NCBI GenBank assembly: GCA_018971385.1 | Contig: JAGXAY010000001.1 | Location: 34,822-98,821 of the forward strand | Length of the DNA: 64,000 nt | Reading direction: 5' to 3' | Origin: Acidobacteriota bacterium | GTDB lineage: Bacteria; Actinomycetota; Acidimicrobiia; Acidimicrobiales; RAAP-2 | Shown here: positions 1 to 64,000 of the stretch, piece after piece | Position numbering within the stretch: the first letter of the stretch is position 1 | Layout: every line of letters begins with the position of its first letter | Program-made: the position numbers and the translations under genes | Notes under the pieces: model-generated | The model's input: only the letters and a program-made list of their open reading frames with translations | What the model was told of the DNA's origin: nothing | Databases searched by the model: none

Positions 1-1
1 C

Positions 2-541
2 CACGGCATCGGTAACTAATCGATCGACGAGGTCCCGGGCCGCCTCGTCGAGGGCGGCGTGGGGTTCGTCGAGGAGCCACAGCTCCGCGCGTCGAATGAT
101 CAACCACCCGAGCGCGAGCCGACGTCGCTGCCCGGCGCTCAGTTGACGAGTCGGGGTATCGCGACGTGCGCCGAGACCCACCCTCTCGAGAGCGGGGTCG
201 ATATCTGCCAGGGGACGCTCGAGGGACCGGGCGGCGAATTCAAGGTTTTCGCGAACGGTGAGATCTCCGTAAAAGGACCCCTCGTGGCCCATCCACCCCA
301 CGCGTCGGCGCAGAGCGCGTCGATCTCCGGTCGCGAGATCGACCCCGAGAACACGACCCTCGCCACCCCGCAGTCGGTCTAAACCGGACACTAGGCGCAG
401 CAGACTCGTCTTTCCGGCGCCGTTTCCCCCGCGCAACACCAGGAGTGTGCCCGGTTCCACCCGCAGCGTGACGCCGGACAAGAGGGGAAAGTTCCCCGAG
501 GTGACGACCGCCTCGCGAAGATCGACCGCGGGCTCGGTCAC
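2..541 (-). CDS. ABC transporter ATP-binding protein, CcmA (heme exporter)-like; 3' partial, runs off the window start
   Basis: Not in the ORF track; translated by hand from GTG at 541. Walker A RGGNGAGKT, signature LSAGQRRRLAL, Walker B LWLLDEPH. Starts 3 bp after the gmd stop. Confidence 0.8.
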   Translation of the reverse strand, partial: MTEPAVDLREAVVTSGNFPLLSGVTLRVEPGTLLVLRGGNGAGKTSLLRLVSGLDRLRGGEGRVLGVDLATGDRRALRRRVGWMGHEGSFYGDLTVRENLEFAARSLERPLADIDPALERVGLGARRDTPTRQLSAGQRRRLALGWLIIRRAELWLLDEPHAALDEAARDLVDRLVTDAV

Positions 542-544
542 GAG

Positions 545-2648
<2,104 letters not shown>

Positions 2649-2660
2649 GCTCTGGGGCCG

Positions 2661-3275
2661 ATGGTGAGTCTCGAGCGTCCCGTCCAGGCCGAACGGCGGG
2701 CATTCTTCGTCCAGTGTGCGAAAGAAGTCTTCGCGGAACGAGGCTTCGAGTGCACGACGATGGACGACATTGCGCGCGCCGCCGGTTTCACGAAGCCCAT
2801 CCTGTACCAGTTCTTCCCCTCCAAGGCCGACCTCTATCACGAGATCGTGACGACGACCGGGGCTCGTCTGTTAAAGGCGCTCTCCGACGCAGTACGGGCC
2901 GACGAACTTCCGCGGGCCCGAGTTCGCCGAGCCCTCGCCGCGTACTTCTCAATGGTCGTTGAGGACCCCTCCGCCTTTCGCATCCTTTTCACGCACGGCC
3001 ACAGCGGAACTGCGGCCAACGATTTACAGGTCATTGAGCGTCGCCTCGTCGAATTCCTCGTGCCGTTCATTGACGAGTCCCGCGACCCCGATGAGCGACG
3101 CGACCTCGCGGCCGGAGTAGTCGGACTCGCCGAAGGGCTCGCCATTAGTTGGCTACGACGCCAAGCCCGTCGGGGATGGCCCACGCCCGATCCCTTCGAG
3201 TCCCAGCGACTCGCGGAACGCGCCACTCTGCTCGCGTGGGGTGGGTTGCACGTGTTGCGCCCGACGCACGACTGA
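2661..3275 (+). CDS. TetR/AcrR family transcriptional regulator
   Basis: N-terminal HTH FAERGFECTTMDDIARAAGFTKPILYQFF. Confidence 0.93.
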   Translation: MVSLERPVQAERRAFFVQCAKEVFAERGFECTTMDDIARAAGFTKPILYQFFPSKADLYHEIVTTTGARLLKALSDAVRADELPRARVRRALAAYFSMVVEDPSAFRILFTHGHSGTAANDLQVIERRLVEFLVPFIDESRDPDERRDLAAGVVGLAEGLAISWLRRQARRGWPTPDPFESQRLAERATLLAWGGLHVLRPTHD

Positions 3276-3607
3276 AATGAAGGCGGACGCATTGCGCCGC
3301 TAAACGTGTCGCCCCTGAGTTCATAGGCGAAGGCGCATAGCCGTCAGCGTGTTTAGTTATTGACAACATCATGATACGAACTCCACAGTGGAGAGGGGCC
3401 ATCCTCAGCACTCAATGATTTTGACGCCCGCCTGGTAGTAATTCGTCGTTCACCACTATTTCCAACCGTCGAGTCCTCGACCAGAAATGGACCGGCTGAA
3501 TTGATAAGGCAATTGACTGAATCAACCTCGCATCGCGAAAGCTTTCCCGCACCGCCTCTGCGGAAGGTCGGCCACAGAGGGGTCAGACGAATGTTCCATT
3601 ACTAATA

Positions 3608-3622
3608 ATATAGGTCGTATAT
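3608..3622. promoter_or_regulatory. Candidate PadR autoregulatory operator (ATATA-N5-TATAT)
   Basis: AT-rich inverted repeat ATATAGGTCGTATAT ending 17 bp upstream of the padR ATG, in a GC-rich genome. Confidence 0.4.
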
Positions 3623-3639
3623 CTTTATATACTAAAAAC

Positions 3640-3969
3640 ATGACAGAACTTCGCGAGCCCACATGGTTCGTGTTGACAGCTCTCGCTGGGCACGATCGAC
3701 TTCATGGATACGGCATTACTCAAGAAGTACAGAAGCTCTCCGATGGCCGACTGCAACTCAAGGCGGGGACTCTCTACGCAACCCTCGACCGCCTTTCTCG
3801 GGATGGACTCATTACAGCCGTGGGAGACGACGTAGTGGAGGGACGGTTCCGTCGGTACTACTCCATCAGTCCGAATGGACGGCAGATTCTTGCTCGCGAA
3901 GCTGCGGAACGACAAAGAGTGTCGGGTGAGGCACTACGTCGCTTGTCGTTCGGAGGGGGGGTGGCATGA
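3640..3969 (+). CDS. PadR family transcriptional regulator
   Basis: LHGYGI, GTLYATLDRL and RRYYSISPNG motifs; short PadR-like subfamily length. Confidence 0.93.
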   Translation: MTELREPTWFVLTALAGHDRLHGYGITQEVQKLSDGRLQLKAGTLYATLDRLSRDGLITAVGDDVVEGRFRRYYSISPNGRQILAREAAERQRVSGEALRRLSFGGGVA

Positions 3970-4943
3970 CGAATTTGGAACACCGCTACCGGCGATGGTT
4001 ACGTCTGTACCCGCGCTCTTACCGCACGTACCGGGAGGAGGAAATTGTCGGCATGCTATTGGAGTCTTCTCACCCGGGACAAGATCGGCCAAGTCTCCGC
4101 GAGGCCGGTGCAATCATTTGGCATGCGGGGATGATTCGAGTCGGAATTATGGGAGAAGGTCGCCTCGGCGGATCTCTTCAGAGGCTCTCGACACCTTTTG
4201 TCGCACTGGCTGGGCTCTTCTCTCTGTGGGCTCTCGTCTTCGGCGAACTCCTCTCCAATCCGATGTACATCGGAACTCCCACGAGCCACGTCTACACCAC
4301 TGGTTGGGTTTGTTACTCCACGTGGCTCGTCGTCACGATCTTGTTTTGTACGAATGGCTTCCGTTGGCGGGGTCCCGCCATTGTGATGGCGTTGTGCGCG
4401 ACTTTGCTCACGGCGCCCGTGAGCGATCTTCTTCATCTTCCGCGGCCACCGCTCTTCTTCCTTGTCACCATTTCACTGTTGGGAACAATGGGTCTTTTCG
4501 CGCACCTGACTCCGCAAAGCCCACCTGCTCGAGCGTTCGTTGTGATTCCATTCACCTTCTTCGTAGTGATGGTAAGCGCCACAGGGATTGCTACCGCATC
4601 CTCCCTCTCGATATCGTGGCGGGCGGAACTCACTCAGGGTGCCTTCTACCAAAGCTGGTTGGATACCGTGGCCGCCTGGGCTCCGCCCGTAGCCATCGCT
4701 GCTCTTCTCATTGCGGTGACCCTTATGTGGGCCAGACATCAACAGGTAGCCATCGCGTTGGCTGGATCCACGGTGCCGTGGATTGTGATTTCAGCCCTAC
4801 ACGCGCCGAGGCCAACCACCAAGATTGTCAGCGAGGTCATTCTGACCTTCATCATTATCGTCACCATTGCGTGGGACGTATCTGGTCGACACAACTCCGA
4901 GCGTGGACGTGAATCCATGTCCACCCCCGAAACGTCAAGCTAG
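3966..4943 (+). CDS. PadR-associated multi-pass membrane protein
   Basis: N-terminus LEHRYRRWLRLYPRSYR..REEEIVGMLLE is typical of actinobacterial PadR partners. Several hydrophobic segments; 4-bp overlap with padR. Confidence 0.75.
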   Translation: MTNLEHRYRRWLRLYPRSYRTYREEEIVGMLLESSHPGQDRPSLREAGAIIWHAGMIRVGIMGEGRLGGSLQRLSTPFVALAGLFSLWALVFGELLSNPMYIGTPTSHVYTTGWVCYSTWLVVTILFCTNGFRWRGPAIVMALCATLLTAPVSDLLHLPRPPLFFLVTISLLGTMGLFAHLTPQSPPARAFVVIPFTFFVVMVSATGIATASSLSISWRAELTQGAFYQSWLDTVAAWAPPVAIAALLIAVTLMWARHQQVAIALAGSTVPWIVISALHAPRPTTKIVSEVILTFIIIVTIAWDVSGRHNSERGRESMSTPETSS

Positions 4944-5156
4944 AACCGGACACGTCACTTCTCGTCCCGGTTCATTACCTTCGCCCTGGCTCCACTTTCT
5001 CTCTTCAGTGCACGAACCATAATGAGTTGCGCCTCACGCAACATCCTCGCGAGAGAGTGGGAACCTTTATCCCAGGTATCGGTGTCACCACACCATCCTT
5101 TAATCCGTTTCGCCCAGTCCTCGTAATGGCGAACCCCAAGAAGGAGGTACGGAGGA

Positions 5157-6371
5157 CTAGCGAATTCGAACCCCGCTAATCGCGCGCGAAATAACGAGCC
5201 GCTGGATTTCGCTCGTCCCTTCGAAGATCGTGTAAATCCGTGAGTCACGGTGCCAGCGTTCTACCGGGTTCTCCCGGACGTAGCCGTATCCGCCCATGAT
5301 CTGAATCGCTTCACCGGTCGCCCACACCGCGGTTTCCGACGCGAAGAGCTTCGACATGGATCCTTCACCGCTCTCGAAGGTTGCTCCCGTAGCGGCCATC
5401 CAGGCCGCTCGCCAGACGAGGAGGCGAGCGGCGTCAATGCGAGTTTTCATATCGGCGAGAGTGAAGGCGATGGCCTGATTCTCGATGATGGCTCGGCCGA
5501 ACTGGCGGCGCTCCTTCGCGTAGTCGAGCGCGAACTCGTACGCCGCGCGCGCGATGCCGACCGCCTGGGCTCCGACCGAGGGGCGAGTGGCTTCGAACGT
5601 CGCGAAGGCCGCTTGGGAGGAGGTCGATCGCCCCTCCTTCGCGCGGGCCAGTCGCTCGTCCAAACGTTCTTTTCCCCCGAGGAGCTGGTGCCCCGGAATT
5701 CTCACGTCGTCGAGAATGACTTCGGCCGTGTGACTCGCGCGCAGTCCGTGCTTCGAAAACTTTTGCCCCATCTTGAGACCGGGGGTGCCTTTCGGGACTA
5801 CGAAGGACGCTTGCCCCCGTGTACCGAGCTCCGGCTCCACGCTCGCGACGACGACGTGAACGTCGGCGATTCCGCCGTTCGTAATCCAGGTCTTGGTCCC
5901 CGACAACACCCACTCGTCGGTGGCTTCGTCGTAGCGAGCCCGCGTTCTGAGAGAGGACACGTCACTACCGGCATCGGGTTCAGAAACGCAGAACGCCCCA
6001 AGGTGAACATCGTCGGGCGTCCCGTAACACTGGGGAAGCCACTCGCCGTGCTGCTCCGGCGTACCATTCGCCCAGATACCAGCCACCGCCAAGCCCGTTC
6101 CGAGTAGGGACATGGCGAGACCCGCGTCCCCCCAGGCCAACTCCTCCGAAACTAACGACAACGTCAGTCCCGTGGGGTCCATCGAGGCCGTCGCGAGAAA
6201 GTCCAGGGAGTACAGGCCGATTTTCGCAGCCTCCTCGATCACGGGCCAGGGAGTTTCCTCCCTCTCGTCCCACTCCGAGGCCACGGGACGCATCACGTCC
6301 CGCGCAAAACCGTGAACCCACTCGCGAACGGCGTCTTGGTCGTCCGACACGGACAACGAGAAATCACCCAT
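5157..6371 (-). CDS. Acyl-CoA dehydrogenase
   Basis: FCVSEPDAGSDV, SGTKTWITNG, RRQFGRAI, QIMGGYGY and IFEGTSEIQR motifs. Confidence 0.95.
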   Translation of the reverse strand: MGDFSLSVSDDQDAVREWVHGFARDVMRPVASEWDEREETPWPVIEEAAKIGLYSLDFLATASMDPTGLTLSLVSEELAWGDAGLAMSLLGTGLAVAGIWANGTPEQHGEWLPQCYGTPDDVHLGAFCVSEPDAGSDVSSLRTRARYDEATDEWVLSGTKTWITNGGIADVHVVVASVEPELGTRGQASFVVPKGTPGLKMGQKFSKHGLRASHTAEVILDDVRIPGHQLLGGKERLDERLARAKEGRSTSSQAAFATFEATRPSVGAQAVGIARAAYEFALDYAKERRQFGRAIIENQAIAFTLADMKTRIDAARLLVWRAAWMAATGATFESGEGSMSKLFASETAVWATGEAIQIMGGYGYVRENPVERWHRDSRIYTIFEGTSEIQRLVISRAISGVRIR

Positions 6372-6421
6372 ACCCACCTCGTGATGTCGTCAACGACTCC
6401 ACCCTAGGCGGGTGCGGGGAC

Positions 6422-6622
6422 TTAGTTCAGCGTGACGCGCTTAGCGAGTGGACCGCGGTCGCCCGCTTCCACGTCGAAGGTCACTTGCTGTCCTTCAAAC
6501 AGCGTCCGACGTCCGTCGGACTGAATCTCCGAGTAGTGGACGAAGACGTCCGGCTGGCCATCGACAGCGATGAAACCCCAGCCCTTTTCGTCATTGAACC
6601 ACTTGACGGTTCCTACAGCCAC
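6422..6622 (-). CDS. cspA: Cold-shock protein (CspA family)
   Basis: [15 protein letters not shown] (RNP1) and DVFVHYSEI (RNP2); 66 aa. Confidence 0.95.
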
Positions 6623-6700
6623 TGAGGGCCTCCTTCAAATAATGCACCCCCACTGGTGGGGCTTTGAGGAGACCACGGTGGTCGCCTCAAGAGGCAACCC
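6623..6700 (-). promoter_or_regulatory. Structured csp 5' leader with overlapping hairpins
   Basis: Inverted repeats at about 6647-6661, 6666-6688 and 6684-6695, upstream of a GAAGGAGG ribosome-binding site. Confidence 0.45.
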
Positions 6701-6740
6701 TACTCAGAGCGCTCCGCCACCACAAATTAAATCTCTGCAA

Positions 6741-8123
6741 CTACCGCCGTCGAACCTTCGTTCCCTGAGAAGAATCCTCAACAATCCAGCCCCGACTTTC
6801 GAGCTCGGACCGAATTCGGTCGGCCTCCGACCAGTCCCGACGGGCCCGGGCCTCGTCACGGCGGACCACCAAATCGGCCACCTCACTCGGTAACGGCTCC
6901 TCGTCACCGACCAACGACAGTCCGAGAGCGCCAAAGAGGGTCGCTACTGCGTGAGCCCACGTCTCGGCGGATGAATCTCCCTGATCAGCGAGGGAGTTCG
7001 CCGTCGCCACCCCGTCGAATAACGCCGCGACCGCGGCCGGTGTGTTGAGATCGTCGTCGAGCAACCTCGTGACCTCCTGCACAAAGTTCTCCACCTCCGG
7101 TGCCCAGGCGGCCACCGGGTCCACCACGCCGTCACCGGCGAGTCGAGGCAGGAGAAATCGTCGAGCGAGCGCGTCGAGACGAGCCACACTTCGCTCCGCG
7201 TCGGCGATGGTCTCAGTATTGACGTCGAGGGGCGAACGGTAGTGGGAGCGGATGACGAGGAGACGGTAGGCCCGCGGATCGGTTCGTTCGAGCAGGTCGG
7301 TGAGGGAGGTGAAGTTGCCGAGTGACTTGCTCATCTTCTCGCCGCCCGACATCACAAATCCGTTATGCGCCCAGCGCCGCGCGAAGGGCCGACCGAGAGC
7401 GACCGCCTGGGCTCGCTCGTTCTCGTGGTGGGGAAAGGCGAGGTCCAGGCCACCACAGTGGAGGTCGAAGCCCTCCCCGAGCAGTCCGAGACTCATCACC
7501 ACGCACTCGGTGTGCCATCCCGGACGCCCCGCCCCAAAGGACGCGGTCCACTGTGGTTCTCCGGGCTTGGCGAACTTCCAGAGTGCGAAGTCGAGCGGGC
7601 TGCGCTTGTCACGACGGGCGTCGACGCGGGCCCCGGCCCGCAGTGACTCGAGGGGCTGGAGAGCGAGCAGACCGTAGTCGGCGACCGCGGACACGTCGAA
7701 GTAGATTCCGTCGCCGAGTGGATACGCCACCCCCCGCGCCATCAGCGTCTCGATGAGCTCGATCATCGAGTCAATCCACTCGGTTGCTCGCGGCGCCACG
7801 CTCGGGCGAAGGACGCCGAGTTGCGCCATCGAGGACCACCACACCTCTTCGAAGCGTGTCGCCACTGCCGATTCGCTCACGCCCTCTCGCTCGGCGCGTT
7901 GGATGATTTTGTCGTCGACGTCGGTGATGTTGGAGACGAAGCGTACGTTGAAGCCCCGAAAGTGGAGCCACCGGCGCAGTACGTCCCACACCAGGGTGAA
8001 GCGGCCGTGGCCCACGTGGGGTACGTCGTAGACGGTGGGGCCGCACACGTAAATCGACACCTCTCCGGGGTGACGGGGACGAAGGTCGAGGACCTCCTGG
8101 GCGGCGGTATCGAAGAGTCGCAT
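6741..8123 (-). CDS. cysS: Cysteine--tRNA ligase
   Basis: CGPTVYDVPHVGH, GRPGWHTEC, DLAFPHHENE, KMSKSLGNF and a C-terminal ADRIR domain. Confidence 0.97.
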   Translation of the reverse strand: MRLFDTAAQEVLDLRPRHPGEVSIYVCGPTVYDVPHVGHGRFTLVWDVLRRWLHFRGFNVRFVSNITDVDDKIIQRAEREGVSESAVATRFEEVWWSSMAQLGVLRPSVAPRATEWIDSMIELIETLMARGVAYPLGDGIYFDVSAVADYGLLALQPLESLRAGARVDARRDKRSPLDFALWKFAKPGEPQWTASFGAGRPGWHTECVVMSLGLLGEGFDLHCGGLDLAFPHHENERAQAVALGRPFARRWAHNGFVMSGGEKMSKSLGNFTSLTDLLERTDPRAYRLLVIRSHYRSPLDVNTETIADAERSVARLDALARRFLLPRLAGDGVVDPVAAWAPEVENFVQEVTRLLDDDLNTPAAVAALFDGVATANSLADQGDSSAETWAHAVATLFGALGLSLVGDEEPLPSEVADLVVRRDEARARRDWSEADRIRSELESRGWIVEDSSQGTKVRRR

Positions 8124-8183
8124 CACCCGTCCAAACTACTGAGACTCCCGGGCGTTCACGGGGTCCCCGTAGACTGAGCCGCT

Positions 8184-10733
8184 ATGGGTGAGAGTTACCA
8201 GGTTCCCGACAAACCATCAACGGACGGTCTCGAAGACCGCTGGATGGGGGTATGGGATGAGGAGGGTACGTACCTCTTCGACCGTCACGCCACGCGAGAC
8301 AAGGTGTTCTCCATCGACACCCCGCCACCCACGGTCTCGGGTTCACTGCATATGGGTCACGTGTCGAGTTACACCCACGCGGACCTCATCGCTCGCTACC
8401 AGCGCATGCGAGGTCTCGCCGTCTTCTACCCGATGGGTTGGGACGATAACGGTCTACCCACCGAGCGCCGGGTGGAGAACTACTACGGGGTGCGCTGCGA
8501 CCCCTCGCTGCCCTACGACCCAACCTACGAGGTTCCCGACTCCCCCGGCGAGACCAAAACGTCCATTTCCCGCCGGAATTTCGTCGAACTGTGCCATCGG
8601 CTCACCGCCGCCGACGAGGAGATCTTTAAGGACCTCTGGCGTCACCTCGGAATCTCGATCGACTGGTCCCTCGAGTACTCCACCATTTCGCGCCACGCCC
8701 AGGCCGTCTCCCAGCGAGGTTTCCTCGAGATGTACCGTCGCGGCGAGGTCTACTCGACCCTCGCTCCGACTCTCTGGGACGTCGATTTTCGAACCGCCGT
8801 CTCCCAGGCCGAACTCGAGGACCGCGAGCGCCCCGGACACTTCCACCGAGTTCGCTTCGCTCGCGCCGATCACGACGGCGTGGTGGAGATCGACACCACG
8901 CGGCCGGAGCTCATTCCGAGTTGTGTCGCTCTCGTCGCCCACCCCGAGGACCCGCGCTATCAGCCCCTCTTTGGAACGCGGGTCGTGACGCCTCTCTTCG
9001 GTGTCGAGGTGCCCGTGCTCGCTCACGAACTCGCCGACCCCGAGAAGGGCACCGGCATCGCGATGATCTGTACCTTCGGCGATACGACCGACGTCACCTG
9101 GTGGCGGGAACTTCGACTCCCGACGCGCACTCTCATTGGACGCGACGGGCGATACCTGGCCGCCGACTTTTTCTCCGACGAGTTCCCGAGCCGCACTCCC
9201 GAGGCGGCCCAGCAGCTCTACGACACCCTCCAGGGTCGCACCGTGTCACAGGTCCGTACGGCGATTGTCGAAGCGCTGAGCGCCTCAGGCGACCTCGTCG
9301 GCGAACCCCGACCCCTCACCCACCCCGTCAAGTTCTACGAGAAGGGCGAGCGCCCGCTCGAGATCGTCACCTCCCGTCAGTGGTTCGTGCGTACCCTCGA
9401 CCATCGAGCGGACCTACTCCGACGGGGTGAGGAGTTGGACTGGCAGCCCGACTTTATGCGCCACCGCTACCGCTCTTGGGTGGAGGGACTGAACACCGAC
9501 TGGAACATCTCGCGGCAGCGGTACTTCGGCGTGCCCCTGCCGGTGTGGTACCCACTCGACGGCGACGGGGAACCCGACTTTGACCACCCCCTCGTGGCGT
9601 CACTCGACCAACTCCCCGTCGACCCCTCGAGTGAGCCCGCCCCGGGCTTCAGCGAAGCGCAGCGTGGTCAGCCCCACGGATTCATCGGCGACCCCGACGT
9701 GATGGACACCTGGGCGACGTCGTCGCTCTCCCCCCAGATCGCCGGCCACTGGGGCACGGACCTGTTCGAACGAGTCTTCCCGATGGACCTGCGTCCCCAG
9801 GCTCACGAAATCATTCGGACGTGGCTCTTCTCAACCGTGGTGCGCAGTCATTTTGAGCACGACTCCCTCCCCTTTCGCCACGCGCTCATCTCCGGCTGGG
9901 TCCTCGACCCCGAGCGCAAGAAGATGTCGAAGTCGCGCGGCAACGTGGTCACCCCGATGCCCCTTCTCGAAGCCCACGGGGCCGACGCCTTGCGCTACTG
10001 GGCGGCCTCGGGTCGACCGGGAACGGACATGGCCCTCGACGAGGGCCAGATGAAGGTCGGCCGTCGCCTGGCGATCAAGATTCTGAACGCGTCCCGATTC
10101 GTACTCTCGCGGCTCAGTACCGACGTCGATCTCGCCGACGTCAGCGAACCTCTCGATCGGGACCTTCTCGCCGGGGTCGCTGGCCTCGTCGTCGAGAACA
10201 CCGCCGCCTTCGAGGCGTTCGACTACGCGAGAGTCCTCGAACGCACCGAAGCTTTCTTCTGGTCCTTCTGTGACAACTACTTAGAGTTGGTGAAGGAGCG
10301 CGCCTACGGGGAGAGTTCCTCGCCTCCCACGCGCTCGGCCCAGGCGACCCTCGCCGCCTCCCTCAGTGCCCTTCAGCGCATGTTCGCCCCGTTCATGCCC
10401 TACGTCACCGAGGAAGTGTGGCGGTGGTGGCACGATGGTTCCATTCACCGCGCGGCCTGGCCCCGCCTGGAGGAGTTCGGTGATCGTCCGGAGGCGAACG
10501 GTACTTACGAGGCCCTGAACGTGGTACTCGAAGGCATTCGTCGGGAGAAGTCCACGGCCAAGGTCTCCCAGCGCCGTCCGGTCAGCGAACTAGTCGTCGA
10601 GGGACCCGGCGAGTTCCTCGAGCGGGTGGAGCGGGGAGCCCGTGACCTCACCAACGCCGGCGTGATTCTCGCCCGCACGATGGTGGAGGCCCCCGAGGTT
10701 GTCGTGAGTGCCACTCTCGCCCCCGAGGGTTAG
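8184..10733 (+). CDS. valS: Valine--tRNA ligase (short form, no obvious C-terminal coiled coil)
   Basis: DTPPPTVSGSLHMGH, GWDDNGLPTE, WNISRQR and KMSKSRGN motifs. Confidence 0.96.
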   Translation: MGESYQVPDKPSTDGLEDRWMGVWDEEGTYLFDRHATRDKVFSIDTPPPTVSGSLHMGHVSSYTHADLIARYQRMRGLAVFYPMGWDDNGLPTERRVENYYGVRCDPSLPYDPTYEVPDSPGETKTSISRRNFVELCHRLTAADEEIFKDLWRHLGISIDWSLEYSTISRHAQAVSQRGFLEMYRRGEVYSTLAPTLWDVDFRTAVSQAELEDRERPGHFHRVRFARADHDGVVEIDTTRPELIPSCVALVAHPEDPRYQPLFGTRVVTPLFGVEVPVLAHELADPEKGTGIAMICTFGDTTDVTWWRELRLPTRTLIGRDGRYLAADFFSDEFPSRTPEAAQQLYDTLQGRTVSQVRTAIVEALSASGDLVGEPRPLTHPVKFYEKGERPLEIVTSRQWFVRTLDHRADLLRRGEELDWQPDFMRHRYRSWVEGLNTDWNISRQRYFGVPLPVWYPLDGDGEPDFDHPLVASLDQLPVDPSSEPAPGFSEAQRGQPHGFIGDPDVMDTWATSSLSPQIAGHWGTDLFERVFPMDLRPQAHEIIRTWLFSTVVRSHFEHDSLPFRHALISGWVLDPERKKMSKSRGNVVTPMPLLEAHGADALRYWAASGRPGTDMALDEGQMKVGRRLAIKILNASRFVLSRLSTDVDLADVSEPLDRDLLAGVAGLVVENTAAFEAFDYARVLERTEAFFWSFCDNYLELVKERAYGESSSPPTRSAQATLAASLSALQRMFAPFMPYVTEEVWRWWHDGSIHRAAWPRLEEFGDRPEANGTYEALNVVLEGIRREKSTAKVSQRRPVSELVVEGPGEFLERVERGARDLTNAGVILARTMVEAPEVVVSATLAPEG

Positions 10734-11918
10734 TACCCGTTCGCAGAAGGCGGCACAGGCTCGCACCACGGACGCGGTCCGGGGACTGCGCACGATGTCG
10801 AAGGCGTGTTGAGTCACCGGCATCTCGACGTAGTAGACCTCGCGTAAACCCAGCTCACGGGACTTCGCCACGAAGCGTCGGGCCACCTCCACGTGCACGA
10901 GAGTGTCGTGAGTGCCCTGGACGACCAGGAGAGGTGGGGCCCCTTCGTGGAGACGGTGGAGAGGTGACGCCGACTCCACCGCGTCGGGATTCTCCGCCAC
11001 CTCGGGGGCGAAGACCATCCCGTCGAGGAATCGACGCAGTCCCGCTCCCCACCCTCGCCAGACGGACTCGTCTCCGGTCATCTCGAGAACCCCGTAGAGC
11101 GAGATCACGCCCCGCACCGCCAGAGGGGAGTCGCTCGCCCACGGATGACCCCCGCTCACTCCGTAGAGGGCGGCCATTTGCCCGCCGGCCGAGTCTCCGG
11201 CGACGACGACGCGGCTCGGGTCGCCACCCATTTGGGCGCCGTGTCGCTTGACCCACCCCATGACGGCGTTGACGTCCTCCATCTGGGCCGGCCATCGATT
11301 CCCCGGGGCCAGTCGGTAGTTGGCCGTGACCACCAGCCAGCCCCGAGCGACCATTTCGTGAAGAAGGGGCCGTCCCTGTTCTCGTTTGTCACCAAGCATC
11401 CAGGCACCACCGTGGAAGTAGACGAGGATCGGCGCCCGTGAGGGTGTCACCGACTGGCGCCACACGTCCAGGCGCTGATGGGGATCGGGGCCGTACGCCA
11501 GATCGGCGCTGATCTGGAGCCAGGGTGGGTGCACGGGCAGAGGCACGACGCGGCGCCACCCGGGAGTTGTCCGTCTCGACGCGGGAGAGCGGGTGACGTC
11601 AAGGGGTGTTCCGGCGAGAGCTCGGCGAACGACCCGGTCGGCAGAGAGCAAGATGCCGATGAGAATCACGTTCTCGAGCGCCGACAGTAGTGCGAGCAGT
11701 GCGACGCTCCAGCGCCAGGGCGCCGACGTGGGCCAACCCCACCAGTGGAGGAGCCCCACTAACCCGGCGTCGAGGAGCAGAGCGAGGAGGGGAACCTCCC
11801 CCGCCACGAGACCGAGGGGGAAAGAGAGAGTCTTCAGGCGGCCGCGCCGCCCGGGACGCAGCGCCGTCGCGGCGGCGAGGGCGAGGATCAACTCCCCTAG
11901 TATCACGACGACGACCAC
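10590..11918 (-). CDS. Membrane-anchored alpha/beta hydrolase (HSL-family esterase/lipase)
   Basis: HGGAW oxyanion motif, GDSAGG nucleophile, QGTHDTLV (Asp) and TQHAFD (His); hydrophobic N-terminus. Confidence 0.88.
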   Translation of the reverse strand: MVVVVILGELILALAAATALRPGRRGRLKTLSFPLGLVAGEVPLLALLLDAGLVGLLHWWGWPTSAPWRWSVALLALLSALENVILIGILLSADRVVRRALAGTPLDVTRSPASRRTTPGWRRVVPLPVHPPWLQISADLAYGPDPHQRLDVWRQSVTPSRAPILVYFHGGAWMLGDKREQGRPLLHEMVARGWLVVTANYRLAPGNRWPAQMEDVNAVMGWVKRHGAQMGGDPSRVVVAGDSAGGQMAALYGVSGGHPWASDSPLAVRGVISLYGVLEMTGDESVWRGWGAGLRRFLDGMVFAPEVAENPDAVESASPLHRLHEGAPPLLVVQGTHDTLVHVEVARRFVAKSRELGLREVYYVEMPVTQHAFDIVRSPRTASVVRACAAFCERVLTLGGESGTHDNLGGLHHRAGENHAGVGEVTGSPLHPLEELAGSLDD

Positions 11919-11950
11919 GGGGCCTCCTCTCCACCCCCTACGCTAGGGAC

Positions 11951-12853
11951 GTGCAACCACCTCTCGCGCGCCTTCGCGGAACGGTCGGCCTCTGGTCCAG
12001 CGCTCACGAGGACGTTCCGCCGGCGGCAGCCCCCCTCCTCGTACGAGAGGCTGAAGCCCTCGGCTACCAGGCCTACTGGTTTCCCGAGTCGTGGTTTCGC
12101 GAGTCCTTGACGAGCGCCACGATGCTGCTCGGGGGAACCTCGGGCCTCACCATCGCCACCGGGATTACCAGTATTTGGGGTCGAGACGCGGTGAGCGCGC
12201 TCAGTGCCGCGCGCACCCTCAACGCCGCCTACGGGGACCGATTCGTTCTCGGACTCGGCGTGAGTCACTCCCCTCTCGTCGAACGCCTCCGCGCCCAGCA
12301 CTACGAGAAGCCCTACGACCGCATGAGGGCCTACCTCGACCACATGGACGAGGCGAAAAGTCTCTCGCCCGAAGCGGATCATCCCTATACCCGGGTCATC
12401 GCGGCGCTCGGGCCCCGCATGCTCGAGCTCGCCGCCACTCGCGCCGACGGGGCTCACACCTATCTCGTTGACCCCCGCCACACCGAGGAAGCGCGCTCTC
12501 GGCTCGGTGGCGCCTTTCTCGCCGTCGAACAGGCGGTGGTCGTGACGCCCTCCCGAGAAGAGTTTCTCGAACGGGCCCACCGTCATCTCGAGTTCTACAC
12601 CGGTCTCGAGAACTATCGCGCGAACTGGCGCCGCCTCGGCTTTAGCGAGGAGGACTTCGTTCGGGGTGGTTCGGAACGACTCTGCGACGCCCTGGTCGTC
12701 CACGAAGACGGTGACGGAGGCGCCCTCGCCGAGCGCACGGCCGACCATCGGGCCGCGGGCGCCGACCACGTCTGCCTCCAGGTTCTCTACGCCCCCGGAA
12801 AGAGCCCGGTCGAGGACTGGCGACGCTGCGCCGAACTACTCGCCCTGCGCTAG
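11951..12853 (+). CDS. LLM-class, probably F420-dependent, oxidoreductase (TIGR03620-like)
   Basis: ATGITSIWGRD, RFVLGLGVSH, AALGPRMLELA..RADGAH and AGADHVCLQV motifs. Likely start GTG 11951. Confidence 0.88.
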   Translation: MQPPLARLRGTVGLWSSAHEDVPPAAAPLLVREAEALGYQAYWFPESWFRESLTSATMLLGGTSGLTIATGITSIWGRDAVSALSAARTLNAAYGDRFVLGLGVSHSPLVERLRAQHYEKPYDRMRAYLDHMDEAKSLSPEADHPYTRVIAALGPRMLELAATRADGAHTYLVDPRHTEEARSRLGGAFLAVEQAVVVTPSREEFLERAHRHLEFYTGLENYRANWRRLGFSEEDFVRGGSERLCDALVVHEDGDGGALAERTADHRAAGADHVCLQVLYAPGKSPVEDWRRCAELLALR

Positions 12854-13281
12854 CGCGGCGGAATCACGGTGACCGGTGGTTCACCAGAGCCACCACGAAT
12901 CACCCGCACGCTGAGCGCGATGAGACCGATCCAAGCGATTTCGAGGGCGCTCAGTAGTATCCAACCCACCGTGATGAGAACCGCGCCCACGACGAGGCCC
13001 GAGAGAAGTCCGTGGCGCACCATGGCGGCAATCCACAAGGGCAGCCAGGCGATCGTCCAATTGAGTACGGGCGCGAGAAAGACGGCCCCGACCCGGCGAC
13101 GCCACCCGAGATAGGCGCCGAGCAGGGCTCCGAGCAGAGCGCCCTCGAGGAGAGAACTGGCGGACTGACCGGCCCGCAACTCCCAGGACACCTCGACCAC
13201 GGTCATCACCACCGCCCAGGCGATCATGACGGCGTTGACGTGGCCCCGAGCGCGCTGTCGCCACTCCAGAATTACGGTCAC
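12850..13281 (-). CDS. Small hypothetical membrane protein (about 4 TM)
   Basis: Hydrophobic ORF filling the gap between flanking genes; no family recognised. Confidence 0.6.
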   Translation of the reverse strand: MTVILEWRQRARGHVNAVMIAWAVVMTVVEVSWELRAGQSASSLLEGALLGALLGAYLGWRRRVGAVFLAPVLNWTIAWLPLWIAAMVRHGLLSGLVVGAVLITVGWILLSALEIAWIGLIALSVRVIRGGSGEPPVTVIPPR

Positions 13282-13338
13282 GGAGGTACCCTACCAATCC
13301 GGTTTCGACAGACGCCCCTCTCCCGGTACGCTCGCGCT

Positions 13339-14343
13339 ATGGCTTTTGGCGTCCTCGCGTTACTCGGCTCGGGTGAGACCGGCCCCGGCATGACCAAGGT
13401 GCACCGGGCGTTGCTCGAGCGCGCCCCCTCCGACCTCGCGGTGAACCTCAACACTCCCTACGGTTTCCAGGAAAACGTGCCGCAGATGACGGAGAAACTG
13501 CAGGAGTACTTCCGCGTGTCGCTGCGTACCGAACTACGCGACGGCGCTCTCGCCCACTTCGAGTCCGCGAGTGACGAGGACCGTCAGCGGTTCCGCCACC
13601 TCGTTCGCGAGGCGGGCTACGTCTTCGCGGGACCCGGATCCCCCTCGTACGCACTGCGTCAGTGGCAACCCTTGGGGGTTGTGGACGACCTCCTTTCCGT
13701 CCTCGCGAAGGACGGGGTGGTGTGCTTTTCCTCGGCCGCCGCTCTCACCCTCGGTACTCACACCGCCCCCATCTACGAGATCTACAAAGTGGGTTCGGAC
13801 CTGCGCTGGCTCGAGGGTCTCGGCCTCACGGCCCGCCTCGGCCTTTCGTGCGTGGTCGTCCCCCACTACAACAACGCCGAGGGGGGCAACTACGACACGT
13901 CCCGTTGCTACCTCGGTGAGCGGCGCTTGCGCCTGCTCGAAGAGCACCTCGAACCGGGCACCCCGATCCTCGGCGTCGACGAACACACGGCCTGCGTCAT
14001 TGACTGGCGCGAGGGAACTTTAAGTGTCTCGGGCAAGGGTCAGGTGCACTGGCGTCGAGACGGAGGTGACAACGTCTTCTCCTCCGGAGAGGTCGTTCCC
14101 CTGTCGGAGTTGGGCGCCCGGACGACTCCTCTGCCCGAGGTGGCGGATCTCGCCCCCGTCGCCCCCAGCGTGGACGCCGCTGAGGTCACTCAGTTGCGCC
14201 AGAGCCGTGACGACCTCGTCGCCCTCCTCGATGAGTTACGGCGCCACGCTCGCGAGAGTAAGGACTTTGCGACCGCCGACCGCATTCGCGACGCTCTCGT
14301 GAAGTCGGGTGTCGACGTTCGCGACGGCGCTCTTAAGTCCTAG
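13339..14343 (+). CDS. Peptidase S51/cyanophycinase-like (class I GAT fold) protein with a C-terminal CysRS-like domain
   Basis: LLGSGET, VFAGPGSPSY, CFSSAAA, VVPHYNN and GVDEHTA motifs. Tail ELRRHARESKDFATADRIRDALVKSGVDVRD resembles the CysS C-terminus. Likely start ATG 13339. Confidence 0.75.
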   Translation: MAFGVLALLGSGETGPGMTKVHRALLERAPSDLAVNLNTPYGFQENVPQMTEKLQEYFRVSLRTELRDGALAHFESASDEDRQRFRHLVREAGYVFAGPGSPSYALRQWQPLGVVDDLLSVLAKDGVVCFSSAAALTLGTHTAPIYEIYKVGSDLRWLEGLGLTARLGLSCVVVPHYNNAEGGNYDTSRCYLGERRLRLLEEHLEPGTPILGVDEHTACVIDWREGTLSVSGKGQVHWRRDGGDNVFSSGEVVPLSELGARTTPLPEVADLAPVAPSVDAAEVTQLRQSRDDLVALLDELRRHARESKDFATADRIRDALVKSGVDVRDGALKS

Positions 14344-15440
14344 GACGACACCGCGCAACGATTCGGTCCGAGCTCTAGTTCCGCGACGTCGGCCGACAAC
14401 TCCTCGAGTCCTGCGTTCACCCGAACGATTCGCTGGTAGTTCGGGGGACGATCCTTCACGTGGGTGAGGGCCCAGGCGACGAACTCTTCCTCCTCGAGGC
14501 TCAGGGCCGCGAGAGAGTGGCGTAACTCGCCGAGGGGCGCGGCGACGGGGGTGCCAACGTGCACGTCCACGACCGGACCGTAGTGGGCGGGAAAGACGAT
14601 GGTGTCGTCGGACAGCGGAAGAATCCGCTCGTGCAAACTACGAAAAAGAGCTCGGGCGAAAGGCTCGGCCTGCTCGGCGAGGTCGGGTCGACCCACGGAT
14701 TCGAGAAAGAGAGTGTCTCCGCTAAATACCGCCGCCTCCCCGAGGCGGTACATCGTCGACCCCTCCGTGTGTCCCGGCACCGACACCGCCGACACCACGA
14801 GGGAAACACCGTCCGTGAGCGATAGTTCTAGGCCGTCCTCGAGGGAGTGAAAGCCAAACGAGAACGGGTCGTGGGGGCTCAGCCAGAGTTCCGCCCCCGT
14901 TAGTTCGACCAGACGCCGCGAACCGGACAGGTGATCCGCGTGAAGGTGGGTGTCCACTACGTAAGCGACGGACCACCCGTGCTCTGCGGCCAGCGAGCGG
15001 TAGATCTCGACCTCGAGAGACGGATCGATGACAACGGCCCGGTCGCCGGCCCCGATGACGTAGGAGAGGCAACCCTTGCCTCGCCGACGCACCTGCACCA
15101 CCGTCGCCCCCGCGACGACTGAGTCCACGGTGTCGTACGCATCAGCCCAGGCCGCCATGCCACCGTCCAAGACCGCGCTCGCTCGTCCCCGCTCGGCCAG
15201 CAGACGCGCGGCGTTCTCTGCTCGAGAACCGCGAGCACACACCACTACGACTCGACTCGACTCGGGAATCTCGTTGAATCGGTCGCCGAGTTGGCCGAGC
15301 GGGATGTTTCTCGCACCCGGAATACTCCAGTCTTCGACTTCGTCGGGTTCGCGCACGTCGAGCACGAACACCTCCGGATCGGCATCGAGTAACTCCACCA
15401 CAGTGGATGCCGTCACGGTCGTTACGAGGTCGCTGGACAC
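14340..15440 (-). CDS. Rhodanese-MBL-fold fusion (sulfurtransferase/persulfide dioxygenase-like)
   Basis: N-terminal rhodanese (LDVREPDE, CARGSR). C-terminal metallo-beta-lactamase fold (THLHADHLSG, PGHT, FSGDTLF..VGRPDL, PAH). Confidence 0.9.
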   Translation of the reverse strand: MSSDLVTTVTASTVVELLDADPEVFVLDVREPDEVEDWSIPGARNIPLGQLGDRFNEIPESSRVVVVCARGSRAENAARLLAERGRASAVLDGGMAAWADAYDTVDSVVAGATVVQVRRRGKGCLSYVIGAGDRAVVIDPSLEVEIYRSLAAEHGWSVAYVVDTHLHADHLSGSRRLVELTGAELWLSPHDPFSFGFHSLEDGLELSLTDGVSLVVSAVSVPGHTEGSTMYRLGEAAVFSGDTLFLESVGRPDLAEQAEPFARALFRSLHERILPLSDDTIVFPAHYGPVVDVHVGTPVAAPLGELRHSLAALSLEEEEFVAWALTHVKDRPPNYQRIVRVNAGLEELSADVAELELGPNRCAVSS

Positions 15441-15462
15441 GCCCCGAGTTTAGGTCGCTCCC

Positions 15463-18400
15463 CTATCCGGCGAGGAGGAAACTCCGCGTCACCGTCGCGC
15501 GACCGAGCCGATTGGACGCCGTCCACGTCACCACAACTCGCCTCGTCGACGGCGTGAGGGCGACGACACACTGAGTGCCGCGGACGACGCACGAGCCGCG
15601 CGAGGGCGTGACCTCGACTCGGTAGGTCGGAGTCGGAAACCCTGGCGCGGGGCGCCACCTGAGGGTGAACTGGTTCCCTCGTCTCTCGGCGCGAAGATCC
15701 ACGTTGGCGATACCGGGAGCGGCCTCGGCCCGAACGACCACCGACCGTTGGCCCGTCGTCGTTCCCACCGAGTTAATAGCCGACACAGTGAAGGAGTACC
15801 GAACTCCGGGTCGAAGCGAGTTCACGGTGCACGACGTGGCCCGGGTCGAACAGACTTGAGTCCCCGAACGCGTGCGCACGACGAAGCGGGTCACTCTCGG
15901 CACCGAGGGTCCCGTTCGCCACGAGATGACGAGGCGAGGCCAGTGGGGCGTCAGCGTCGGCATCGAGGGTCGCCAGGGGTCACCCTGGGCGAGAACGACG
16001 TTCGACGAGGCGGACGGGGCCGAAGCACCGGGAACCCCCGTCACGGTCGTAGTGACGACGAAGTGGTACCGAACTCCCGGCGTCAGTCCGGTGACGGCAC
16101 AGGTCGTGGACTTGGTCACACAGGTCACCGAACCCGGCACGGCCGTGACCACGTACCCGCTCGCTCCGGGATACGCCGTGACTTTGTTCCAGGACACGAG
16201 CACCCGAGCACCCGCGACTTTGGCAACAACGTTCGTGGGGGTGGCCGGTTCGATGACCGGAGTAAAACTCCCGGTCAGAGGGGCCGAGGATCCGCCGGGC
16301 GTTTGCGCCACCACCGTCGCGCTGTAGGCCGTGGTATTCGAGAGTCCGGTGATCACGCAACTGGTCAGCGTGGTGACGCAGGACGCACCGTTGGACAACG
16401 TCACGACGTAGGTGGGAGCGACGCCCCCCGAGGTACCGGCCACCCAACTCAGAGCCACTCCCCCGGGCTCGGGAACGACGCCGAGCGACGAGGGGCTACC
16501 CGGCACGGCGAGGGGGGTCGTGACGATGCTCGGCAGACTGGCGGGTCCTTGTCCCGCCGCGTTGAACCCACTGACCTGAAAACGGTAGGACTGACCGTCC
16601 GTCAAACCGCTCACTACGCAACTGGTCGCCGGGGCGTTCGCCGTGCAGCCCATCCCCGTCGCCCGGTCCACGACGAGAAAGCTCGAGGCCGGTGCCACCC
16701 CGGCGGGTGGGGTCGCCGGGATCCAACTCACCGTCGCCCCTCCGTCACTGGGCGTCACGCTGACCAGACCCGGTGCCGGGGGCTGGTAGCCGTCGAGAAA
16801 GGAGGCGGAAAGTCCGGAACCGTCATTCGCCAGAGCAACCCGCACTCCGTACGACCCGGGAGGAATCACCCAGCCGGGCGACCACTCCTCCATGGCGCTC
16901 TCGGGAATCGTGATCGTCACGACCTGGGACTGGCCCGGTGATAGGGAGACCGAGGTCACACCGGCGACTTGATTGGCCGGCTCCCCCGTCGAACTCGGTG
17001 GCGTGAGGTACACCTGCGGTGAGACTCGTCCGGCGACTCCCCCGGTGTTGGTGACCGTGACCGAAACCGCGACGGATCCGTCGCTCTGGAGAGCCGCACT
17101 CACTCCCGACAACTGGAACGTCGTGTAGCTCAGTCCGAAGCCCCAAGGAAACAGCGGAGTGACTCCGTTCGCCGCGTACCAGGAAGCGCCCACGGCCAGG
17201 CCACCGAGGGCGTTCAAGTCGGCGGTCACCGGCTCCTGGGGCCACGTCACGAAGGGCACCATGGGGGCGTGCGCGTCGGACGGGGGGAACGTCACCGGCA
17301 GGTGGCCGGAGAAGTTCGTCACTCCCGTGAGGAGGGCCCCGAGAGCGTCTCCGCCCTCCTCCCCCGAGTACCAGGCCTCCACGACTCCCGCGACCGAGGA
17401 GAGCCACGGCATCAGCACCGGACCCCCAGTGTGAAGAACCACCACCGTTCGGGGGTTCTCCGCGGCCACCGCCTCGACGAGTTGGTTCTGGTACCCCGGA
17501 AGATTGAGCGTCGTCAAGTCCTGCCCCTCGCCCGAGAGCGTTCCGACATCCACCAGAGAGACCCGGCCCGCCGCGGCGTCCGACCGGGCGAGAGTCGTCA
17601 TCTGGGCGAGGTAGGAGTCAAGGACGGCCGCCCCGACAACTGGTGTCGGACCGGTCGAGTTCCACACGAGGGTGTAGGTCTGGGGGACATTAGAGAAGGC
17701 CGGCGGGACGGTGAACTCGTTCGTCGTTCCCGGTCCCGCGAACTGCTCCAGTAGCGGGGTGTTATTGGCGCTAAAGAGTCCGACCTCGGCCGAACTGCGA
17801 ACGGTCACGTCGACCGTCGTTCCCGTCGGTAACTGCAGCGACGCCTCGGTATAGCCCGGGAGGGTCGGGTCGGGTTGGAGATTCGTCAAGGGCACGTTCA
17901 CGAGGGGTGGAGGGGAGTACGCCCCCTGAATGGACGTGACGTTTCCTACTCCGAGGGGCGAGTTCTGAAGGCCCGTGAGATCACTCACCATGGTCGGAGT
18001 ATTCATAATCTGGGCGCTACCCACCCCCTGGAGCCACGCCGTTGACGACGCGTTGCCGTACACCGAGACGGGTAGTGACGTCGAGAGAGGGAGGACGTTC
18101 CCGCTGTTCTTTAGGAGCACCATGGACTCTTCGGCCGTGGTGAGTGCCACTTGACGGGCAGACGCGGTGTCGACGGGGACGTTGTTCGTTGCCGTGATGG
18201 GCTGTTGTATGAGGTTGTTGGCGAACATCATGGTGAGAACATCACTCACGGCTCGATTGAGGACCGAAGGGTCGAGAGCCCCCGAGGCGACCGCCGCCGT
18301 CACGGCACTCGGATCGTAGGTCTTGATGAGATCGACACCAGACTGCAGCGCCGTGACTTCTTGACTGGTGGTGACCGCTTGAAAGTCGGTCCTAATGAAT

Positions 18401-19200
18401 CCGGAGAACCCGAGGTTCTGGGCCGCACTCGACAACAGGGCCGAGTTAGCACAGGTGGTGACACCGTTCGTCTGCCCGTACGCGCACATAAGGGCCGCGG
18501 CGCCCGCCCTGGTCGCGGCTTCGAAGGGACGAAGATAGACCTCGTAGAGGGGACGATCACTCACACTCATGTTGACGTTGTGACGGTTGGACTCCTGCAC
18601 GTATACCCCGAAGTGCTTAGGTTCTACGGCCACGCCCGCCGAACGCAGACCCTGAATCAACGATTGGCCCATCAGAGTGGTGAGTCCAGGAGCGTCGGAG
18701 AAGTTTTCAAAACTACGACCCCAGTTGGAGTAGACGATCACGTTGAGTTCCGGTGTCTGGGACATCGCGATGCCTTCGGTGCGAAGCTCTTGTCCGAGGG
18801 CGGCCCCGAGTTGAGTCACGACCCCGGGATCAAAAGTGGCCGCCTGGGCAATCGGTGCGGGAAAGACCGTGACCGGCGCTGAGCCGCTAACAATACCGGC
18901 CGGTCCGTCACTCAAACTGAGTGACGGGATGCACAACGATGGTATGGCCGTCGTCTCGTTCTGCACCGGACCCACATTTTGAAGATTGATAGCGGCAATC
19001 TTTTGAGCAGTAGTCATCTGGGCGATGACCTCACTCGCCAGCTCGGCCGGCGGCGCCACTTGAGTGACCCAGGGGCACGTCGTCGCCACGTGAGCACTCG
19101 CGCCAGCCGGTCCGCCGTGACTAAGGGTGATGAGTGCCGCGGCCACCACCACGGCCCCGAGACTGGGGCGTACGAATTTCACGCGGTGACCTACCTTCAC
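15463..19200 (-). CDS. Secreted GH3 beta-glycosidase with tandem C-terminal fibronectin type III repeats
   Basis: Signal peptide; LSDGPAG, GRSFENF, PKHFGVY, GFIRTDF (nucleophile Asp), MVLLKN and PLFPWGFGLSYTTF; then four full FN3 repeats plus a degenerate fifth. Confidence 0.9.
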   Translation of the reverse strand: MKVGHRVKFVRPSLGAVVVAAALITLSHGGPAGASAHVATTCPWVTQVAPPAELASEVIAQMTTAQKIAAINLQNVGPVQNETTAIPSLCIPSLSLSDGPAGIVSGSAPVTVFPAPIAQAATFDPGVVTQLGAALGQELRTEGIAMSQTPELNVIVYSNWGRSFENFSDAPGLTTLMGQSLIQGLRSAGVAVEPKHFGVYVQESNRHNVNMSVSDRPLYEVYLRPFEAATRAGAAALMCAYGQTNGVTTCANSALLSSAAQNLGFSGFIRTDFQAVTTSQEVTALQSGVDLIKTYDPSAVTAAVASGALDPSVLNRAVSDVLTMMFANNLIQQPITATNNVPVDTASARQVALTTAEESMVLLKNSGNVLPLSTSLPVSVYGNASSTAWLQGVGSAQIMNTPTMVSDLTGLQNSPLGVGNVTSIQGAYSPPPLVNVPLTNLQPDPTLPGYTEASLQLPTGTTVDVTVRSSAEVGLFSANNTPLLEQFAGPGTTNEFTVPPAFSNVPQTYTLVWNSTGPTPVVGAAVLDSYLAQMTTLARSDAAAGRVSLVDVGTLSGEGQDLTTLNLPGYQNQLVEAVAAENPRTVVVLHTGGPVLMPWLSSVAGVVEAWYSGEEGGDALGALLTGVTNFSGHLPVTFPPSDAHAPMVPFVTWPQEPVTADLNALGGLAVGASWYAANGVTPLFPWGFGLSYTTFQLSGVSAALQSDGSVAVSVTVTNTGGVAGRVSPQVYLTPPSSTGEPANQVAGVTSVSLSPGQSQVVTITIPESAMEEWSPGWVIPPGSYGVRVALANDGSGLSASFLDGYQPPAPGLVSVTPSDGGATVSWIPATPPAGVAPASSFLVVDRATGMGCTANAPATSCVVSGLTDGQSYRFQVSGFNAAGQGPASLPSIVTTPLAVPGSPSSLGVVPEPGGVALSWVAGTSGGVAPTYVVTLSNGASCVTTLTSCVITGLSNTTAYSATVVAQTPGGSSAPLTGSFTPVIEPATPTNVVAKVAGARVLVSWNKVTAYPGASGYVVTAVPGSVTCVTKSTTCAVTGLTPGVRYHFVVTTTVTGVPGASAPSASSNVVLAQGDPWRPSMPTLTPHWPRLVISWRTGPSVPRVTRFVVRTRSGTQVCSTRATSCTVNSLRPGVRYSFTVSAINSVGTTTGQRSVVVRAEAAPGIANVDLRAERRGNQFTLRWRPAPGFPTPTYRVEVTPSRGSCVVRGTQCVVALTPSTRRVVVTWTASNRLGRATVTRSFLLAG

Positions 19201-19502
19201 TTTCCGACAACTTCACGGTATCGAAGGTCTATGCCCACCCGGGCCGAGTTCTTTCTCTTTCGGATCAACTTTCACGTCGCTGACATACTCGTCAACTACT
19301 TACGCCTGCATCTAACACCACGGATTTACCCCGAACGCCGTTACCGTGTCGGGAATCCTCACGGATAAAGGACCTCGAACCCCACCGGAAGGGCGAAGGT
19401 CGTCGAATCCGCTATCGGAGTCCTAGCCACCATCCCGAGGTACAACGTCAGTTCCCGAGTCGGCCCAACCCTCGACAAGAACATCCAGCGAAGCACCGGT
19501 GG

Positions 19503-19755
19503 TTAAAGAGAAATCCACCTCGCACCTACGCGCGCGCAATGTAGGCCGTCACGCGACGCGACGGACCGTCCGCATTTCCTTCGAAGGTACGAATACCGCG
19601 TCGACGTCGGTGGTAGCCCGGCGGGCGTTTTGGGCCACTCCCATGGCGGCTCCGCCGACAACAAACAGGTCGGCTTCGACGCCCATGGCCCCCACCTCGT
19701 CAACTAACAACTCGAAGGAATTCAGCGGTTCATTCCGCCCGAGGAGGCTCATCAT
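19503..19755 (-). pseudogene. Frameshifted, truncated DUF6036-like nucleotidyltransferase
   Basis: LFVVGGAAM..ARRATTDVDAVF nucleotidyltransferase motif. Stops after 68 aa; the expected continuation VASRDGL is in another frame. Confidence 0.65.
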
Positions 19756-20177
19756 GCGTACGTCAACGCGCCCTGCGTCAGAAAGACGCCTCGTCGCTTA
19801 AAAGAGATCGGGCTGTGCACAATGGCGTCAGTGTGAAGCGACTTCATCCCGGACACGAACCAGGACTCATCGAGGAAGAATTGGGGGTCGTTGACCCATA
19901 TGGGCGCGAGGACCCGCTGGGTCGCACAGGCGTAATCGACGATGCCCGCCAACATCGCGTCATAGCGCTCGCTGCCAGTGGAGTCAGGGCGAGGCGCAAC
20001 CAAGCGCTCGCGGTTCCGCCAGTCGGCCTTGTCGTAGAACTCAAGAAATCGGGCAATGAGGCGAAATGCTGAACTCGTATCACCCTTGACCAAACATTGG
20101 CCAACCTCGGTCGCCACCTCTTGAATATCGGGAGCCTGCCACATTTTTTTCTTATCGTACGACGAGCCACATAACAT
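19752..20177 (-). CDS. Partner of the DUF6036-like nucleotidyltransferase (putative antitoxin-like domain, HTH absent)
   Basis: PDSTGSERYDAMLAGIVDY, PIWV, WFV and SPISFKRRGVF match the pattern I recall for the partner gene of DUF6036 proteins; 4-bp overlap with the NTase start. Confidence 0.6.
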   Translation of the reverse strand: MLCGSSYDKKKMWQAPDIQEVATEVGQCLVKGDTSSAFRLIARFLEFYDKADWRNRERLVAPRPDSTGSERYDAMLAGIVDYACATQRVLAPIWVNDPQFFLDESWFVSGMKSLHTDAIVHSPISFKRRGVFLTQGALTYA

Positions 20178-20193
20178 TCCTGCGAAAACGCGA

Positions 20194-20269
20194 TGGCAGT
20201 CCCAACGGGATTCGAACCCGTGCCTCCACCTTGAGAGGGTGATGTCCTGGGCCTCTAGACGATGGGACC
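20194..20269 (-). tRNA. tRNA-Glu (anticodon CTC)
   Basis: 76 nt; acceptor GGTCCCA/TGGGACT, anticodon loop CTCTCAA, GGTTCGAATCC T-loop, encoded CCA. Confidence 0.97.
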
Positions 20270-20296
20270 TTAAGGGTAGGAAATCCTATCACTTCG

Positions 20297-20368
20297 CTCG
20301 GGGGCAAGGACTCGAACCCTGAATAACAGAACCAGAATCTGCTGTGTTGCCAATTACACCACCCCCGA
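20297..20368 (-). tRNA. tRNA-Gln (anticodon CTG)
   Basis: 72 nt; acceptor TCGGGGG/CCCCCGA, anticodon arm GCAGA-TTCTGGT-TCTGT, GGTTCGAGTCC T-loop; CCA not encoded. Confidence 0.96.
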
Positions 20369-20411
20369 AGGGCGTAGGTATCCTAACCGAGCTCGACGAC
20401 GAGACGCCAAC

Positions 20412-21077
20412 TCAGTTCGTTGGTCCGAGGAAGGGTAGCGTGACGTGGTGGCTCTGAGTCCACGAGGACAAACGACCGAATCCGACGAGTCGCCCGACCG
20501 CCACGTCGAGAGTCTCCTTGGCGTAAAAACGCCACAACCCGGGGCCGGAGGTCGCGGAGTTGCTCACCGGTACCGGATAGGGCACGAGACCCTGCGAGGA
20601 AGCAATCGCGCCAGCTCGGTACTCGTGAAAGGGGTCCGTCACCGTGAGGACGGTCCTGAGGTGGTGACTCTCGAGCGCGACCACGACGGAACTCACGTTC
20701 TGCCACGTGTCGTTTCCTCCACCAATGATGATCCGCGACGCCGGTACGCCGTGGGCCTCGAGGAAGCTCGCCGACACCCCCGCTTCCGTGAAGTGATCTC
20801 CGGGTCGGCTGCCTCCCGTGACAACGACCCAGGGCGCGCGACGTGCCTGGTACAGGGAGAGAGCGTCGAGGAGGCGGTCGCGCAGTTCCGTTGACGGAAC
20901 GCCGTTATCCTCCGCGGTACCAAAGACCAAGATGGCGTCCGCGTGGGCGCTGGAGTGGTCTCGCCCGGTCAGCCAGATCTGCGTGAAGGTGACCCCTCCG
21001 TAGAGAAACCCCAACCCGATCAAACTGCTCAGAATCCCGAGGACCCAGCGCAGCGGAGCGGTTAGGAGGCGGAACAC
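20412..21077 (-). CDS. YdcF/SanA/ElyC family (DUF218) protein
   Basis: N-terminal TM segment; ADAILVFG, VVTGG, TEAG, DTWQNV and VTDPFHEYRA motifs. Confidence 0.88.
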   Translation of the reverse strand: MFRLLTAPLRWVLGILSSLIGLGFLYGGVTFTQIWLTGRDHSSAHADAILVFGTAEDNGVPSTELRDRLLDALSLYQARRAPWVVVTGGSRPGDHFTEAGVSASFLEAHGVPASRIIIGGGNDTWQNVSSVVVALESHHLRTVLTVTDPFHEYRAGAIASSQGLVPYPVPVSNSATSGPGLWRFYAKETLDVAVGRLVGFGRLSSWTQSHHVTLPFLGPTN

Positions 21078-22516
21078 AGCGAGAGCGCCCGCTCCAGTCG
21101 TTCCCGCACGACGGCGCGCCCGAGAATCTCGAGGGACTCGAAGAGGGGGGGTCCGACGGTCGTACCGGTGACGGCGACGCGCACCGGAGCCTGGGCACGG
21201 CGCAGAGTGAGTCCCACTTTGTCACCCACGGCGACCACGAGGGCGTGAAGACTGGACGACGTCCACTCCACGTCGTCCAGGACCTCTAGAACACCGCGTA
21301 CCACGAGCGCCCCCGACGCGTCCTGGCGCAGGACCTTATTCACGGCGTCCTCGTCGAGAACGAGCGGGGACTCGAAAAAGAAGCGGACCATCGCGGGGAC
21401 CTCTCCGAGGGTCGTCACTCGCTCGTGCACCAGGGGGGCGACGCGTCGAAAGAGGTCGGCGTCAAACGCCTCCGGCGCCCAGGGTGGGCGACGATCGGTC
21501 GGAACGAACGTGGCGTGATCGGGATCGACCCACGGAAGGCACGCCTGTACGAACTCGTCCAGACTGAGTCGGCGCACGTAATCACCGTTCAGAGCGGCCA
21601 GCTTCTTCACGTCGAAGAAGGCGGGTGAGTGCGACACGTCGCTTAAGCGAAACTGCCCCGTGACCGTCTCACGGTCGACAATCTCGGAGTCTCCCCGGGG
21701 GCTCCACCCGAGGAGGGCCAGGTAGTTCACGAACGCCTCGACCAGGTACCCCTCGTCGCGGTAAGCCATCGTCGAGACCGGGTCTTTACGCTTGGAGAGC
21801 TTCTTTCGTTGCTCGTTCACGAGGAGAGGCAGGTGGGCGTAGGTCGGTAGCGGCACCGTCTCCCCCGTCACCTCGTCGAGGGCCCGCCACAGGAGAACCT
21901 GCTTCGGGGCGTTCGCCAGGTGCTCTTCGCCCCGAATGACGTGGGTGATAGCGTCCCGTCGATCGTCCACCACGTTCGCGAGGGCGTAGAGAACGTCCCC
22001 CGACGACTTGGCAATCACGAAGTCTCCAATGACTCGGTTCTCGAAGGACACCTCACCGCGAATCTCGTCAACGATGTCGGTACTGCCCTCGAGAGGTGCG
22101 CGAAAACGCAGAGCAGTGCGCTCGGTGGGTTGGAGTCCGCGATCACGACAGAACCCGTCGTAACCGGGAGTCTTGTCCTCCCCCTTGCGCGCGGCCACAT
22201 CCTCGCCGGTGCAGTCGCAGTAGTAGGCGTAGTTCCCGTGACGAAGTGCCGCCGCCGCTTCGCGGTGGGCGGACCGGTACTCACTCTGCAGGTAGGGACC
22301 AACGTCGGCCCGAAAGCCGAGCCACTCCATCGACTCGATGATGACCTCGACCCACTCGTCGCGATTGCGCTCCTCGTCGGTGTCCTCGATACGCAACACG
22401 AAAACCCCGTCAGGGTCCTGGCGCGCGATGAGCCAATTGAAGTAGGCGGTACGCGCCGTACCGACGTGAAAAAATCCGGTGGGCGACGGTGCAATGCGCA
22501 CCCGAGGAGACACCAC
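21062..22516 (-). CDS. gltX: Glutamate--tRNA ligase
   Basis: RIAPSPTGFFHVG, LRIEDTD, THVIRGEEHL, KKLSKR and GPPLFESLE motifs; tRNA-Gln and tRNA-Glu lie downstream. Confidence 0.96.
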   Translation of the reverse strand: MVSPRVRIAPSPTGFFHVGTARTAYFNWLIARQDPDGVFVLRIEDTDEERNRDEWVEVIIESMEWLGFRADVGPYLQSEYRSAHREAAAALRHGNYAYYCDCTGEDVAARKGEDKTPGYDGFCRDRGLQPTERTALRFRAPLEGSTDIVDEIRGEVSFENRVIGDFVIAKSSGDVLYALANVVDDRRDAITHVIRGEEHLANAPKQVLLWRALDEVTGETVPLPTYAHLPLLVNEQRKKLSKRKDPVSTMAYRDEGYLVEAFVNYLALLGWSPRGDSEIVDRETVTGQFRLSDVSHSPAFFDVKKLAALNGDYVRRLSLDEFVQACLPWVDPDHATFVPTDRRPPWAPEAFDADLFRRVAPLVHERVTTLGEVPAMVRFFFESPLVLDEDAVNKVLRQDASGALVVRGVLEVLDDVEWTSSSLHALVVAVGDKVGLTLRRAQAPVRVAVTGTTVGPPLFESLEILGRAVVRERLERALSLCSAS

Positions 22517-22518
22517 GG

Positions 22519-22710
22519 TTAGTCCTCGAGGAAGATGGCGCCGTTGGGGCAGGCTCCGGCCGCTTCGCGAACGCCCTCGGCGAGGTCATCACCCGGCTCT
22601 TCGGTGAGCAGGTAGAGAAAGCCGTCGTCGCGCACCTCGAAGACTTCGGGGGCGATTCCCATACAGACGGCGTTCGACGAGCAGAGGTCGTAGTCCACGC
22701 GAACACGCAT
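22519..22710 (-). CDS. Small ferredoxin, probably [3Fe-4S]
   Basis: CSSNAVC...APEVF...CPNGAI; 63 aa. Confidence 0.9.
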   Translation of the reverse strand: MRVRVDYDLCSSNAVCMGIAPEVFEVRDDGFLYLLTEEPGDDLAEGVREAAGACPNGAIFLED

Positions 22711-22768
22711 ACCTTCACCCTACCCCGACGGACTACGCCTAGGCTCGACCCCGGCAAGAAGGAGAACA

Positions 22769-23695
22769 ATGAACTACCGTCCCCTCGGCTCACTTCAGGT
22801 GTCCTCCGTTGGTGTGGGCTGCAACAACTTCGGAACTCGCCTCGACGAGACCGCGACGCGCGCCGTCGTCGACGCCGCCCTCGACGCCGGAGTCACTCTC
22901 TTCGACACCGCCGACATCTACGGGGAGACTCGGTCCGAAGAGTTCCTCGGCCGCGCCCTCGCCGGGCGTCGATCCGAAGCGGTCATCGCGACCAAGTTCG
23001 GCGTACGTCTCGACGGGAGTGGCTTCGACTCCTCCCCCGAGTACGTGCGGCGCGCCTGCGAAGACTCCCTGCGCCGTCTCGGCACCGACTACATCGATCT
23101 TTACCAGGTTCACTTTCCCGACGAGGCCACCCCCATCGCCGAGACTCTCGACGCACTTCAGCAACTGAAGACGGCGGGCAAGGTCCGCGAGGTCGGGTGC
23201 TCCAACTTCTCCGTTAATCACCTTCGCGAGGCTCGAGACGCGTCGTCCGCTGTGCGCTTCGTCTCCCTACAGAGCCAGTACTCCCTCCTCGCGCGCTACC
23301 CGGAGAACGACGGCACTCTCGCGGACTGCGCGGAGTGGAACGTGGGGTTCTTGCCCTACTACCCTCTGGCGAACGGACTCCTCACCGGCAAGATTCGCCC
23401 GGGCCAGCCGATACCCGAAGGCACCCGTCTGGCCCTCATGCCCGAGGACCGACGGGCTCACTGGCTCGGCGATCAGCTCCAGGGCGTCGTGGGTCGGCTC
23501 CTCGACTACGTCGACCAACTCGAGGGCGTCACACTGCTCGAGTGCGCCTTCTCCTGGCTCCTCGCCCAGCCGGCAGTCGCGAGTGTCATCGCGGGCGCGT
23601 CGAGCCCCGAACAGATCCGGGCCAACGTCGCCGCCGCGCGAGAACTACCGGACGAAGTTCTCGCGCGCTTGGACGAGATCACTCGTTCGGCCTAG
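22769..23695 (+). CDS. Aldo/keto reductase
   Basis: FDTADIYG, IATKFG, SLRRLGTDYIDLYQVH, GCSNF and PLANGLLTGK motifs. Confidence 0.95.
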   Translation: MNYRPLGSLQVSSVGVGCNNFGTRLDETATRAVVDAALDAGVTLFDTADIYGETRSEEFLGRALAGRRSEAVIATKFGVRLDGSGFDSSPEYVRRACEDSLRRLGTDYIDLYQVHFPDEATPIAETLDALQQLKTAGKVREVGCSNFSVNHLREARDASSAVRFVSLQSQYSLLARYPENDGTLADCAEWNVGFLPYYPLANGLLTGKIRPGQPIPEGTRLALMPEDRRAHWLGDQLQGVVGRLLDYVDQLEGVTLLECAFSWLLAQPAVASVIAGASSPEQIRANVAAARELPDEVLARLDEITRSA

Positions 23696-25086
23696 TTGGC
23701 TTTGACCGAGGCCACCAGTTTGGTGAGGGTGTCCTTCGCGTCGCCAAAGACCAACGTCGTCTTCGGGTTGTAGAGCAGTTCGTTTTCGATTCCGGCAAAA
23801 CCGGGCCGCATCGAGCGCTTCAAGAAGACCACGTTCTCCGCGAGGTCGGCGTGGATAATCGGCATACCGTAGATGGGCGAACTCTTGTCGTCCGACGCCG
23901 CCGGGTTGACCGTGTCGTTCGCTCCCACCACGAGGGCCACGTCGGCCGTCGTGAGTTCGGTGTTCGCCTCGTCCATCTCCTTCAACTGTTCGTAGGGGAC
24001 GTTCGCCTCGGCGAGCAGGACGTTCATGTGCCCCGGCATACGTCCGGCCACCGGGTGAATGGCGTAAATCACCTCGATGCCCTTCGACTCGAGGACTTCG
24101 GCCAGTTCGCGCAGGACGTGCTGACCCTGAGCGACGGCCAAACCGTAGCCCGGGACCACGACCACGCGGCTCGCGAGTGACAGTAGGACTCCGATGTCCT
24201 CGGGGGAACCCGAGCGCACCGGTCGCTGTTCACCGGCGCCACCCGCTGCGCCCGTCGTGGCCGAACCGAAGGCCGAAAACAGGATGTTCGCGAGACTGCG
24301 CCCCATCGCCTTACTCATCAGACGAGTCAGCAAGATACCGGACGCTCCCACCAACGTACCGGCCACGATCAGGAGGTTCGACCCAATGGTGAAGCCCGAC
24401 GCCGCCACCGCGAGACCGGTGAAGGAGTTGAGCAGAGAGATCAAGACCGGAACATCCGCACCTCCGATGGGCAGCACGAAGGCGATGCCGAGAACGAAGG
24501 CGAGGGCCAGGAGCACCCAGAGCAGCGCGGAGGTCGACGAGACCAGGATGGCGACAATGAGTCCGAGTCCACCGAGTCCGAGCAGGGCGTTGATGACTTG
24601 CTGACCGGCGTAGGTGACGGGGCGCCCCGTCATTAACTCCTGCAACTTGGCAAAGGCAATCGCCGACCCGGAAAAGGACACCGTTCCAATCAAAACGCCC
24701 AGGAGGACCTCGAGTACGACGTAGGTCGCCGGGTGGGACGAGTGAATGTGAGAGAACTCCGTGATCGACACGAGCGAAGCCGCCCCACCGCCCACTCCAT
24801 TGAAAATGGCCACCAACTGGGGCATGGCGGTCATCTTCACGAATCGGGCCGCGGGCACCGCGATGGCGATACCGATCACCATGGCGACCACCATCAGGGG
24901 AAGGTGGTAGAGGGCGTGGCCGTCCACGTGCTTGAAGAATGTGGCGGCTATGGCAATCACCATGCCAATGGCCGCGACCACGTTGCCGCCTCGCGCCCGC
25001 TTCGGAGAACCCAGGCCTTTGAGGGCGAGGATGAAGGTCGTCGCCGCGACCAGGTACAACAGATTGATCAGAGTGTCACGACTCAC
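23692..25086 (-). CDS. pntB: NAD(P)+ transhydrogenase subunit beta
   Basis: MTAMPQLVAIFNG, IGGADVP, VPGYGLAVAQ, HPVAGRMPGHMNVLLAEA and GANDTVNPAA motifs. True start GTG 25086, overlapping the alpha-2 stop. Confidence 0.95.
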   Translation of the reverse strand: MSRDTLINLLYLVAATTFILALKGLGSPKRARGGNVVAAIGMVIAIAATFFKHVDGHALYHLPLMVVAMVIGIAIAVPAARFVKMTAMPQLVAIFNGVGGGAASLVSITEFSHIHSSHPATYVVLEVLLGVLIGTVSFSGSAIAFAKLQELMTGRPVTYAGQQVINALLGLGGLGLIVAILVSSTSALLWVLLALAFVLGIAFVLPIGGADVPVLISLLNSFTGLAVAASGFTIGSNLLIVAGTLVGASGILLTRLMSKAMGRSLANILFSAFGSATTGAAGGAGEQRPVRSGSPEDIGVLLSLASRVVVVPGYGLAVAQGQHVLRELAEVLESKGIEVIYAIHPVAGRMPGHMNVLLAEANVPYEQLKEMDEANTELTTADVALVVGANDTVNPAASDDKSSPIYGMPIIHADLAENVVFLKRSMRPGFAGIENELLYNPKTTLVFGDAKDTLTKLVASVKAN

Positions 25087-25397
25087 GAACGATCTCCCTG
25101 GGACTTGGCCTGCGGCTTCTTCGGCTTGAACATCTCGAGCATCCGGTCGGTGACCACGAATCCACCCACGACGTTGAGCGTCGCGAGAAGAACGGCGAGG
25201 AAGCCGAGCACCGTTTCGAGCGTCGTTGTCGCCGCCCCGAGTACCAGCATCGCGCCCACCAAAATGACTCCGTGGATGGCGTTCGAACCACTCATGAGTG
25301 GTGTGTGCAGAATGCTCGGCACGCGAGCAATCACCTCGATACCCACGAAGATGCTGAGCACCAGCACCGTCGCGTACTGCAACAGAACATTTCCCAT
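25083..25397 (-). CDS. pntAB: NAD(P)+ transhydrogenase subunit alpha part 2 (membrane)
   Basis: LHTPLMSGSNAIHG and NVVGGFVVTDRMLEMF motifs. Confidence 0.93.
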   Translation of the reverse strand: MGNVLLQYATVLVLSIFVGIEVIARVPSILHTPLMSGSNAIHGVILVGAMLVLGAATTTLETVLGFLAVLLATLNVVGGFVVTDRMLEMFKPKKPQAKSQGDRS

Positions 25398-26566
25398 TAC
25401 GGGGCCTCCTTCGGCTCGACCTCATTCGCGGCCGGCTCTTCGACTAGCGCCACGGGCTCTCGTCCGAGCGCTTGGGCCGTCGGCGCGTGGGATACGCGTC
25501 CCTCGCGAGCGACGGTGACACCAGCGACCACGGGGTCGGACCAGTCCGGAGCCCACTCCCCCTTCGAGCCGAAGAGGGCGAGCAATTTGATGACGTTGTT
25601 GGCGTACATGAAACTGGCGTGCGCGCCCATTTGAGCGGGCGGATTACTGAGGCCGACCACACGAACGCCTCCGTGTTCGACAATGTCCCCGGCGACCGTA
25701 AGCTCGCAGTTTCCACCACCGTCGGCGGCCATGTCGACCACGAGGGACCCTTCCGACATCGCTTCCACCATCTCGCGAGTGACGAGAATTGGGGCCTTGC
25801 GTCCCGGGACCGCTGCGGTCGTGATGACGACATCGGAGTTCGCCACCTCGGTCACGAGTTCCGCCTGCTGCTGGGCTCGCTCTTCCGGCGTAAGCTCACG
25901 GGCGTATCCGCCCGCGGCGTCCGCCGTCACCGACAGTTTCACGAAGGTGGCTCCGGCGGACTCGGCCTCTTCCTTGGCCGCCGAGCGTACGTCGTAGGCG
26001 CGCACCTTGGCGCCGAGTCGCTTGGCGGTAGCGATGGCCTGGAGGCCCGCCACACCGACCCCCATCACGAGCACGCGCGCGGGCTTAATGGTTCCCGCCG
26101 CCGTCGTCAGGAGGGGGAAGAAACGGTCGAAATGTTGAGCGGCCGCGAGAGTGGCCCGATAGCCGGACACGGTCGCCTGGGAGGAGAGGGCGTCCATGTA
26201 CTGCGCGCGCGAAATACGCGGCAACAGGTCGAAGGACAAGATGGTGATCCGCCGTTCGCTCAACGCGGTGACGACGTCAAGGTTGAGAAGGGGCGAGAGG
26301 AAGGACAGGTGGGTGGATCCTTCCGGGAGGAGGCGAGCCTCCTCGAGAGTCGGGGGATTAACCCTCAGCCCCACGTCTCCGTTGGGAGAGTCCACGATGG
26401 TGGCCCCCGCTTTCTCGTACGCGGCGTCCACAAAGTGGGACGCGACACCCGCCCCCCGCTGAACCTCCACCGAAAAACCGTCGCGGACTAGGGAACTCAC
26501 CGCGTCGGGGGTCAGCGCTACCCGAGTTTCACCGGGGCGCGACTCCCTATAGACCGAAAATTTCAT
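25397..26566 (-). CDS. pntAA: NAD(P)+ transhydrogenase subunit alpha part 1 (NAD(H)-binding)
   Basis: GETRVALTP, RAQYMDALSSQ, GVGVAGLQAIATAKRLGA and ITTAAVPGRKAP motifs. Confidence 0.94.
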   Translation of the reverse strand: MKFSVYRESRPGETRVALTPDAVSSLVRDGFSVEVQRGAGVASHFVDAAYEKAGATIVDSPNGDVGLRVNPPTLEEARLLPEGSTHLSFLSPLLNLDVVTALSERRITILSFDLLPRISRAQYMDALSSQATVSGYRATLAAAQHFDRFFPLLTTAAGTIKPARVLVMGVGVAGLQAIATAKRLGAKVRAYDVRSAAKEEAESAGATFVKLSVTADAAGGYARELTPEERAQQQAELVTEVANSDVVITTAAVPGRKAPILVTREMVEAMSEGSLVVDMAADGGGNCELTVAGDIVEHGGVRVVGLSNPPAQMGAHASFMYANNVIKLLALFGSKGEWAPDWSDPVVAGVTVAREGRVSHAPTAQALGREPVALVEEPAANEVEPKEAP

Positions 26567-26658
26567 GGGTTCGTTCTACCAGAGGGCTCGGCCTTTTCTG
26601 CGGTCCAAAGGTCCCAACTTGCATAAACCTTTTAATGAAGTAGTGGTAAAACTGTCGA

Positions 26659-27129
26659 GTGAACGCCCGACGCCGAGTCTCGAGCCCCGTGGGGGACTGG
26701 GTTCTCGAGGGCTCCGACGATGGTCTGCACCGGGTCTACTTGCCCCGAGAGGCCCCTCCCGTGAGCCCCGATGACGCCCTCCCCTGTGCGCTTCTCGACC
26801 GCGCAGCCGTCGAGTTCGAGGAGTACTTCAGCGGTCGTCGACAGAACTGGACCTTCCCCACCCGTCCGCTCACGGGCACGGAGTTCCAGCGTCGGGTGTG
26901 GACACTGCTCTCCGACATTCCCTTCGGGGCGACCACGACGTACGGCCAACTGGCCGTTCGACTGGGATCGCCCGGGGCCGCCCGCGCCGTCGGTGGTGCG
27001 AACGGCGCGAACCCGTTGCCCGTGGTAGTCCCTTGCCACCGGGTCGTGGCCACGTCCTCTCTCGGGGGCTACTCGGGCGGTCTCGACGTCAAGACGTTCC
27101 TCCTCGCTCTCGAGGGTGCTCGTACTTAA
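26659..27129 (+). CDS. ogt: Methylated-DNA--protein-cysteine methyltransferase
   Basis: GTEFQRRVW, ARAVGGANGANP and active-site PCHRV motifs. Confidence 0.93.
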   Translation: MNARRRVSSPVGDWVLEGSDDGLHRVYLPREAPPVSPDDALPCALLDRAAVEFEEYFSGRRQNWTFPTRPLTGTEFQRRVWTLLSDIPFGATTTYGQLAVRLGSPGAARAVGGANGANPLPVVVPCHRVVATSSLGGYSGGLDVKTFLLALEGART

Positions 27130-28499
27130 TAGCGTCGCAGTCGCAGTTGGAGAGTGGTGCCCTCCGCGGTCTCGATGAACTGCGCCGACCCGCCGTGGCG
27201 AGCGGCAATGTCGGAGACAATCGTGAGTCCCAGTCCCGTCCCTCCTGAACTCCGGGAGCGAGAGGAGTCGGCTCTGACAAAGCGTTGAAAAAGACGGTCT
27301 GAGGTCTCGACGTCCACCGCCTCGCCGTCGTTGTGAACCTCCACCACCACGTCGCCCATCTCGTAAAACGACGTCAACTGAATCGTGGACTGGGCGAATC
27401 GAACGGCGTTCTCCGTCACGTTGCGCAGCATCCGTCGAAGCAGCCCGACGTCGCCCCACAGTCGAACCGGCTCGACGAGAGAGGTATCCACCTGGAGTCC
27501 CGTCATCTGCCGCAACCGACGAGCTTCTTCTTCGATGACGTCATCCAGGTCAACCTCTTCACGGTGAACTTCTATCCCCCCCTCATCACTGCGCGCGATC
27601 CAGAAAAGGTCGTCGACGAGGGCGCTCAGTCGAAGTCCCTCGCGACGCACCACCGACGTGACCTCACCCCAGTCGGCTCGCTCCGGAGCGTACGCCGCCC
27701 GGTCGACCGTGGCGAGGAGCGTCGTGAGAGGACTGCGCAGTTCGTGGGAGGCGTTCGAGATGAACTCCTGCTGCGCTTTCGAGTTCGCCTCGAGACGCCC
27801 GAGCATCTCGTTCAACGTGACTGCGGTGCGAGACACCACGTCGTCGCCCGCCGGCACGGGGATTCGCTCACTCAAGTCTCCCGACGCGATGGCCGCGACC
27901 CTCCGTCGAATCGTTTCGATGGGTCGCATCGCGCGACCCACGGCAATCCAAACCAGAAGCGCGGCCACGAGAATCTCGAGGAGTAGTCGAAGGAGGAAAA
28001 ACTGCCCTAAGAGGCGCGTGATGCTCGGCGCCTGCGAACCGTCGTAGAAGGCGTACACCACGGCCTGACCCCGAGGGGTGGAAATGAGTAGACCCCGAGA
28101 CACGCTTAACTGCCCGGCGAGAAAGCTTCGCCCGACCCACCGGTTCTCCACCACCTGAAGACCGTTCGGCGCCGTATCGGACGCTTGGAAGTGGGCACTG
28201 GGGGGCAAATCCGCGATCGAGGAACTGCTCGCCCACACCTGTCGATTTGCGAGGTCCACGATCTGGGCGATCACCGGTGGCTTCGCCGTGAAAATGACTT
28301 TGCGCTGAGTAGTCGCGAGACGCGGGACCACGGAGTCGACGGCTTTCGCGAGAGTGGCGGTCACCTCATTGGTTTCGCGAGAGAGGGTCGACGACTGCTG
28401 AGCTGAATTAATGAGTAGGTTCGCTACCACTAGCAGCATCGTGACGAGGGAGATAAAGAGTAGGGTGAGGCGAGTCCGAACGGAAAGGCTTCGCCTCAT
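27126..28499 (-). CDS. Sensor histidine kinase (two TM segments, HAMP, HisKA, HATPase)
   Basis: FISNASHELRSPL, NVTENAVRF and GGTGLGLTIV motifs. Confidence 0.94.
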   Translation of the reverse strand: MRRSLSVRTRLTLLFISLVTMLLVVANLLINSAQQSSTLSRETNEVTATLAKAVDSVVPRLATTQRKVIFTAKPPVIAQIVDLANRQVWASSSSIADLPPSAHFQASDTAPNGLQVVENRWVGRSFLAGQLSVSRGLLISTPRGQAVVYAFYDGSQAPSITRLLGQFFLLRLLLEILVAALLVWIAVGRAMRPIETIRRRVAAIASGDLSERIPVPAGDDVVSRTAVTLNEMLGRLEANSKAQQEFISNASHELRSPLTTLLATVDRAAYAPERADWGEVTSVVRREGLRLSALVDDLFWIARSDEGGIEVHREEVDLDDVIEEEARRLRQMTGLQVDTSLVEPVRLWGDVGLLRRMLRNVTENAVRFAQSTIQLTSFYEMGDVVVEVHNDGEAVDVETSDRLFQRFVRADSSRSRSSGGTGLGLTIVSDIAARHGGSAQFIETAEGTTLQLRLRRY

Positions 28500-29185
28500 C
28501 GAGGAGAGGTGAACTGGTACCCCACGCCGCGGATCGTGCGAATGAGGCCCTGCGTCGGTGTCTCGAGTTTGCGACGGAGATATCCGATGTACACCTCAAC
28601 CACGTTGGGGTCACCCTCGAAGTCCTCACCCCAAATCTGCTCCAGGAGTTCAGATTTGTGAATGACTCGATCCGTTCGTTCCATCAAGTACTCGAGAAGA
28701 CGAAACTCCCGCGGCGTAAGGGTGGCCTCCACTCCCGGAGCGGCGACTCGTCGGCGTACGGGGTCCAGCGAGACCGCTCCCACGACGAGCACCCGGCTCT
28801 CGCCCCGTCCGTGCCGCCTCATGAGGGCGTTAACCCGGGCGAGAAGGACGGTGGAGTCAAAGGGCTTACGAATGAAGTCGTCGGCACCGAGCTCGAGACA
28901 TTCGATTTCGTCCAGCTCGCCGTCCTTCGCCGTCAGCACCACGATGGGAATGGTGATGCCCGCCGCACGAATGTCGGAACACACACTGAACCCGTTGCGA
29001 CGGGGCAGCATCAAGTCGAGAATCACGAGGTCGTAGTCCCCGCTCAGCGCCGATTTTGTTCCCGTCGGACCGTCGTCACAGACGTCGACGCCGTATCCCG
29101 CGTCCTTCATCAGCCCGGCCACTGCGACCGCCAGGCTCTCGTCATCCTCGATGAGGAGAACTCGGTACGTCGGGGAATCCATCAT
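28496..29185 (-). CDS. OmpR-family response regulator
   Basis: LLIEDD, ILDLMLP, GADDFIRKPF, LTPREFRLL and NVVEVYIGYLRRKL motifs. Confidence 0.95.
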   Translation of the reverse strand: MMDSPTYRVLLIEDDESLAVAVAGLMKDAGYGVDVCDDGPTGTKSALSGDYDLVILDLMLPRRNGFSVCSDIRAAGITIPIVVLTAKDGELDEIECLELGADDFIRKPFDSTVLLARVNALMRRHGRGESRVLVVGAVSLDPVRRRVAAPGVEATLTPREFRLLEYLMERTDRVIHKSELLEQIWGEDFEGDPNVVEVYIGYLRRKLETPTQGLIRTIRGVGYQFTSPR

Positions 29186-29262
29186 GGGTAATGTAGCCCT
29201 CTTTTCACCCTCTCATCAGGTCTCGAGATTTGCCCCGACAGTGTCATTTTCCTAAGTGCCAC

Positions 29263-29727
29263 TTAGGTCGTCGAAGAGACGCGGCGACGAAGGCGCCACT
29301 CGTCGAGGGACCAGGGTGTTGGAGGAGCAAGGATGAGGGCGGACCAGGCGAAGACGTAGACGATGTCGGCGCCGGTGAACCACGGGGCCGCGTGGTAGGA
29401 GACGGTTAAAAAAAGTGAGAAGGAGACCGCGAGTCCCACGACGGCTCCGACACGCACGTGAAATCCGAGTAGGAGGCTGAGCCCCACGAGAGTTTCCGTG
29501 ATGGCCATGGCGATTCCGACTTCAACGCCCAGGTGAAGGAGGGGGCGTAGCAGCCCACCCACCGGACTCGTCCTCACCGCGAGGTCGAGGGACTGCTGGA
29601 TCGAAATAGGTGATGAGGCGCGAAGGAAAGCGGGATTGGCCACCTTCTGGATACCGGCGTAGGTGAAGGCCACACCCAGAAAACCCCGGAGAGGGACCAG
29701 GGCGACGGATGATTCACGGGTCAACAT
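29263..29727 (-). CDS. DoxX/DoxD (TQO-like) family membrane protein
   Basis: PLRGFLGVAFTYAGIQK, ETLVGLSLLLG and WSLDEW motifs. Confidence 0.8.
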   Translation of the reverse strand: MLTRESSVALVPLRGFLGVAFTYAGIQKVANPAFLRASSPISIQQSLDLAVRTSPVGGLLRPLLHLGVEVGIAMAITETLVGLSLLLGFHVRVGAVVGLAVSFSLFLTVSYHAAPWFTGADIVYVFAWSALILAPPTPWSLDEWRLRRRVSSTT

Positions 29728-29828
29728 GCAACGAACTCGCTTCCGCGCTAGGCGCTTTTCGAGAAACGGGAGAACAACTGGAAGTGTACGGGTGCGGTGC
29801 GACCGTCCCGTTCACCCATAATGGGGGG

Positions 29829-30473
29829 ATGTACTCCGCATCGATAGTCGGTTGGCTCGTCAACGAACTCCACAAGGTACCGAGCCCGCTCGTCTACGTC
29901 GTCGCGGCTCTCCTCGTCTTCGGTGAGGCGGCACTCTTCGTGGGGTTCGTTCTCCCGGGAGAAACAACGGTCATCGTGGCGGGGGTCATTGCGGCGTCCG
30001 GACGAGTCAACATCGTGGCCCTGGCCGCCCTCGTCGTCGTCGCGGCCATCGTCGGGGATTCGGTCGGCTACGCCGTAGGACATCGCTACGGGGAACGCCT
30101 TCTCCAGCATCGGGCATTCTCGCGACACCGCGACGAGCTCACCTCGGCGATGGAGGGTTTGCGTAAACGCGGGCCGGTCTACGTCTTCGTCGGCCGCTTT
30201 ACGGCATTCCTCCGCGCCGTCATGCCCGGGCTCGCCGGCATGTCCAAAATGCACTATCGCCGATTTCTTGTCGCTAACGCCCTCGGGGGTCTGGTGTGGG
30301 GCGTGGCCTACACCCTGCTCGGTTACTTCTCCGGAACCCAGTTGACCCGAATCGAGAAGTACTCCAGCTGGGTCGGCTACGGACTCGTAGCGCTCTTTCT
30401 CGGGGCCGTCGGCGCGCTCTGGCTACGCCGGCGGCGACGCGCGAAAACTACCCGACCCACTCCGAACGACTGA
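29829..30473 (+). CDS. DedA family membrane protein
   Basis: EAALFVGFVLPGET, GDSVGYAVG, VFVGRFTAFLR, AGMSKM and NALGGLVW motifs. Likely start ATG 29829. Confidence 0.92.
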   Translation: MYSASIVGWLVNELHKVPSPLVYVVAALLVFGEAALFVGFVLPGETTVIVAGVIAASGRVNIVALAALVVVAAIVGDSVGYAVGHRYGERLLQHRAFSRHRDELTSAMEGLRKRGPVYVFVGRFTAFLRAVMPGLAGMSKMHYRRFLVANALGGLVWGVAYTLLGYFSGTQLTRIEKYSSWVGYGLVALFLGAVGALWLRRRRRAKTTRPTPND

Positions 30474-31227
30474 TCATGGCGGGAACGCCGGACAGGGGAC
30501 CGTAGCCCTCCAGGAGGCGCCCCACCACCGACTCGCCTCCCGACGCCCAGGGTACGTGGGGAAGTTTGGCCCGGATCTCTCCCGTCCACTCCCGTAAATT
30601 GCGTGCCGAGACTCGACGCCCCTCCGTCGCTCCTCGTCTCCACGGCGGGCGGAGCCCACTGACGAAGCCGTCGGTCATCTCTTCGATGTCAGCGACGACC
30701 AGGTAGTCATCCGCCCCGAGGAGGGCGCTCGCCGCCGTGACGTACTGAAAGAGAGCGTCCTTGACCCACGGCATCGTCCAGGGTTCGAGCCCCAACCACG
30801 CGGGCCACGCCAGGTCCACGAGCTCCACACTCACCCAGAGATCTCGCCGGTGAGCCGACTCGACGACCCGCCGATACTTCTCGAGAGCCTCATCATCGCG
30901 TACGCGGGCGCGAGGTTGAATCCGAGCCCAGGAAATTGCGAGGCGCACGCCATCCAATCCGAGCTCGCTCACGCGCTCCCAGAGTTCGTCGTACCGGTGC
31001 CACACGTCGTCGGCTCGACCCGGGCCCTCCACCTGACCTAGACCAATCAGAGCCGACCAGACCGTGTTCGGTTGGTAAGGTCCGTCCAGACCCCCCTCAC
31101 TGGCGTAGGCGTTCAGAAAGCCAAGGCGGCGCGTGTCTCTGGGCACCGGGTGATTCTGCCACGAGCCCTCCGTCAGGCGGCGGAACGAGGCAGACTGGAC
31201 CAGTGGTCGAACCCGACCGTGGGACAT
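30448..31227 (-). CDS. Glycoside hydrolase family 1-like protein, N-terminal half only
   Basis: EGGL, DDVWHRYDE, GVRLAISWARIQP, YRRVV and LAWPAWL resemble the GH1 N-terminus. No NEP or ENG catalytic motifs. Confidence 0.6.
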   Translation of the reverse strand: MSHGRVRPLVQSASFRRLTEGSWQNHPVPRDTRRLGFLNAYASEGGLDGPYQPNTVWSALIGLGQVEGPGRADDVWHRYDELWERVSELGLDGVRLAISWARIQPRARVRDDEALEKYRRVVESAHRRDLWVSVELVDLAWPAWLGLEPWTMPWVKDALFQYVTAASALLGADDYLVVADIEEMTDGFVSGLRPPWRRGATEGRRVSARNLREWTGEIRAKLPHVPWASGGESVVGRLLEGYGPLSGVPAMISRSEWVG

Positions 31228-31241
31228 CGTAAGGAGTTGAC

Positions 31242-32006
31242 GTGACTGATCCCATCCTTCGTCACCGTGAAGGGGCGATCGACATCCTGACCCTTAACCG
31301 TCCCGAAGCCCGTAACGCCATTGACGTAGCGACGATGACGTCACTGTCGCAGGCCCTCGACGAAGCCGCGAACGACCCCGACGTACGCGTCGTTATCCTG
31401 ACGGGCGCGGGTGATCGGGTCTTCAGTGCAGGGATGGATCTAAAAGGCTTTGCGCGCGGGGAAATCCCCGTCAACGAACACGGATTTGCCGGTATCACCC
31501 GGCGCCATTTCCCGAAGCCACTCATCGGGGCCGCGAACGGCACCGCGCTCGCGGGAGGATTCGAAATCTTGCTCTCGTGCGACCTTATCGTGGCGTCCTC
31601 GGACGCCCACTTCGGACTCCCCGAACCCCAGCGCGGCCTCGTCGCCGGTGGCGGCGGCCTCGTACGACTTCCCCGCCGAATCCCAAGAGCGATTGCACTC
31701 GAGATGATCTTGACCGGGGAGCCGATCAGCGCCCAACGGGCTTACGACGTGGGCCTCGTCAACGACGTCGTGGAGTCGACCCGAGTACTCGCTCGCGCCC
31801 GGGAGCTCGCGTCCCTCACGGTGCGCAACGCTCCCCTATCGGTCAATCTCTCGCTGGGAGTGGTGCAACGGGGTCTGGACCGTTCCGAGGCCGACGCCTT
31901 CGTCGACAGCAATCGGGCCTTCGAACAGGTCGTGCACTCAGCTGACGCCCTCGAAGGCGCCGTCGCGTTCGCCGAGAAGCGTCCTCCCGTGTGGCGGGGC
32001 GCCTAG
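31242..32006 (+). CDS. Enoyl-CoA hydratase/crotonase family protein
   Basis: TLNRPEARNA, FSAGMDLK, ALAGGFE and FGLPE motifs. Confidence 0.93.
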   Translation: MTDPILRHREGAIDILTLNRPEARNAIDVATMTSLSQALDEAANDPDVRVVILTGAGDRVFSAGMDLKGFARGEIPVNEHGFAGITRRHFPKPLIGAANGTALAGGFEILLSCDLIVASSDAHFGLPEPQRGLVAGGGGLVRLPRRIPRAIALEMILTGEPISAQRAYDVGLVNDVVESTRVLARARELASLTVRNAPLSVNLSLGVVQRGLDRSEADAFVDSNRAFEQVVHSADALEGAVAFAEKRPPVWRGA

Positions 32007-32022
32007 GTCGTAGGCTCCCCCC

Positions 32023-32451
32023 GTGAACACTGTTCAAACCGTTAACTCTCTCGCCTCCACATCCACGGCGATTCGCTTAAGCCTGCACGTGCTCGCCGCG
32101 GCAGTCTGGGTGGGCGGGCAGTTCGTGATGGCCGGTCTCGTACCCACCTTGCGTTCGCTCGGTACTGACGCTCCCCGTCGCGCCGCCCAACGATTCGGCC
32201 GCCTAAGTTGGCCCGCTTTTTGGCTCCTCGTGATCACGGGATTCTGGAACTACGCCGCGGTACACGGAGCCTCGAGCACGTCGTCGTGGAATACGGCCTT
32301 CGCCCTCAAAATGGGGGCCGTGGTGCTTTCTGGAGTCGGGGCATGGTTGCACACTCGTGCCACCACTCCCCGTAGCCGAGGGATGTGGGCCGGGATCGGG
32401 GCCCTCGCGTCCGTTTTCGCCCTCATTCTGGGAGTCCTTCTCGCCGGCTAG
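32023..32451 (+). CDS. CopD-like membrane protein
   Basis: LHVLAAAVWVGG, FGRLSW, LVITGFWN and FALKM motifs; 4 TM segments. Confidence 0.65.
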   Translation: MNTVQTVNSLASTSTAIRLSLHVLAAAVWVGGQFVMAGLVPTLRSLGTDAPRRAAQRFGRLSWPAFWLLVITGFWNYAAVHGASSTSSWNTAFALKMGAVVLSGVGAWLHTRATTPRSRGMWAGIGALASVFALILGVLLAG

Positions 32452-32498
32452 TCCGCCCCGGCGACTAACCTGAGGACGTCCGAGGGAAGGTGGCGAGA

Positions 32499-32699
32499 AT
32501 GTTCCTGGGTAACTTCGACGGGTGGGACACCGTCATCGTGATCGCCGTGGCCGTGCTGTTGTTCGGTGGATCGGCAATTCCGAAGTTGGCGCGCAATCTG
32601 GGGTCGGCCAAGACCGAGTTCGAAAAGGGATTGAAGACTTCGAAGGAGAGCACGACCAGCGCCGACGGAGGCGAGTCAGCCCCGCCTCGAGCGGAGTAG
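32499..32699 (+). CDS. tatA: Twin-arginine translocase TatA/TatE subunit
   Basis: VAVLLFGGSAIPKLARNLGSAKTEFEKG. Confidence 0.9.
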   Translation: MFLGNFDGWDTVIVIAVAVLLFGGSAIPKLARNLGSAKTEFEKGLKTSKESTTSADGGESAPPRAE

Positions 32700-32759
32700 C
32701 GAGACGGTCGTGTCGCCCCGATTCAGTGTGGTAAGAGCCCACGATGAGTCGAACAAAAA

Positions 32760-33644
32760 TTGACTAAGGTAATCCCCGTGCACAACCCAGCCCTGCCCCC
32801 ACAGGGTGCTTCGGATCGTTCACGACGCTGGCGGCGAGTGCGGCGAGTGGCCGTGCTGCCCGTGGCCGGCCTCGTCCTCTCCGGATGCACCATTCCGTCG
32901 TTCGGCGCCCACCCCGGCGTGTCGGATACGTCGAAGCAGGCGTTTCACCTATGGCAGGGATTTTCCGTGGCGGCCGCCATTATCGGCACGCTCACCACGG
33001 CCCTCATCGTGTGGGCGGTTCTGCGCTACCGGCGCCGGGGCGATCAAATTCCCGAACAGGTCCAGTACCACCTTCCTCTCGAGGTGGTCTACACGGTGCT
33101 GCCGATTCTCATCGTGATTGGCCTTTTCGCCGCCACGCTGGTCGTCGAAAACAAGGCCGTGGCCAACCCTTCCACCAACGTGGTGGTCAACGTGAACGCC
33201 TTCCAGTGGGGCTGGCAGTTCACCTACCCGGGGTCGAACGCGCTGGTGTACGGACAGACCACCCAGAGCCCCGAGATGGTTCTGCCCGTGAACGAAAACG
33301 TCCACTTCAATCTCACCTCGACTGACGTCGTCCACGGTTTTTACGTCCGCCAGTTCAACTTCTCCCGTTACGCCCTACCGGGTGTTGTGAACCAGTTCAC
33401 CATTCGTCCCACGCAAACGGGTACCTACTTCGGTCAGTGCACTCAGTTGTGCGGCCTCTACCACTCGTTGATGTTCTTCCGCGTGAAGGTCGTCACCGAT
33501 AGCCAGTATTCCCAGTGGCTGGCGAGTTTTAACAATCCGGCGGCCAAGGCGCGCTACACCGCGGCCGTCAACACCACCAACGCGGAACTCTCCTCGGGCG
33601 TCCCGTCGAAGGCCACGTACACCAACTTTGGGAGCGGCAAGTAA
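32760..33644 (+). CDS. ctaC: Cytochrome c oxidase subunit II
   Basis: Lipobox-like LSGC, LEVVYTVLP, QWGWQF, DVVHGF and CuA motif CTQLCGLYHSLM. Confidence 0.93.
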   Translation: MTKVIPVHNPALPPQGASDRSRRWRRVRRVAVLPVAGLVLSGCTIPSFGAHPGVSDTSKQAFHLWQGFSVAAAIIGTLTTALIVWAVLRYRRRGDQIPEQVQYHLPLEVVYTVLPILIVIGLFAATLVVENKAVANPSTNVVVNVNAFQWGWQFTYPGSNALVYGQTTQSPEMVLPVNENVHFNLTSTDVVHGFYVRQFNFSRYALPGVVNQFTIRPTQTGTYFGQCTQLCGLYHSLMFFRVKVVTDSQYSQWLASFNNPAAKARYTAAVNTTNAELSSGVPSKATYTNFGSGK

Positions 33645-35327
33645 ATGACCGACGTTTTACACCCCGTCCACGTGGGCGACGCGGCCCACGACGACCACGC
33701 AGAACACCACGGCCCCACGGGCATTCTGAAGTGGCTGACGTCCACGGACCACAAGGTCATCGGACTCTCCTATACGGTGACCGCGGTCGTGATGCTCGTC
33801 ATCGGTGGCCTCTTCGCCGAAATCATTCGTGGTCAACTGGCCTCGGCGAACGGAACTCTGGTCTCCTTCGCCCAGTACAACGAGCTGTTCACCATGCACG
33901 GATCGGTAATGATCTACCTCTTCGCCGGACCCTTCGCCTTCGGTGCGCTCGCCAACATCATCGTGCCGATTCAAATCGGCGCCCCGGACATGGCGTTCCC
34001 ACGCCTGAACGCCCTCTCCTACTGGCTCTACCTCACGGGATCCATCACGATGCTGTCCGGCTTCTTCACCGCCGGCGGGGCCGCGAATTTCGGCTGGGTG
34101 GGCTACGCGCCCCTCTCGAACTCCCTGAACGCACCGGGGGCCGGAGCCGACCTGTGGATCGGCGGCCTTCTCCTCACCGGTTTTTCCGCAATCTTTACCG
34201 GGGTGAACCTGACCGCGACAATCTTCTACCTACGCGCCCCTGGAATGACGATGTTCCGCATGCCCATCTTCACGTGGAACCTACTCGTCACGGCGATCCT
34301 GATTCTGCTCGCCTTCCCGGTTCTCACGGCGGGCCTCATCATGCTCTACGCCGACCGGCACTTCGGCACCCATATCTTCACCGTTGCGGGGGGTGGCGTC
34401 CCCGTCCTCTGGCAGCACATCTTCTGGTTCTGGGGCCACCCCGAGGTCTACATTCTCGCCCTGCCCTTCTTCGGTATGGTGACCGAAATCATCGCCGTCT
34501 TCTCTCGTAAGCCCGTCTTTGGTTACAAGGGGATGATCTTCGCGACCCTGTCGATCGCTGCGCTCTCGCTCGGCGTGTGGGCCCACCACATGTTCACGAC
34601 CGGCGTTGTCCTGTTGCCGTTCTTCTCCATCATGAGTCTCCTGATCGCGGTGCCGACGGGTATCAAAATGTTCAACTGGATCGGCACGATGTGGCGAGGA
34701 CAGATATGGTTCTCCACCGCCATGTTGATGGCGGTGGGCTTCGTCTTCACCTTCCTCGTGGGAGGAATTACGGGCATCTACCTCGCCAGTCCCCCGCTCG
34801 ACTTCTTCACCCACGACACCTACTTCGTCGTGGCCCACTTCCACTCCGTGGTGATGGCCCTGGTGCTCGCGGGAATGGCCGGTCTCTACTACTGGGGTCC
34901 GAAGATCACTGGTTACCTCTTGAACGAGACTCTCGGAAAGATTCAGTTCTGGTTCCTCTTCATTGGGACCCAGGTCTTCACCTTCCCGATGTACATCCTC
35001 GGTCTCCAGGGCATGCCCCGACGGATGGCGGTCTACCCGAACGACCCTCAGTGGGTCCACCTCAACCAGATTGCCTCGCTCGGCGCTGTTCTCATCGGTG
35101 TATCGACTCTGCTCTTCGTCGTCAATTTGATCTACAGCTGGAAGAAGTACCCGGCGGGCGACAACCCCTGGGACGCCCACACGCTCGAGTGGTTCACCAC
35201 CTCGCCGCCTCCCCACCACAACTTCTACCGTCTTCCCCAGATTCGCTCCGAGCGACCGACCTGGGATCACAACCACCCCGAGCACCGCGCGCTGCACCAC
35301 GGTGAGCACGAGACCACGCACGCCTAG
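33645..35327 (+). CDS. ctaD: Cytochrome c oxidase subunit I (A1-type)
   Basis: TDHKVIG, TMHG, DMAFPRLN, WGHPEVY, VWAHHM, PTGIK and HDTYFVVAHFH motifs. Confidence 0.97.
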   Translation: MTDVLHPVHVGDAAHDDHAEHHGPTGILKWLTSTDHKVIGLSYTVTAVVMLVIGGLFAEIIRGQLASANGTLVSFAQYNELFTMHGSVMIYLFAGPFAFGALANIIVPIQIGAPDMAFPRLNALSYWLYLTGSITMLSGFFTAGGAANFGWVGYAPLSNSLNAPGAGADLWIGGLLLTGFSAIFTGVNLTATIFYLRAPGMTMFRMPIFTWNLLVTAILILLAFPVLTAGLIMLYADRHFGTHIFTVAGGGVPVLWQHIFWFWGHPEVYILALPFFGMVTEIIAVFSRKPVFGYKGMIFATLSIAALSLGVWAHHMFTTGVVLLPFFSIMSLLIAVPTGIKMFNWIGTMWRGQIWFSTAMLMAVGFVFTFLVGGITGIYLASPPLDFFTHDTYFVVAHFHSVVMALVLAGMAGLYYWGPKITGYLLNETLGKIQFWFLFIGTQVFTFPMYILGLQGMPRRMAVYPNDPQWVHLNQIASLGAVLIGVSTLLFVVNLIYSWKKYPAGDNPWDAHTLEWFTTSPPPHHNFYRLPQIRSERPTWDHNHPEHRALHHGEHETTHA

Positions 35328-35336
35328 GGAGTTGTC

Positions 35337-35729
35337 ATGAAGGTTGAAGCCAAAATGCTGCTCGCCCTGGGGACGTTTTTCGGCATCATGTGCGCCGTCT
35401 ACTGGAACTGGAGCCTGGAGAACGCCGGCGGTGTGATGATGTTCGCTGGCATGCTGCTCTGCTTCCTACCCGGTCTCTACTACTACTGGTGGAGTCGGCG
35501 GATGCCGACTCGTCCGGAAGACAACCCCCAGGCCACTCGTGAGGAGGGGGCCGGAGTCGTTGGCGCCTTCCCGGGAACCTCCATCTGGCCCTTCGTTTTG
35601 GGCATGGGGGCGTTCACCATTGTCTTATCGCTGGTCTTCGGCATCTGGCTGCTCGTTCCCGGTTTGGGACTCGCGGCCTGGGCGTTTCTCGGGGGCACCT
35701 CCGAGGGGCGTCGCGGGGGTCAGCACTAA
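35337..35729 (+). CDS. ctaF: Cytochrome c oxidase subunit 4 (actinobacterial CtaF)
   Basis: MKVE start, RPEDNP, GAFPGTSIWP; 3 TM segments; directly follows ctaD. Confidence 0.88.
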   Translation: MKVEAKMLLALGTFFGIMCAVYWNWSLENAGGVMMFAGMLLCFLPGLYYYWWSRRMPTRPEDNPQATREEGAGVVGAFPGTSIWPFVLGMGAFTIVLSLVFGIWLLVPGLGLAAWAFLGGTSEGRRGGQH

Positions 35730-35840
35730 GACTTTTTCGGTCCTTTGCGGACCGTAGGAGGACACCCGGCCGACTTACACTGACCGGGTGGTCGACGACG
35801 CACCTCGCGCCGCCGGGAATGAACGAAGTGAGGAGTAACA

Positions 35841-36656
35841 GTGTCTGTCACGGAGCGCGCCACTAACGTCGTGCTGGGTGGGACTCGCGGGGGTCCCGAC
35901 GTTGCCACCCTGCGTAAGGACCGCTGGTGGCTCCAGCCGGTCGTCACCGTCTCGATTCTGACGGCGTTCGTTATCTACTCAACCTGGGCGGCCTTCCAGA
36001 ACAAGAACTACTACGTCGGCGCCAACGTGCACCGGGATCTCATCAGCCCCTTCTACTCCCCCTGCCTCGCCAGTTCCTGCGTGGAGGGGTCCCGGGCCGG
36101 CTTCTTCTTCAACGGGTGGTCCCTCTCCCCGGCCTTCTTGATTCTCCTCTTCCCCCTGGGGTTTCGTCTGTCCTGCTACTACTACCGGCGTAGCTACTAC
36201 CGAGCCTTCTGGTGGTCACCGCCGGCTTGCGCCGTCTCGGACGCCCACTCGTCGTACTCCGGTGAGACTCGCTTCCCCCTGGTGATGCAGAACATCCACC
36301 GGTACTTCTTCTACGCCGGTCTCGTCTTTAACGGTTTCTTGACCTACGACGCCATCCGGGCCTTCCATCAGCCCGGTCTCGGCTGGGGCGTCACCGTCGG
36401 AACGTTGGTGCTCATCATCAACGCCACGCTCCTCTGGCTCTACTCCCTCTCCTGCCACGCCTGTCGCCACCTCTGCGGTGGTCACGTGAAGAGTTTCCGC
36501 GCCGCCCCCGTGCGCCACAAACTCTGGAAGATCATTACCCCGCTCAACGCCAAGCACATGAACTTCGCCTGGGCATCTCTCATTTTTGTCGCCTTCACCG
36601 ACGTCTACGTGCGTCTGGTGGCTTCGGGCGTCTGGACCGACTACCGGCTGTTCTAG
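35841..36656 (+). CDS. Succinate dehydrogenase membrane anchor, mycobacterial Sdh1 (Rv0249c)-type
   Basis: LRKDRWW, SPFYSP, FRLSCYYYRRSYYRAFW, QNIHRYFFY, SCHACRH and KHMNFAW motifs; lies upstream of the flavoprotein and Fe-S subunits. Confidence 0.88.
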   Translation: MSVTERATNVVLGGTRGGPDVATLRKDRWWLQPVVTVSILTAFVIYSTWAAFQNKNYYVGANVHRDLISPFYSPCLASSCVEGSRAGFFFNGWSLSPAFLILLFPLGFRLSCYYYRRSYYRAFWWSPPACAVSDAHSSYSGETRFPLVMQNIHRYFFYAGLVFNGFLTYDAIRAFHQPGLGWGVTVGTLVLIINATLLWLYSLSCHACRHLCGGHVKSFRAAPVRHKLWKIITPLNAKHMNFAWASLIFVAFTDVYVRLVASGVWTDYRLF

Positions 36657-36666
36657 GAAGGGCCCC

Positions 36667-38475
36667 GTGACTTACGAACACCACGACTACGACGTACTCA
36701 TCATTGGCGCCGGTGGCGCCGGCCTCCGAGCGGCCATTGAGGTCCAGCAGCGCGGCCTCCGGGTCGCCGTCATTACCAAGTCTCTTCTCGGTAAGGCCCA
36801 CACCGTGATGGCCGAGGGTGGCATGGCCGCCGCCATGGGCAACGTCTACCCCGAAGACAACTGGCAGGTCCACTTCCGCGACACGATGCGGGGAGGAAAG
36901 TACCTCAACAACTATCGCATGGCCGAACTCCACGCCAAGGAGGCGCCGGAACGAGTCCAGGAGCTCGAGCAGTGGGGGGCACTCTTCGACCGAACGAAGG
37001 ACGGCAAGATCTCCCAGCGCGACTTCGGAGGTCACCGCTACGCCCGGCTGGCTCACGTGGGCGACCGTACCGGTCTCGAACTCATTCGCACCCTCCAACA
37101 GAAGGTCGTCTCCATGGGGACCGACGTCTTCATGGAACACAAAGTGCTCACCCTTATTCACGACAGTGAGGGGCGAGTTGCGGGCTGTGTCGCTTACCAG
37201 CGCCCCACGGGAGAGTTCGTGACCTTCGCCGCGAAGGCGGTCGTTCTCGCCACCGGTGGTGCCGGTCGTAGTTGGAAGTTCACCTCGAACTCCTGGGAAG
37301 GAACCGGCGACGGACACGCGATGGCCCTCTGGGCCGGGGCCGAGCTCATCGACATGGAGTGCATCCAGTTCCACCCGACCGGCATGGTCTGGCCCCTCTC
37401 GGTGCGCGGACTCCTCGTCACTGAGGGTGTGCGCGGAGACGGCGGAGTGCTGCGCAACTCCGAGGGTCAACGATTCATGTTCAACTACGTCGCCGACATG
37501 TTCCGGGCCGAAACGGCCGACTCCGAAGAGGAAGCCGACAAGTGGTACGACGACCACTCGGCGGGTCGTCGCCCTCCGGAACTACTCCCTCGCGACGAAG
37601 TGGCCCGCGCCATTAATACGGAGGTGAAGGCCGGTCGTGGGAGCCCCCACGGTGGCGTGTACCTCGATATCGGTTCGCGTCGCTCGGCCGAGTTCATTCG
37701 CCGTCGCCTCCCCTCGATGTACCACCAGTTCATGGAACTGGCCGGTGTCGACATCACGAAGGAGTCCATGGAGATCGGCCCCACCTGTCACTACATCATG
37801 GGTGGAGTGAAGGTCGACGCCGACACCGCGGCCACCTCGGTGCCGGGTCTCTTCGCGGCGGGAGAGGTCGCCGGAGGAATGCACGGGGCTAATCGCCTCG
37901 GTGGCAACTCGCTCTCCGACCTCATCGTCTTCGGCCGTCGAGCCGGAATGGGTGCGGCTGACTTCGTCGAGGGCTACCAAGGTTCGCCCCGACTCGATGA
38001 AGCGGCGGTCAACGCCGCCGTCGAAGAGTCCCTCGCACCCTTCGAGCGCGAGGAGGGCGAAAACCCCTACGACATTCAGCGCGATCTCCAGGAGATGATG
38101 CAGGCGAACGTCGGCATTATCCGGACTCGGAGCGAGCTGGAGTACGCCATTTCTGAACTCGACTCCTTCACCGAGCGAGTGAAGAACATCAAGGTCAAGG
38201 GGGGTCGGGCCTACAACCCGGGCTGGAACCTCGCGACGGACCTGCCGGCGATGATCTCCGTCTCCAAGTGCGTCGCTCGGGGTGCCGTGCTGCGCGAAGA
38301 GTCCCGCGGTGGTCACACTCGCGAAGACTTTCCGCAGGCGTCCGCTGAGTTCGCGACCTTCAACTTCGCCCACTCCAGCCCGGCGAAGCGCTGGGACGGC
38401 GAAATTGTCACGGAGCGCTCGGCGCTCCTCGAGATGCCCGGGGAGCTGAAGGCTCTGCTGGAGGAGGGACACTAA
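36667..38475 (+). CDS. sdhA: Succinate dehydrogenase/fumarate reductase flavoprotein subunit
   Basis: IIGAGGAGLRAA, KAHTVMAEGG (covalent FAD His), QFHPTG, HYIMGG and HGANRLGGNSL motifs. Start GTG 36667. Confidence 0.95.
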   Translation: MTYEHHDYDVLIIGAGGAGLRAAIEVQQRGLRVAVITKSLLGKAHTVMAEGGMAAAMGNVYPEDNWQVHFRDTMRGGKYLNNYRMAELHAKEAPERVQELEQWGALFDRTKDGKISQRDFGGHRYARLAHVGDRTGLELIRTLQQKVVSMGTDVFMEHKVLTLIHDSEGRVAGCVAYQRPTGEFVTFAAKAVVLATGGAGRSWKFTSNSWEGTGDGHAMALWAGAELIDMECIQFHPTGMVWPLSVRGLLVTEGVRGDGGVLRNSEGQRFMFNYVADMFRAETADSEEEADKWYDDHSAGRRPPELLPRDEVARAINTEVKAGRGSPHGGVYLDIGSRRSAEFIRRRLPSMYHQFMELAGVDITKESMEIGPTCHYIMGGVKVDADTAATSVPGLFAAGEVAGGMHGANRLGGNSLSDLIVFGRRAGMGAADFVEGYQGSPRLDEAAVNAAVEESLAPFEREEGENPYDIQRDLQEMMQANVGIIRTRSELEYAISELDSFTERVKNIKVKGGRAYNPGWNLATDLPAMISVSKCVARGAVLREESRGGHTREDFPQASAEFATFNFAHSSPAKRWDGEIVTERSALLEMPGELKALLEEGH

Positions 38476-39254
38476 TGGCCCAGGTGACGATGAGAGTGTG
38501 GCGCGGAGACGCCAACGGAGGCGACTTTGAGCGCTACACCGTCGAGCAGAACGAGGGCGAGGTCGTCCTCGACGTCATTCACCGTATCCAGGCGACTGAG
38601 GCTCCCGACCTCGCCTGCCGGTGGAACTGCAAGGCCGGCAAGTGTGGGAGTTGCGCCGCGGAAATCAACGGCAAGCCCCGACTGATGTGCATGACGCGAC
38701 TGGACCAGCTCCCCGAGGGCGAGGTCACGGTGACCCCGATGCGCACCTTCCCCATCATCCGGGACTTGGTGACCGACGTGTCCTTCAACTTCCAGATGGC
38801 GGCGAAGGTCCCCGCCCTCCTGCCCCCGCCGATGCCGGCCGAGGGATACCGCATGTACCAGGAGGACGTGGAACGCAGCCAGGAGTTCCGTAAGTGCATC
38901 GAGTGCTTCATGTGCCAGGACGTCTGCCACGTGATTCGTGACCACGAGGAGAACAAGGCCCACTACGCGGGTCCCCGCTTCTTCATTCGCTACGCGGAGC
39001 TGGAGATGCACCCCCTCGACACCAATGACCGGCGCGACTTGATTCGCGAGGACATGGGTCTCGGATACTGCAACATCACCAAGTGTTGCACCGAGGTCTG
39101 CCCGGAGCACATCAAGATCACGGATAACGCCATCATCCCGTTGAAGGAGCGTGTCGTCGACGCTCACTACGACCCGGTGGCGTGGCTGGGTCGGAAAATT
39201 CGTCGGCGCACCAAGCGTTCAGCGAGTGACGCCGCAGTCCAGCCCGCTCCGTAG
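38475..39254 (+). CDS. sdhB: Succinate dehydrogenase/fumarate reductase iron-sulfur subunit
   Basis: CKAGKCGSC...C, CIECFMCQDVC and CNITKCCTEVCP motifs. Confidence 0.95.
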   Translation: MAQVTMRVWRGDANGGDFERYTVEQNEGEVVLDVIHRIQATEAPDLACRWNCKAGKCGSCAAEINGKPRLMCMTRLDQLPEGEVTVTPMRTFPIIRDLVTDVSFNFQMAAKVPALLPPPMPAEGYRMYQEDVERSQEFRKCIECFMCQDVCHVIRDHEENKAHYAGPRFFIRYAELEMHPLDTNDRRDLIREDMGLGYCNITKCCTEVCPEHIKITDNAIIPLKERVVDAHYDPVAWLGRKIRRRTKRSASDAAVQPAP

Positions 39255-39613
39255 TGGTGACGGAGTACGAGTGGCTCGACGAGGTCAACCAACGCCTTCT
39301 CGGACTGCGCTGGCCCGTCGACCCTGAGAGCAGCCTCACCGTTGGCGTGGAACTCGTCGCGGACGGTGAGGTGCTCACTCTCCACCTGGGACCGGGAAGG
39401 GTGTCGGTAGAGCGAGGATCGCCCTCCGACCCTCGGTTCGCTATCCGACTCGACGCCAGTCGATCCGACCTGGCGGATGGGCGACTCGATCTCCTGCGCG
39501 CCCTCGGAGCCGGACGACTTACCCTCCACGGCGGGGCGGGGGCTCTCATCTCCCTCTCCCCCGTGCTCGCCGACGTCCTCTCCTACCCCGCGGAGGGCCC
39601 TAGCGACGAGTGA
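39254..39613 (+). CDS. SCP2 sterol-binding-domain-like protein
   Basis: DLADGRLDLLRALGAGRLTLHG pattern; 1-bp overlap with sdhB. Confidence 0.55.
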   Translation: MVTEYEWLDEVNQRLLGLRWPVDPESSLTVGVELVADGEVLTLHLGPGRVSVERGSPSDPRFAIRLDASRSDLADGRLDLLRALGAGRLTLHGGAGALISLSPVLADVLSYPAEGPSDE

Positions 39614-40863
39614 CGGCGGTGCTCGATGAGAGCTGCCAGCCCGAAGAGGACGCCTGACAGCGCCGGCCCCCACGTGAGCGAGGCCCTCGACGGTGCGAGG
39701 ATCGCCCACGCCACCTGAGCGAGGAGGGTCACGACAGCGCCCGAGAGGTAGATGGGGGACCGCCCGCCGGCCGCGATATCCACCCAGGTGGCGTAGAGGG
39801 CCAGTGACCAGAGACACGCCCCGAGGGCGACGGGGATGAAGTCCGTAGTCAATCCCGGAAGTGCCGCCCCCTCCCACCGCGGTAGGAGGACGGGAGCAAG
39901 TACCGCGAGACCTAGGGTGGCGAACGAGGCGAAAGCGACCGTAACCCAGGCTCCGAACGACACGAATCGACCGCGCTCACCCCCTCTCACTCGGGGAGTG
40001 ACGACTGAGGTGACGGGTCCCGCGAACATGACGATGGTGGAGCCGAGGAGTACCGCCAGCGCCACGACTCCCGCGCTTTCGGGCGAAAGGTAGTGGCGAG
40101 CGAGCCACGTGGGAACGGTAATCGGCAGAAACAGCACTGCTCCTAGGCCGTACTGAACAAAGCGTCCTTTGAGCGGAGTGGTCGACGAGTCCGCGGGAAG
40201 TATGTCCCCTCGGCGAGATGCCACGAGCATCGCGAGGGCTCCGATAGTCACTGCACTACAGGACGCCACCAGGGTGGCCCCCGCGGGTGTGAGATGACGA
40301 CACAGGAGAAGAAGCAGGATGCGCAGGGCCGCCTGGAGAAAGTTAAGAAGGGCAATCGGAAGGAGCCGACGTTGCGCCAACAAGATAGCGACGGGGAGGC
40401 AGCTCAGTAGGGTCAGGGCTGAGAACAGCATGGCCCCCGCCGCACTCACCCCACTGACCCGCAGGAACGGGGCCACGGCGGGACTGAGAGCAATCAGCAT
40501 TAATGATGCGACGAGCAGGTGTCGGAGGTGTCGCCCCACCACGCGGAGCGAGCCGTGGGCGATGATGTCGAACATGACGGAGTTTTGTACGCCCGCGGAC
40601 GCCACGCCAGCGACCGCTCCCACGTTGAGGAGGGCGGCGAGGGAGGAGAACTCCTTCGTCCCGTAAAATCGGGTGGCGATCAAGCTAAACGCCAGCGTCA
40701 GGACACCGCCCGCCGCAATACCGACCGAGAGCAGTCCGCCGGATTTCAGAATGCCCCCCACTTCACGACGGTGGCTCGACGACTTCCCTGACGGTGCCAC
40801 GAGGCCCCCCTTGCCTCTCGAACGCACGGTTGCGAGTAGTAGCGTACTCTTATGCATCGTCAC
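39583..40863 (-). CDS. Wzx/MATE-like oligosaccharide flippase
   Basis: About 12 hydrophobic segments; ATRFYGTKEFSSLAALL and ARHYLSPESAG patterns. Confidence 0.7.
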   Translation of the reverse strand: MTMHKSTLLLATVRSRGKGGLVAPSGKSSSHRREVGGILKSGGLLSVGIAAGGVLTLAFSLIATRFYGTKEFSSLAALLNVGAVAGVASAGVQNSVMFDIIAHGSLRVVGRHLRHLLVASLMLIALSPAVAPFLRVSGVSAAGAMLFSALTLLSCLPVAILLAQRRLLPIALLNFLQAALRILLLLLCRHLTPAGATLVASCSAVTIGALAMLVASRRGDILPADSSTTPLKGRFVQYGLGAVLFLPITVPTWLARHYLSPESAGVVALAVLLGSTIVMFAGPVTSVVTPRVRGGERGRFVSFGAWVTVAFASFATLGLAVLAPVLLPRWEGAALPGLTTDFIPVALGACLWSLALYATWVDIAAGGRSPIYLSGAVVTLLAQVAWAILAPSRASLTWGPALSGVLFGLAALIEHRRHSSLGPSAG

Positions 40864-40968
40864 GTCGTCGGGAGCGCTAGTTCAACGCTGGTGGCCGCTT
40901 AAGGGCCTCAACACTCATGAAACGTTGGGACATTTCGTGCCGTACCGGCAAAGCCGCGATAGACGCTC

Positions 40969-43965
40969 ATGGACGTTGACGTAGTGAACACTGAGTTAAG
41001 CGAAGACACGTCCACCTCCGCGCGGTCTCAATTCCTGCTTCGGGCCACCCAAATATCGCGCGGGGTGCTCCTCGCATCGCTCGGCGCGCTCCTTGTCAGA
41101 ATTGGTGCCGGACCAGCGTCGGGATTGTCCAACTTCCCCGGCCACTCGACTGACATCCTCTACCTTGTGGTGTGGATTGCCCTCGCCTTCTGGGGCCTCC
41201 TCGAGGCTATTCACCTGATGCTCGTGCCGGTCTCAGATGCGACCCAACGCAACGACGACACCAACATCGAACCCCCGTCACCTGAACAACGTCGCTTTCG
41301 GCTCGTCCTCACCGGCACCGTCCTCACACTGCTCGTCGTAACTTTTCATTCCGCCCTTGAGACCTTTCTCATGACCTACGGCGACGCTCCAACGCTCGGG
41401 CCCACTCACTACATCGCGTCCGCGTTTCCCATGCCCTCTAGTTGGACGTTTGGGCAGTTTGGTGGATTTTCCGTTATCAATATTCGCGTCGTTATACCCG
41501 TCATGCTCAGCACGGTGTTCGCAAAAGTAGGGATCTCGTACGCCATAAGCAAACGTCTGATCATGGTGCTGCCCTTCCTGGCCCTCATTGTATTTGGCGT
41601 TCGATCACTCTTTCGTCGCCTTGGAACACACTCCTCCCTCACGGTGCTCGCCGTTGCATTTTTCCTACTGAATTACTCGATTCTCGATTGGTACGCCGGC
41701 GGATGGTTTCCCATTCTCATAGCCTTCGCTCTCATTCCACTGGTCATCTCCCTCTTTTTTGCGTGGATAGACGCCCCCACGACTCGTGGCGCCTTCTTCC
41801 TCGGTTTGACCGGTGGTGTACTAACACTCATTGACTTACGTGACGCCGTAATTTTGCTCATCGTCGCCCTCCCCTTAATTCTTGCGTCAGTGGGTCGCGG
41901 CGATATTCGCCGACGACTGTGGAGTGAACTCGGAAAACTGCGCGCGGGCACAATCGTGATTGGACTCATCGCGTTTACTCTCGTCATCCTTCCCCAGTTG
42001 GTGGCTATTCAAATCAATTCCTCACAGCACCTCAACGGCATGATCCTGCCAACGAGCTATTACGACGTTTCTAACTTGACCAAGTTCTCTTTTTATTCTC
42101 TGGCTGACACAATGTCGCTATTTAACCCGTGGTGGCCGTACTTTCACTTCTTTGATACTTCGATGCTCCAGAGCGTTCCGGTCATCAACGTGTGGCCCAT
42201 CCTCATTGTGGTCGCGTCCATCTTCATGCGCAGTATCTCCCTCCGTATCCGAGTGGCGCGGGTCATAGGACTGTTTGCGTATCTCCTCGGCTCAGCCTTC
42301 GCCTCCGGAGCCGACTCTCCCTTCAAAGGCCTCAATACATTTCTCTGGAATCACCTTCCGGGATTCAACCTCTTTAGGAATCCCGAGTTATGGATGCAAC
42401 TCGCTCTGCTGGGCGTTCTGCTCATTTTGCCCTCCCTCACCCCACTCTTCCGTGTCGCCACCTTTTCGGGACTGTTTCGCCGACACGGGGCGGAGTGGTC
42501 ATCGTTTCGGTGGGCCGGCACCATAGTCGCCGTCTTGCTCACTGGAGTTCTCGTTCAGGGACTGATGGTCGCGACAGAAGTGGTTCAACATCCAGTGAGC
42601 AACCTCTCCGCACACACGAGCATTTACACCACGAGAGTTCAGAACTATCTCGACCAGCGGCCGGGGAGCGTGCTCTGGGTACCCACCCCACCCGCCATTG
42701 CCTACGGTCACCTCATCAGTAGCGCACATCTCAATGGAGTCACACTCAATTCGTGGTTCAGTGTGGCGGACTTTCCGAATTTGACGTCGGGACAAGTGGC
42801 TTCTGGTGGTCCGATTTACCCCGAACTCTTCTCGAGTCGTTCCACGGCTTGGAGTTTGATCAATCAGTACCGAATTGGATATTTGGTGGTGGACCGCATG
42901 AGTGGGCCATGGTCCCTGATCGGCTCGTCCAACCTCGACACCACAGTCGAGTCCACATTGCGATCTCTCGGAATGACTCTCGAGGCACAGAATGCCGACT
43001 ATGCCATCTTCCGGGCTAATCCGACGCCGATAGTGGAGACGTCTACTCTCGGGGCGACCCTTCCCCCGAGTGGAGACCCGCCTCACTCCACCACGTTCTC
43101 ACCCTCCTCCTTCAAAGTCGCTCAACATGTCATTCCATCTACCGGCGTCCTGAACTTTCCGGGGGGCTACGCCGAGCGGATGCGCTGTGTGGGAACGACA
43201 ACCCCCTGCGTGGTTGTGTCCGCCGCCGGACCACTTACCACGCTCGCGACGCCTGCTCGTCCGTTCACCCTGGTTCCTGGAGATCGAGTTCAAGTCAGTA
43301 CCGCTCTCAACAATGCCGGCGCCGCGGGAGGCATCACCCAAGTCGCCATTGGATGTCAAGGGGTTCCCGTTTCTCTTGGAACCGTGCCCGTTAGCGATGG
43401 ACTTAAGTTCACCCAATTCGACTTTGAGTACACCGGTAGTTCCATTCTGAGTTCGTGCTCTGCGACTGTGAATCTTCTTAATTACTCACCACAAACTTAC
43501 CCCCCACGCCCGAATCGCTTGGAGGTCGCAGTGGTTCAGCTCCGCGTGATGCCCCCTTTATCGCCCCGCACCACTTCCCTGTCACGCGATGTGACCATAA
43601 CCAACCAAACTCACGCCACCACGCCACTCTCCAGCCGAATATCCGATAGGGCTCAAGACTCCTGGACGGTTCAATTTGCGCGCTCCGAACGACCTCGAGT
43701 CGTGGAGTTGTGGCAAACCTTTAGCCCAGGCTGGGTTCTTGACTGCCCCACTGGCAGCGGACGGGTTACTCCTGCCCTCCTAAATGGATGGGCTATGAGT
43801 TTTAGAATTCCGCCGGGAGGGGGGATAAGCTGCACCTTAAATTTCCCCGCTCAGACAACAATTGGTGTGTCAATATGGGTTTCTCTTGGTGGATTAGTAA
43901 TCTTATTCGCATTCTCATTGGTGCCGTCCCGTCGGATTAAGTCCCGCCGAGTAATGTCACTTTGA
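40969..43965 (+). CDS. Large GT-C-like membrane protein (YfhO/AftD-like) with extracytoplasmic domain
   Basis: About 13-15 TM segments, LFRNP, a long soluble region and C-terminal QTFSPGW...LNGWAM followed by a final TM segment. Confidence 0.6.
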   Translation: MDVDVVNTELSEDTSTSARSQFLLRATQISRGVLLASLGALLVRIGAGPASGLSNFPGHSTDILYLVVWIALAFWGLLEAIHLMLVPVSDATQRNDDTNIEPPSPEQRRFRLVLTGTVLTLLVVTFHSALETFLMTYGDAPTLGPTHYIASAFPMPSSWTFGQFGGFSVINIRVVIPVMLSTVFAKVGISYAISKRLIMVLPFLALIVFGVRSLFRRLGTHSSLTVLAVAFFLLNYSILDWYAGGWFPILIAFALIPLVISLFFAWIDAPTTRGAFFLGLTGGVLTLIDLRDAVILLIVALPLILASVGRGDIRRRLWSELGKLRAGTIVIGLIAFTLVILPQLVAIQINSSQHLNGMILPTSYYDVSNLTKFSFYSLADTMSLFNPWWPYFHFFDTSMLQSVPVINVWPILIVVASIFMRSISLRIRVARVIGLFAYLLGSAFASGADSPFKGLNTFLWNHLPGFNLFRNPELWMQLALLGVLLILPSLTPLFRVATFSGLFRRHGAEWSSFRWAGTIVAVLLTGVLVQGLMVATEVVQHPVSNLSAHTSIYTTRVQNYLDQRPGSVLWVPTPPAIAYGHLISSAHLNGVTLNSWFSVADFPNLTSGQVASGGPIYPELFSSRSTAWSLINQYRIGYLVVDRMSGPWSLIGSSNLDTTVESTLRSLGMTLEAQNADYAIFRANPTPIVETSTLGATLPPSGDPPHSTTFSPSSFKVAQHVIPSTGVLNFPGGYAERMRCVGTTTPCVVVSAAGPLTTLATPARPFTLVPGDRVQVSTALNNAGAAGGITQVAIGCQGVPVSLGTVPVSDGLKFTQFDFEYTGSSILSSCSATVNLLNYSPQTYPPRPNRLEVAVVQLRVMPPLSPRTTSLSRDVTITNQTHATTPLSSRISDRAQDSWTVQFARSERPRVVELWQTFSPGWVLDCPTGSGRVTPALLNGWAMSFRIPPGGGISCTLNFPAQTTIGVSIWVSLGGLVILFAFSLVPSRRIKSRRVMSL

Positions 43966-44459
43966 GTGACGAAATCTCAACGCGCATTCAGTCCGTCATG
44001 ACGCGCTCGCCAGCGCCGGGTCGTTCTTGAGTTCGATTTCTTTGAGATTAGTCATGGAATTTTCGCGGAAGTTGTTGGACATTGCTGCGGATCACCTGAC
44101 ACCATGACCTGCCCCCGAGATGTTTTCCACTTCACTTGTCGAGTTCGGGCATTGATGAAAGGCGGCGGATTTAACCGGACATTCTCCTTTTGAAGATCCC
44201 TGAGCAAACCCGCGGCGTCTCTCTTCATGCCACCAAACTGGTTCTGCGGGAACAGTGAGATTCCCCAGAAATAGTGGACACCCGACAAGCCAGTCCGATG
44301 GATTGGCTGAGAGGATGTCACCATGGCAACCAGAAGAAAGTTCACGTTGGAGTTTCGAATCGAGGCCGCGCATCGCGTCATCGACTCGGGTCGCAGCGTC
44401 ACCGAAGTCGCGAGAGTGATTCGGCCTGGGTTTAGTGGAGACTCTTCCGCTTCACTCCA

Positions 44460-45383
44460 TCATGCCGCGTTGACCTGATTCTTGTCAGCGTAGTTGGCCT
44501 CGAACTCTGAGGGGGAGAGGTCGCCGAGCTCTGTGTGGATGCGCTCCTCGTTGAACCAATGAATCCATTTGGAGATGGCCAGTTCCAGGTCATCGAGCCC
44601 CTTCCAGTGGCCACCCACATCGGACAGGACCGCGGGGTTGCGAAAGAGTTCAGTTTTGAAGAGTGCGAACATGCACTCGGCGAGGGCATTATCGAACGAA
44701 TCGCCGACGGTGCCAATCGACGGCTTGGCGCCGATCTCTCCGAGTCGGTCGGTGTAGGAAATGGACGTGTATTGACTTCCGGCGTCTGAGTGGCAACGCA
44801 ATTGTTCGATGGAGATGTGACGCCTCGTCCAGGCCGCCATGTTCAGGGCGTCCACCACGAGGTGGGCGGTCATCGAGCGTGACGCCTTCCACCCGACGAT
44901 CTTGCGGCCAAAGACGTCGGTGACGAAGGCGACGTAGACAATGCCACTCCAGGTGGAGCAGTAGGTGAAATCGCAGACCCATAACTGGTTGGGCCGGGTG
45001 GCGCTGAAGTTGCGACTCACGAGGTCGGGTGCGCGCACTGCGTCCTTGTCGGCGTGAGTGGTGAAGCGCTTCTTCGCTCGAGACGCGCCCACAATGCCCT
45101 GGCATTTCATCAGACGCTCGACCTGATCTCGACCGATCTCCAGACCCTTGCGACACGCCGCCGTGTGCAGTTTGCGACGTCCGTAGACCGAGTAGTTGGC
45201 TTTCCAGATCTCTTTGAGTTGTGGGCCGAGTTCGCGGTCCTTCAGTGATCTCTTGGACGCCGGACGGGACTTAGCGGCGTAGTAGGTGCTGGGGGCAACC
45301 CGCAGTTGTTCGCAGATTGGCTCGACTCCCCACGTGAGCCCACCGGTCGACTCTGACCGGTGGGCGTCGATGTAGGTAACTAC
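44460..45383 (-). CDS. IS3 OrfB DDE transposase of element B
   Basis: Open from about 45383 (VTYIDAHR..GVEPICEQL); WVCDFTY, HSDAGSQY and DNALAE catalytic motifs. Confidence 0.9.
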   Translation of the reverse strand, partial: VVTYIDAHRSESTGGLTWGVEPICEQLRVAPSTYYAAKSRPASKRSLKDRELGPQLKEIWKANYSVYGRRKLHTAACRKGLEIGRDQVERLMKCQGIVGASRAKKRFTTHADKDAVRAPDLVSRNFSATRPNQLWVCDFTYCSTWSGIVYVAFVTDVFGRKIVGWKASRSMTAHLVVDALNMAAWTRRHISIEQLRCHSDAGSQYTSISYTDRLGEIGAKPSIGTVGDSFDNALAECMFALFKTELFRNPAVLSDVGGHWKGLDDLELAISKWIHWFNEERIHTELGDLSPSEFEANYADKNQVNAA

Positions 45384-45709
45384 TTCTGTGATCGGCGGTC
45401 GAGCTCCGCCCCGAAGAAAGCTGAGGCCGACTGCAGAATCGCGTTGGCTCGTCTCAACTCTTTGACCTCTCGGCGCAGCTTCGTGAGCTCATCACGCTCC
45501 GCGTCGGTCATGCCGGCGCGCAGGCCCATCTGGATCTCAGATCTCTTGACCCAGGTCCGAAGTGACTCGCTGCCCACCCCGAGTTCACGGGCCACTCGGC
45601 TGAACACACCGTGGTCGTTGGGGTCCTCTCGCTGAAGTTCCAGGACCATTTTCACGGCCCGCTCCTTCAGCTCATCGGGGTATCGCCTCTGCGATGAATT
45701 CTTTGTCAT
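45380..45709 (-). CDS. IS3 OrfA of element B
   Basis: RRYPDELKERAV HTH, ELRRANAILQSASAFFGAELDR; stop overlaps OrfB. Confidence 0.92.
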   Translation of the reverse strand: MTKNSSQRRYPDELKERAVKMVLELQREDPNDHGVFSRVARELGVGSESLRTWVKRSEIQMGLRAGMTDAERDELTKLRREVKELRRANAILQSASAFFGAELDRRSQK

Positions 45710-45929
45710 GCTCCATCCTCTTCCAAGAGGAGAAGTCTCTACAATTCCCAGGCCGAATCAGAGAGATCGCGGTGTCAGAGACCGTGTTGTTCCGCTGGGT
45801 CCGCGACGAGCGTCGTCGCATGGAAGCACTGGCGGGGACGAGTGATGAGCCCTTGAGCGCGAGCGAGCGCGCCGAGCTGGTGCGTCTGCGTCGTCAGGTG
45901 GCCGAGCAGGAGAAGGACAACGAGTTCTT

Positions 45930-46846
45930 AAAAAAAGCAGCCGCGTACTTCGCCGCGAATCCACCAAAGCGCAAAGGTTCGCTTTGATGCAGGCGGAGTG
46001 CGCGAACTACGAGATCGAGCGCATGGCCAGGTTGCTCGAGGTATCGCGCTCGGGCTTTTACAAGTGGCGCCTGGCCCAGCACCGCACCTCCCCTCGACAC
46101 CAGCGCCGCGAGAGGATCGACGAGAGGATCGTCGAGTCTCACGCGCCACCTACGGCTCTCCGCGCATCACGAAGGACCTCAAGGACACGGGTGTGCACGT
46201 GAACGAAAAGACGGTGGCCAAACGAATGAGGGCCCTGGGACTACAGGGGATCTGTCCGCGTCTGTTCAAGGTGACGACGAAGGCCGACCCGAACGCCAGT
46301 TACCCCGCGGACCGAGTGCAGCGTCGCTTCGACCAGGGAGCACTCGACCTCGTGTGGACGAGCGATATCACCTACATGACCATCGGCACCGGCGAGGCCT
46401 ACCTGTGCTCGATTCGCGACGAGCACTCTGGGCGGGTCCTCGGGTGGGCGCTCGCCAATCACATGCGCGCTGAACTCGTCGAGGAGGCCCTGCGTGACGC
46501 CGCAAGGTGTCGCGACTACGTCTGCGTGGGGACGATTCTTCACACCGACCGAGGCGGCCAGTTCACCGATGCTGACGTCGTGGCGTTGTGTGGTCGCCTC
46601 GGCATCACCCGCTCCATGGGTCAGACCGGCTCGTGTTACGACCACGCCAGCGCCGAGAGCTTCTGGTCGATCTTCAAACACGAGTACTTCTACCGCCACG
46701 TGTTCGCCAACATGGACGAACTGCGTGCCGGGATCAAGGACTACATCGACTTCTACAACAACGTCCGTCGCTACTCGAAGGTGGGCAACGTCAGTCCCGT
46801 CAACTACGAGTTATCGTTGGCAGCAGCAACACGCATCGCAGCATAG
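45930..46846 (+). pseudogene. IS3 OrfB of element A, with an internal frameshift near 46140
   Basis: [29 protein letters not shown] is in one frame; [30 protein letters not shown] is in another. Confidence 0.85.
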
Positions 46847-47087
46847 AAACCGTGTCCACTTTTCCTGGGGAATCTCACAGGTCGACTCGGAAATCTAGAG
46901 AAATCGACAGACCTCGGCCAGCGGTGCCCCTTGGTTCAACCGTCGTTGCCCTTCAGCGAGCTATCTGATCACTTGCTCGGGTGTGGTGTCGTTGCTTCTG
47001 CATGCAGTCCTCCTCATTCCATTCTGGAACATCTGGACCCGCCCAATTAGTGGATTTATTTCAGGCGGTCAGGCCACGAATAGAGCG

Positions 47088-48239
47088 TTATACATCAAAC
47101 CACGCCTGTGTAATTTTACCGATATTTTTAGCTGAAAACCGTTCGAGCGCAAATTCTCGACACAGATTTTGGTCTGCGACCGGCTTATCCTGCAACGACA
47201 GATTCCTTATCAAGGTTTCGGCCTCCGCATCATTAGTACCATCGACTACCCACCCAATTCCTCTGGGCACCAATGTCTTCGGAATTCTAATTGTGCCGTC
47301 GTTTTTTCCGCCAACGGCAGGCACATCCGAAACAATGACCGGGCGACCACAGGCGAGAGCCTCAACTCCTGGTCGACTTAGATAGTCAACATCGGCAGGG
47401 GACCACACCAACTCGGCCCACTGGTAATACTGTGCAAGCTCCCTGCGATCTGATACGTACGGAATGTACCTAAAGCTATCTTTCGAATTTGGGTCGCGAG
47501 GCGGTCCAATGATTGTTAGTTCCGCCAATCCCTCCTCCACCATTTTCATCATTACTCGTTGGCATTGACCAAATTTCTCGTAATCCGTTCGGCCTACGTA
47601 GAGAATTCGTAATTTACCTTCACGAACATCACTTTGTTCAATTGGAGATGAAAAAAACACATGATCAGCCCAATGCTCAACCGGAATGACTGCACGATTT
47701 AAAAGCACCTCATGAAGGTCCTTAGCGCTTGTTTGGGAATTGCAGATGGCGCCTTTGGTGGCAGACAGAATGCGACTCGTCAACCAGCGACTTGATTTTC
47801 CAAGCCATGAAACATAACCGTGGTATCCCAGCCAAATCGATGCTCCCGATATAAGGCGACAGGGTCGGAGTAGCGCAGTCGTCGCAATACCATTCCCAAC
47901 TACGACACCTGGCTTTCGGCGCCAAACCACGAAAAAAGCAATGACCGTCAACGGTAAGACATACGCGAAATTAAGCCAAAGCATATATCGACGAGCCGCA
48001 AATCGACCAATTTTCAAGTAGTCACCCATTGGCCAGGTAATCCACTCGACTTCAGGCAATCGCTGTCTGGGCGGAACTCCATATGCGACAACCACCCAAC
48101 GGATCTCCGGAGAGTTTGCAATGATGTCTTCGAACCAACCCCAACTCCCATACTTCAGTGCAGGAGATACCACAACCGCAATTTGTCCCGGTGAACTCTT
48201 ACTGTGTGCGCCGAAACGACCCTGCATATATTTATGCAT
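47088..48239 (-). CDS. Glycosyltransferase family 4
   Basis: ILYVGR, YYQWAE and GVEALACGRPVIVSD motifs. Confidence 0.8.
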   Translation of the reverse strand: MHKYMQGRFGAHSKSSPGQIAVVVSPALKYGSWGWFEDIIANSPEIRWVVVAYGVPPRQRLPEVEWITWPMGDYLKIGRFAARRYMLWLNFAYVLPLTVIAFFVVWRRKPGVVVGNGIATTALLRPCRLISGASIWLGYHGYVSWLGKSSRWLTSRILSATKGAICNSQTSAKDLHEVLLNRAVIPVEHWADHVFFSSPIEQSDVREGKLRILYVGRTDYEKFGQCQRVMMKMVEEGLAELTIIGPPRDPNSKDSFRYIPYVSDRRELAQYYQWAELVWSPADVDYLSRPGVEALACGRPVIVSDVPAVGGKNDGTIRIPKTLVPRGIGWVVDGTNDAEAETLIRNLSLQDKPVADQNLCREFALERFSAKNIGKITQAWFDV

Positions 48240-48296
48240 TTCCCATAACCTTCGAAAAAACCTTCCGATAATTCGACATCTCGGACTATGTGGACT

Positions 48297-49421
48297 TTAC
48301 GAAAGATGCGGTTGCCATGCAGAAAGAACTTCGGCAATATGTTCTTTCTCGGTAAGAGAAAGGGATTCTCTAACGGGTATCGAAAGTACAGAATTTGCGA
48401 GGATCTCGGCATTTTTACAACTAACACCGAAACCTAATTCCTTTACCACTGGATGCCCCGAAAGAGTGTACGGATAGTAAGCACGCGTTTCTACCTCATG
48501 AAGATGTGCCCAATTCTGTAGGTCATCGCGATATTTTCTATTTTCCAGTCTCAGCGTGTACTGATGGAAACAACTGATGCTCGCTCCAACTTCGAATGGT
48601 GGCAAAACAATATTTTCATTTAGGATCGAATCGTTGAAGTATTGAGCATTGCCCCTGCGCCCCATTGTTACGGTATCGATTTTTTCAAATTGCACGCGCA
48701 GTATTGCAGCTTGCAGATCCGTCATCCTTCCGTTGTATCCAACGGCCTGATGCTTATACGTTTCAATGGATCCATGACTACGAAGTAACTTCACTCGTTC
48801 GGCAATTGACGGATCGTCCGTTACGACTAGCCCCCCTTCACCGCATGCAATATTCTTACTTCCGTAGAAGGAGAACACGGATGTGCCAGTGCTGCCAATT
48901 TCGCCGATTCCTTCAACTTGTGCCCCTATTGCTTGGCACGCATCTTCAAGAACATAAATTCCATTTTCGACTGCGATTTTACGTATTTCCACCAAATCAA
49001 CAGGTCTGCCGTACAAGTGAACCGGCAATATGACCTTTGTTTTGTCAGTAATTAGTGACTTAATTTCCTCCACAGAAATATTCGATGTTTCGACATCAAT
49101 GTCTGCGAATATCGGGATTGCCCCAAGCTGAATAATGGGCTCAATGGTTCCAATGAAAGAAAATGATGTAGTAATTACCTCATCTCCAGGACCCACTCCC
49201 ATTGCCGCCAGGGCCAAAGTTATTCCCACCGTGCCATTTGAAACGGCGATGCATTGCGCCCCATCAAATCTTTTCGAAAAGGCATTCTCAACGTCAACCG
49301 TCTCTTGACCCATTGCAAGCTGACCAGTTCTCAGTACCCGAAGTACCGCCTCCTCGGTGGACTCATCGAGTGTTAATTTTGAGATTGAAATCACTGTGGG
49401 CTCCATCCACATTGTTGACAC
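48297..49421 (-). CDS. DegT/DnrJ/EryC1/StrS aminotransferase (WbpE/WlbC-like)
   Basis: SNGT, GDEVIT, PVHLYG, LEDACQAIG and PLP lysine in SFYGSKNIACGEGG. Confidence 0.93.
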   Translation of the reverse strand: MSTMWMEPTVISISKLTLDESTEEAVLRVLRTGQLAMGQETVDVENAFSKRFDGAQCIAVSNGTVGITLALAAMGVGPGDEVITTSFSFIGTIEPIIQLGAIPIFADIDVETSNISVEEIKSLITDKTKVILPVHLYGRPVDLVEIRKIAVENGIYVLEDACQAIGAQVEGIGEIGSTGTSVFSFYGSKNIACGEGGLVVTDDPSIAERVKLLRSHGSIETYKHQAVGYNGRMTDLQAAILRVQFEKIDTVTMGRRGNAQYFNDSILNENIVLPPFEVGASISCFHQYTLRLENRKYRDDLQNWAHLHEVETRAYYPYTLSGHPVVKELGFGVSCKNAEILANSVLSIPVRESLSLTEKEHIAEVLSAWQPHLS

Positions 49422-49975
49422 ATGTCAGTTGTACGTTTTCCGCAAAAACAGACCCATCCAATTTGCTTCGCGGGATTTCCCACTACCTGCGCGTGAGACG
49501 GAACCACTCGCGTCACTACACTTCCGGCTCCAACAAGAGCCCAATCCCCTACAGTGGTGCATACGATTACTGAACCAGCACCGATTGCTGCACCTTCTCC
49601 GATAGTGCAGCCGGTCGAAGTCCAGTCCGATGCGCCGAGAACCCTACCATCTTTTGCGATTGCTCGCGGATGAAGATCATTCGTCAATACGACGTGTGGG
49701 CCAATGAAGACCCCTTTGCCAACTACTGCCGGTGCGTAGATTTCTGCTCCATTTTGGATTTTCGAATTATCACCAATTCGAACATTTTCGTCAATAAAAC
49801 AACTTTTACCAATAATGGTGTTATCTCCAACTATTGCACCTTCTCGGATTTGGGTGAAGTGCCATACTTTGACACCCAATCCAAGATGCACGCCATCTTC
49901 AACGATTGCCGTAGAAGCCACAAAGCGAGATTTTGACATTTCGGGAATTGGAGCCACACTGTTTACGTCAGTCAT
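49391..49975 (-). CDS. Hexapeptide-repeat N-acyltransferase (WbpD/WlbB-like)
   Basis: VKVWHFTQI, KIQNG, GPHVVLTND..PR and GNPAKQIGWVCFCG motifs. Confidence 0.9.
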   Translation of the reverse strand: MTDVNSVAPIPEMSKSRFVASTAIVEDGVHLGLGVKVWHFTQIREGAIVGDNTIIGKSCFIDENVRIGDNSKIQNGAEIYAPAVVGKGVFIGPHVVLTNDLHPRAIAKDGRVLGASDWTSTGCTIGEGAAIGAGSVIVCTTVGDWALVGAGSVVTRVVPSHAQVVGNPAKQIGWVCFCGKRTTDMCQQCGWSPQ

Positions 49976-50969
49976 TAGGTGTAGAACTCACCTTCTGTCG
50001 GATAATTTCTGTTGCATTTTGGCATGCAGCCAAAGCCGCAAACGCTTCCTCCGTCGATATCGACGGGGTATCTTCTCCAAGGATGCAGTTGGCAAAATGC
50101 ATTAATTCTCTCCTCAAGGGTTCTCCTTGATTTACCCAGAGAGGCTTCCCCTCTGCAGTTTGCCAAATTGCTCTGAAGTTCGTCGTAGAACTATCAACAG
50201 AATCTACCTGTCCTTGATACACCGTTACTTCTTGTCGCACGTAATCGAGATCAACGAAGCCACCGGTTCCAGTCACGCTGAGCCGACGACTTTTGAGAGG
50301 GGTGATCCAATTCGTCTCAACCGCAGCCGTGACCTTTCCGTATGTCAACCAAATGAACGCATAGTCTTCATCCAAATTTCCAGGAAGCGCTCCTCCAGTT
50401 GCACCCATAACAATGGGCCGTGCCCCAGTCAGTAACTGAATGGTGTCGATATCATGAATACCTAGATCAGTGATGACGTTCGTGGCTGGGACTGCGGGTC
50501 TTGCGACACCGACTCGACGCGCAGAAATTGAAAGAATGTTTCCCAAGTTTCCACGGTCAATTATTGACCGCACAGCATCGACGGCTGGATTGAAGCGCTC
50601 AATGTGACCTACAAGAAAAATTGCGCTGCTCTTAGCTGCGGCGTCAACCAATTTTATTGCGCTATTTACGTCCGGAGCGATTGGCTTTTCGAGCAGAACA
50701 TGGACATCTCTCTCCAAGAAATCTAGTGATTGCGAAACATGGAAGGAAGTAGGGCTTGCAATAACAACTGCATCTAAATCCTCTTCAAGTAATCCGACAT
50801 GGCTGCGGTGAAGCCCAATCTCACCACCCAAACCAACAAGGTCGCCATATTCATCGATTCTTGGATCGGATACTGCCACCACCTGAAATTCTGCGAGGTC
50901 ACGCAAAACTCTTAAGTGCTGTCGGCCCATCACTCCCAAGCCGACCAATCCCACCTTGATTGGCTTCAT
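49968..50969 (-). CDS. Gfo/Idh/MocA oxidoreductase (WbpB/WlbA-like)
   Basis: VGLGVMGRQH, EKP, GHIERFNPAV, DLGIHDID and WITPLKSR motifs. Confidence 0.9.
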   Translation of the reverse strand: MKPIKVGLVGLGVMGRQHLRVLRDLAEFQVVAVSDPRIDEYGDLVGLGGEIGLHRSHVGLLEEDLDAVVIASPTSFHVSQSLDFLERDVHVLLEKPIAPDVNSAIKLVDAAAKSSAIFLVGHIERFNPAVDAVRSIIDRGNLGNILSISARRVGVARPAVPATNVITDLGIHDIDTIQLLTGARPIVMGATGGALPGNLDEDYAFIWLTYGKVTAAVETNWITPLKSRRLSVTGTGGFVDLDYVRQEVTVYQGQVDSVDSSTTNFRAIWQTAEGKPLWVNQGEPLRRELMHFANCILGEDTPSISTEEAFAALAACQNATEIIRQKVSSTPND

Positions 50970-52147
50970 TGAGAGTACCCTTCCTTAGGCGGTTGATGCA
51001 TCGTAGAAATCGACTCAACAACCTTGGTCGAATGAGAAAGCCATTTAGAAATCGCATTAGCAGTTCTTTTTGCACTACCAATTCCGCCATACGGATCTGG
51101 TGTCCATCTGACATCACCGCAGGATTCCAACGATCGAGCCACCTCATATCCCAGTCGGGTAACGTCTGGAACAAGCACGTTCGCCCTAGCTTCAATGGTT
51201 TCAACCCACTCAGTGCTCGGACGTATCGTCAAGCACGGTACCCGAAGCCAAAAAGCCTCTTTCTGAACACCACCTGAATCTGTAATGCATATTTTCGAGT
51301 CCGCTAGGTGTCGCAAAGTCTCCGCATAGGACATTGGCTCCACAAAAGTGATTCCCGTTAAATCGATATCTGAAGCCCTTAAGCGTAGGAGTGAAGATTT
51401 TGTCCGAGGATGGACAGGCCAGATAAATTCGATGCCAGTTTGTAATGCTGTAGTCGCCAGGGCAATTACGAAACGTGGAAGAAAATCTGGATCATCGACA
51501 TTCTCTGAGCGATGAATGGTGACGAATCCCTTGAGATCGCGACTCTCGAATTGAGTGCACAAAGGAGCGACTTTGGCAAACACGTCATATTGAGGGTCAC
51601 CAGTTATTTCAATATCTCCGGTCATGCCCTCGTTAGTCAAAAGATCCGAACAGTTTGGAGAAACTGGAAGGAGCAATGAACTCAAATGATCAATCAGACG
51701 ACGATTGAGCTCTTCTTGCATCCTTCGGTCGCCAGACCTACATCCTGCCTCAATGTGAATCACTGGAACGAAAGCTTTTGCGGCGGCAATTGCGGCAGCG
51801 GCAGAGGAATCTGTATCTCCGTAGACCACCACGGCACTCACGGAATCCTCCAACAGTATTTTGGAAATTGCTTGAATCATGGCACCAAACCGCAACGCTT
51901 GATGAGTCTCAGTTAGAGACAATGCATAGGTTGCGGGTGGAAGGCTCAGTTCATCGATTAGGTCGTTCATCATATTGGAGTCATAATGCTGAAAAGTATT
52001 TAACAGGAGGACTTCAATTGATTGATCCGAGGATAGATGGTGCAGAATTTCTGCCGAACGAATTACTTCCGGGCGTGTTCCAATGACATATACGACTCGC
52101 TGAATCGCCACGCCGCTACACCGTTCCTTCGTGATATCGCGAATCAT
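50966..52147 (-). CDS. Non-hydrolysing UDP-GlcNAc-type 2-epimerase (WecB/WbpI-like)
   Basis: GTRPE, QHYD, YGDTDS, HIEAGCRS and TDSGGVQKEA motifs. Confidence 0.92.
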   Translation of the reverse strand: MIRDITKERCSGVAIQRVVYVIGTRPEVIRSAEILHHLSSDQSIEVLLLNTFQHYDSNMMNDLIDELSLPPATYALSLTETHQALRFGAMIQAISKILLEDSVSAVVVYGDTDSSAAAAIAAAKAFVPVIHIEAGCRSGDRRMQEELNRRLIDHLSSLLLPVSPNCSDLLTNEGMTGDIEITGDPQYDVFAKVAPLCTQFESRDLKGFVTIHRSENVDDPDFLPRFVIALATTALQTGIEFIWPVHPRTKSSLLRLRASDIDLTGITFVEPMSYAETLRHLADSKICITDSGGVQKEAFWLRVPCLTIRPSTEWVETIEARANVLVPDVTRLGYEVARSLESCGDVRWTPDPYGGIGSAKRTANAISKWLSHSTKVVESISTMHQPPKEGYSQ

Positions 52148-54416
52148 CCATCTCTTCAGATTCCACCTTCTTCATCCTACCCCGCCTGAACATCCACCTC
52201 AGGATTGACCGTGGAAACGCAAGAACAACTATCAGAACAAGCGTGAGATAGAGCAATCTTTGAAGGTAGTTCGATGCAACATTGGTCAGGACAAGCGGAC
52301 TACCCTCAATATTCCTTATTCGAAAAATTGTCACGTTCCCGCCGCCGATTGGGCTTACACCATTTAATCTCCAATTGCTATCAAAAGGAGTGTTAAGAGT
52401 TACGTAGCGATATCCATTCCTTGGAGGCGTAACTATTACCGTGTCCGCATTTCCGATCTCATATTGTGCGCGAGAAGTTGATCCCGACCCAAGATTGCTT
52501 TGAAAATAAACCAATCGGGGATACCAAAATAGATTCTTAAATTCAACTAAGTTCTTCGAATCTTCTTGCTTCCTCAAGCATGGCGCTTCTTCAAGAAGTG
52601 CCCCCGTCGAGGACAACTGTGTACCCACAAATCCGTGTACTAAATTCATGAGATTTTCATTGGCATCTTTTTCCCACACCACATTGTCAATGTTAAATTT
52701 TGTAAGAAAATTGCAAAAGTTGACTGTCGAGGCCATCGCCTTCAGCAATGAGCTCCGAAAATACGAGCCGACAGGGGCGGAATCAATTACTGGCACGCTG
52801 GTCATCAGAGAAAGTGGTTGTATTCCTTGAAAACCTTGACGCCAATCCAGGTAAGTAACGGGGCTTTCTCCAATCGGAAGCGTTAGGACCGAGGCTCTCT
52901 GTGCACTATTGGAAACAATTTCTGCCACTGAATAATACGATTGAGGGATTGATATTCGGTTTGAAGGTAGTGAACCAGACGCGTCAAACAATTGTCCGGT
53001 CCAATATGGAAGTGGTACTACAACGACCATTAGAAATATCAAAGCGTTAAGCGTGACAATCCCTAATCGGCCTCGCAACTTCCCGAAGTCAAGGCCTTTG
53101 GACAAATAATCGATGCCAAGGCCCAACAACGGCGCCAGCATCAGTGTCAAGTATTCCATTGCTCGCTGATATGTGCTTCGAAATGGATCTAGCAGATGCA
53201 AGAACTGAAGAAAGTGTACGGTAAACGTCCCAACCGGCGGATTCGAACCGGTCGCTGCTAGAAGAAAAAATACCGAGACCAAGGTTAGGAACGGCGCGAT
53301 GTGGTTTTTCTTTTCGGATAAGTCGCCTACACGGCCAAATGCGTATCGAGCCATGCCAATGACGGCAAAACACATCGGAAGATACGCAATTGTATTGATC
53401 CAACCCGACTCCCAGGAACCCCAGGGATAGAAGTAACTGCCATCTAAATTTGCTGTTAGGCCCCAATATCCCCCGAGTCTCAAAGCTTCATCAAATGTGA
53501 CACTGTTAAGTTTGAACACTGAGAGTGATGTAGCACCGCCCAGCGACGCAATTCCGGATGCAAACGTACTTGAGTAGTAGAGGGCCTCGGGAATAAGCCA
53601 AAACAAATTAAGTACTAGCCAACCGCCGAAGATAATTCCTAGTCCCTTTAGTAATCCGAAAAGTGATGTTCGCCCCGTTCTGAATATTGCAAAACCAAGT
53701 AGGGCAACAATGATCGAATCGACTAGTACTAACGGAGTCGTAATATATGCAGGAGTCATCATTACGGTCCATCCCAGTGAGGCTAGTAACAGAGACCTGA
53801 CTCGCAATTGGGATAGGGACTTCGTAATCACTAGTAGAAGCAGCGGCAGTAGCGAGTAGTGCTGAGTCAAGAGAGACTGCGACGTCCAGATAGTCGTTAT
53901 GCAAAAAACATTGACTTGATAAAAAAGTCCCGCAGCAGTACTTCCCAAGTTTCCGATGCCTGGAAACCAATTTCGGACCAGTCCGCGCATGCTGGCACCA
54001 GAGATAAAAATCAGCGAAACGGTATATAGGCGCTGCGCAACTTCCGCCGACCATGGAAGGCCGGTGATATGCCAAAGGTACAGGAATACTCCCCACGGAA
54101 TAAGAAAACTAATCTTCCTCGCATCCGCAGGTAAATACGCTGTAGTGCCAAGATGAAAGTACCGACCAATTTCATCAAGTCTGATTGGAAATGTCCCATC
54201 AAGTCCCCAAACTAATTGAGCACCTCGCCACCAAGTGATAAGTGGAAAAAGGGCAACAACCGCAAACGCGATTGAAGGTACCCACTTTGGAGAAAGAATC
54301 AATTTTCGAACGGAGATTAGAGGAGTCCGCGCTACTTCTTTTTTTGAGCGACAATACTCGGCAATCACACATTTCCAATTCATTTTCAAGAATCTTCGTA
54401 GCAACTGGCTGACCAT
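52116..54416 (-). CDS. GT-C-like multi-pass membrane protein (AftD N-terminal/YfhO-like)
   Basis: Many TM segments, LRLGGYW, PFRS, PQSYY, a soluble C-terminal region with PFDSNW, then a final TM segment. Same layout as 40969-43965. Confidence 0.6.
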   Translation of the reverse strand: MVSQLLRRFLKMNWKCVIAEYCRSKKEVARTPLISVRKLILSPKWVPSIAFAVVALFPLITWWRGAQLVWGLDGTFPIRLDEIGRYFHLGTTAYLPADARKISFLIPWGVFLYLWHITGLPWSAEVAQRLYTVSLIFISGASMRGLVRNWFPGIGNLGSTAAGLFYQVNVFCITTIWTSQSLLTQHYSLLPLLLLVITKSLSQLRVRSLLLASLGWTVMMTPAYITTPLVLVDSIIVALLGFAIFRTGRTSLFGLLKGLGIIFGGWLVLNLFWLIPEALYYSSTFASGIASLGGATSLSVFKLNSVTFDEALRLGGYWGLTANLDGSYFYPWGSWESGWINTIAYLPMCFAVIGMARYAFGRVGDLSEKKNHIAPFLTLVSVFFLLAATGSNPPVGTFTVHFLQFLHLLDPFRSTYQRAMEYLTLMLAPLLGLGIDYLSKGLDFGKLRGRLGIVTLNALIFLMVVVVPLPYWTGQLFDASGSLPSNRISIPQSYYSVAEIVSNSAQRASVLTLPIGESPVTYLDWRQGFQGIQPLSLMTSVPVIDSAPVGSYFRSSLLKAMASTVNFCNFLTKFNIDNVVWEKDANENLMNLVHGFVGTQLSSTGALLEEAPCLRKQEDSKNLVEFKNLFWYPRLVYFQSNLGSGSTSRAQYEIGNADTVIVTPPRNGYRYVTLNTPFDSNWRLNGVSPIGGGNVTIFRIRNIEGSPLVLTNVASNYLQRLLYLTLVLIVVLAFPRSILRWMFRRGRMKKVESEEMDDSRYHEGTV

Positions 54417-55117
54417 GTGGTGGCCGTTGGCTTCGCGATGTATCGGAATGGGAGCGTTTCAATACGCATAGGTAGGAGATCAGTACTTTCTACCAAACCA
54501 AAATTCACAATCTCACCAGACTTTGCAAATGCGACGCAGTAAATCCGAATTGGTGGCTCCAAAAAAGAACTTGAGTTGGTCACCGTAATTGTGTTTCTGC
54601 CTGAATTCCCTTTGAATTCAATTGAGGGAATTTTCTTCCACGATTTTGGACTTGACCAAAATTTCACGCTGATTTTCAAGTCATTTACTGCCGAGCCGCC
54701 AATCTCCTTAGAGTCAACTACAAACACAATCTCTTGACCTGGGTACACTTGCGCGACTTTCGTATTTATCTCATGCTGATTCAATGTGGATGTGGGGAAC
54801 CCTGGCATTGAGTCAAGTCTGACTTGATTGGCAACACGTTTCAAATCATTGCGGGCTATAACTAAAAGATATCTATTGTTGCCCTGCCCATTTAATTCGG
54901 CATCACTTATGACTGTCATCGTTTGCGGGTAATTCGATGGTCGTACCGTATGCGGGTTACTCGAAAGTGATTTTGAGAAATTACTCCAGCTTGATTGGAC
55001 GAGTGCCTGAAAGGTGCTCAATGCCAGGTATGAAACGATTACTCTGACAATCAGATTGCGGCGCCATCTCCTGACACCGCTATGCACAGCCAATTGATTC
55101 ACACCGACTCTATTCAA
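54386..55117 (-). CDS. Hypothetical exported protein
   Basis: 243-aa ORF in a low-GC block, hydrophobic N-terminal segment, overlaps the next gene's start; no confident family. Confidence 0.55.
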   Translation of the reverse strand: MNRVGVNQLAVHSGVRRWRRNLIVRVIVSYLALSTFQALVQSSWSNFSKSLSSNPHTVRPSNYPQTMTVISDAELNGQGNNRYLLVIARNDLKRVANQVRLDSMPGFPTSTLNQHEINTKVAQVYPGQEIVFVVDSKEIGGSAVNDLKISVKFWSSPKSWKKIPSIEFKGNSGRNTITVTNSSSFLEPPIRIYCVAFAKSGEIVNFGLVESTDLLPMRIETLPFRYIAKPTATTWSASCYEDS

Positions 55118-55367
55118 GTTAACTCCAGGATTGAATTTTTTCGTTCTGGCTTTGGTGGAGACTATGACCTGCTCCGGGCGCTGTTGTCGGCCCAGTTGAC
55201 ATACGCTTTAGTTTCACTCTTCCGAATTAACAAAAGCGCGGGCGGGCCAAGATGTCAACCAAACCGACAACTACGCGGATTGAATGAACGGGCAATGTCG
55301 CACTCCGGTACCAACACCCTTGGTCCACAGAACTCCCGAAGGGACCGGTCTTGTCCTCACCGTGTAA

Positions 55368-58300
55368 TTAGGAATGGAATGGGCTCTGCTGCCATGACCT
55401 CGTTATTGCACCGTGTTCTATCATCAACTGGGCCACTTCGGACCAGGGGATTACGCCCGCCGAGGTATCGTCGAGCCCCTCGGCACTTGACCAATCCTCG
55501 AAGGTAGCACGCATAACTCGAGCCATGCTCTCCGGATGGGGGTCACAGAGATAGCCCCCAGCGGCGGCGACTGAGTCGCGCAACCCAGGAACGTCGTAGC
55601 CAATGGCGAGAGTTCCAAGAAGAGCCGCCTCCGTTACCACGAGACCCCAACCTTCGCGAATTGAGGTCACGAGTAAGACGTGACTTCGGCTGATCAAGTC
55701 ATTTCTCTCCGCGTCGGACACGTGACCAAAAAAGGTCACGTTCGGCGAAGCCACCTCCCTCATGCGCCGTTCCATCGAACCACTGCCAATAATCCACATT
55801 CGTGCGTCGGGGTGGTCCTCGCGAAACGCTTCAAACGCCCGGAGGGCATCGAGGGGGCGCTTGTGTTTCTCCAGACGCCCCATAAAGAGTACCGTGGGAA
55901 CCTGTTCTTTGGTGAGATTGAGTCGCCGAAGAGAAGAGGGCTTTCCGTTTGGAATGGTCACAATGTTGCTCAGTCCGTATTCGCGAAGCGACTCCTCACT
56001 CGAACGCGACACGGTGATGACAGGAGTGCTTTTGTAGCGACGCAACCACAGTGGCTCTAAGACGTGGCGCCCGATCCACGACACCGGCCAGGGCATTTCC
56101 AGCGACCACAGTTCCCGACACACCTGGTGAGCGAGTCCCACCACGTGAGCATCCTCCACCCACTTGACAGCATTAAAGGGTCGGGTATTGATTTCGTCGA
56201 CCACCACGTCGAACTGTCCGCGTCCCTCGCTCCGATAAAACTGGCGCGCCGCACGGTATACCCCGTATCTAGATCCGCGACGCACAATCGCGACCCCGTT
56301 GACGTCCTCTCGCGCCAACTCACCCACTACCGCCGCGCAAAATATGGTCACCGAGTGTCCCATCTTAACTAGTTCCTCCGCCACGGCCTGCGTGTACACC
56401 TCGGCACCTCCAGCACCCGGGTGCGCGAGGTCCCGCCAATTCAAGATCAAGATTCGCAGCGGGCGAAAGTGGGGGTCGCGACGGTGCAACAACTCCCCGT
56501 GAGGCACCTCCACGAAGGCTCTCGTTACCGTCCGATCATTGTGTGATTTCAACTTACGGTCGTAGTACTTGAGAACTCGTAGTCGGTAGAAAATGGCGAA
56601 AGTATCGAGAAGCATCTCCGTGGCACTTCGACGCGACACCGTACTCGTCAAACGCTCGCGAATCGTGACGGGTAGTTCCAGGAACCGGTCGTATCCCAAC
56701 TTCTGGCACACGACAAACAGTTCGAGATCGAAGGCGAATTTCTTCTCCACCATTCGCGGAAGAGCCGCCTCCAGAGCTTCCCGGCGAATAATTTTGATGC
56801 CAGTCTGAGTGTCGCGCACCGGCAGCTGAAAGAGTAAGCGGACGAGAGATTGATATCCGTGGGAATAGGCACGCCGCAAGGGAGGGTACACAACCTTCGA
56901 GTGGGGGTGAAGTTTGCTGCCGTAGACGATGTCGGGATTGGCGTCACGAATGGCCGCCGCGAAGTGGGTCAAAAGTTCTGCCGGGAGGTCCCCGTCTGCG
57001 TCAATGAAACCGAGGTAGCGCCCGTGCCCCTCCGTCAACCCCGTCCGCAAGGCGGAGCCTTTCCCTTGATTCACCGGGAGGGTAATGACGCGAACGTGCG
57101 GTAGGCCGCTCTCCTCAAGTGCCTCGCCACTGCCGTCCGTGCTTCCGTCCGACACCGCCAGAATCTCGTACGTCACGCCGAGTACGTTCAACACGTCAAC
57201 GCACTGCGCCACGTGCACCTGGAGAGTGGCCCCCGGGTTATAGAAAGGCACGACGAGAGTGAGATCCACCTCAGCTTCAGGCAGGACGACCATGTCCAGG
57301 AGCTCCCCACGTCCTCGCGAAACCGCCGTGGTGAGACCAGTGAACGTCGAGGGCGTCATGATGAGGATGACCGCGACCGACGCCATGACCATCACCGTGG
57401 CGAGGCGCAGTGGGGTCATGGTCATTGTTTCGGTCGCGACAAAGACTCCGATGGCTGCCACCCACGGAGCCAGCGCCGTTCGTGAGCCCCGTGAGATCTG
57501 AAGAGTCACCATCAACTGCGCAACGGCGAGTACCATTGCCTGTACCACGAGGAGTCGCACTACATTCGCGGCCCCCGAGTAGGTCGAACCGAAGAGAAGA
57601 CTCAACAACGGCTCGGCGAGCAGCATGATTGGTGCCCCGATGGCGAGCGAGGCCACCGCCAACTTTTTTAGACCACTCGTAAAATCCAGTCGTACTTGAT
57701 TGGAGGACAGAGAGAATCGCGTGAGGTGGGGGTGCAACAAAAACGTAAGCGACACCGGAACAACGAACGCCACGTCGGCCAGAATGGCAGCTACTGAATA
57801 TCGTCCCGCTGATCCCCCACTGAGAACGTGTCGCGCCACCAGCGTGTCCACCGACAACAGGGCACCGGTTCCGAAGAGGAGGAGAACGCGCGAACCCAAT
57901 TGGCGACTTTGGTTATCGCTCCCGAGGAGCAACTCGAGCGGCGCGGGAGACGGCCGGTTAGTCCGGCGCCAGAGTGAGATCAGGGTAATGCACTGTCCCG
58001 CGACGACGGCGACGAGCGCCCCCACCGCACCCCATCCGAGTCCCATGGCCATCACCCCCACTAGAAGGCGAACAAATCCATTGCCCCAGAAGTGCGCATT
58101 TGCAATGCCGCGATAGAACCCTTGCGTCAATCGAGCCCCCTCGACGAGTGCCCCGAGCGTGGCGAGAGGGAACCACACGGCGAGGAGGACCACAATGCTG
58201 TAGTGAGACAGTCTCCAGTATGGCAACACTGCCCTACTAGCGATGAGCGCCAGGCCCACCACCACGCTCCCCGCGAGCATTCGATGGCCCATCGACGACC

Positions 58301-58550
58301 GCAGCACTTCGCGAGGACCTAGAGTCGAACGCGAAGACCAAACTTGAATTGCCCCCAACGGTGCGAGTGCCAAATTGAGGACAGCGAGGGCCATCGCGAG
58401 TTTGCCGAACTCAACGGGACCGAGAACTCGAGCCCCCAGAGCGAGGAACATACCGTTCAAGAACATCACGCCGAGCGACGACGCCACCATCAGGATCACG
58501 TTGCGTCCGACCACGCCGGAGTTACTCCGTGACCACAACACGCGGGACAT
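55368..58550 (-). CDS. Triple fusion: Wzx-like flippase + GT2 polyprenyl-phosphate-sugar synthase + GT4
   Basis: Flippase about 58550-57320. GT2 about 57270-56560 (VVPFYN, SDGSTD, GKGSAL, FIDADGD, DTQTGIK). GT4 about 56460-55400 (ILNWRD..HPGAGGAE, EGWGLVVTEA). One continuous frame; the track starts at 58634. Confidence 0.85.
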   Translation of the reverse strand: MSRVLWSRSNSGVVGRNVILMVASSLGVMFLNGMFLALGARVLGPVEFGKLAMALAVLNLALAPLGAIQVWSSRSTLGPREVLRSSMGHRMLAGSVVVGLALIASRAVLPYWRLSHYSIVVLLAVWFPLATLGALVEGARLTQGFYRGIANAHFWGNGFVRLLVGVMAMGLGWGAVGALVAVVAGQCITLISLWRRTNRPSPAPLELLLGSDNQSRQLGSRVLLLFGTGALLSVDTLVARHVLSGGSAGRYSVAAILADVAFVVPVSLTFLLHPHLTRFSLSSNQVRLDFTSGLKKLAVASLAIGAPIMLLAEPLLSLLFGSTYSGAANVVRLLVVQAMVLAVAQLMVTLQISRGSRTALAPWVAAIGVFVATETMTMTPLRLATVMVMASVAVILIMTPSTFTGLTTAVSRGRGELLDMVVLPEAEVDLTLVVPFYNPGATLQVHVAQCVDVLNVLGVTYEILAVSDGSTDGSGEALEESGLPHVRVITLPVNQGKGSALRTGLTEGHGRYLGFIDADGDLPAELLTHFAAAIRDANPDIVYGSKLHPHSKVVYPPLRRAYSHGYQSLVRLLFQLPVRDTQTGIKIIRREALEAALPRMVEKKFAFDLELFVVCQKLGYDRFLELPVTIRERLTSTVSRRSATEMLLDTFAIFYRLRVLKYYDRKLKSHNDRTVTRAFVEVPHGELLHRRDPHFRPLRILILNWRDLAHPGAGGAEVYTQAVAEELVKMGHSVTIFCAAVVGELAREDVNGVAIVRRGSRYGVYRAARQFYRSEGRGQFDVVVDEINTRPFNAVKWVEDAHVVGLAHQVCRELWSLEMPWPVSWIGRHVLEPLWLRRYKSTPVITVSRSSEESLREYGLSNIVTIPNGKPSSLRRLNLTKEQVPTVLFMGRLEKHKRPLDALRAFEAFREDHPDARMWIIGSGSMERRMREVASPNVTFFGHVSDAERNDLISRSHVLLVTSIREGWGLVVTEAALLGTLAIGYDVPGLRDSVAAAGGYLCDPHPESMARVMRATFEDWSSAEGLDDTSAGVIPWSEVAQLMIEHGAITRSWQQSPFHS

Positions 58551-58847
58551 ATAGGACGAAGCGAGGGCGAGGGGATTCTGCATCGGATACGACCTAGGAC
58601 CTTCTACCTGACTTAAGCACGGCCCCGTAGCCACTTTCTCTCACAACGTTCTTAGGAACTGCTGTCCGAATGCTCCCCACTCTTTCCACAGAACATCTCA
58701 TTGTTTAAGCAAGAGCGATTGCGTTACTCTCCAATTCTACGAGAGACAACGCGAAAAGTCCTGGCCCGCGTCTTGCGATTCGGTGAAATCTATGTCTGCT
58801 ATTGGCCAAAAATGGTGTTATTCCACAGTGGATGCGGATACGCCGGG

Positions 58848-60146
58848 CTACGGGACGGGAGTCGTTTCGAGAAGTCGTCGAGAAGTCCTCATCGCGACAC
58901 CAAGCGACACCCCAACCACCACGACGGCACCGGTAGTGACGAACAACATCAGCCAAGCCAGTCCAGTAAATGACACCGGGTGAAGAGCTGCGACGACAAC
59001 CGCGACTCCTATTCCCACCAGAGGAACAAGAGCGGAGATGTGTCGGCGTGCCAGTTGAATAAAAACGAGAAAACTGAGAATACTCAGGCCCACCGACTGC
59101 ACAACCAAGACCCTCAAAATGGTTGCCGCTTGGGAAAATCGGCTGCCGAAAAGGAAGCCAGTGACGACCGTGGGAAGCGCCGAGAACGCGGCGGCCACGA
59201 TGAGGCCGAGCCCTAACGCAAACAGCAATCCTCGAATAATTAGTCGACGGCTGGCGTCACTGATGACTTTTTCTCCTACTAGGTGGGGGAAAGAAACCGT
59301 GACCAGCGCCACAGGCAGGAACAGGGCGATGTGCGCCGCAATGGCCGATGCGGCGTATTGACCAGCGTTAAACGAGGTGAAGTAGTGGCGGGCCAGGAAA
59401 GTGTCCACCGCCGTAAACCCAGTAAATCCGGCAAACGCGAAGATCGACATTGAAATATGGCGAAATCCCACTCGAAGGTGGTCTTGATGAGAGGCCGAAC
59501 GCAGTGAGTGACGAGCCTGGTAAATCAAGTAGCCAACCGAAAAAACTTGGGCCACCAAGAGTGAGGCCATGGCACCAGTTACCCCCCAGCCCACGGCAAT
59601 TAAGAGAACCCCCAACGCGAGGCGCAGAAGTCCACCCCCTACCAAAGTTCCGATCGCGACTGGGTAGTACTTAAATTCTCCAATCAGGAGTCCCTGTAAG
59701 AAGGTGGTGAGGAGAGCGAAGGGGATCCACACCGTCACCATGATCATGGGAAATGGTGAAGTCAGGTGAAGGTACGCATCGATGCGCCCAAGGAAGGTGA
59801 GAATCACGAGAGAGAGACTCGTACCCACCAGCGCAGTCCGACGAAGAAGGCGCACGACAGTTAATCCCTCATCACGCACATTCTCGAGCACCGCTTGAGT
59901 GACGGCGAACTGCAGGGCCCCGAAGGGCAGAGCGATGAGATTCGCCATATTGGTGAGAGTCGAAAGACTCCCGTAGTCCCGCGGTCCCAGTAGTCGACTA
60001 CCCGCCATGTGAAAAAGGAAGCTCGATGCGTTGACGAGAGTCGAACTTACAAGGAAAAAGGTGGCGCCGCGTCCGAACGACTCCGCATTTAATCGCCGAA
60101 GAACTGCACCCACGATGTCTCGAAGACGACTCACTTCACACCCCAA
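58848..60146 (-). CDS. Wzx/MATE-like oligosaccharide flippase
   Basis: GSRLLGPRDYGSL, DTFLARHYF and AGQYAASA motifs; about 12 TM segments. Confidence 0.85.
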   Translation of the reverse strand: MGCEVSRLRDIVGAVLRRLNAESFGRGATFFLVSSTLVNASSFLFHMAGSRLLGPRDYGSLSTLTNMANLIALPFGALQFAVTQAVLENVRDEGLTVVRLLRRTALVGTSLSLVILTFLGRIDAYLHLTSPFPMIMVTVWIPFALLTTFLQGLLIGEFKYYPVAIGTLVGGGLLRLALGVLLIAVGWGVTGAMASLLVAQVFSVGYLIYQARHSLRSASHQDHLRVGFRHISMSIFAFAGFTGFTAVDTFLARHYFTSFNAGQYAASAIAAHIALFLPVALVTVSFPHLVGEKVISDASRRLIIRGLLFALGLGLIVAAAFSALPTVVTGFLFGSRFSQAATILRVLVVQSVGLSILSFLVFIQLARRHISALVPLVGIGVAVVVAALHPVSFTGLAWLMLFVTTGAVVVVGVSLGVAMRTSRRLLETTPVP

Positions 60147-60375
60147 CCGAAAACGTGATCGCTAATTCGCAGTCCGCATACTGTCGTGCATCATCCGTCG
60201 CCAACTGGTCCCACCTACACACCGGAGCACACCATTCCCGAGTTCGAATCATCGAATCGGCCCACTGCTGAACGACGCACACTACCGAGGGGCCAATCGA
60301 CAATGTTACTTCTCTCCTTGGCGCTCCTCGCGACGCCGATCGGATAATTAAGGAAATTCGTCATACCGTTCCGGA

Positions 60376-61455
60376 TTAACGACTCAACACCTGCGTCACA
60401 AATGCCCGAAACTCTTCCTGTGGATGAAGTTGCCGACTGTGCTGGATGGTCTCGGCGCTGGCCCGGCGCTTTTCTTCGTAGAGACGGTCATCGAGAAACG
60501 CTCGGTCAATCTGAGCTGCGAAATCAGAGATGTCAAATGGCCGAGCGAGATACATGAACTCCCGGCGATCGGCAAAACACGGTAAGTCAAAGGCCACGGT
60601 GGGAACGCCTCGTGACGCTCCTTCCAGTGGTACGTAGGAAGGTCCCTCGTAGCGAGACGGGAGAAGGAGCGCGCGGGCGCTCTTCAAGAGGTCATCTTTC
60701 GGGGTTCCCCGGACGTAACCAAGAACTTCGACGGACGATGAGAGTGGCCAACGTCGAACAAGCTTCTGCCAATCCTTGTTCGACGGATCGAATCCCGCCA
60801 GCGCTACGTCGGGGGCTCGTGAGCCCAGCCGGTGCAGAGAACGGACTAGTAAGTCGAGGCCTTTTTGGTGGATATCAGGGCGCCCCAGAAAGACCGCTCG
60901 CTCCCCTGGAGAATCGTTCCACACCGCTATACCTGGTTCCACCACCTGACCAAAAGCCGCCGTCACGGTCTGAGGGCTGAGGGTCCGAATTCGTTGGGAC
61001 ACACTCTCGTGAGTGGTAGCAATCCAGTCATATTTCTGTAATCGGTGCCGAGTCAAGAGGTGAAAGGGAACGTGATATTTCGCCGACATCTCATCCCAGA
61101 AAGAGAAATTGGCGAGACCTATAACGGGTGTTGTCGTGTGGGTGGGCATACCGGAGGGACCAATCGGGGGAATGAAGTTCTCCACGATGAGGTCAAAGTG
61201 CTCCCCCTCTCGTCGAACCACATCCAATTGGCGTCGGGCGAAGGAGAGTTGGGTCGACTTGGTCACCTGGTCGGTGCGAAGAAGTGCTCTGTACGTGACG
61301 GCACCACGAGTCCGATGCGTCTCCGACATCACCGTCCATACTTCAACGTCATGTACATCACTCAGGGGCTCAATAAACTCTTCCGTAAACCGAGCCTGCC
61401 CCCCGGGGTGACCCGAGAAATGCGTGTCGGAGTCGAAGCAAAGAATCCTCGCCAT
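60376..61455 (-). CDS. Glycosyltransferase family 4
   Basis: GHPGGQ, FLGRPDIHQKGLD and PSRYEGPSYVPLEG motifs. Confidence 0.88.
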   Translation of the reverse strand: MARILCFDSDTHFSGHPGGQARFTEEFIEPLSDVHDVEVWTVMSETHRTRGAVTYRALLRTDQVTKSTQLSFARRQLDVVRREGEHFDLIVENFIPPIGPSGMPTHTTTPVIGLANFSFWDEMSAKYHVPFHLLTRHRLQKYDWIATTHESVSQRIRTLSPQTVTAAFGQVVEPGIAVWNDSPGERAVFLGRPDIHQKGLDLLVRSLHRLGSRAPDVALAGFDPSNKDWQKLVRRWPLSSSVEVLGYVRGTPKDDLLKSARALLLPSRYEGPSYVPLEGASRGVPTVAFDLPCFADRREFMYLARPFDISDFAAQIDRAFLDDRLYEEKRRASAETIQHSRQLHPQEEFRAFVTQVLSR

Positions 61456-61480
61456 CAGCGGAGTCCCTTCATCGCATGCT

Positions 61481-64000
61481 TCACTTCGAAATGAGATCTG
61501 CGGTGGGGACGACGCGAACGCTACTCACCGACAACGCGGCGAGTCCAGCCTGAGCTGGAAACATGGAAATTCGGAGATGAGCAGGTGCCGACACCTCCGC
61601 CGAACGCTTCGCTCCGAGGTTGTCCACGAACATCGACAGGGGAATCCACAGATGCTCGGGCCCCGAAGGATTTACCCCAATTTCGTACTGGAGATATCCT
61701 CCCTGCGGAGACACCAACTCCACGCTCACCACCACGCCCTGATACTGAGCGTTCACCGTGAGATCGACTCCGGCGAGTCGATTAAGGGGCCCGAAAGTCG
61801 CGGGGTCGCTCACACCGAGTGACGATCGGGGAGATCCGTCGAAGTGACCAACCAGACGCAGAGAGGTTCCCGACGCCGTCACGCTCGTGGCACTCGCTGT
61901 CGCAGAATGACTTCGACCGAGTGGAGCGGACGAGAAGACGAGAGCGGGGATGTGGCGAACGTCGGGAAAGGGAACGGCAACGAGTTCTCCGGTAAGCCCC
62001 TGGGAAAGATTGACGCGCAAGAGGGGCTTTGCGACCGCCACCGACTCGCTCGCGAGGCTGGAGGGCGCTACGAAGTGATTGACATAGACCCCGTACTGAT
62101 AACCAAGAGCGCTGAGATCGTTTAAGGGAACCTGCGGGCTCCAAAAACCCACAGAAATGCCTGGTCGGGCGTACTGGGCCATGATGGGGTCGACGTAGGT
62201 TCCCGCCACCCGACTACCCGTCGGCACGTGGTGATTCACGTAGGCCATGAGTGCGGGAATGGGTTCAGACCCCGTTCCGTAGGGAAGGTCAATCGAAGGA
62301 TAGAGGGTCCGTGCAGCCCACGCCAAGGGTGACTGGGACAGAGAGAGTTCACCGCCCACGAGTGGCGAGAACATGAACAGGAACTCCGCGGCCATCACGC
62401 CCCCTAGGGCCGCCCAGAGCGACCGGCGCCGAGGGCGAAAATAGAAGTACCGCAGCGTCCATCCCGCCACTAACAAGACCAGGGGGACCATGGGGAGGAG
62501 TTGGTAACTCCAACTCGTAGGAGCACTGATGATGAGTTCGGTTAGGCCAACGAGTGGAAGGGCCGACACGAAAAGAATGTCTCGGGGGGCCCGGCGCATA
62601 AAGAGGGGGAAGGCGAGAGGACTCACCACCATCACCAACCACGCCGCGAGCATGGCGAGAGGGAAACTCGCCACGAGCGACAGCGGATACCTCCACCAAT
62701 CGATGACCAAACCCGAGCTGCTGTACTTCGCGAAGAGGAAACTAAAGACACCGTGATATTGGGAAGGAGTTCGGTAGCCGGACCACACGACAAAGGGGGT
62801 AACGACCGAACTCGCAATCAGTACGGCCGCCCGACGGCGATGGCCGGATCGCACCAGGTGAATGAGGGCCACCAACCCGATCAGAAAGAACACGACACCG
62901 TAGGAAAACTTGGTGAGGAGACTCGCCGCGAGCGTAGCGCCGAGGTAGAGAGTCCGCCGAGTGGTGATGGAGTCTTTAAGTCTCAGATACGCGTCGAGAG
63001 CCAAGACGAGTTCCAGCGTGAGCAGAGGTTCGATAAAGGCCGATGCTCCGGTGACAATGGCCAAGGGGAACAGGGCAAATGCGGCGGCGGCGAAGACTGC
63101 CGTACCCTCCGAGAGCCATCGACGGCCCACCCTCCAGATCATGACGTTGGTGACGAGAGAGAACACCACGCTCATCAGGCGCGCGGAAGTGAGGGCACTG
63201 ACCCCCAACCCCTTACCCGCAAAGATGGCCACGCCAAAGAACCACATGGCGAGGGGGGGATTGGCAAAGTACGGCGATTGGGGTGGATACACGTGTTGTT
63301 GGAACTGAAAGATGTACGAGAAGAGATGAGAGGAAAACCACTGACCCGTCCACGCAACGTAGTTAATCTCGTCGTCTCGCCACGGCAGATGGAGAGCCTC
63401 GTAGATTCGCAGAACCACTCCGAGAAGCACTGCCGCCCACAGCACTCCCGTCAGCCCCAGGTTGTAGCGATGTTGGCGAACCTCCACCTCACGACCACTC
63501 GAGGGATCCGACTTCAGATCAACCCGTCCGGCGGCGAGTTCGGGATGCGCCCGCAACCAGGCCGGACGCTCTGGAGGAGACGTCATCACGGTGAGTAGCT
63601 TCTCGGCGACGTTGCCCCAGGACCACGAAGTGGACGCCACCGCCGCGTTGCGCGACAAGCGACGCCACTCGTCGGGTGAAGTGAGGAGGGAAACAGCGGC
63701 GTCGGCGAGGGCGGCAGGACGCTCCTCGGTAAGTAGTCCCGTCTCGCCGTGACGCACCGAGTCCTGGAGGCCCGGCACGTCGTACCCGATGGTGGGGACT
63801 CCCCGGGCTCCCGCTTCGTTAACGACCAACCCCCATCCTTCTCGAACACTGGTCATCAGCAGTAAATCGGCCCGCGAGAGGATATCCACCTTGAACTCTT
63901 CGCTCACGTGGCCCCAGACGCGGACGTTCTCCGAAGCGAGCGCCCGCGCTTCCTCCAACAGATAACCTCCGCCGAGGACGTCGAGCGAGGCTTCAGGAAT
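61481..64000 (-). CDS. Fusion of GT4 (C-terminal half visible) and an ArnT/PMT-like GT-C with a C-terminal soluble domain; 5' partial
   Basis: Frame is open to the window end (IPEASLDVLGGGYLLEE...). TSVREGWGLVVNEA, then WRDDEINY, NPPL, SARLMS, FIEP and LTKFS, about 11 TM segments and a beta-rich tail. Confidence 0.82.
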   Translation of the reverse strand: MPEASLDVLGGGYLLEEARALASENVRVWGHVSEEFKVDILSRADLLLMTSVREGWGLVVNEAGARGVPTIGYDVPGLQDSVRHGETGLLTEERPAALADAAVSLLTSPDEWRRLSRNAAVASTSWSWGNVAEKLLTVMTSPPERPAWLRAHPELAAGRVDLKSDPSSGREVEVRQHRYNLGLTGVLWAAVLLGVVLRIYEALHLPWRDDEINYVAWTGQWFSSHLFSYIFQFQQHVYPPQSPYFANPPLAMWFFGVAIFAGKGLGVSALTSARLMSVVFSLVTNVMIWRVGRRWLSEGTAVFAAAAFALFPLAIVTGASAFIEPLLTLELVLALDAYLRLKDSITTRRTLYLGATLAASLLTKFSYGVVFFLIGLVALIHLVRSGHRRRAAVLIASSVVTPFVVWSGYRTPSQYHGVFSFLFAKYSSSGLVIDWWRYPLSLVASFPLAMLAAWLVMVVSPLAFPLFMRRAPRDILFVSALPLVGLTELIISAPTSWSYQLLPMVPLVLLVAGWTLRYFYFRPRRRSLWAALGGVMAAEFLFMFSPLVGGELSLSQSPLAWAARTLYPSIDLPYGTGSEPIPALMAYVNHHVPTGSRVAGTYVDPIMAQYARPGISVGFWSPQVPLNDLSALGYQYGVYVNHFVAPSSLASESVAVAKPLLRVNLSQGLTGELVAVPFPDVRHIPALVFSSAPLGRSHSATASATSVTASGTSLRLVGHFDGSPRSSLGVSDPATFGPLNRLAGVDLTVNAQYQGVVVSVELVSPQGGYLQYEIGVNPSGPEHLWIPLSMFVDNLGAKRSAEVSAPAHLRISMFPAQAGLAALSVSSVRVVPTADLISK

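Follow-up and report, generated by a model that had tools for sequence, protein, structure and literature searches.

The proteins closest to the one reported here are, on the one hand, the S51 peptidases, namely PepE, the cyanophycinases CphB/CphE and the acI-B1 actinobacterial 'cyanophycinase-like exopeptidase' (6nqc), and, on the other hand, cysteinyl-tRNA synthetase (CysRS; 1li5, 1u0b and 8qhp). With the former it shares the fold and the Ser-His-Glu motifs at ~15-20% identity, 6nqc being its best neighbour in both structure and sequence, while the long members of its family share with the latter the helical bundle (DALR_2) and the C-terminal alpha/beta domain. CysRS is generally counted among the synthetases that can do without editing. 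We know of no trans-acting factor specific for tRNA-Cys in bacteria, and to our knowledge the S51 fold has not been found among tRNA-editing domains or tRNA-dependent enzymes. The gene described here, found in a window of 64 kb (the whole stretch of 64,000 nucleotides analysed in this study), encodes an uncharacterised and widespread enzyme that may represent a new kind of tRNA-directed hydrolase. The preliminary description of the gene knew of no characterised function for such a fusion, and our literature searches likewise found no published function or description of it.

The gene is a complete ORF on the forward strand (13339..14343), which encodes 334 amino acids followed by a TAG stop codon. 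The ORF list and its translation support the ATG at 13339 as the start, and we prefer it because the homologues, which share the N-terminus M..GVLALLGSGET, begin at the same place in the alignment, and because the ORF starting with the GTG at 13012 would overlap a divergent membrane-protein gene. No Shine-Dalgarno motif is visible ahead of this ATG, and the scan for consensus sigma-70 promoters and terminators gave no consensus sites. A possible -10 hexamer read from the sequence, TACGCT (13327..13332, forward strand), has its 3' end 6 nt ahead of this ATG, and the transcript may thus be leaderless. The Rfam scan detected no RNA element. A search of sequencing runs returned DNA runs only, mostly mine-drainage metagenomes, and no RNA runs.

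The AF2 model, Foldseek and phmmer assign residues 1-258 (13339..14112, forward strand) to a serine hydrolase domain of the peptidase S51 fold. In the model of the 334-residue protein (pLDDT 87.9), this domain is predicted to adopt a class I glutamine-amidotransferase-like alpha/beta fold, which can be superposed on PepE and cyanophycinase. Its Foldseek matches are exclusively S51, with 6nqc at the top (E = 2e-14), cyanophycinase 3en0/7uqw and PepE 6a4r/1fy2 at E ~1e-9 to 1e-11, and pseudo-CphB also present; the target-normalised TM scores are 0.66-0.75. The phmmer alignment to 6nqc covers residues 3-250 and places S132, H176 and E215 on the GCSAGA, PHF and GIDEVTA motifs, respectively. The strings FSSAAA, VVPHYNN and GVDEHT and the tail LDELRRHARESKDFATADRIRDALVKSGVDVRD, all quoted in the preliminary description, are present in the translation. 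The codons of the predicted nucleophile Ser132 (13732..13734; FSSAAA elbow), the predicted general base His176 (13864..13866; PHYNNAEG) and the predicted third triad residue Glu215 (13981..13983; GVDEHTA) lie on the forward strand, and the three residues are kept in 432, 432 and 427 of 433 family members, respectively. The predicted Ser132-His176-Glu215 triad is therefore intact, with the Ser on a nucleophile elbow that reads FSSAA and not GxSAG. As at least 427 of the 433 members keep the triad, the hydrolase is most likely active and not a pseudo-enzyme.

The family bears additional invariant motifs, and an obligate CysRS-derived module, that are absent from PepE, cyanophycinase and 6nqc. 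GFQEN, YEIYK and DTxxCY are invariant motifs of the family, and they are not known to us from characterised S51 peptidases. The GPGS loop (aa 98-101; 13630..13641, forward strand), present in 433/433, takes the place of the oxyanion-loop region that reads GGD/GGN in S51 enzymes and aligns with FSGGDPHY of 6nqc. The near-invariant loop GFQENVPQMTEK (aa 42-53; 13462..13497, forward strand; F43 and N46 in 431/433, Q44 in 425/433) is specific to the family; it was modelled by AF2 at a low pLDDT (~60 in block 41-50) and is a candidate substrate or lid loop. Cyanophycinase has an Arg-rich pocket after the catalytic His, and the invariant N179, E181 and D186 of the family presumably take its place. 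Even with the threshold relaxed to E<=1, no Pfam PF03575 match was obtained for the window protein. TIGR02069, the cyanophycinase equivalog, gave none either; a long relative (P0169) reached 28.4 bits on this equivalog, far under the cut-off of 126.6.

Searches with HMMs, phmmer, profiles and hhalign identified residues 289-334 (14203..14340, forward strand) as a remnant of the C-terminal anticodon-binding domain of CysRS (Pfam CysS_C, PF23493). Taken as a single sequence, the window protein is a marginal case, as it scores 22.6 bits against PF23493 (E = 1.1e-4; gathering cut-off 23) and E = 3.6e-4 against the PDB CysRS 6ujd in phmmer. At the family level, sequence comparison makes the homology of the last ~45 residues decisive: (i) two relatives, P0081 (28.8 bits) and P0118 (23.4 bits), exceed the PF23493 cut-off, (ii) the family profile A1 matches PDB CysRS at E = 2e-7 to 9e-7, and (iii) profile A2, representing the tails of the long members, matches residues 362-486 of CysRS 8qhp (E = 5.7e-14) and residues 336-460 of E. 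coli CysRS (E = 1.3e-10). Thus, the Pfam assignment anticipated in the preliminary description holds for relatives such as P0118, which also clears PF03575 (26.2 bits against a threshold of 23.9), while the window protein itself narrowly misses the one model and is not matched by the other. The true cysS of the window is located at 6741-8135 on the reverse strand, and its end contains VVRRDEARARRDWSEADRIRSELESRGWIVED. The by-eye alignment of the two tails was correct, with 12/27 identities around ADRIR, but becomes statistically convincing only with profiles: a simple BLASTP comparison of the tail with the CysS of the window gave no significant alignment, whereas hhalign placed the tail on CysS residues 360-456 (A1, E = 2.1e-5; A2, E = 7.1e-8).

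The tail retains the residues by which CysRS reads the anticodon. Those listed for E. coli CysRS from 1U0B are R427, W432, D436 and R439 (PMC13449415), and the HMM alignment to 1li5/1u0b equates them with R305, F310, D314 and R317 of the window protein (14251..14289, forward strand). Across 314 members, these positions are 94% R (+4% K), 97% aromatic, 99% D and 99% R, against a mean column identity of 48% over the aligned C-terminal region; the Arg/Asp conservation, proposed earlier as a check, is thus seen together with that of the aromatic residue. In the model of the window protein, the tail consists of two helices joined by a turn (280-306 and 310-322, pLDDT 90-92) and of a short strand. 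The sole significant Foldseek match of the tail model is 1u0b, the CysRS-tRNACys complex. Global superposition of the tail model on CysRS is poor (TM 0.37, rmsd 15.8), and with a pTM of 0.62 the orientation of the subdomains is uncertain.

The two domains are connected by a variable Pro/Ala-rich linker (aa 259-288; 14113..14202, forward strand), delimited by its pLDDT of 71-78, alignment gaps and linker-length classes. At this place most family members have a longer disordered linker and a CysRS-type helical bundle; the long members, which include Ferrimicrobium acidiphilum and Phytohabitans kaempferiae, are homologous to CysRS over ~120 residues comprising the bundle and the C-terminal region, and both parts are present in 98 of the 149 best representatives. 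The window protein lacks the bundle and the terminal G-T-x-W strand, ending in ...VDVRDGALKS, and alignment identifies it as a rare, shortened, minority variant of the family. As the helix-turn-helix with the contact residues is all that it keeps of the module, its binding may be weaker or may depend on a partner.

When clustered at 90% identity, the family exceeds 7,600 clusters, and 544 representatives are obtained at E<1e-30; it ranges over Acidimicrobiia, other Actinomycetota, Dormibacterota and Chloroflexia, that is, three phyla. The CysRS-like tail was found in 144 of the top 149 50%-identity representatives (97%), and the five exceptions resemble fragments. An S51-type hydrolase joined to a CysRS C-terminal domain, as first proposed from the window protein, is thus the conserved and obligate architecture of a large family. 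Database names for the relatives are hypothetical, 'cyanophycinase-like' or 'cysteinyl-tRNA synthetase', and the last is wrong. In the window protein, the matches of the cysS models are restricted to the final 30-46 residues, with 17-18 bits where the cut-offs are 340-780, and the family lacks the class I Rossmann catalytic domain (tRNA-synt_1e) with its HIGH/KMSKS motifs as well as the zinc site, so that we rejected its identity as a synthetase.

The obligate fusion, the intact triad, the thousands of clusters in three phyla and the retained GCA-reading residues yield a testable prediction concerning tRNA-Cys. We tentatively favour, at somewhat less than an even chance, a hydrolase or acyl-transferase that docks on tRNA-Cys and acts at the 3' end of the tRNA. 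The C-terminal module would have arisen from a duplicate of the part of CysRS that binds the tRNA-Cys anticodon, and would dock on the GCA anticodon via R305, F310, D314 and R317; the flexible linker would then allow the hydrolase domain to reach the acceptor end, where Ser132 would attack the ester carbonyl of the cargo on A76 to form an acyl-enzyme. If water resolves this intermediate, the outcome would be deacylation (quality control or trans-editing of aminoacyl-tRNA-Cys); if an acceptor amine does so, it would be aminoacyl transfer. The geometry appears feasible, as a 21-residue flexible linker and a 27-residue helix could span the ~70 Å from the anticodon to the 3' end. From the homologies, the triad, the conserved contacts and the obligate fusion, all of them observed, we infer tRNA binding, an ester substrate, and hydrolysis or transfer. 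The enzyme may exert quality control by deacylating tRNA-Cys that carries damaged or wrong cargo or, with a co-transcribed alpha/beta hydrolase, form part of a Cys-tRNA-dependent acyl donor system. It is possible, though we doubt it somewhat, that an S51 hydrolase became specific for tRNA-Cys by capturing the anticodon reader of CysRS, and that the family constitutes an unrecognised class of tRNA-directed hydrolases or aminoacyl-transferases.

Docking on tRNA-Cys is favoured by the size and spread of the family, the near-universal tail and triad, the match of the long members to the entire anticodon-binding region of CysRS, the 1u0b match and the four contact positions. Precedents exist in MccG, an S51 enzyme acting on aminoacyl-nucleotide conjugates (PMC9239234), and, for the architecture, in archaeal ThrRS-ED (PMC8762117). 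Several observations weigh against it. RNA binding is a prediction from sequence, the N-domain is acidic (net charge ~-9, pI ~5.3), and of the CysRS module the window protein has lost the helical bundle and the terminal beta-strand. In CysRS itself, the residues conserved in the tail are likewise those under the strongest conservation in this domain, so that folding may in part account for their retention. No tRNA-Cys gene was found in the window or in any of 60 loci. CysRS has no known need of editing, we know of no misacylation problem for tRNA-Cys, and the S51 substrates known to us, small peptides and aminoacyl-nucleotides, do not include tRNA esters.

The gene neighbourhood likewise speaks against a tRNA substrate, as it suggests peptide catabolism. 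The recurrent partner of the family, immediately upstream in 37/80 loci, is an alpha/beta hydrolase matching Hydrolase_4 (S33 aminopeptidase) with a weak similarity to proline iminopeptidase; a closer identification failed, as only generic matches to esterases, epoxide hydrolases and haloperoxidases were obtained, and no homologue of this partner occurs within the 64-kb window. In five Dormibacterota loci, an M17 leucyl aminopeptidase gene is located ~70 nt upstream. These neighbours, together with the S51 fold and triad, the acidic N-domain and the tolerance of the window variant for losing most of the CysRS module, are consistent with the main rival to docking on tRNA-Cys, a cytosolic S51 peptidase or amidase of the usual kind, which would act on small substrates and have its CysRS-derived tail repurposed to a non-tRNA role. 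Asp-X, beta-Asp dipeptides and short peptides released by the neighbouring aminopeptidase are candidate substrates, and oligomerisation, stability and protein-protein contact are suggested roles of the tail. We consider this rival unlikely, albeit by no means negligible, as the tail is kept in 97% of the representatives, its near-invariant positions are the four RNA-contacting ones, needless for a mere oligomerisation helix, the cyanophycinase model stays far under its cut-off, and the family has invariant motifs of its own.

Other features of the neighbourhood are found in fewer loci. The proximity of cysS/valS (~5 kb upstream) is conserved in 11-12 close Acidimicrobiales loci only, and we therefore regard it as synteny and not as a family-wide functional link. 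A tRNA-Glu(UUC)(-Asp-Phe) cluster lies directly downstream in ~12 loci as part of a ClpS-DUF2017 synteny block. ZnuABC is nearby in 18 loci, apparently of one lineage, and ZIP plus carbonic anhydrase, and NicO, each occur in single loci. The idea that editing is needed when the zinc-dependent CysRS is starved of zinc gained no support from the neighbourhood, nor from a scan for Zur-box-like palindromes, which found nothing consistently positioned.

The conserved contacts and the peptidase-type neighbours could both be accommodated by a tRNA-sensing peptidase, in which (uncharged) tRNA-Cys would switch the hydrolase on or off and couple peptide breakdown to the supply of cysteine or amino acids, by analogy with the HisRS-like domain of GCN2, which senses uncharged tRNA. 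An ATP-sulfurylase/APS-kinase gene directly upstream of the alpha/beta-hydrolase and S51-fusion pair (L081-L083) would fit such a role, but this sulfate-assimilation neighbour is seen in one lineage only, the allostery is purely hypothetical and we know of no bacterial precedent; we regard this explanation as improbable. Still less probable is a detoxifier of aminoacyl-nucleotide (aaRS-inhibitor) antibiotics, perhaps of a cysteinyl- or aspartyl-adenylate mimic, comparable to the S51 MccG enzymes, many of them stand-alone genes, that hydrolyse processed microcin C (PMC9239234): what is retained of CysRS is the part for the anticodon and not the catalytic domain that binds the adenylate, mcc-type genes do not occur in the neighbourhood of the loci, and the third triad residue is Glu here and Asp in the MccG clade. 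The link to Cys/persulfide chemistry raised in the preliminary description is very improbable: the rhodanese-MBL (persulfide-dioxygenase-like) gene on the reverse strand (14340-15440) does abut the ORF, but it is convergent, the stop codons overlapping in CTAG at 14340-14343, and hence forms no operon with it, and the pair is adjacent in only 4/80 loci (L001, L002, L003 and L006) and nearby in four more, all eight being close Acidimicrobiales relatives, with no such association in the other members of the family.

Docking on tRNA-Cys leads to a concrete prediction that is cheap to test, namely that tRNA-Cys is bound in an anticodon-dependent manner and that chemistry at the 3' end depends on Ser132. 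If this is true, translation quality control or tRNA-dependent metabolism would gain a new class of enzyme; if false, an anticodon-binding domain would have been repurposed to a non-RNA role. The work would also correct the recurring mis-annotations 'cysteinyl-tRNA synthetase' and 'cyanophycinase-like exopeptidase'.

Among known systems, MccG hydrolyses aspartamide-adenylate and -cytidylate, and it resembles the present family in being an S51 hydrolase, one whose target is an aminoacyl-nucleotide bond, indicating that the fold can take a nucleotide leaving group (PMC9239234). It differs in its Ser-His-Asp triad, in having no tRNA-binding module and in its substrate, a small molecule targeting AspRS. 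CysRS itself differs from the family in possessing the Rossmann domain, HIGH/KMSKS and the zinc site, and the window copy keeps only ~45 residues of the synthetase. Archaeal ThrRS-ED combines a hydrolytic domain with the anticodon-binding domain of the cognate synthetase into a free-standing editing factor (PMC8762117), and the tethering of a hydrolytic domain to an aaRS-derived tRNA-recognition module, as in the crenarchaeal protein, is also found here. Compared with trans-editing factors in general, the N-domain is not of the YbaK/INS, AlaX, ThrRS-N2/DTD-like or CP1 fold, as Foldseek and HMM searches match S51 only. Other trans-editors are AlaX, YbaK/ProXp and DTD. GCN2 and MshC resemble the family as cases of aaRS modules recruited into non-synthetase proteins; GCN2, however, employs an entire pseudo-synthetase as its sensor, and MshC, which keeps the catalytic domain of CysRS and has lost the anticodon-binding domain, is the reverse of the S51-fusion family.

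The gene at 13339-14343 (+) is intact, with 334 codons and a TAG stop. The same frame can be extended upstream to a GTG at 13012; ATG 13339 is nevertheless the supported start, as the longer frame would run into a divergent gene at 12850-13281 (-) and the N-terminus M..GVLALLGSGET is the common start point of the homologues. The divergent gene encodes a 143-aa multi-pass membrane protein, which gave no match in Pfam or NCBIfam and is conserved at the corresponding place in 13 Acidimicrobiales loci (cluster 11). In the 57-bp region between the two genes (13282-13338), no Shine-Dalgarno motif was seen before the ATG, and a TACGCT hexamer ends 6 nt 5' of its A. The position of the hexamer would fit a leaderless mRNA, a type common in Actinomycetota. 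With 12800-14500 as a query, near-identical DNA (sampled-word share up to 1.00) was found in mine-drainage metagenomes, and wastewater and soil runs also gave matches. The DNA probably comes from a member of the Acidimicrobiales living in acid mine drainage.

The preliminary description had recognised an S51-like hydrolase from the motifs SSAAA (within FSSAAA), VVPHYNN and GVDEHT, all of which are present, and the predicted structure bears this out. The significant PDB neighbours (E <= 0.001) of an AlphaFold2 model computed from a 30-sequence alignment (mean pLDDT 87.9) were S51 peptidases only, the closest being 6nqc (E = 2e-14), a tail-less peptidase of an acI-B1 actinobacterium; cyanophycinase (3en0, 7uqw), pseudo-CphB (7uqv) and PepE (6a4r, 1fy2, 7c9b) matched at E = 1e-9 to 1e-11. 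In phmmer alignments, Ser132, His176 and Glu215 fall on the GCSAGA, PHF and GIDEVTA motifs of 6nqc. Of 433 family members, 432 have the Ser, 432 the His and 427 the Glu, and the protein is thus an active-looking Ser-His-Glu hydrolase, not a pseudo-enzyme. The window protein reached none of the S51 and cyanophycinase models of Pfam and NCBIfam, and a relative (P0118) passed PF03575, which places the family, by sequence, as a distant S51 branch. This branch has its own invariant motifs among the 433 members, namely GFQEN (42-46), GPGS (98-101), YEIYK (146-150), NxEG (179-182) and DTxxCYxGxxR (186-196).

The tail of the protein, LDELRRHARESKDFATADRIRDALVKSGVDVRD, had been likened by eye to the C-terminal stretch of the cysS in the window (6741-8135, -), which reads ...RRDEARARRDWSEADRIRSELESRGWIVED... 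as quoted at the time. On its own, the tail gave marginal matches to Pfam CysS_C (E = 1.1e-4; 22.6 bits, cut-off 23), PDB CysRS 6ujd (E = 3.6e-4) and the NCBIfam cysS models (E about 1e-3), and BLASTP against the window's own CysS found nothing. These marginal matches were resolved by family profiles. Profile A1, built around the window protein, matched the tails of CysRS proteins (E = 2e-7 to 9e-7) and the window CysS (E = 2.1e-5). A second profile (A2), made from the last 135 residues of longer members (most members have 400-450 aa), matched residues 362-486 of CysRS 8qhp (E = 5.7e-14), residues 336-460 of E. coli CysRS (E = 1.3e-10) and the window CysS (E = 7.1e-8), the CysRS span covered being the whole helical-bundle and C-terminal alpha/beta anticodon-binding region. 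An AF2 model of this region (pLDDT 92) had the CysRS-tRNACys complex 1u0b as its sole significant Foldseek match, with poor global superposition. The anticodon-contact residues of E. coli CysRS known from 1U0B are R427, W432, D436 and R439 (PMC13449415); in the HMM alignment, the window protein has R305, F310, D314 and R317, respectively, in their places. The four sites hold R in 94% (K in a further 4%), an aromatic residue in 97%, D in 99% and R in 99% of 314 members, and the mean column identity of the aligned C-terminal region is 48%. Judged from these alignments, the RNA-contact residues of the tail are under strong purifying selection, and the tail is truly homologous to the anticodon-binding region of CysRS, of which the window copy keeps a reduced form.

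Clustered at 90% identity, the family has over 7,600 clusters; at 50% identity, 544 representatives matched with E < 1e-30, and species-representative genomes yielded at least 598 matches. The bulk of its hosts are Acidimicrobiia, joined by other Actinomycetota (Pseudonocardiaceae, Phytohabitans), Dormibacterota and Chloroflexia; cultured carriers include Ferrimicrobium acidiphilum and Phytohabitans kaempferiae. The CysRS-like tail was detectable in 144 of the best 149 representatives (bundle plus domain in 98, partial bundle in 33, terminal domain only in 13), and the 5 tail-less exceptions look like fragments or frameshifts. Thus, the fusion is a defining, obligate feature of the family. The window protein is one of the shortest members, a rare class that lacks the helical bundle and the terminal G..W strand and occurs mostly among its close Acidimicrobiales relatives. 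Database labels for members are 'hypothetical protein', 'cyanophycinase-like exopeptidase' and 'cysteinyl-tRNA synthetase', the last being wrong as the catalytic domain is absent. Full-text literature searches gave no paper on the fusion, in agreement with the earlier statement that no characterised function was known for it. At one locus (L067, 9161-11331), a single ORF of 603 aa covers the alpha/beta-hydrolase region and continues into the family gene, whose tail lies in a different frame (10924-11331); either the MAG contains a frameshift here or the two hydrolases are naturally fused. At another (L079, titled Mycobacterium sp. MAG), the family protein is 65-97% identical to Ilumatobacteraceae/Acidimicrobiales MAG proteins, and the taxonomic label is probably wrong.

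The only widely shared neighbour across 80 loci was an alpha/beta hydrolase (Abhydrolase_1/6, Hydrolase_4), directly upstream on the same strand in 37 loci of Actinomycetota and Chloroflexota. The two genes are 2 nt apart in L081 and overlap by 4 nt in L085, which points to a translationally coupled operon. No homologue of this partner was found within the 64-kb window. The remaining recurrent neighbours seem to belong to synteny blocks. These are CtaA-ClpS-DUF2017 on the 5' side with tRNA-Glu(UUC)-Asp-Phe immediately 3' (about 12 loci), ZnuABC downstream (18 loci), an M17 leucyl aminopeptidase some 70 nt upstream (5 Dormibacterota loci), and, in one lineage (L081-L083, 5476-9263), a PUA_2/ATP-sulfurylase/APS-kinase gene that lies directly 5' of the alpha/beta-hydrolase and target genes in the same orientation. 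ATP-sulfurylase/APS-kinase activates sulfate, which opens the route to cysteine. tRNA-Glu(UUC) follows the family gene in the same orientation after ~50-400 nt in L021, L024, L029, L048, L049, L056, L062, L067, L068, L072 and L078, often with tRNA-Asp and tRNA-Phe next and, in most, ClpS and DUF2017 upstream. No tRNA-Cys gene was found near the family genes at 60 loci.

S51 MccG enzymes cleave the aspartate-nucleotide bond in processed microcin C (PMC9239234), and in the free-standing ThrRS-ED of Crenarchaeota an editing domain is joined to the anticodon-binding domain of ThrRS (PMC8762117). Because of these precedents, the tRNA-guided hydrolase or editing factor conceived in the preliminary description is chemically and architecturally reasonable, and we tentatively infer docking on tRNA-Cys with S51 chemistry at the acceptor end. 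The CysRS-derived module would dock on the GCA anticodon of tRNA-Cys, and a flexible linker (21 disordered residues and a 27-residue helix in the window protein; much longer and variable in length in most members) would bring the hydrolase to the acceptor end, where Ser132 could attack the acyl ester at A76. The acyl-enzyme would be resolved by water (deacylation/quality control) or by an amine (aminoacyl transfer), the transfer possibly involving the partner alpha/beta hydrolase. Counted against this mechanism are the acidic N-domain, the peptidase-type neighbours and the truncated tail of the window copy; furthermore, we know of no editing need for CysRS. The main rival, only somewhat less likely, is a peptidase of small substrates in which the tail serves a purpose other than RNA binding. 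Lesser weight goes to a peptidase regulated by tRNA sensing and to an MccG-like antibiotic detoxifier.

A persulfide-linked enzyme, also of lesser weight, had been proposed from the abutting rhodanese-MBL gene (14340-15440, -), which encodes a rhodanese fused to a metallo-beta-lactamase and weakly resembles glyoxalase II and the Blh-type sulfurtransferase/dioxygenase. The gene order in the window is cysS(-), valS(+), membrane-anchored Abhydrolase_3 esterase(-), luciferase-like oxidoreductase(+), 143-aa membrane protein(-), target(+) and rhodanese-MBL(-), the last two being convergent with both stop codons within the palindrome CTAG (14340-14343). This arrangement is restricted to 11-13 close Acidimicrobiales loci, with the rhodanese-MBL gene directly next to the target in 4 loci and in its vicinity in a further 4, and the presumed persulfide link thus amounts to synteny within one lineage. 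In L084, the rhodanese-MBL orthologue has another rhodanese gene, a stand-alone one, beside it.

Elsewhere in the window, a secreted-looking protein of 1245 aa (15463-19200, -) combines glycoside hydrolase family 3 with an extended series of fibronectin type III repeats after it. A minus-strand sugar/glycan biosynthesis cluster at 47000-56000 (GC 0.47-0.50 vs about 0.64 elsewhere) encodes a GT1 glycosyltransferase, DegT/DnrJ aminotransferase, hexapeptide acyltransferase, GFO/IDH/MocA oxidoreductase and UDP-GlcNAc 2-epimerase, besides two ORFs of 765 and 242 aa with no Pfam match; a 1087-aa GT2+GT4 fusion (55368-58634, -) also belongs to the cluster. The low-GC island was probably acquired horizontally.

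As to known systems, the target is neither a cyanophycinase nor, by any model threshold, a PepE, and it is not a CysRS because the catalytic domain is missing. The combination of S51 and CysRS tail is uncharacterised; the fusion itself is a robust observation, and the proposed function lends itself to sharp tests. The family would constitute a new enzyme class if it proves to act on tRNA. By fold and triad the target is a distant S51 member, and it joins an S51 hydrolase with an aaRS-domain fusion, or trans-editing-like, architecture, each of a known kind.

Follow-up and report, generated by a model that had tools for sequence, protein, structure and literature searches.

The window is a stretch of 64,000 nucleotides from an uncultured acid-mine-drainage actinobacterium. 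Its minus strand carries a single uninterrupted open reading frame (55368..58634, 1088 aa counted from the first GTG in the ORF listing). A sequence-only reading of this DNA had described the frame as a MOP/Wzx-type domain joined to a polyprenyl-phosphate-type GT2 and a complete GT4, and all three domains are confirmed in that one frame. Gene callers on public contigs choose the ATG at 58583, the likely start, which gives a protein of 1071 aa; the residue numbers used here count from GTG 58634. The fusion gene, its parts and its neighbors are as follows.

55368..58583, minus strand: fusion gene MOP-GT2-GT4, 1071 aa from ATG 58583, open frame to GTG 58634
57345..58502, minus strand: MOP/PST (Wzx-type) membrane domain, N-terminal, residues ~45-430, PF13440 at 20.4 bits
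57288..57323, minus strand: linker 1, between MOP and GT2, residues 438-449, pLDDT below 50
56565..57272, minus strand: GT2 of the polyprenyl-phosphate glycosyltransferase type, residues ~455-690
56472..56558, minus strand: linker 2, between GT2 and GT4, residues 693-721, pLDDT below 50
55410..56465, minus strand: GT4 (retaining GT-B) domain, residues ~724-1075, with Pfam matches
54386..55117, minus strand: 243-aa ORF with one N-terminal transmembrane helix and a ~200-aa outer domain
52116..54416, minus strand: 766-aa membrane protein with an AftD/STT3-like GT-C fold, downstream of the fusion
58848..60146, minus strand: MOP432, a free-standing MOP paralogue of 432 aa
60376..61455, minus strand: separate GT4 glycosyltransferase, 359 aa, same cluster
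61481..63958, minus strand: GT4 + PMT_2 (GT-C) fusion gene, its 5' part past the window end, 1052 aa on public contigs
47088..52147, minus strand: low-GC cassette of sugar-nucleotide and glycosyltransferase genes, NCBIfam scores all below curated cutoffs, made up of the next five genes
47088-48239, minus strand: GT4
48297-49421, minus strand: DegT aminotransferase
49391-49975, minus strand: hexapeptide acetyltransferase
49968-50969, minus strand: UDP-GlcNAc 3-dehydrogenase-like GFO enzyme
50966-52147, minus strand: WecB-like 2-epimerase

Within the fusion protein, Pfam places Polysacc_synt_3 (PF13440) at residues 68-355 (E 3.4e-4, 20.4 bits, just short of the gathering score, 23), Glycos_transf_2 at residues 460-622 (E 1.4e-21), Glyco_transf_4 (PF13439) at residues 742-897 (E 1.5e-15, 58.1 bits, above cutoff) and Glycos_transf_1 (PF00534) at residues 906-1052 (E 2.5e-25, 89.4 bits, above cutoff). 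Both linkers are low-confidence, flexible stretches in the AlphaFold model, in which the geometry between the domains is unreliable (pTM 0.48). They lie close to the junctions that had been placed near 57300 and 56500.

The identical product is encoded on 13 independently assembled contigs from different samples. Logan contigs from three DNA runs of three studies tile positions 55000-59000 without mismatch, indel or joint, at a word depth of ~25-390x across the runs. One 835-bp unitig (57015-57849) spans linker 1 in 3 of 3 runs, and linker 2 is spanned by the unitig 56376-56705 in two runs and by a 9.9-kb contig in the third, so that support at both junctions comes from assembled unitigs, not from raw reads. 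Furthermore, homologues down to 33% identity retain the continuous architecture with invariant catalytic motifs, and metatranscriptome contigs cover parts of the gene. The fusion gene is known from metagenome assemblies and unitigs break within it, which reflects strain variation, but the identical contigs, the clean junctions and the conserved architecture and motifs led us to reject an assembly or frameshift artefact or a decaying pseudogene as practically impossible.

The sequence-only reading had counted about 12 transmembrane helices in the MOP domain. A strict hydropathy threshold gives 10 segments, and the AlphaFold model adds two further helices for a total of 12 of membrane length, arranged in two 6-helix lobes that are separated by a disordered loop (residues 225-240). 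Polysacc_synt_3 is matched by 21 of 23 aligned homologues at E <= 1e-3 (best E 2.6e-18), and the long fusions P0022 and P0077 exceed the Pfam threshold for PF13440. The family-invariant residues R189, D263, R268 and H269 are all present in the fused copy. Searching the PDB with a profile of the domain found no solved structure by sequence. MOP432, the free-standing paralogue, shares 29% identity with the window's fused MOP domain and 35-43% with the fused counterparts in other species. Likewise, between the same pair of species the fused domain shares 46% identity and the free paralogue 62%, indicating that the fused copy evolves faster. Judged by these identities, the window's MOP domain is a divergent copy from a lineage-specific duplication. 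Since the free paralogue adjoins it, a flippase role of the fused domain in the source organism is less certain; the earlier assignment of flipping to this domain thus holds at the level of the family and is weakened for the window's own copy.

The closest solved relatives of the GT2 by sequence are GtrB, DPMS and ArnC (PDB sequence matches to GtrB at 2e-11 and PfDPMS at 1e-10, residues 457-671), and Foldseek matched ArnC and GtrB with a target TM-score of ~0.6. Its key residues are the DXD aspartates D545/D547, K574, R587, S591 and D608. The GT-A fold and the DXD are confirmed, D545-A-D547 aligning to D89-A-D91 of PfDPMS; this is the DAD motif quoted earlier, which is conserved, and the DTQTGIK quoted with it runs from D608 to K614 and is invariant in 23 homologues. 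The acceptor lipid phosphate is bound by R117, R131 and S135 in PfDPMS and by R122 and R200 in GtrB, and the Arg of GtrB R122 is universally conserved in lipid-phosphate glycosyltransferases (PMC4728340, PMC5526996). The three PfDPMS residues align to K574, R587 and S591, all of them family-invariant, such that the counterpart of GtrB R122 (PfDPMS R117) is an invariant Lys instead of Arg. At the adjacent residue 575, at least 90% of the family have Arg, but the window protein has Leu. Two interface helices appear in the model (585-602 and 668-687), with amphipathicity judged from sequence alone, and the PfDPMS alignment runs through both. By hydropathy, no hydrophobic segment follows residue 427; the GT2 has no C-terminal transmembrane helices of its own. 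The N-terminal MOP domain substitutes for this anchor, making the GT2 one of the partner type and not of the GtrB type. Weak NCBIfam matches to AglJ and to the haloarchaeal Dol-P hexose transferase fall far below the curated cutoffs. No phosphoglycosyltransferase was found in the annotated stretches (~31-47 kb and 47-64 kb of the window and ~10 kb past its end), where the GT2 is the only lipid-loading enzyme seen. The loading step proposed for this domain is well supported by its nearest relatives in sequence and fold and by the lipid-phosphate-binding residues, with Lys in place of Arg at one of them.

The GT4 domain is complete, as had been claimed: both Pfam halves score above cutoff, and the EX7E pair E994/E1002 is invariant in 23 homologues, as are G742, G743, R920 and K925. 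With two Rossmann-like halves in a GT-B fold and an EX7E motif, it belongs to GT4. Foldseek returned MshA, PimA, BshA and GlgA with target TM-scores up to 0.73 (0.72-0.73 for MshA and PimA). The acceptor of this GT4 is not readable from its sequence; we infer that the domain probably acts on a polyprenyl-P-sugar and so extends it.

A 766-aa membrane protein is encoded downstream of the fusion. Its model (pLDDT 74.8, pTM 0.75) displays a GT-C membrane fold with an outer soluble domain, for which Foldseek ranked AftD first (2e-10, query TM-score 0.47), followed by STT3 (8e-7), AftA (1e-4), then AglB and PglB. No Pfam family matched it at E <= 0.01, GT-C_AftD (PF11847) included, and no PDB sequence matched. 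The fused homologue P0077, in contrast to the window's protein, passes GT-C_AftD with 38.4 bits against a cutoff of 26, and its GT-C module is connected to the 766-aa protein through profiles. We therefore describe the protein as a distant relative of the AftD family and do not call it a member. The first outer loop, which is poorly modelled, contains D73 in a WGxDG motif; at least 90% of members keep this residue, which aligns to G-G-D in the fused subfamily and is a candidate catalytic Asp. We predict that the 766-aa protein acts outside the cytoplasm as a transferase, with the flipped lipid-linked intermediate as its donor.

Of 31 loci with MOP, GT2 and GT4, whether in one gene or in adjacent split genes, 25 have a GT-C of this family no more than 8 kb away. 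The same was seen at 3 of 19 MOP-GT2 loci, at 3 of 12 GT2-GT4 loci and at 1 of 10 loci where the matched GT4 has no GT2 beside it. The 766-aa protein is also homologous to the C-terminal module of long fusions, recognized in P0022 by hmmsearch (E 1e-24) and in six others by hhalign (probability 98.8%, E 1e-16), and ten further clusters of 1468-2347 aa carry it as well; at least ten protein clusters fuse all four parts. The load-extend-flip unit of the sequence-only reading is supported in part: three domains do share one frame, but they are not complete by themselves and are tied to an AftD-like GT-C that is adjacent here and fused elsewhere, a fourth part which that reading had missed. In the window, a predicted polyprenyl-P-sugar synthase, flippase and GT-C are encoded together.

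The MOP-GT2-GT4 architecture forms ~20 clusters at 50% identity, and among the best 80 loci it stands in one frame in the genomes of 20 GTDB species. It is rare and found mostly in Acidimicrobiia. The possibility that it is already common and characterized was not borne out, since it is rare, albeit not unique, and the literature searched yielded no description of any characterized member, in agreement with the sequence-only reading. MOP-GT2 without GT4 is the commonest form. MOP, GT2 and GT4 genes stand unfused, adjacent and in the same order at loci of Thermococcaceae, Chloroflexota/Chloroflexi and Ca. Hakubella, supporting the view that these domains are normally separate genes. GT2 and GT4 are unfused neighbors in Bathyarchaeota, and all four genes (MOP, GT2, GT4, GT-C) are found unfused in the same order in archaea and Chloroflexota. 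Each neighboring pair in this order occurs both fused and unfused.

The 243-aa ORF sits between the fusion and the GT-C gene, whose start it overlaps. It is present only on the identical contigs and may lie outside the glycosylation system. The 359-aa GT4 has a 64% orthologue adjoining the fusion at another locus (L007). GC3 is 0.42-0.46 in the low-GC cassette compared with 0.69 in the fusion gene, and the cassette probably supplies a 2,3-diacetamido sugar, as its encoded enzymes suggest. Because the GT-C gene lies within this compositionally foreign cassette, its pairing with this fusion is recent. In all, the cluster has three GT-C genes (a GT87 just past the window, the GT4-PMT_2 fusion and the 766-aa AftD-like gene) and four GT4s to a single polyprenyl-P GT2.

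We propose, with a probability of about 0.6, that the fusion is an assembly line, anchored in the membrane, that produces a lipid-linked sugar donor, and that it represents a fused form of the known three- or four-component systems of extracytoplasmic glycosylation. The GT2 would sit at the cytoplasmic face on a 12-residue tether to the last MOP helix and, as its family suggests, would use a nucleotide sugar to glycosylate polyprenyl monophosphate. The GT4, a retaining GT-B enzyme, would place a second sugar on the lipid-linked sugar. The MOP/Wzx-type domain, again by analogy with its family, would bring the polyprenyl-P-glycan to the outer face, and MOP432 may share or take over flipping in this lineage. 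Finally, the 766-aa GT-C, to which fold and genomic linkage point, would pass the glycan to an acceptor outside the membrane, which might be a protein or a polymer of the wall. The stereochemistry of the CAZy families (GT2 inverting, GT4 retaining, GT-C inverting) predicts as the product an alpha-linked sugar bearing an alpha-linked second sugar. A sugar-coating pathway that normally takes many genes would thus be packed into one or two proteins.

The products of GT2 and GT4 might instead go separate ways in a lipoglycan pathway with two arms. The GT2 would then make a polyprenyl-P-monosaccharide for the GT-C enzymes of the cluster (GT87, PMT_2 and AftD-like), and the PimA-like GT4 would glycosylate some other lipid (an anchor of the phospholipid or glycolipid kind, or a further carrier-linked intermediate), whose product is extended outside the cell as in mycobacterial PIM/LM/LAM; the fusion would merely join the cytoplasmic arms. 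The excess of GT-C and GT4 genes over a single polyprenyl-P GT2 agrees with such a pathway, as does the GT87, the family of PimE-type enzymes, which use polyprenyl-P-mannose. Likewise, MOP-GT2 without GT4 being the commonest form indicates that the GT2 product is useful by itself. The GT4 also resembles PimA, PimB' and MshA in fold, but PimA and MshA are the best-studied GT4 structures and the match is therefore not specific. Moreover, the order GT2-GT4 is constant, adjacent or fused, across archaea and several bacterial phyla, which fits sequential action on one lipid better, and the four-part fusions appear self-sufficient. We consider the separate arms possible but doubtful.

The fused MOP domain could also serve here mainly as an anchor or activator for a GT2 without transmembrane helix, as WpsB/GacJ, DPM3 or Ppm1-D1 serve their enzymes, and MOP432 or another protein would flip. 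WpsA and GacI require an N-terminal membrane partner, and natural GacJ-GacI fusions occur. The window's MOP domain is under the Pfam threshold and is the fast-evolving duplicate, the free copy being nearer to the fused domains of other species, and of 10 codons in the MOP part that differ between strains, a tiny sample, 6 have non-synonymous changes. Nevertheless, the invariant charged residues are retained in the fused copy, 400 residues and 12 helices are costly for anchoring, and no second MOP gene was found in the fetched flanks of most fusion-carrying species. We consider such an anchor role improbable. Two glycosyltransferase domains side by side also recall the two-domain polymerases of other pathways, yet an alternating polysaccharide built on the carrier by GT2 and GT4 and exported by MOP is highly implausible, since the GT2, with its interface helices and phosphate-binding residues, belongs to the type that loads polyprenyl phosphate and is not near processive synthases, MOP transporters move short lipid-linked units, and the tight linkage to GT-C indicates transfer from a lipid donor.

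The assembly line that we favor has counterparts in several known systems. The same logic of synthase, flippase and GT-C operates in GtrA/GtrB/Gtr*, ArnC/ArnEF/ArnT and the Citrobacter MATE-flippase/GT136 system (PMC11127046, PMC4728340). The GT2 of the fusion is homologous to GtrB and ArnC, but these systems flip with small proteins (GtrA or SMR) or with a MATE protein, their synthases carry C-terminal transmembrane helices of their own, and the components are unfused. An actinobacterial precedent is mycobacterial Ppm1, in which a transmembrane-less polyprenyl-P-sugar synthase is fused behind a membrane domain, although that domain is not a MOP transporter. Mycobacterial proteins are also matched in fold, PimA by the GT4 and AftD by the 766-aa GT-C; AftD, however, uses decaprenyl-P-arabinose from a non-GT2 route, and the window's GT-C is half its size and below the Pfam AftD model.

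In Haloferax volcanii, dolichol phosphate is the carrier on which AglJ/G/I/E build, and AglR and Agl15 are candidate flippases (PMC3871713). As proposed for the fusion, a DPMS-like GT2 starts the oligosaccharide on a polyprenyl (dolichol) monophosphate, Wzx-like proteins are implicated in flipping and a GT-C (AglB/AglS) transfers the product, but this archaeal system has separate genes and modifies Asn of an S-layer glycoprotein. GacI/GacJ/GacK/GacL of Streptococcus pyogenes, which add the GlcNAc side chain, combine a GT2 of GtrB type with GacK, a Wzx-type (MOP) protein that flips a polyprenyl-monophosphate sugar, and the GT-C GacL (PMC10821137). They transfer a monosaccharide only, without a GT4 step, and the flippase is unfused to the synthase.

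The Lactococcus Wps pellicle polysaccharide is likewise built on undecaprenyl monophosphate: WpsA/B load, WpsC-F extend GlcNAc-P-C55 in the cytoplasm, WpsG is Wzx-type and WpsJ is a GT-C (PMC10821137). It resembles the fusion in using a DPMS-like GT2 without transmembrane helices to load C55-P, followed by glycosyltransferase extension, a Wzx-type flippase and a GT-C. WpsA is active with a membrane partner fused at the GT2 N-terminus (PMC10821137). Every part of Wps is a separate protein, whereas the window has an AftD-like GT-C and no identified polymerization components, and in its fusion the place of the N-terminal membrane partner is taken by the flippase-type domain itself, with one putative extending glycosyltransferase joined behind the GT2.

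The fusion gene is a single open frame on the minus strand, 55368..58634, encoding 1088 aa from its first GTG in the ORF listing; on public contigs the called start is ATG 58583, which gives 1071 aa. Pfam resolves it into the following domains, with residues counted from GTG 58634.

Domains of the fusion protein
Residues 68-355: Polysacc_synt_3 (the MOP domain), a weak match at 20.4 bits against a gathering score of 23
Residues 460-622: Glycos_transf_2, E 1.4e-21
Residues 742-897: Glyco_transf_4, E 1.5e-15
Residues 906-1052: Glycos_transf_1, E 2.5e-25

The Polysacc_synt_3 family matches 21 of the 23 homologues, several of them above threshold (best E 2.6e-18). In an AlphaFold model built from the alignment of these homologues (mean pLDDT 79), two lobes together hold 12 membrane-length helices; a GT-A and a GT-B domain follow, and two low-confidence linkers, at residues 438-449 and 693-721, connect the domains. 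Hydropathy analysis found no hydrophobic segment C-terminal of residue 427, so the GT2 and GT4 domains should be cytoplasmic. Together these data bear out the sequence-only reading, which had described a membrane domain of roughly 12 TM segments, a GT2 and a GT4 in one uninterrupted frame. The motifs it quoted are present and conserved: across the 23 aligned homologues D545-A-D547 and D608-T-Q-T-G-x-K614 vary little or not at all. The same goes for the GT4 EX7E pair E994/E1002. A scan for promoters and terminators returned nothing exceeding chance.

We asked whether the fusion could be an artefact. Separate samples yielded 13 contigs that encode the identical product beside the same neighbour genes, and its sequence was found in mine-drainage and wastewater metagenomes. 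Logan contigs from three DNA runs of three studies tile 55000-59000 at ~25-390x word depth with zero mismatches, indels or joints, and each junction is crossed by single unitigs, these data being assembled unitigs and not raw reads. Metatranscriptome contigs of a strain 95-99% identical cover parts of the gene. An assembly artefact at the junctions, the doubt raised when the fusion was first noticed, is thus unlikely. In each of the three DNA runs, Logan unitigs fragment within the gene (56676-57044 and 57820-58623), chiefly in its MOP and GT2 parts, which suggests strain-level variants within populations. SNPs of a related strain in the gene number 11 synonymous and 10 non-synonymous, too few for a comparison of domains.

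To see how the domains are arranged elsewhere, we classified the best 80 GTDB loci with a stop-codon check.

Arrangements among these loci
MOP, GT2 and GT4 in one frame: 20 loci, 4 of which continue into a GT-C
MOP-GT2 fused, GT4 adjacent and separate: 8 loci, one with a GT4-GT-C fusion
MOP, GT2 and GT4 all separate, adjacent: 4 loci
GT2 and GT4 separate, adjacent: 10 loci
MOP separate, GT2-GT4 fused: 1 locus
MOP-GT2 fused, alone: 19 loci

The MAGs carrying the 20 in-frame triple fusions are all labelled Actinomycetota or at some lower actinobacterial rank, mostly Acidimicrobiaceae/Acidimicrobiales of peat, soil and mine water. The fully split loci, which agree with the earlier statement that these domains are normally separate genes, belong to Thermococcaceae, Chloroflexi, Chloroflexota and Ca. 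Hakubella. Adjacent unfused GT2 and GT4 genes occur in Bathyarchaeota, Methanococcoides, Gammaproteobacteria and Vulcanimicrobiota, the separate MOP with a GT2-GT4 fusion in Patescibacteria, and the MOP-GT2 group takes in the cultured Ferrimicrobium acidiphilum. Direct ORF listings confirmed the split state at three loci (L038, L048 and L088). Archaeal GT2-GT4 'fusions' suggested by joined tblastn matches (residues ~455-1022) were discarded once ORF inspection at L038 and L048 had revealed separate genes side by side, and the stop-codon check reclassified all loci; in Ca. Hakubella, too, the three genes are separate. These counts agree with an exhaustive HMMER search of 1.84 billion representatives: at 50% identity the full-span architecture forms ~20 clusters, of which roughly half also have the GT-C, MOP-GT2 clusters are far more numerous, and true GT2-GT4 fusions are few. 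The order MOP, GT2, GT4, GT-C is constant, and each neighbouring pair is fused somewhere. JGI annotation gives the relatives combined generic COG names only, and an open-access literature search, in which absence is not proof, found no published description of a flippase-GT fusion architecture.

The closest solved relatives of the GT2 domain are GtrB (2e-11), Pyrococcus DPMS (1e-10, residues 457-671 aligned) and ArnC by sequence, and ArnC and GtrB by fold (Foldseek). Residues were mapped through the DPMS alignment onto published roles, namely the DXD motif D89/D91 and the lipid-phosphate ligands R117 (GtrB R122), R131 and S135 (PMC5526996; PMC4728340).

GT2 residues, PfDPMS to window
D89/D91, DXD motif: D545/D547, nearly invariant in the family
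R117 (GtrB R122), lipid-phosphate binding: K574, invariant, Lys instead of Arg
R131, lipid-phosphate binding: R587, invariant in the family
S135, lipid-phosphate binding: S591, invariant in the family

Besides carrying Lys where PfDPMS has R117, the window has Leu at the next residue, which is Arg in most relatives. D608 is the invariant Asp of a D-x-x-[ST]-G motif and probably corresponds to the catalytic D157 of GtrB, whose alignment ends short of that residue. The model places two interface helices at 585-602 and 668-687. The likeness to GtrB, DPMS and ArnC, the mapped residues and these helices together indicate that the GT2 domain is a predicted polyprenyl-phosphate glycosyltransferase of the kind without its own membrane helices.

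Downstream of the fusion gene lies a 766-aa protein (52116..54416, minus strand) with no match in Pfam, NCBIfam or PDB by sequence and profile searches. Its model (pLDDT 74.8, pTM 0.75) matches the folds of AftD (E 2e-10), yeast and human STT3, AftA, AglB and PglB in Foldseek, and on this basis it is a predicted GT-C enzyme; it was identified only by its predicted fold and by profile similarity to fused homologues. GT-C enzymes act outside the membrane, transferring sugars from donors linked to polyprenyl phosphate. Some fusion homologues are 1468-2347 aa long and carry an extra C-terminal module homologous to the 766-aa protein. One of them, P0022, matches it at BLASTP E 5e-7 and hmmsearch E 1e-24; the modules of six other long fusions reach an hhalign probability of 98.8% (E 1e-16), ten further clusters have GT-C modules at E 1e-66 to 1e-115, and one of the long homologues, P0077, exceeds the Pfam GT-C_AftD cutoff (38.4 bits against 26). 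For linkage we counted GT-C genes of this family in the fetched flanks of the 80 best loci in GTDB species genomes.

Loci with this GT-C family
MOP-GT2-GT4, fused or adjacent: 25/31
MOP-GT2 only: 3/19
GT2-GT4 only: 3/12
Matched GT4 without adjoining GT2: 1/10

In five of the six MOP-GT2-GT4 loci without the GT-C, the contig is <5 kb or the gene runs to the contig end; a Ca. Hakubella locus (L042) alone lacks it despite adequate flanks. Two proteins join GT2 to other large membrane transferases: P0074 (1065 aa; locus L023, 3846-7079), in which the partner is a GT-C of the 766-aa family and which directly follows a MOP-GT2-GT4 gene, and P0051 (1190 aa), in which it is a YfhO-family domain.

The GT-C and sugar-nucleotide genes (47.0-55.1 kb) differ in composition from the fusion gene, with GC3 of 0.42-0.46 against 0.69. 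The GC content of 47000-55100 is 0.44-0.49 against 0.55-0.68 in the rest of the window, with a sharp break. This stretch adjoins IS elements (44460-46846) with rve-type transposase genes, replaced on one ENA contig by a phage-integrase-type gene, and it looks like a horizontally swapped, serotype-like cassette. The closest orthologue of the fusion gene (L007) has a GT-C of the other subfamily in the equivalent slot; the slot is conserved and its occupant swapped.

Cassette and other features of the window
20194-20368, minus strand: tRNA-Glu(CTC) and tRNA-Gln(CTG) side by side, the only RNA genes found in the window
40969-43965, plus strand: 998-aa ORF with no Pfam or NCBIfam match, between the IS elements, where public MAG contigs stop, and respiratory genes (succinate dehydrogenase/fumarate reductase, cytochrome c oxidase)
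47000-55100: cassette of GT4, DegT, acetyltransferase, GFO dehydrogenase, 2-epimerase, GT-C and orf243
47088-52147, minus strand: UDP-GlcNAc 3-dehydrogenase-like GFO enzyme, DegT aminotransferase, intact hexapeptide acetyltransferase (49391-49975) and WecB-like 2-epimerase
54386-55117, minus strand: 243-aa ORF with one N-terminal membrane helix, overlapping the GT-C start by 31 bases; no family match, found only on identical contigs
61481-63958, minus strand, continuing past the window end: a second fusion, GT4 with a PMT_2-type GT-C (1052 aa on public contigs), followed just beyond the window by a GT87 GT-C gene (822 aa); L074 likewise has a GT4-GT-C fusion

The set at 47088-52147 resembles a UDP-2,3-diacetamido-2,3-dideoxy-sugar pathway, with all NCBIfam scores under the curated cutoffs; in L023, syntenic homologues of these genes come after the fusion.

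We propose, with a probability of roughly 30%, that the fusion both makes and exports its product as a self-contained machine, its MOP transporter being physically joined to the enzyme that supplies the transporter's substrate. The polyprenyl-monophosphate glycan would go straight from synthase to flippase, and the four-part relatives would then pass it to their GT-C. In our main, more probable reading, that of a known pathway in fused form, the GT2 would load a sugar and the MOP domain would flip the product, both steps having family-level support; between them the GT4 may extend the loaded sugar, and the neighbouring GT-C, linked by fold and by locus, could then transfer it. The annotated stretches, ~31-64 kb of the window plus ~10 kb past its end, show no phosphoglycosyltransferase, which fits a monophosphate-linked pathway. 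The main rival to this reading is a PIM/LM-like two-arm pathway, in which the GT4 acts on a different lipid and the GT2 only supplies donors to the three GT-C enzymes of the cluster. The GT4 domain matches the folds of MshA, PimA, BshA and glycogen synthase (Foldseek) and retains its catalytic motif. The CAZy family of WpsC, a lactococcal protein, was not found in PMC10821137, so we cite no direct GT4 precedent for extending a polyprenyl-phosphate sugar.

A second rival reduces the fused MOP domain to an anchor. A free-standing paralogue, MOP432 (58848..60146, minus strand), lies upstream of the fusion gene and is 29% identical to the fused domain. The fused MOP domains of other species are 35-43% identical to MOP432 but only 26-30% to the window's fused copy. 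In a neighbour-joining tree the fused copies of the window and L007 are sister to their free copies, and between the window and this relative (P0002) the fused copies are 46% identical against 62% for the free ones. Tree placement and these identities point to the fused domain being a fast-evolving duplicate here. Its substrate may have changed, or its role may be mainly that of an anchor; the charged residues invariant in the family are kept. A MOP-only profile found no solved structure in PDB by sequence, and the MOP fold could not be matched structurally because GT4 and GT2 matches filled the whole-model Foldseek list. A polymerase is an unlikely reading.

If the coupled machine is real, the four-part relatives would hold a whole glycosylation pathway in one polypeptide, and the fusion would be natural 'Rosetta-stone' evidence for MOP proteins flipping polyprenyl-monophosphate sugars. 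This would matter because we know of no identified flippase for Dol-P-Man or Dol-P-Glc, and debate continues over what the MOP-like Rft1 does. A MOP-type domain fused to a synthase, and to a GT-C in relatives, is independent genomic evidence that these activities share one lipid intermediate, linking MOP transporters to polyprenyl-monophosphate glycans. The fusion also offers a single purifiable protein for structural and reconstitution work on coupled synthesis and flipping, and on transfer. The locus also points to an unstudied surface-glycan system in Acidimicrobiia of acid mine drainage, peat and soil, with a swappable GT-C and sugar cassette like that of a serotype locus.

To our knowledge, surface decoration from polyprenyl-phosphate sugars has been described only in pathways made up of separate proteins. 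In S. pyogenes, GlcNAc-P-undecaprenol is the product of GacI/J; the Wzx-type GacK flips this lipid, from which the GT-C GacL transfers the sugar. Lactococci use WpsA/B to make GlcNAc-P-undecaprenol, which cytoplasmic GTs extend; the Wzx-type WpsG then flips the product for transfer by the GT-C WpsJ. WpsA lacks membrane helices, and fusing its membrane partner to its N-terminus gives an active protein (PMC10821137). In Haloferax, glycans are assembled on dolichol monophosphate, and the Wzx-like AglR and Agl15 are implicated in flipping (PMC3871713). The flippase step is the least proven in such schemes, having been assigned from gene context and not by assay (PMC11127046). The Gac, Wps and Haloferax systems carry the scheme in separate proteins, and we therefore read the window's protein as that pathway, fused. 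The chemistry and logic are known; the packaging is new, recurrent and uncharacterised.
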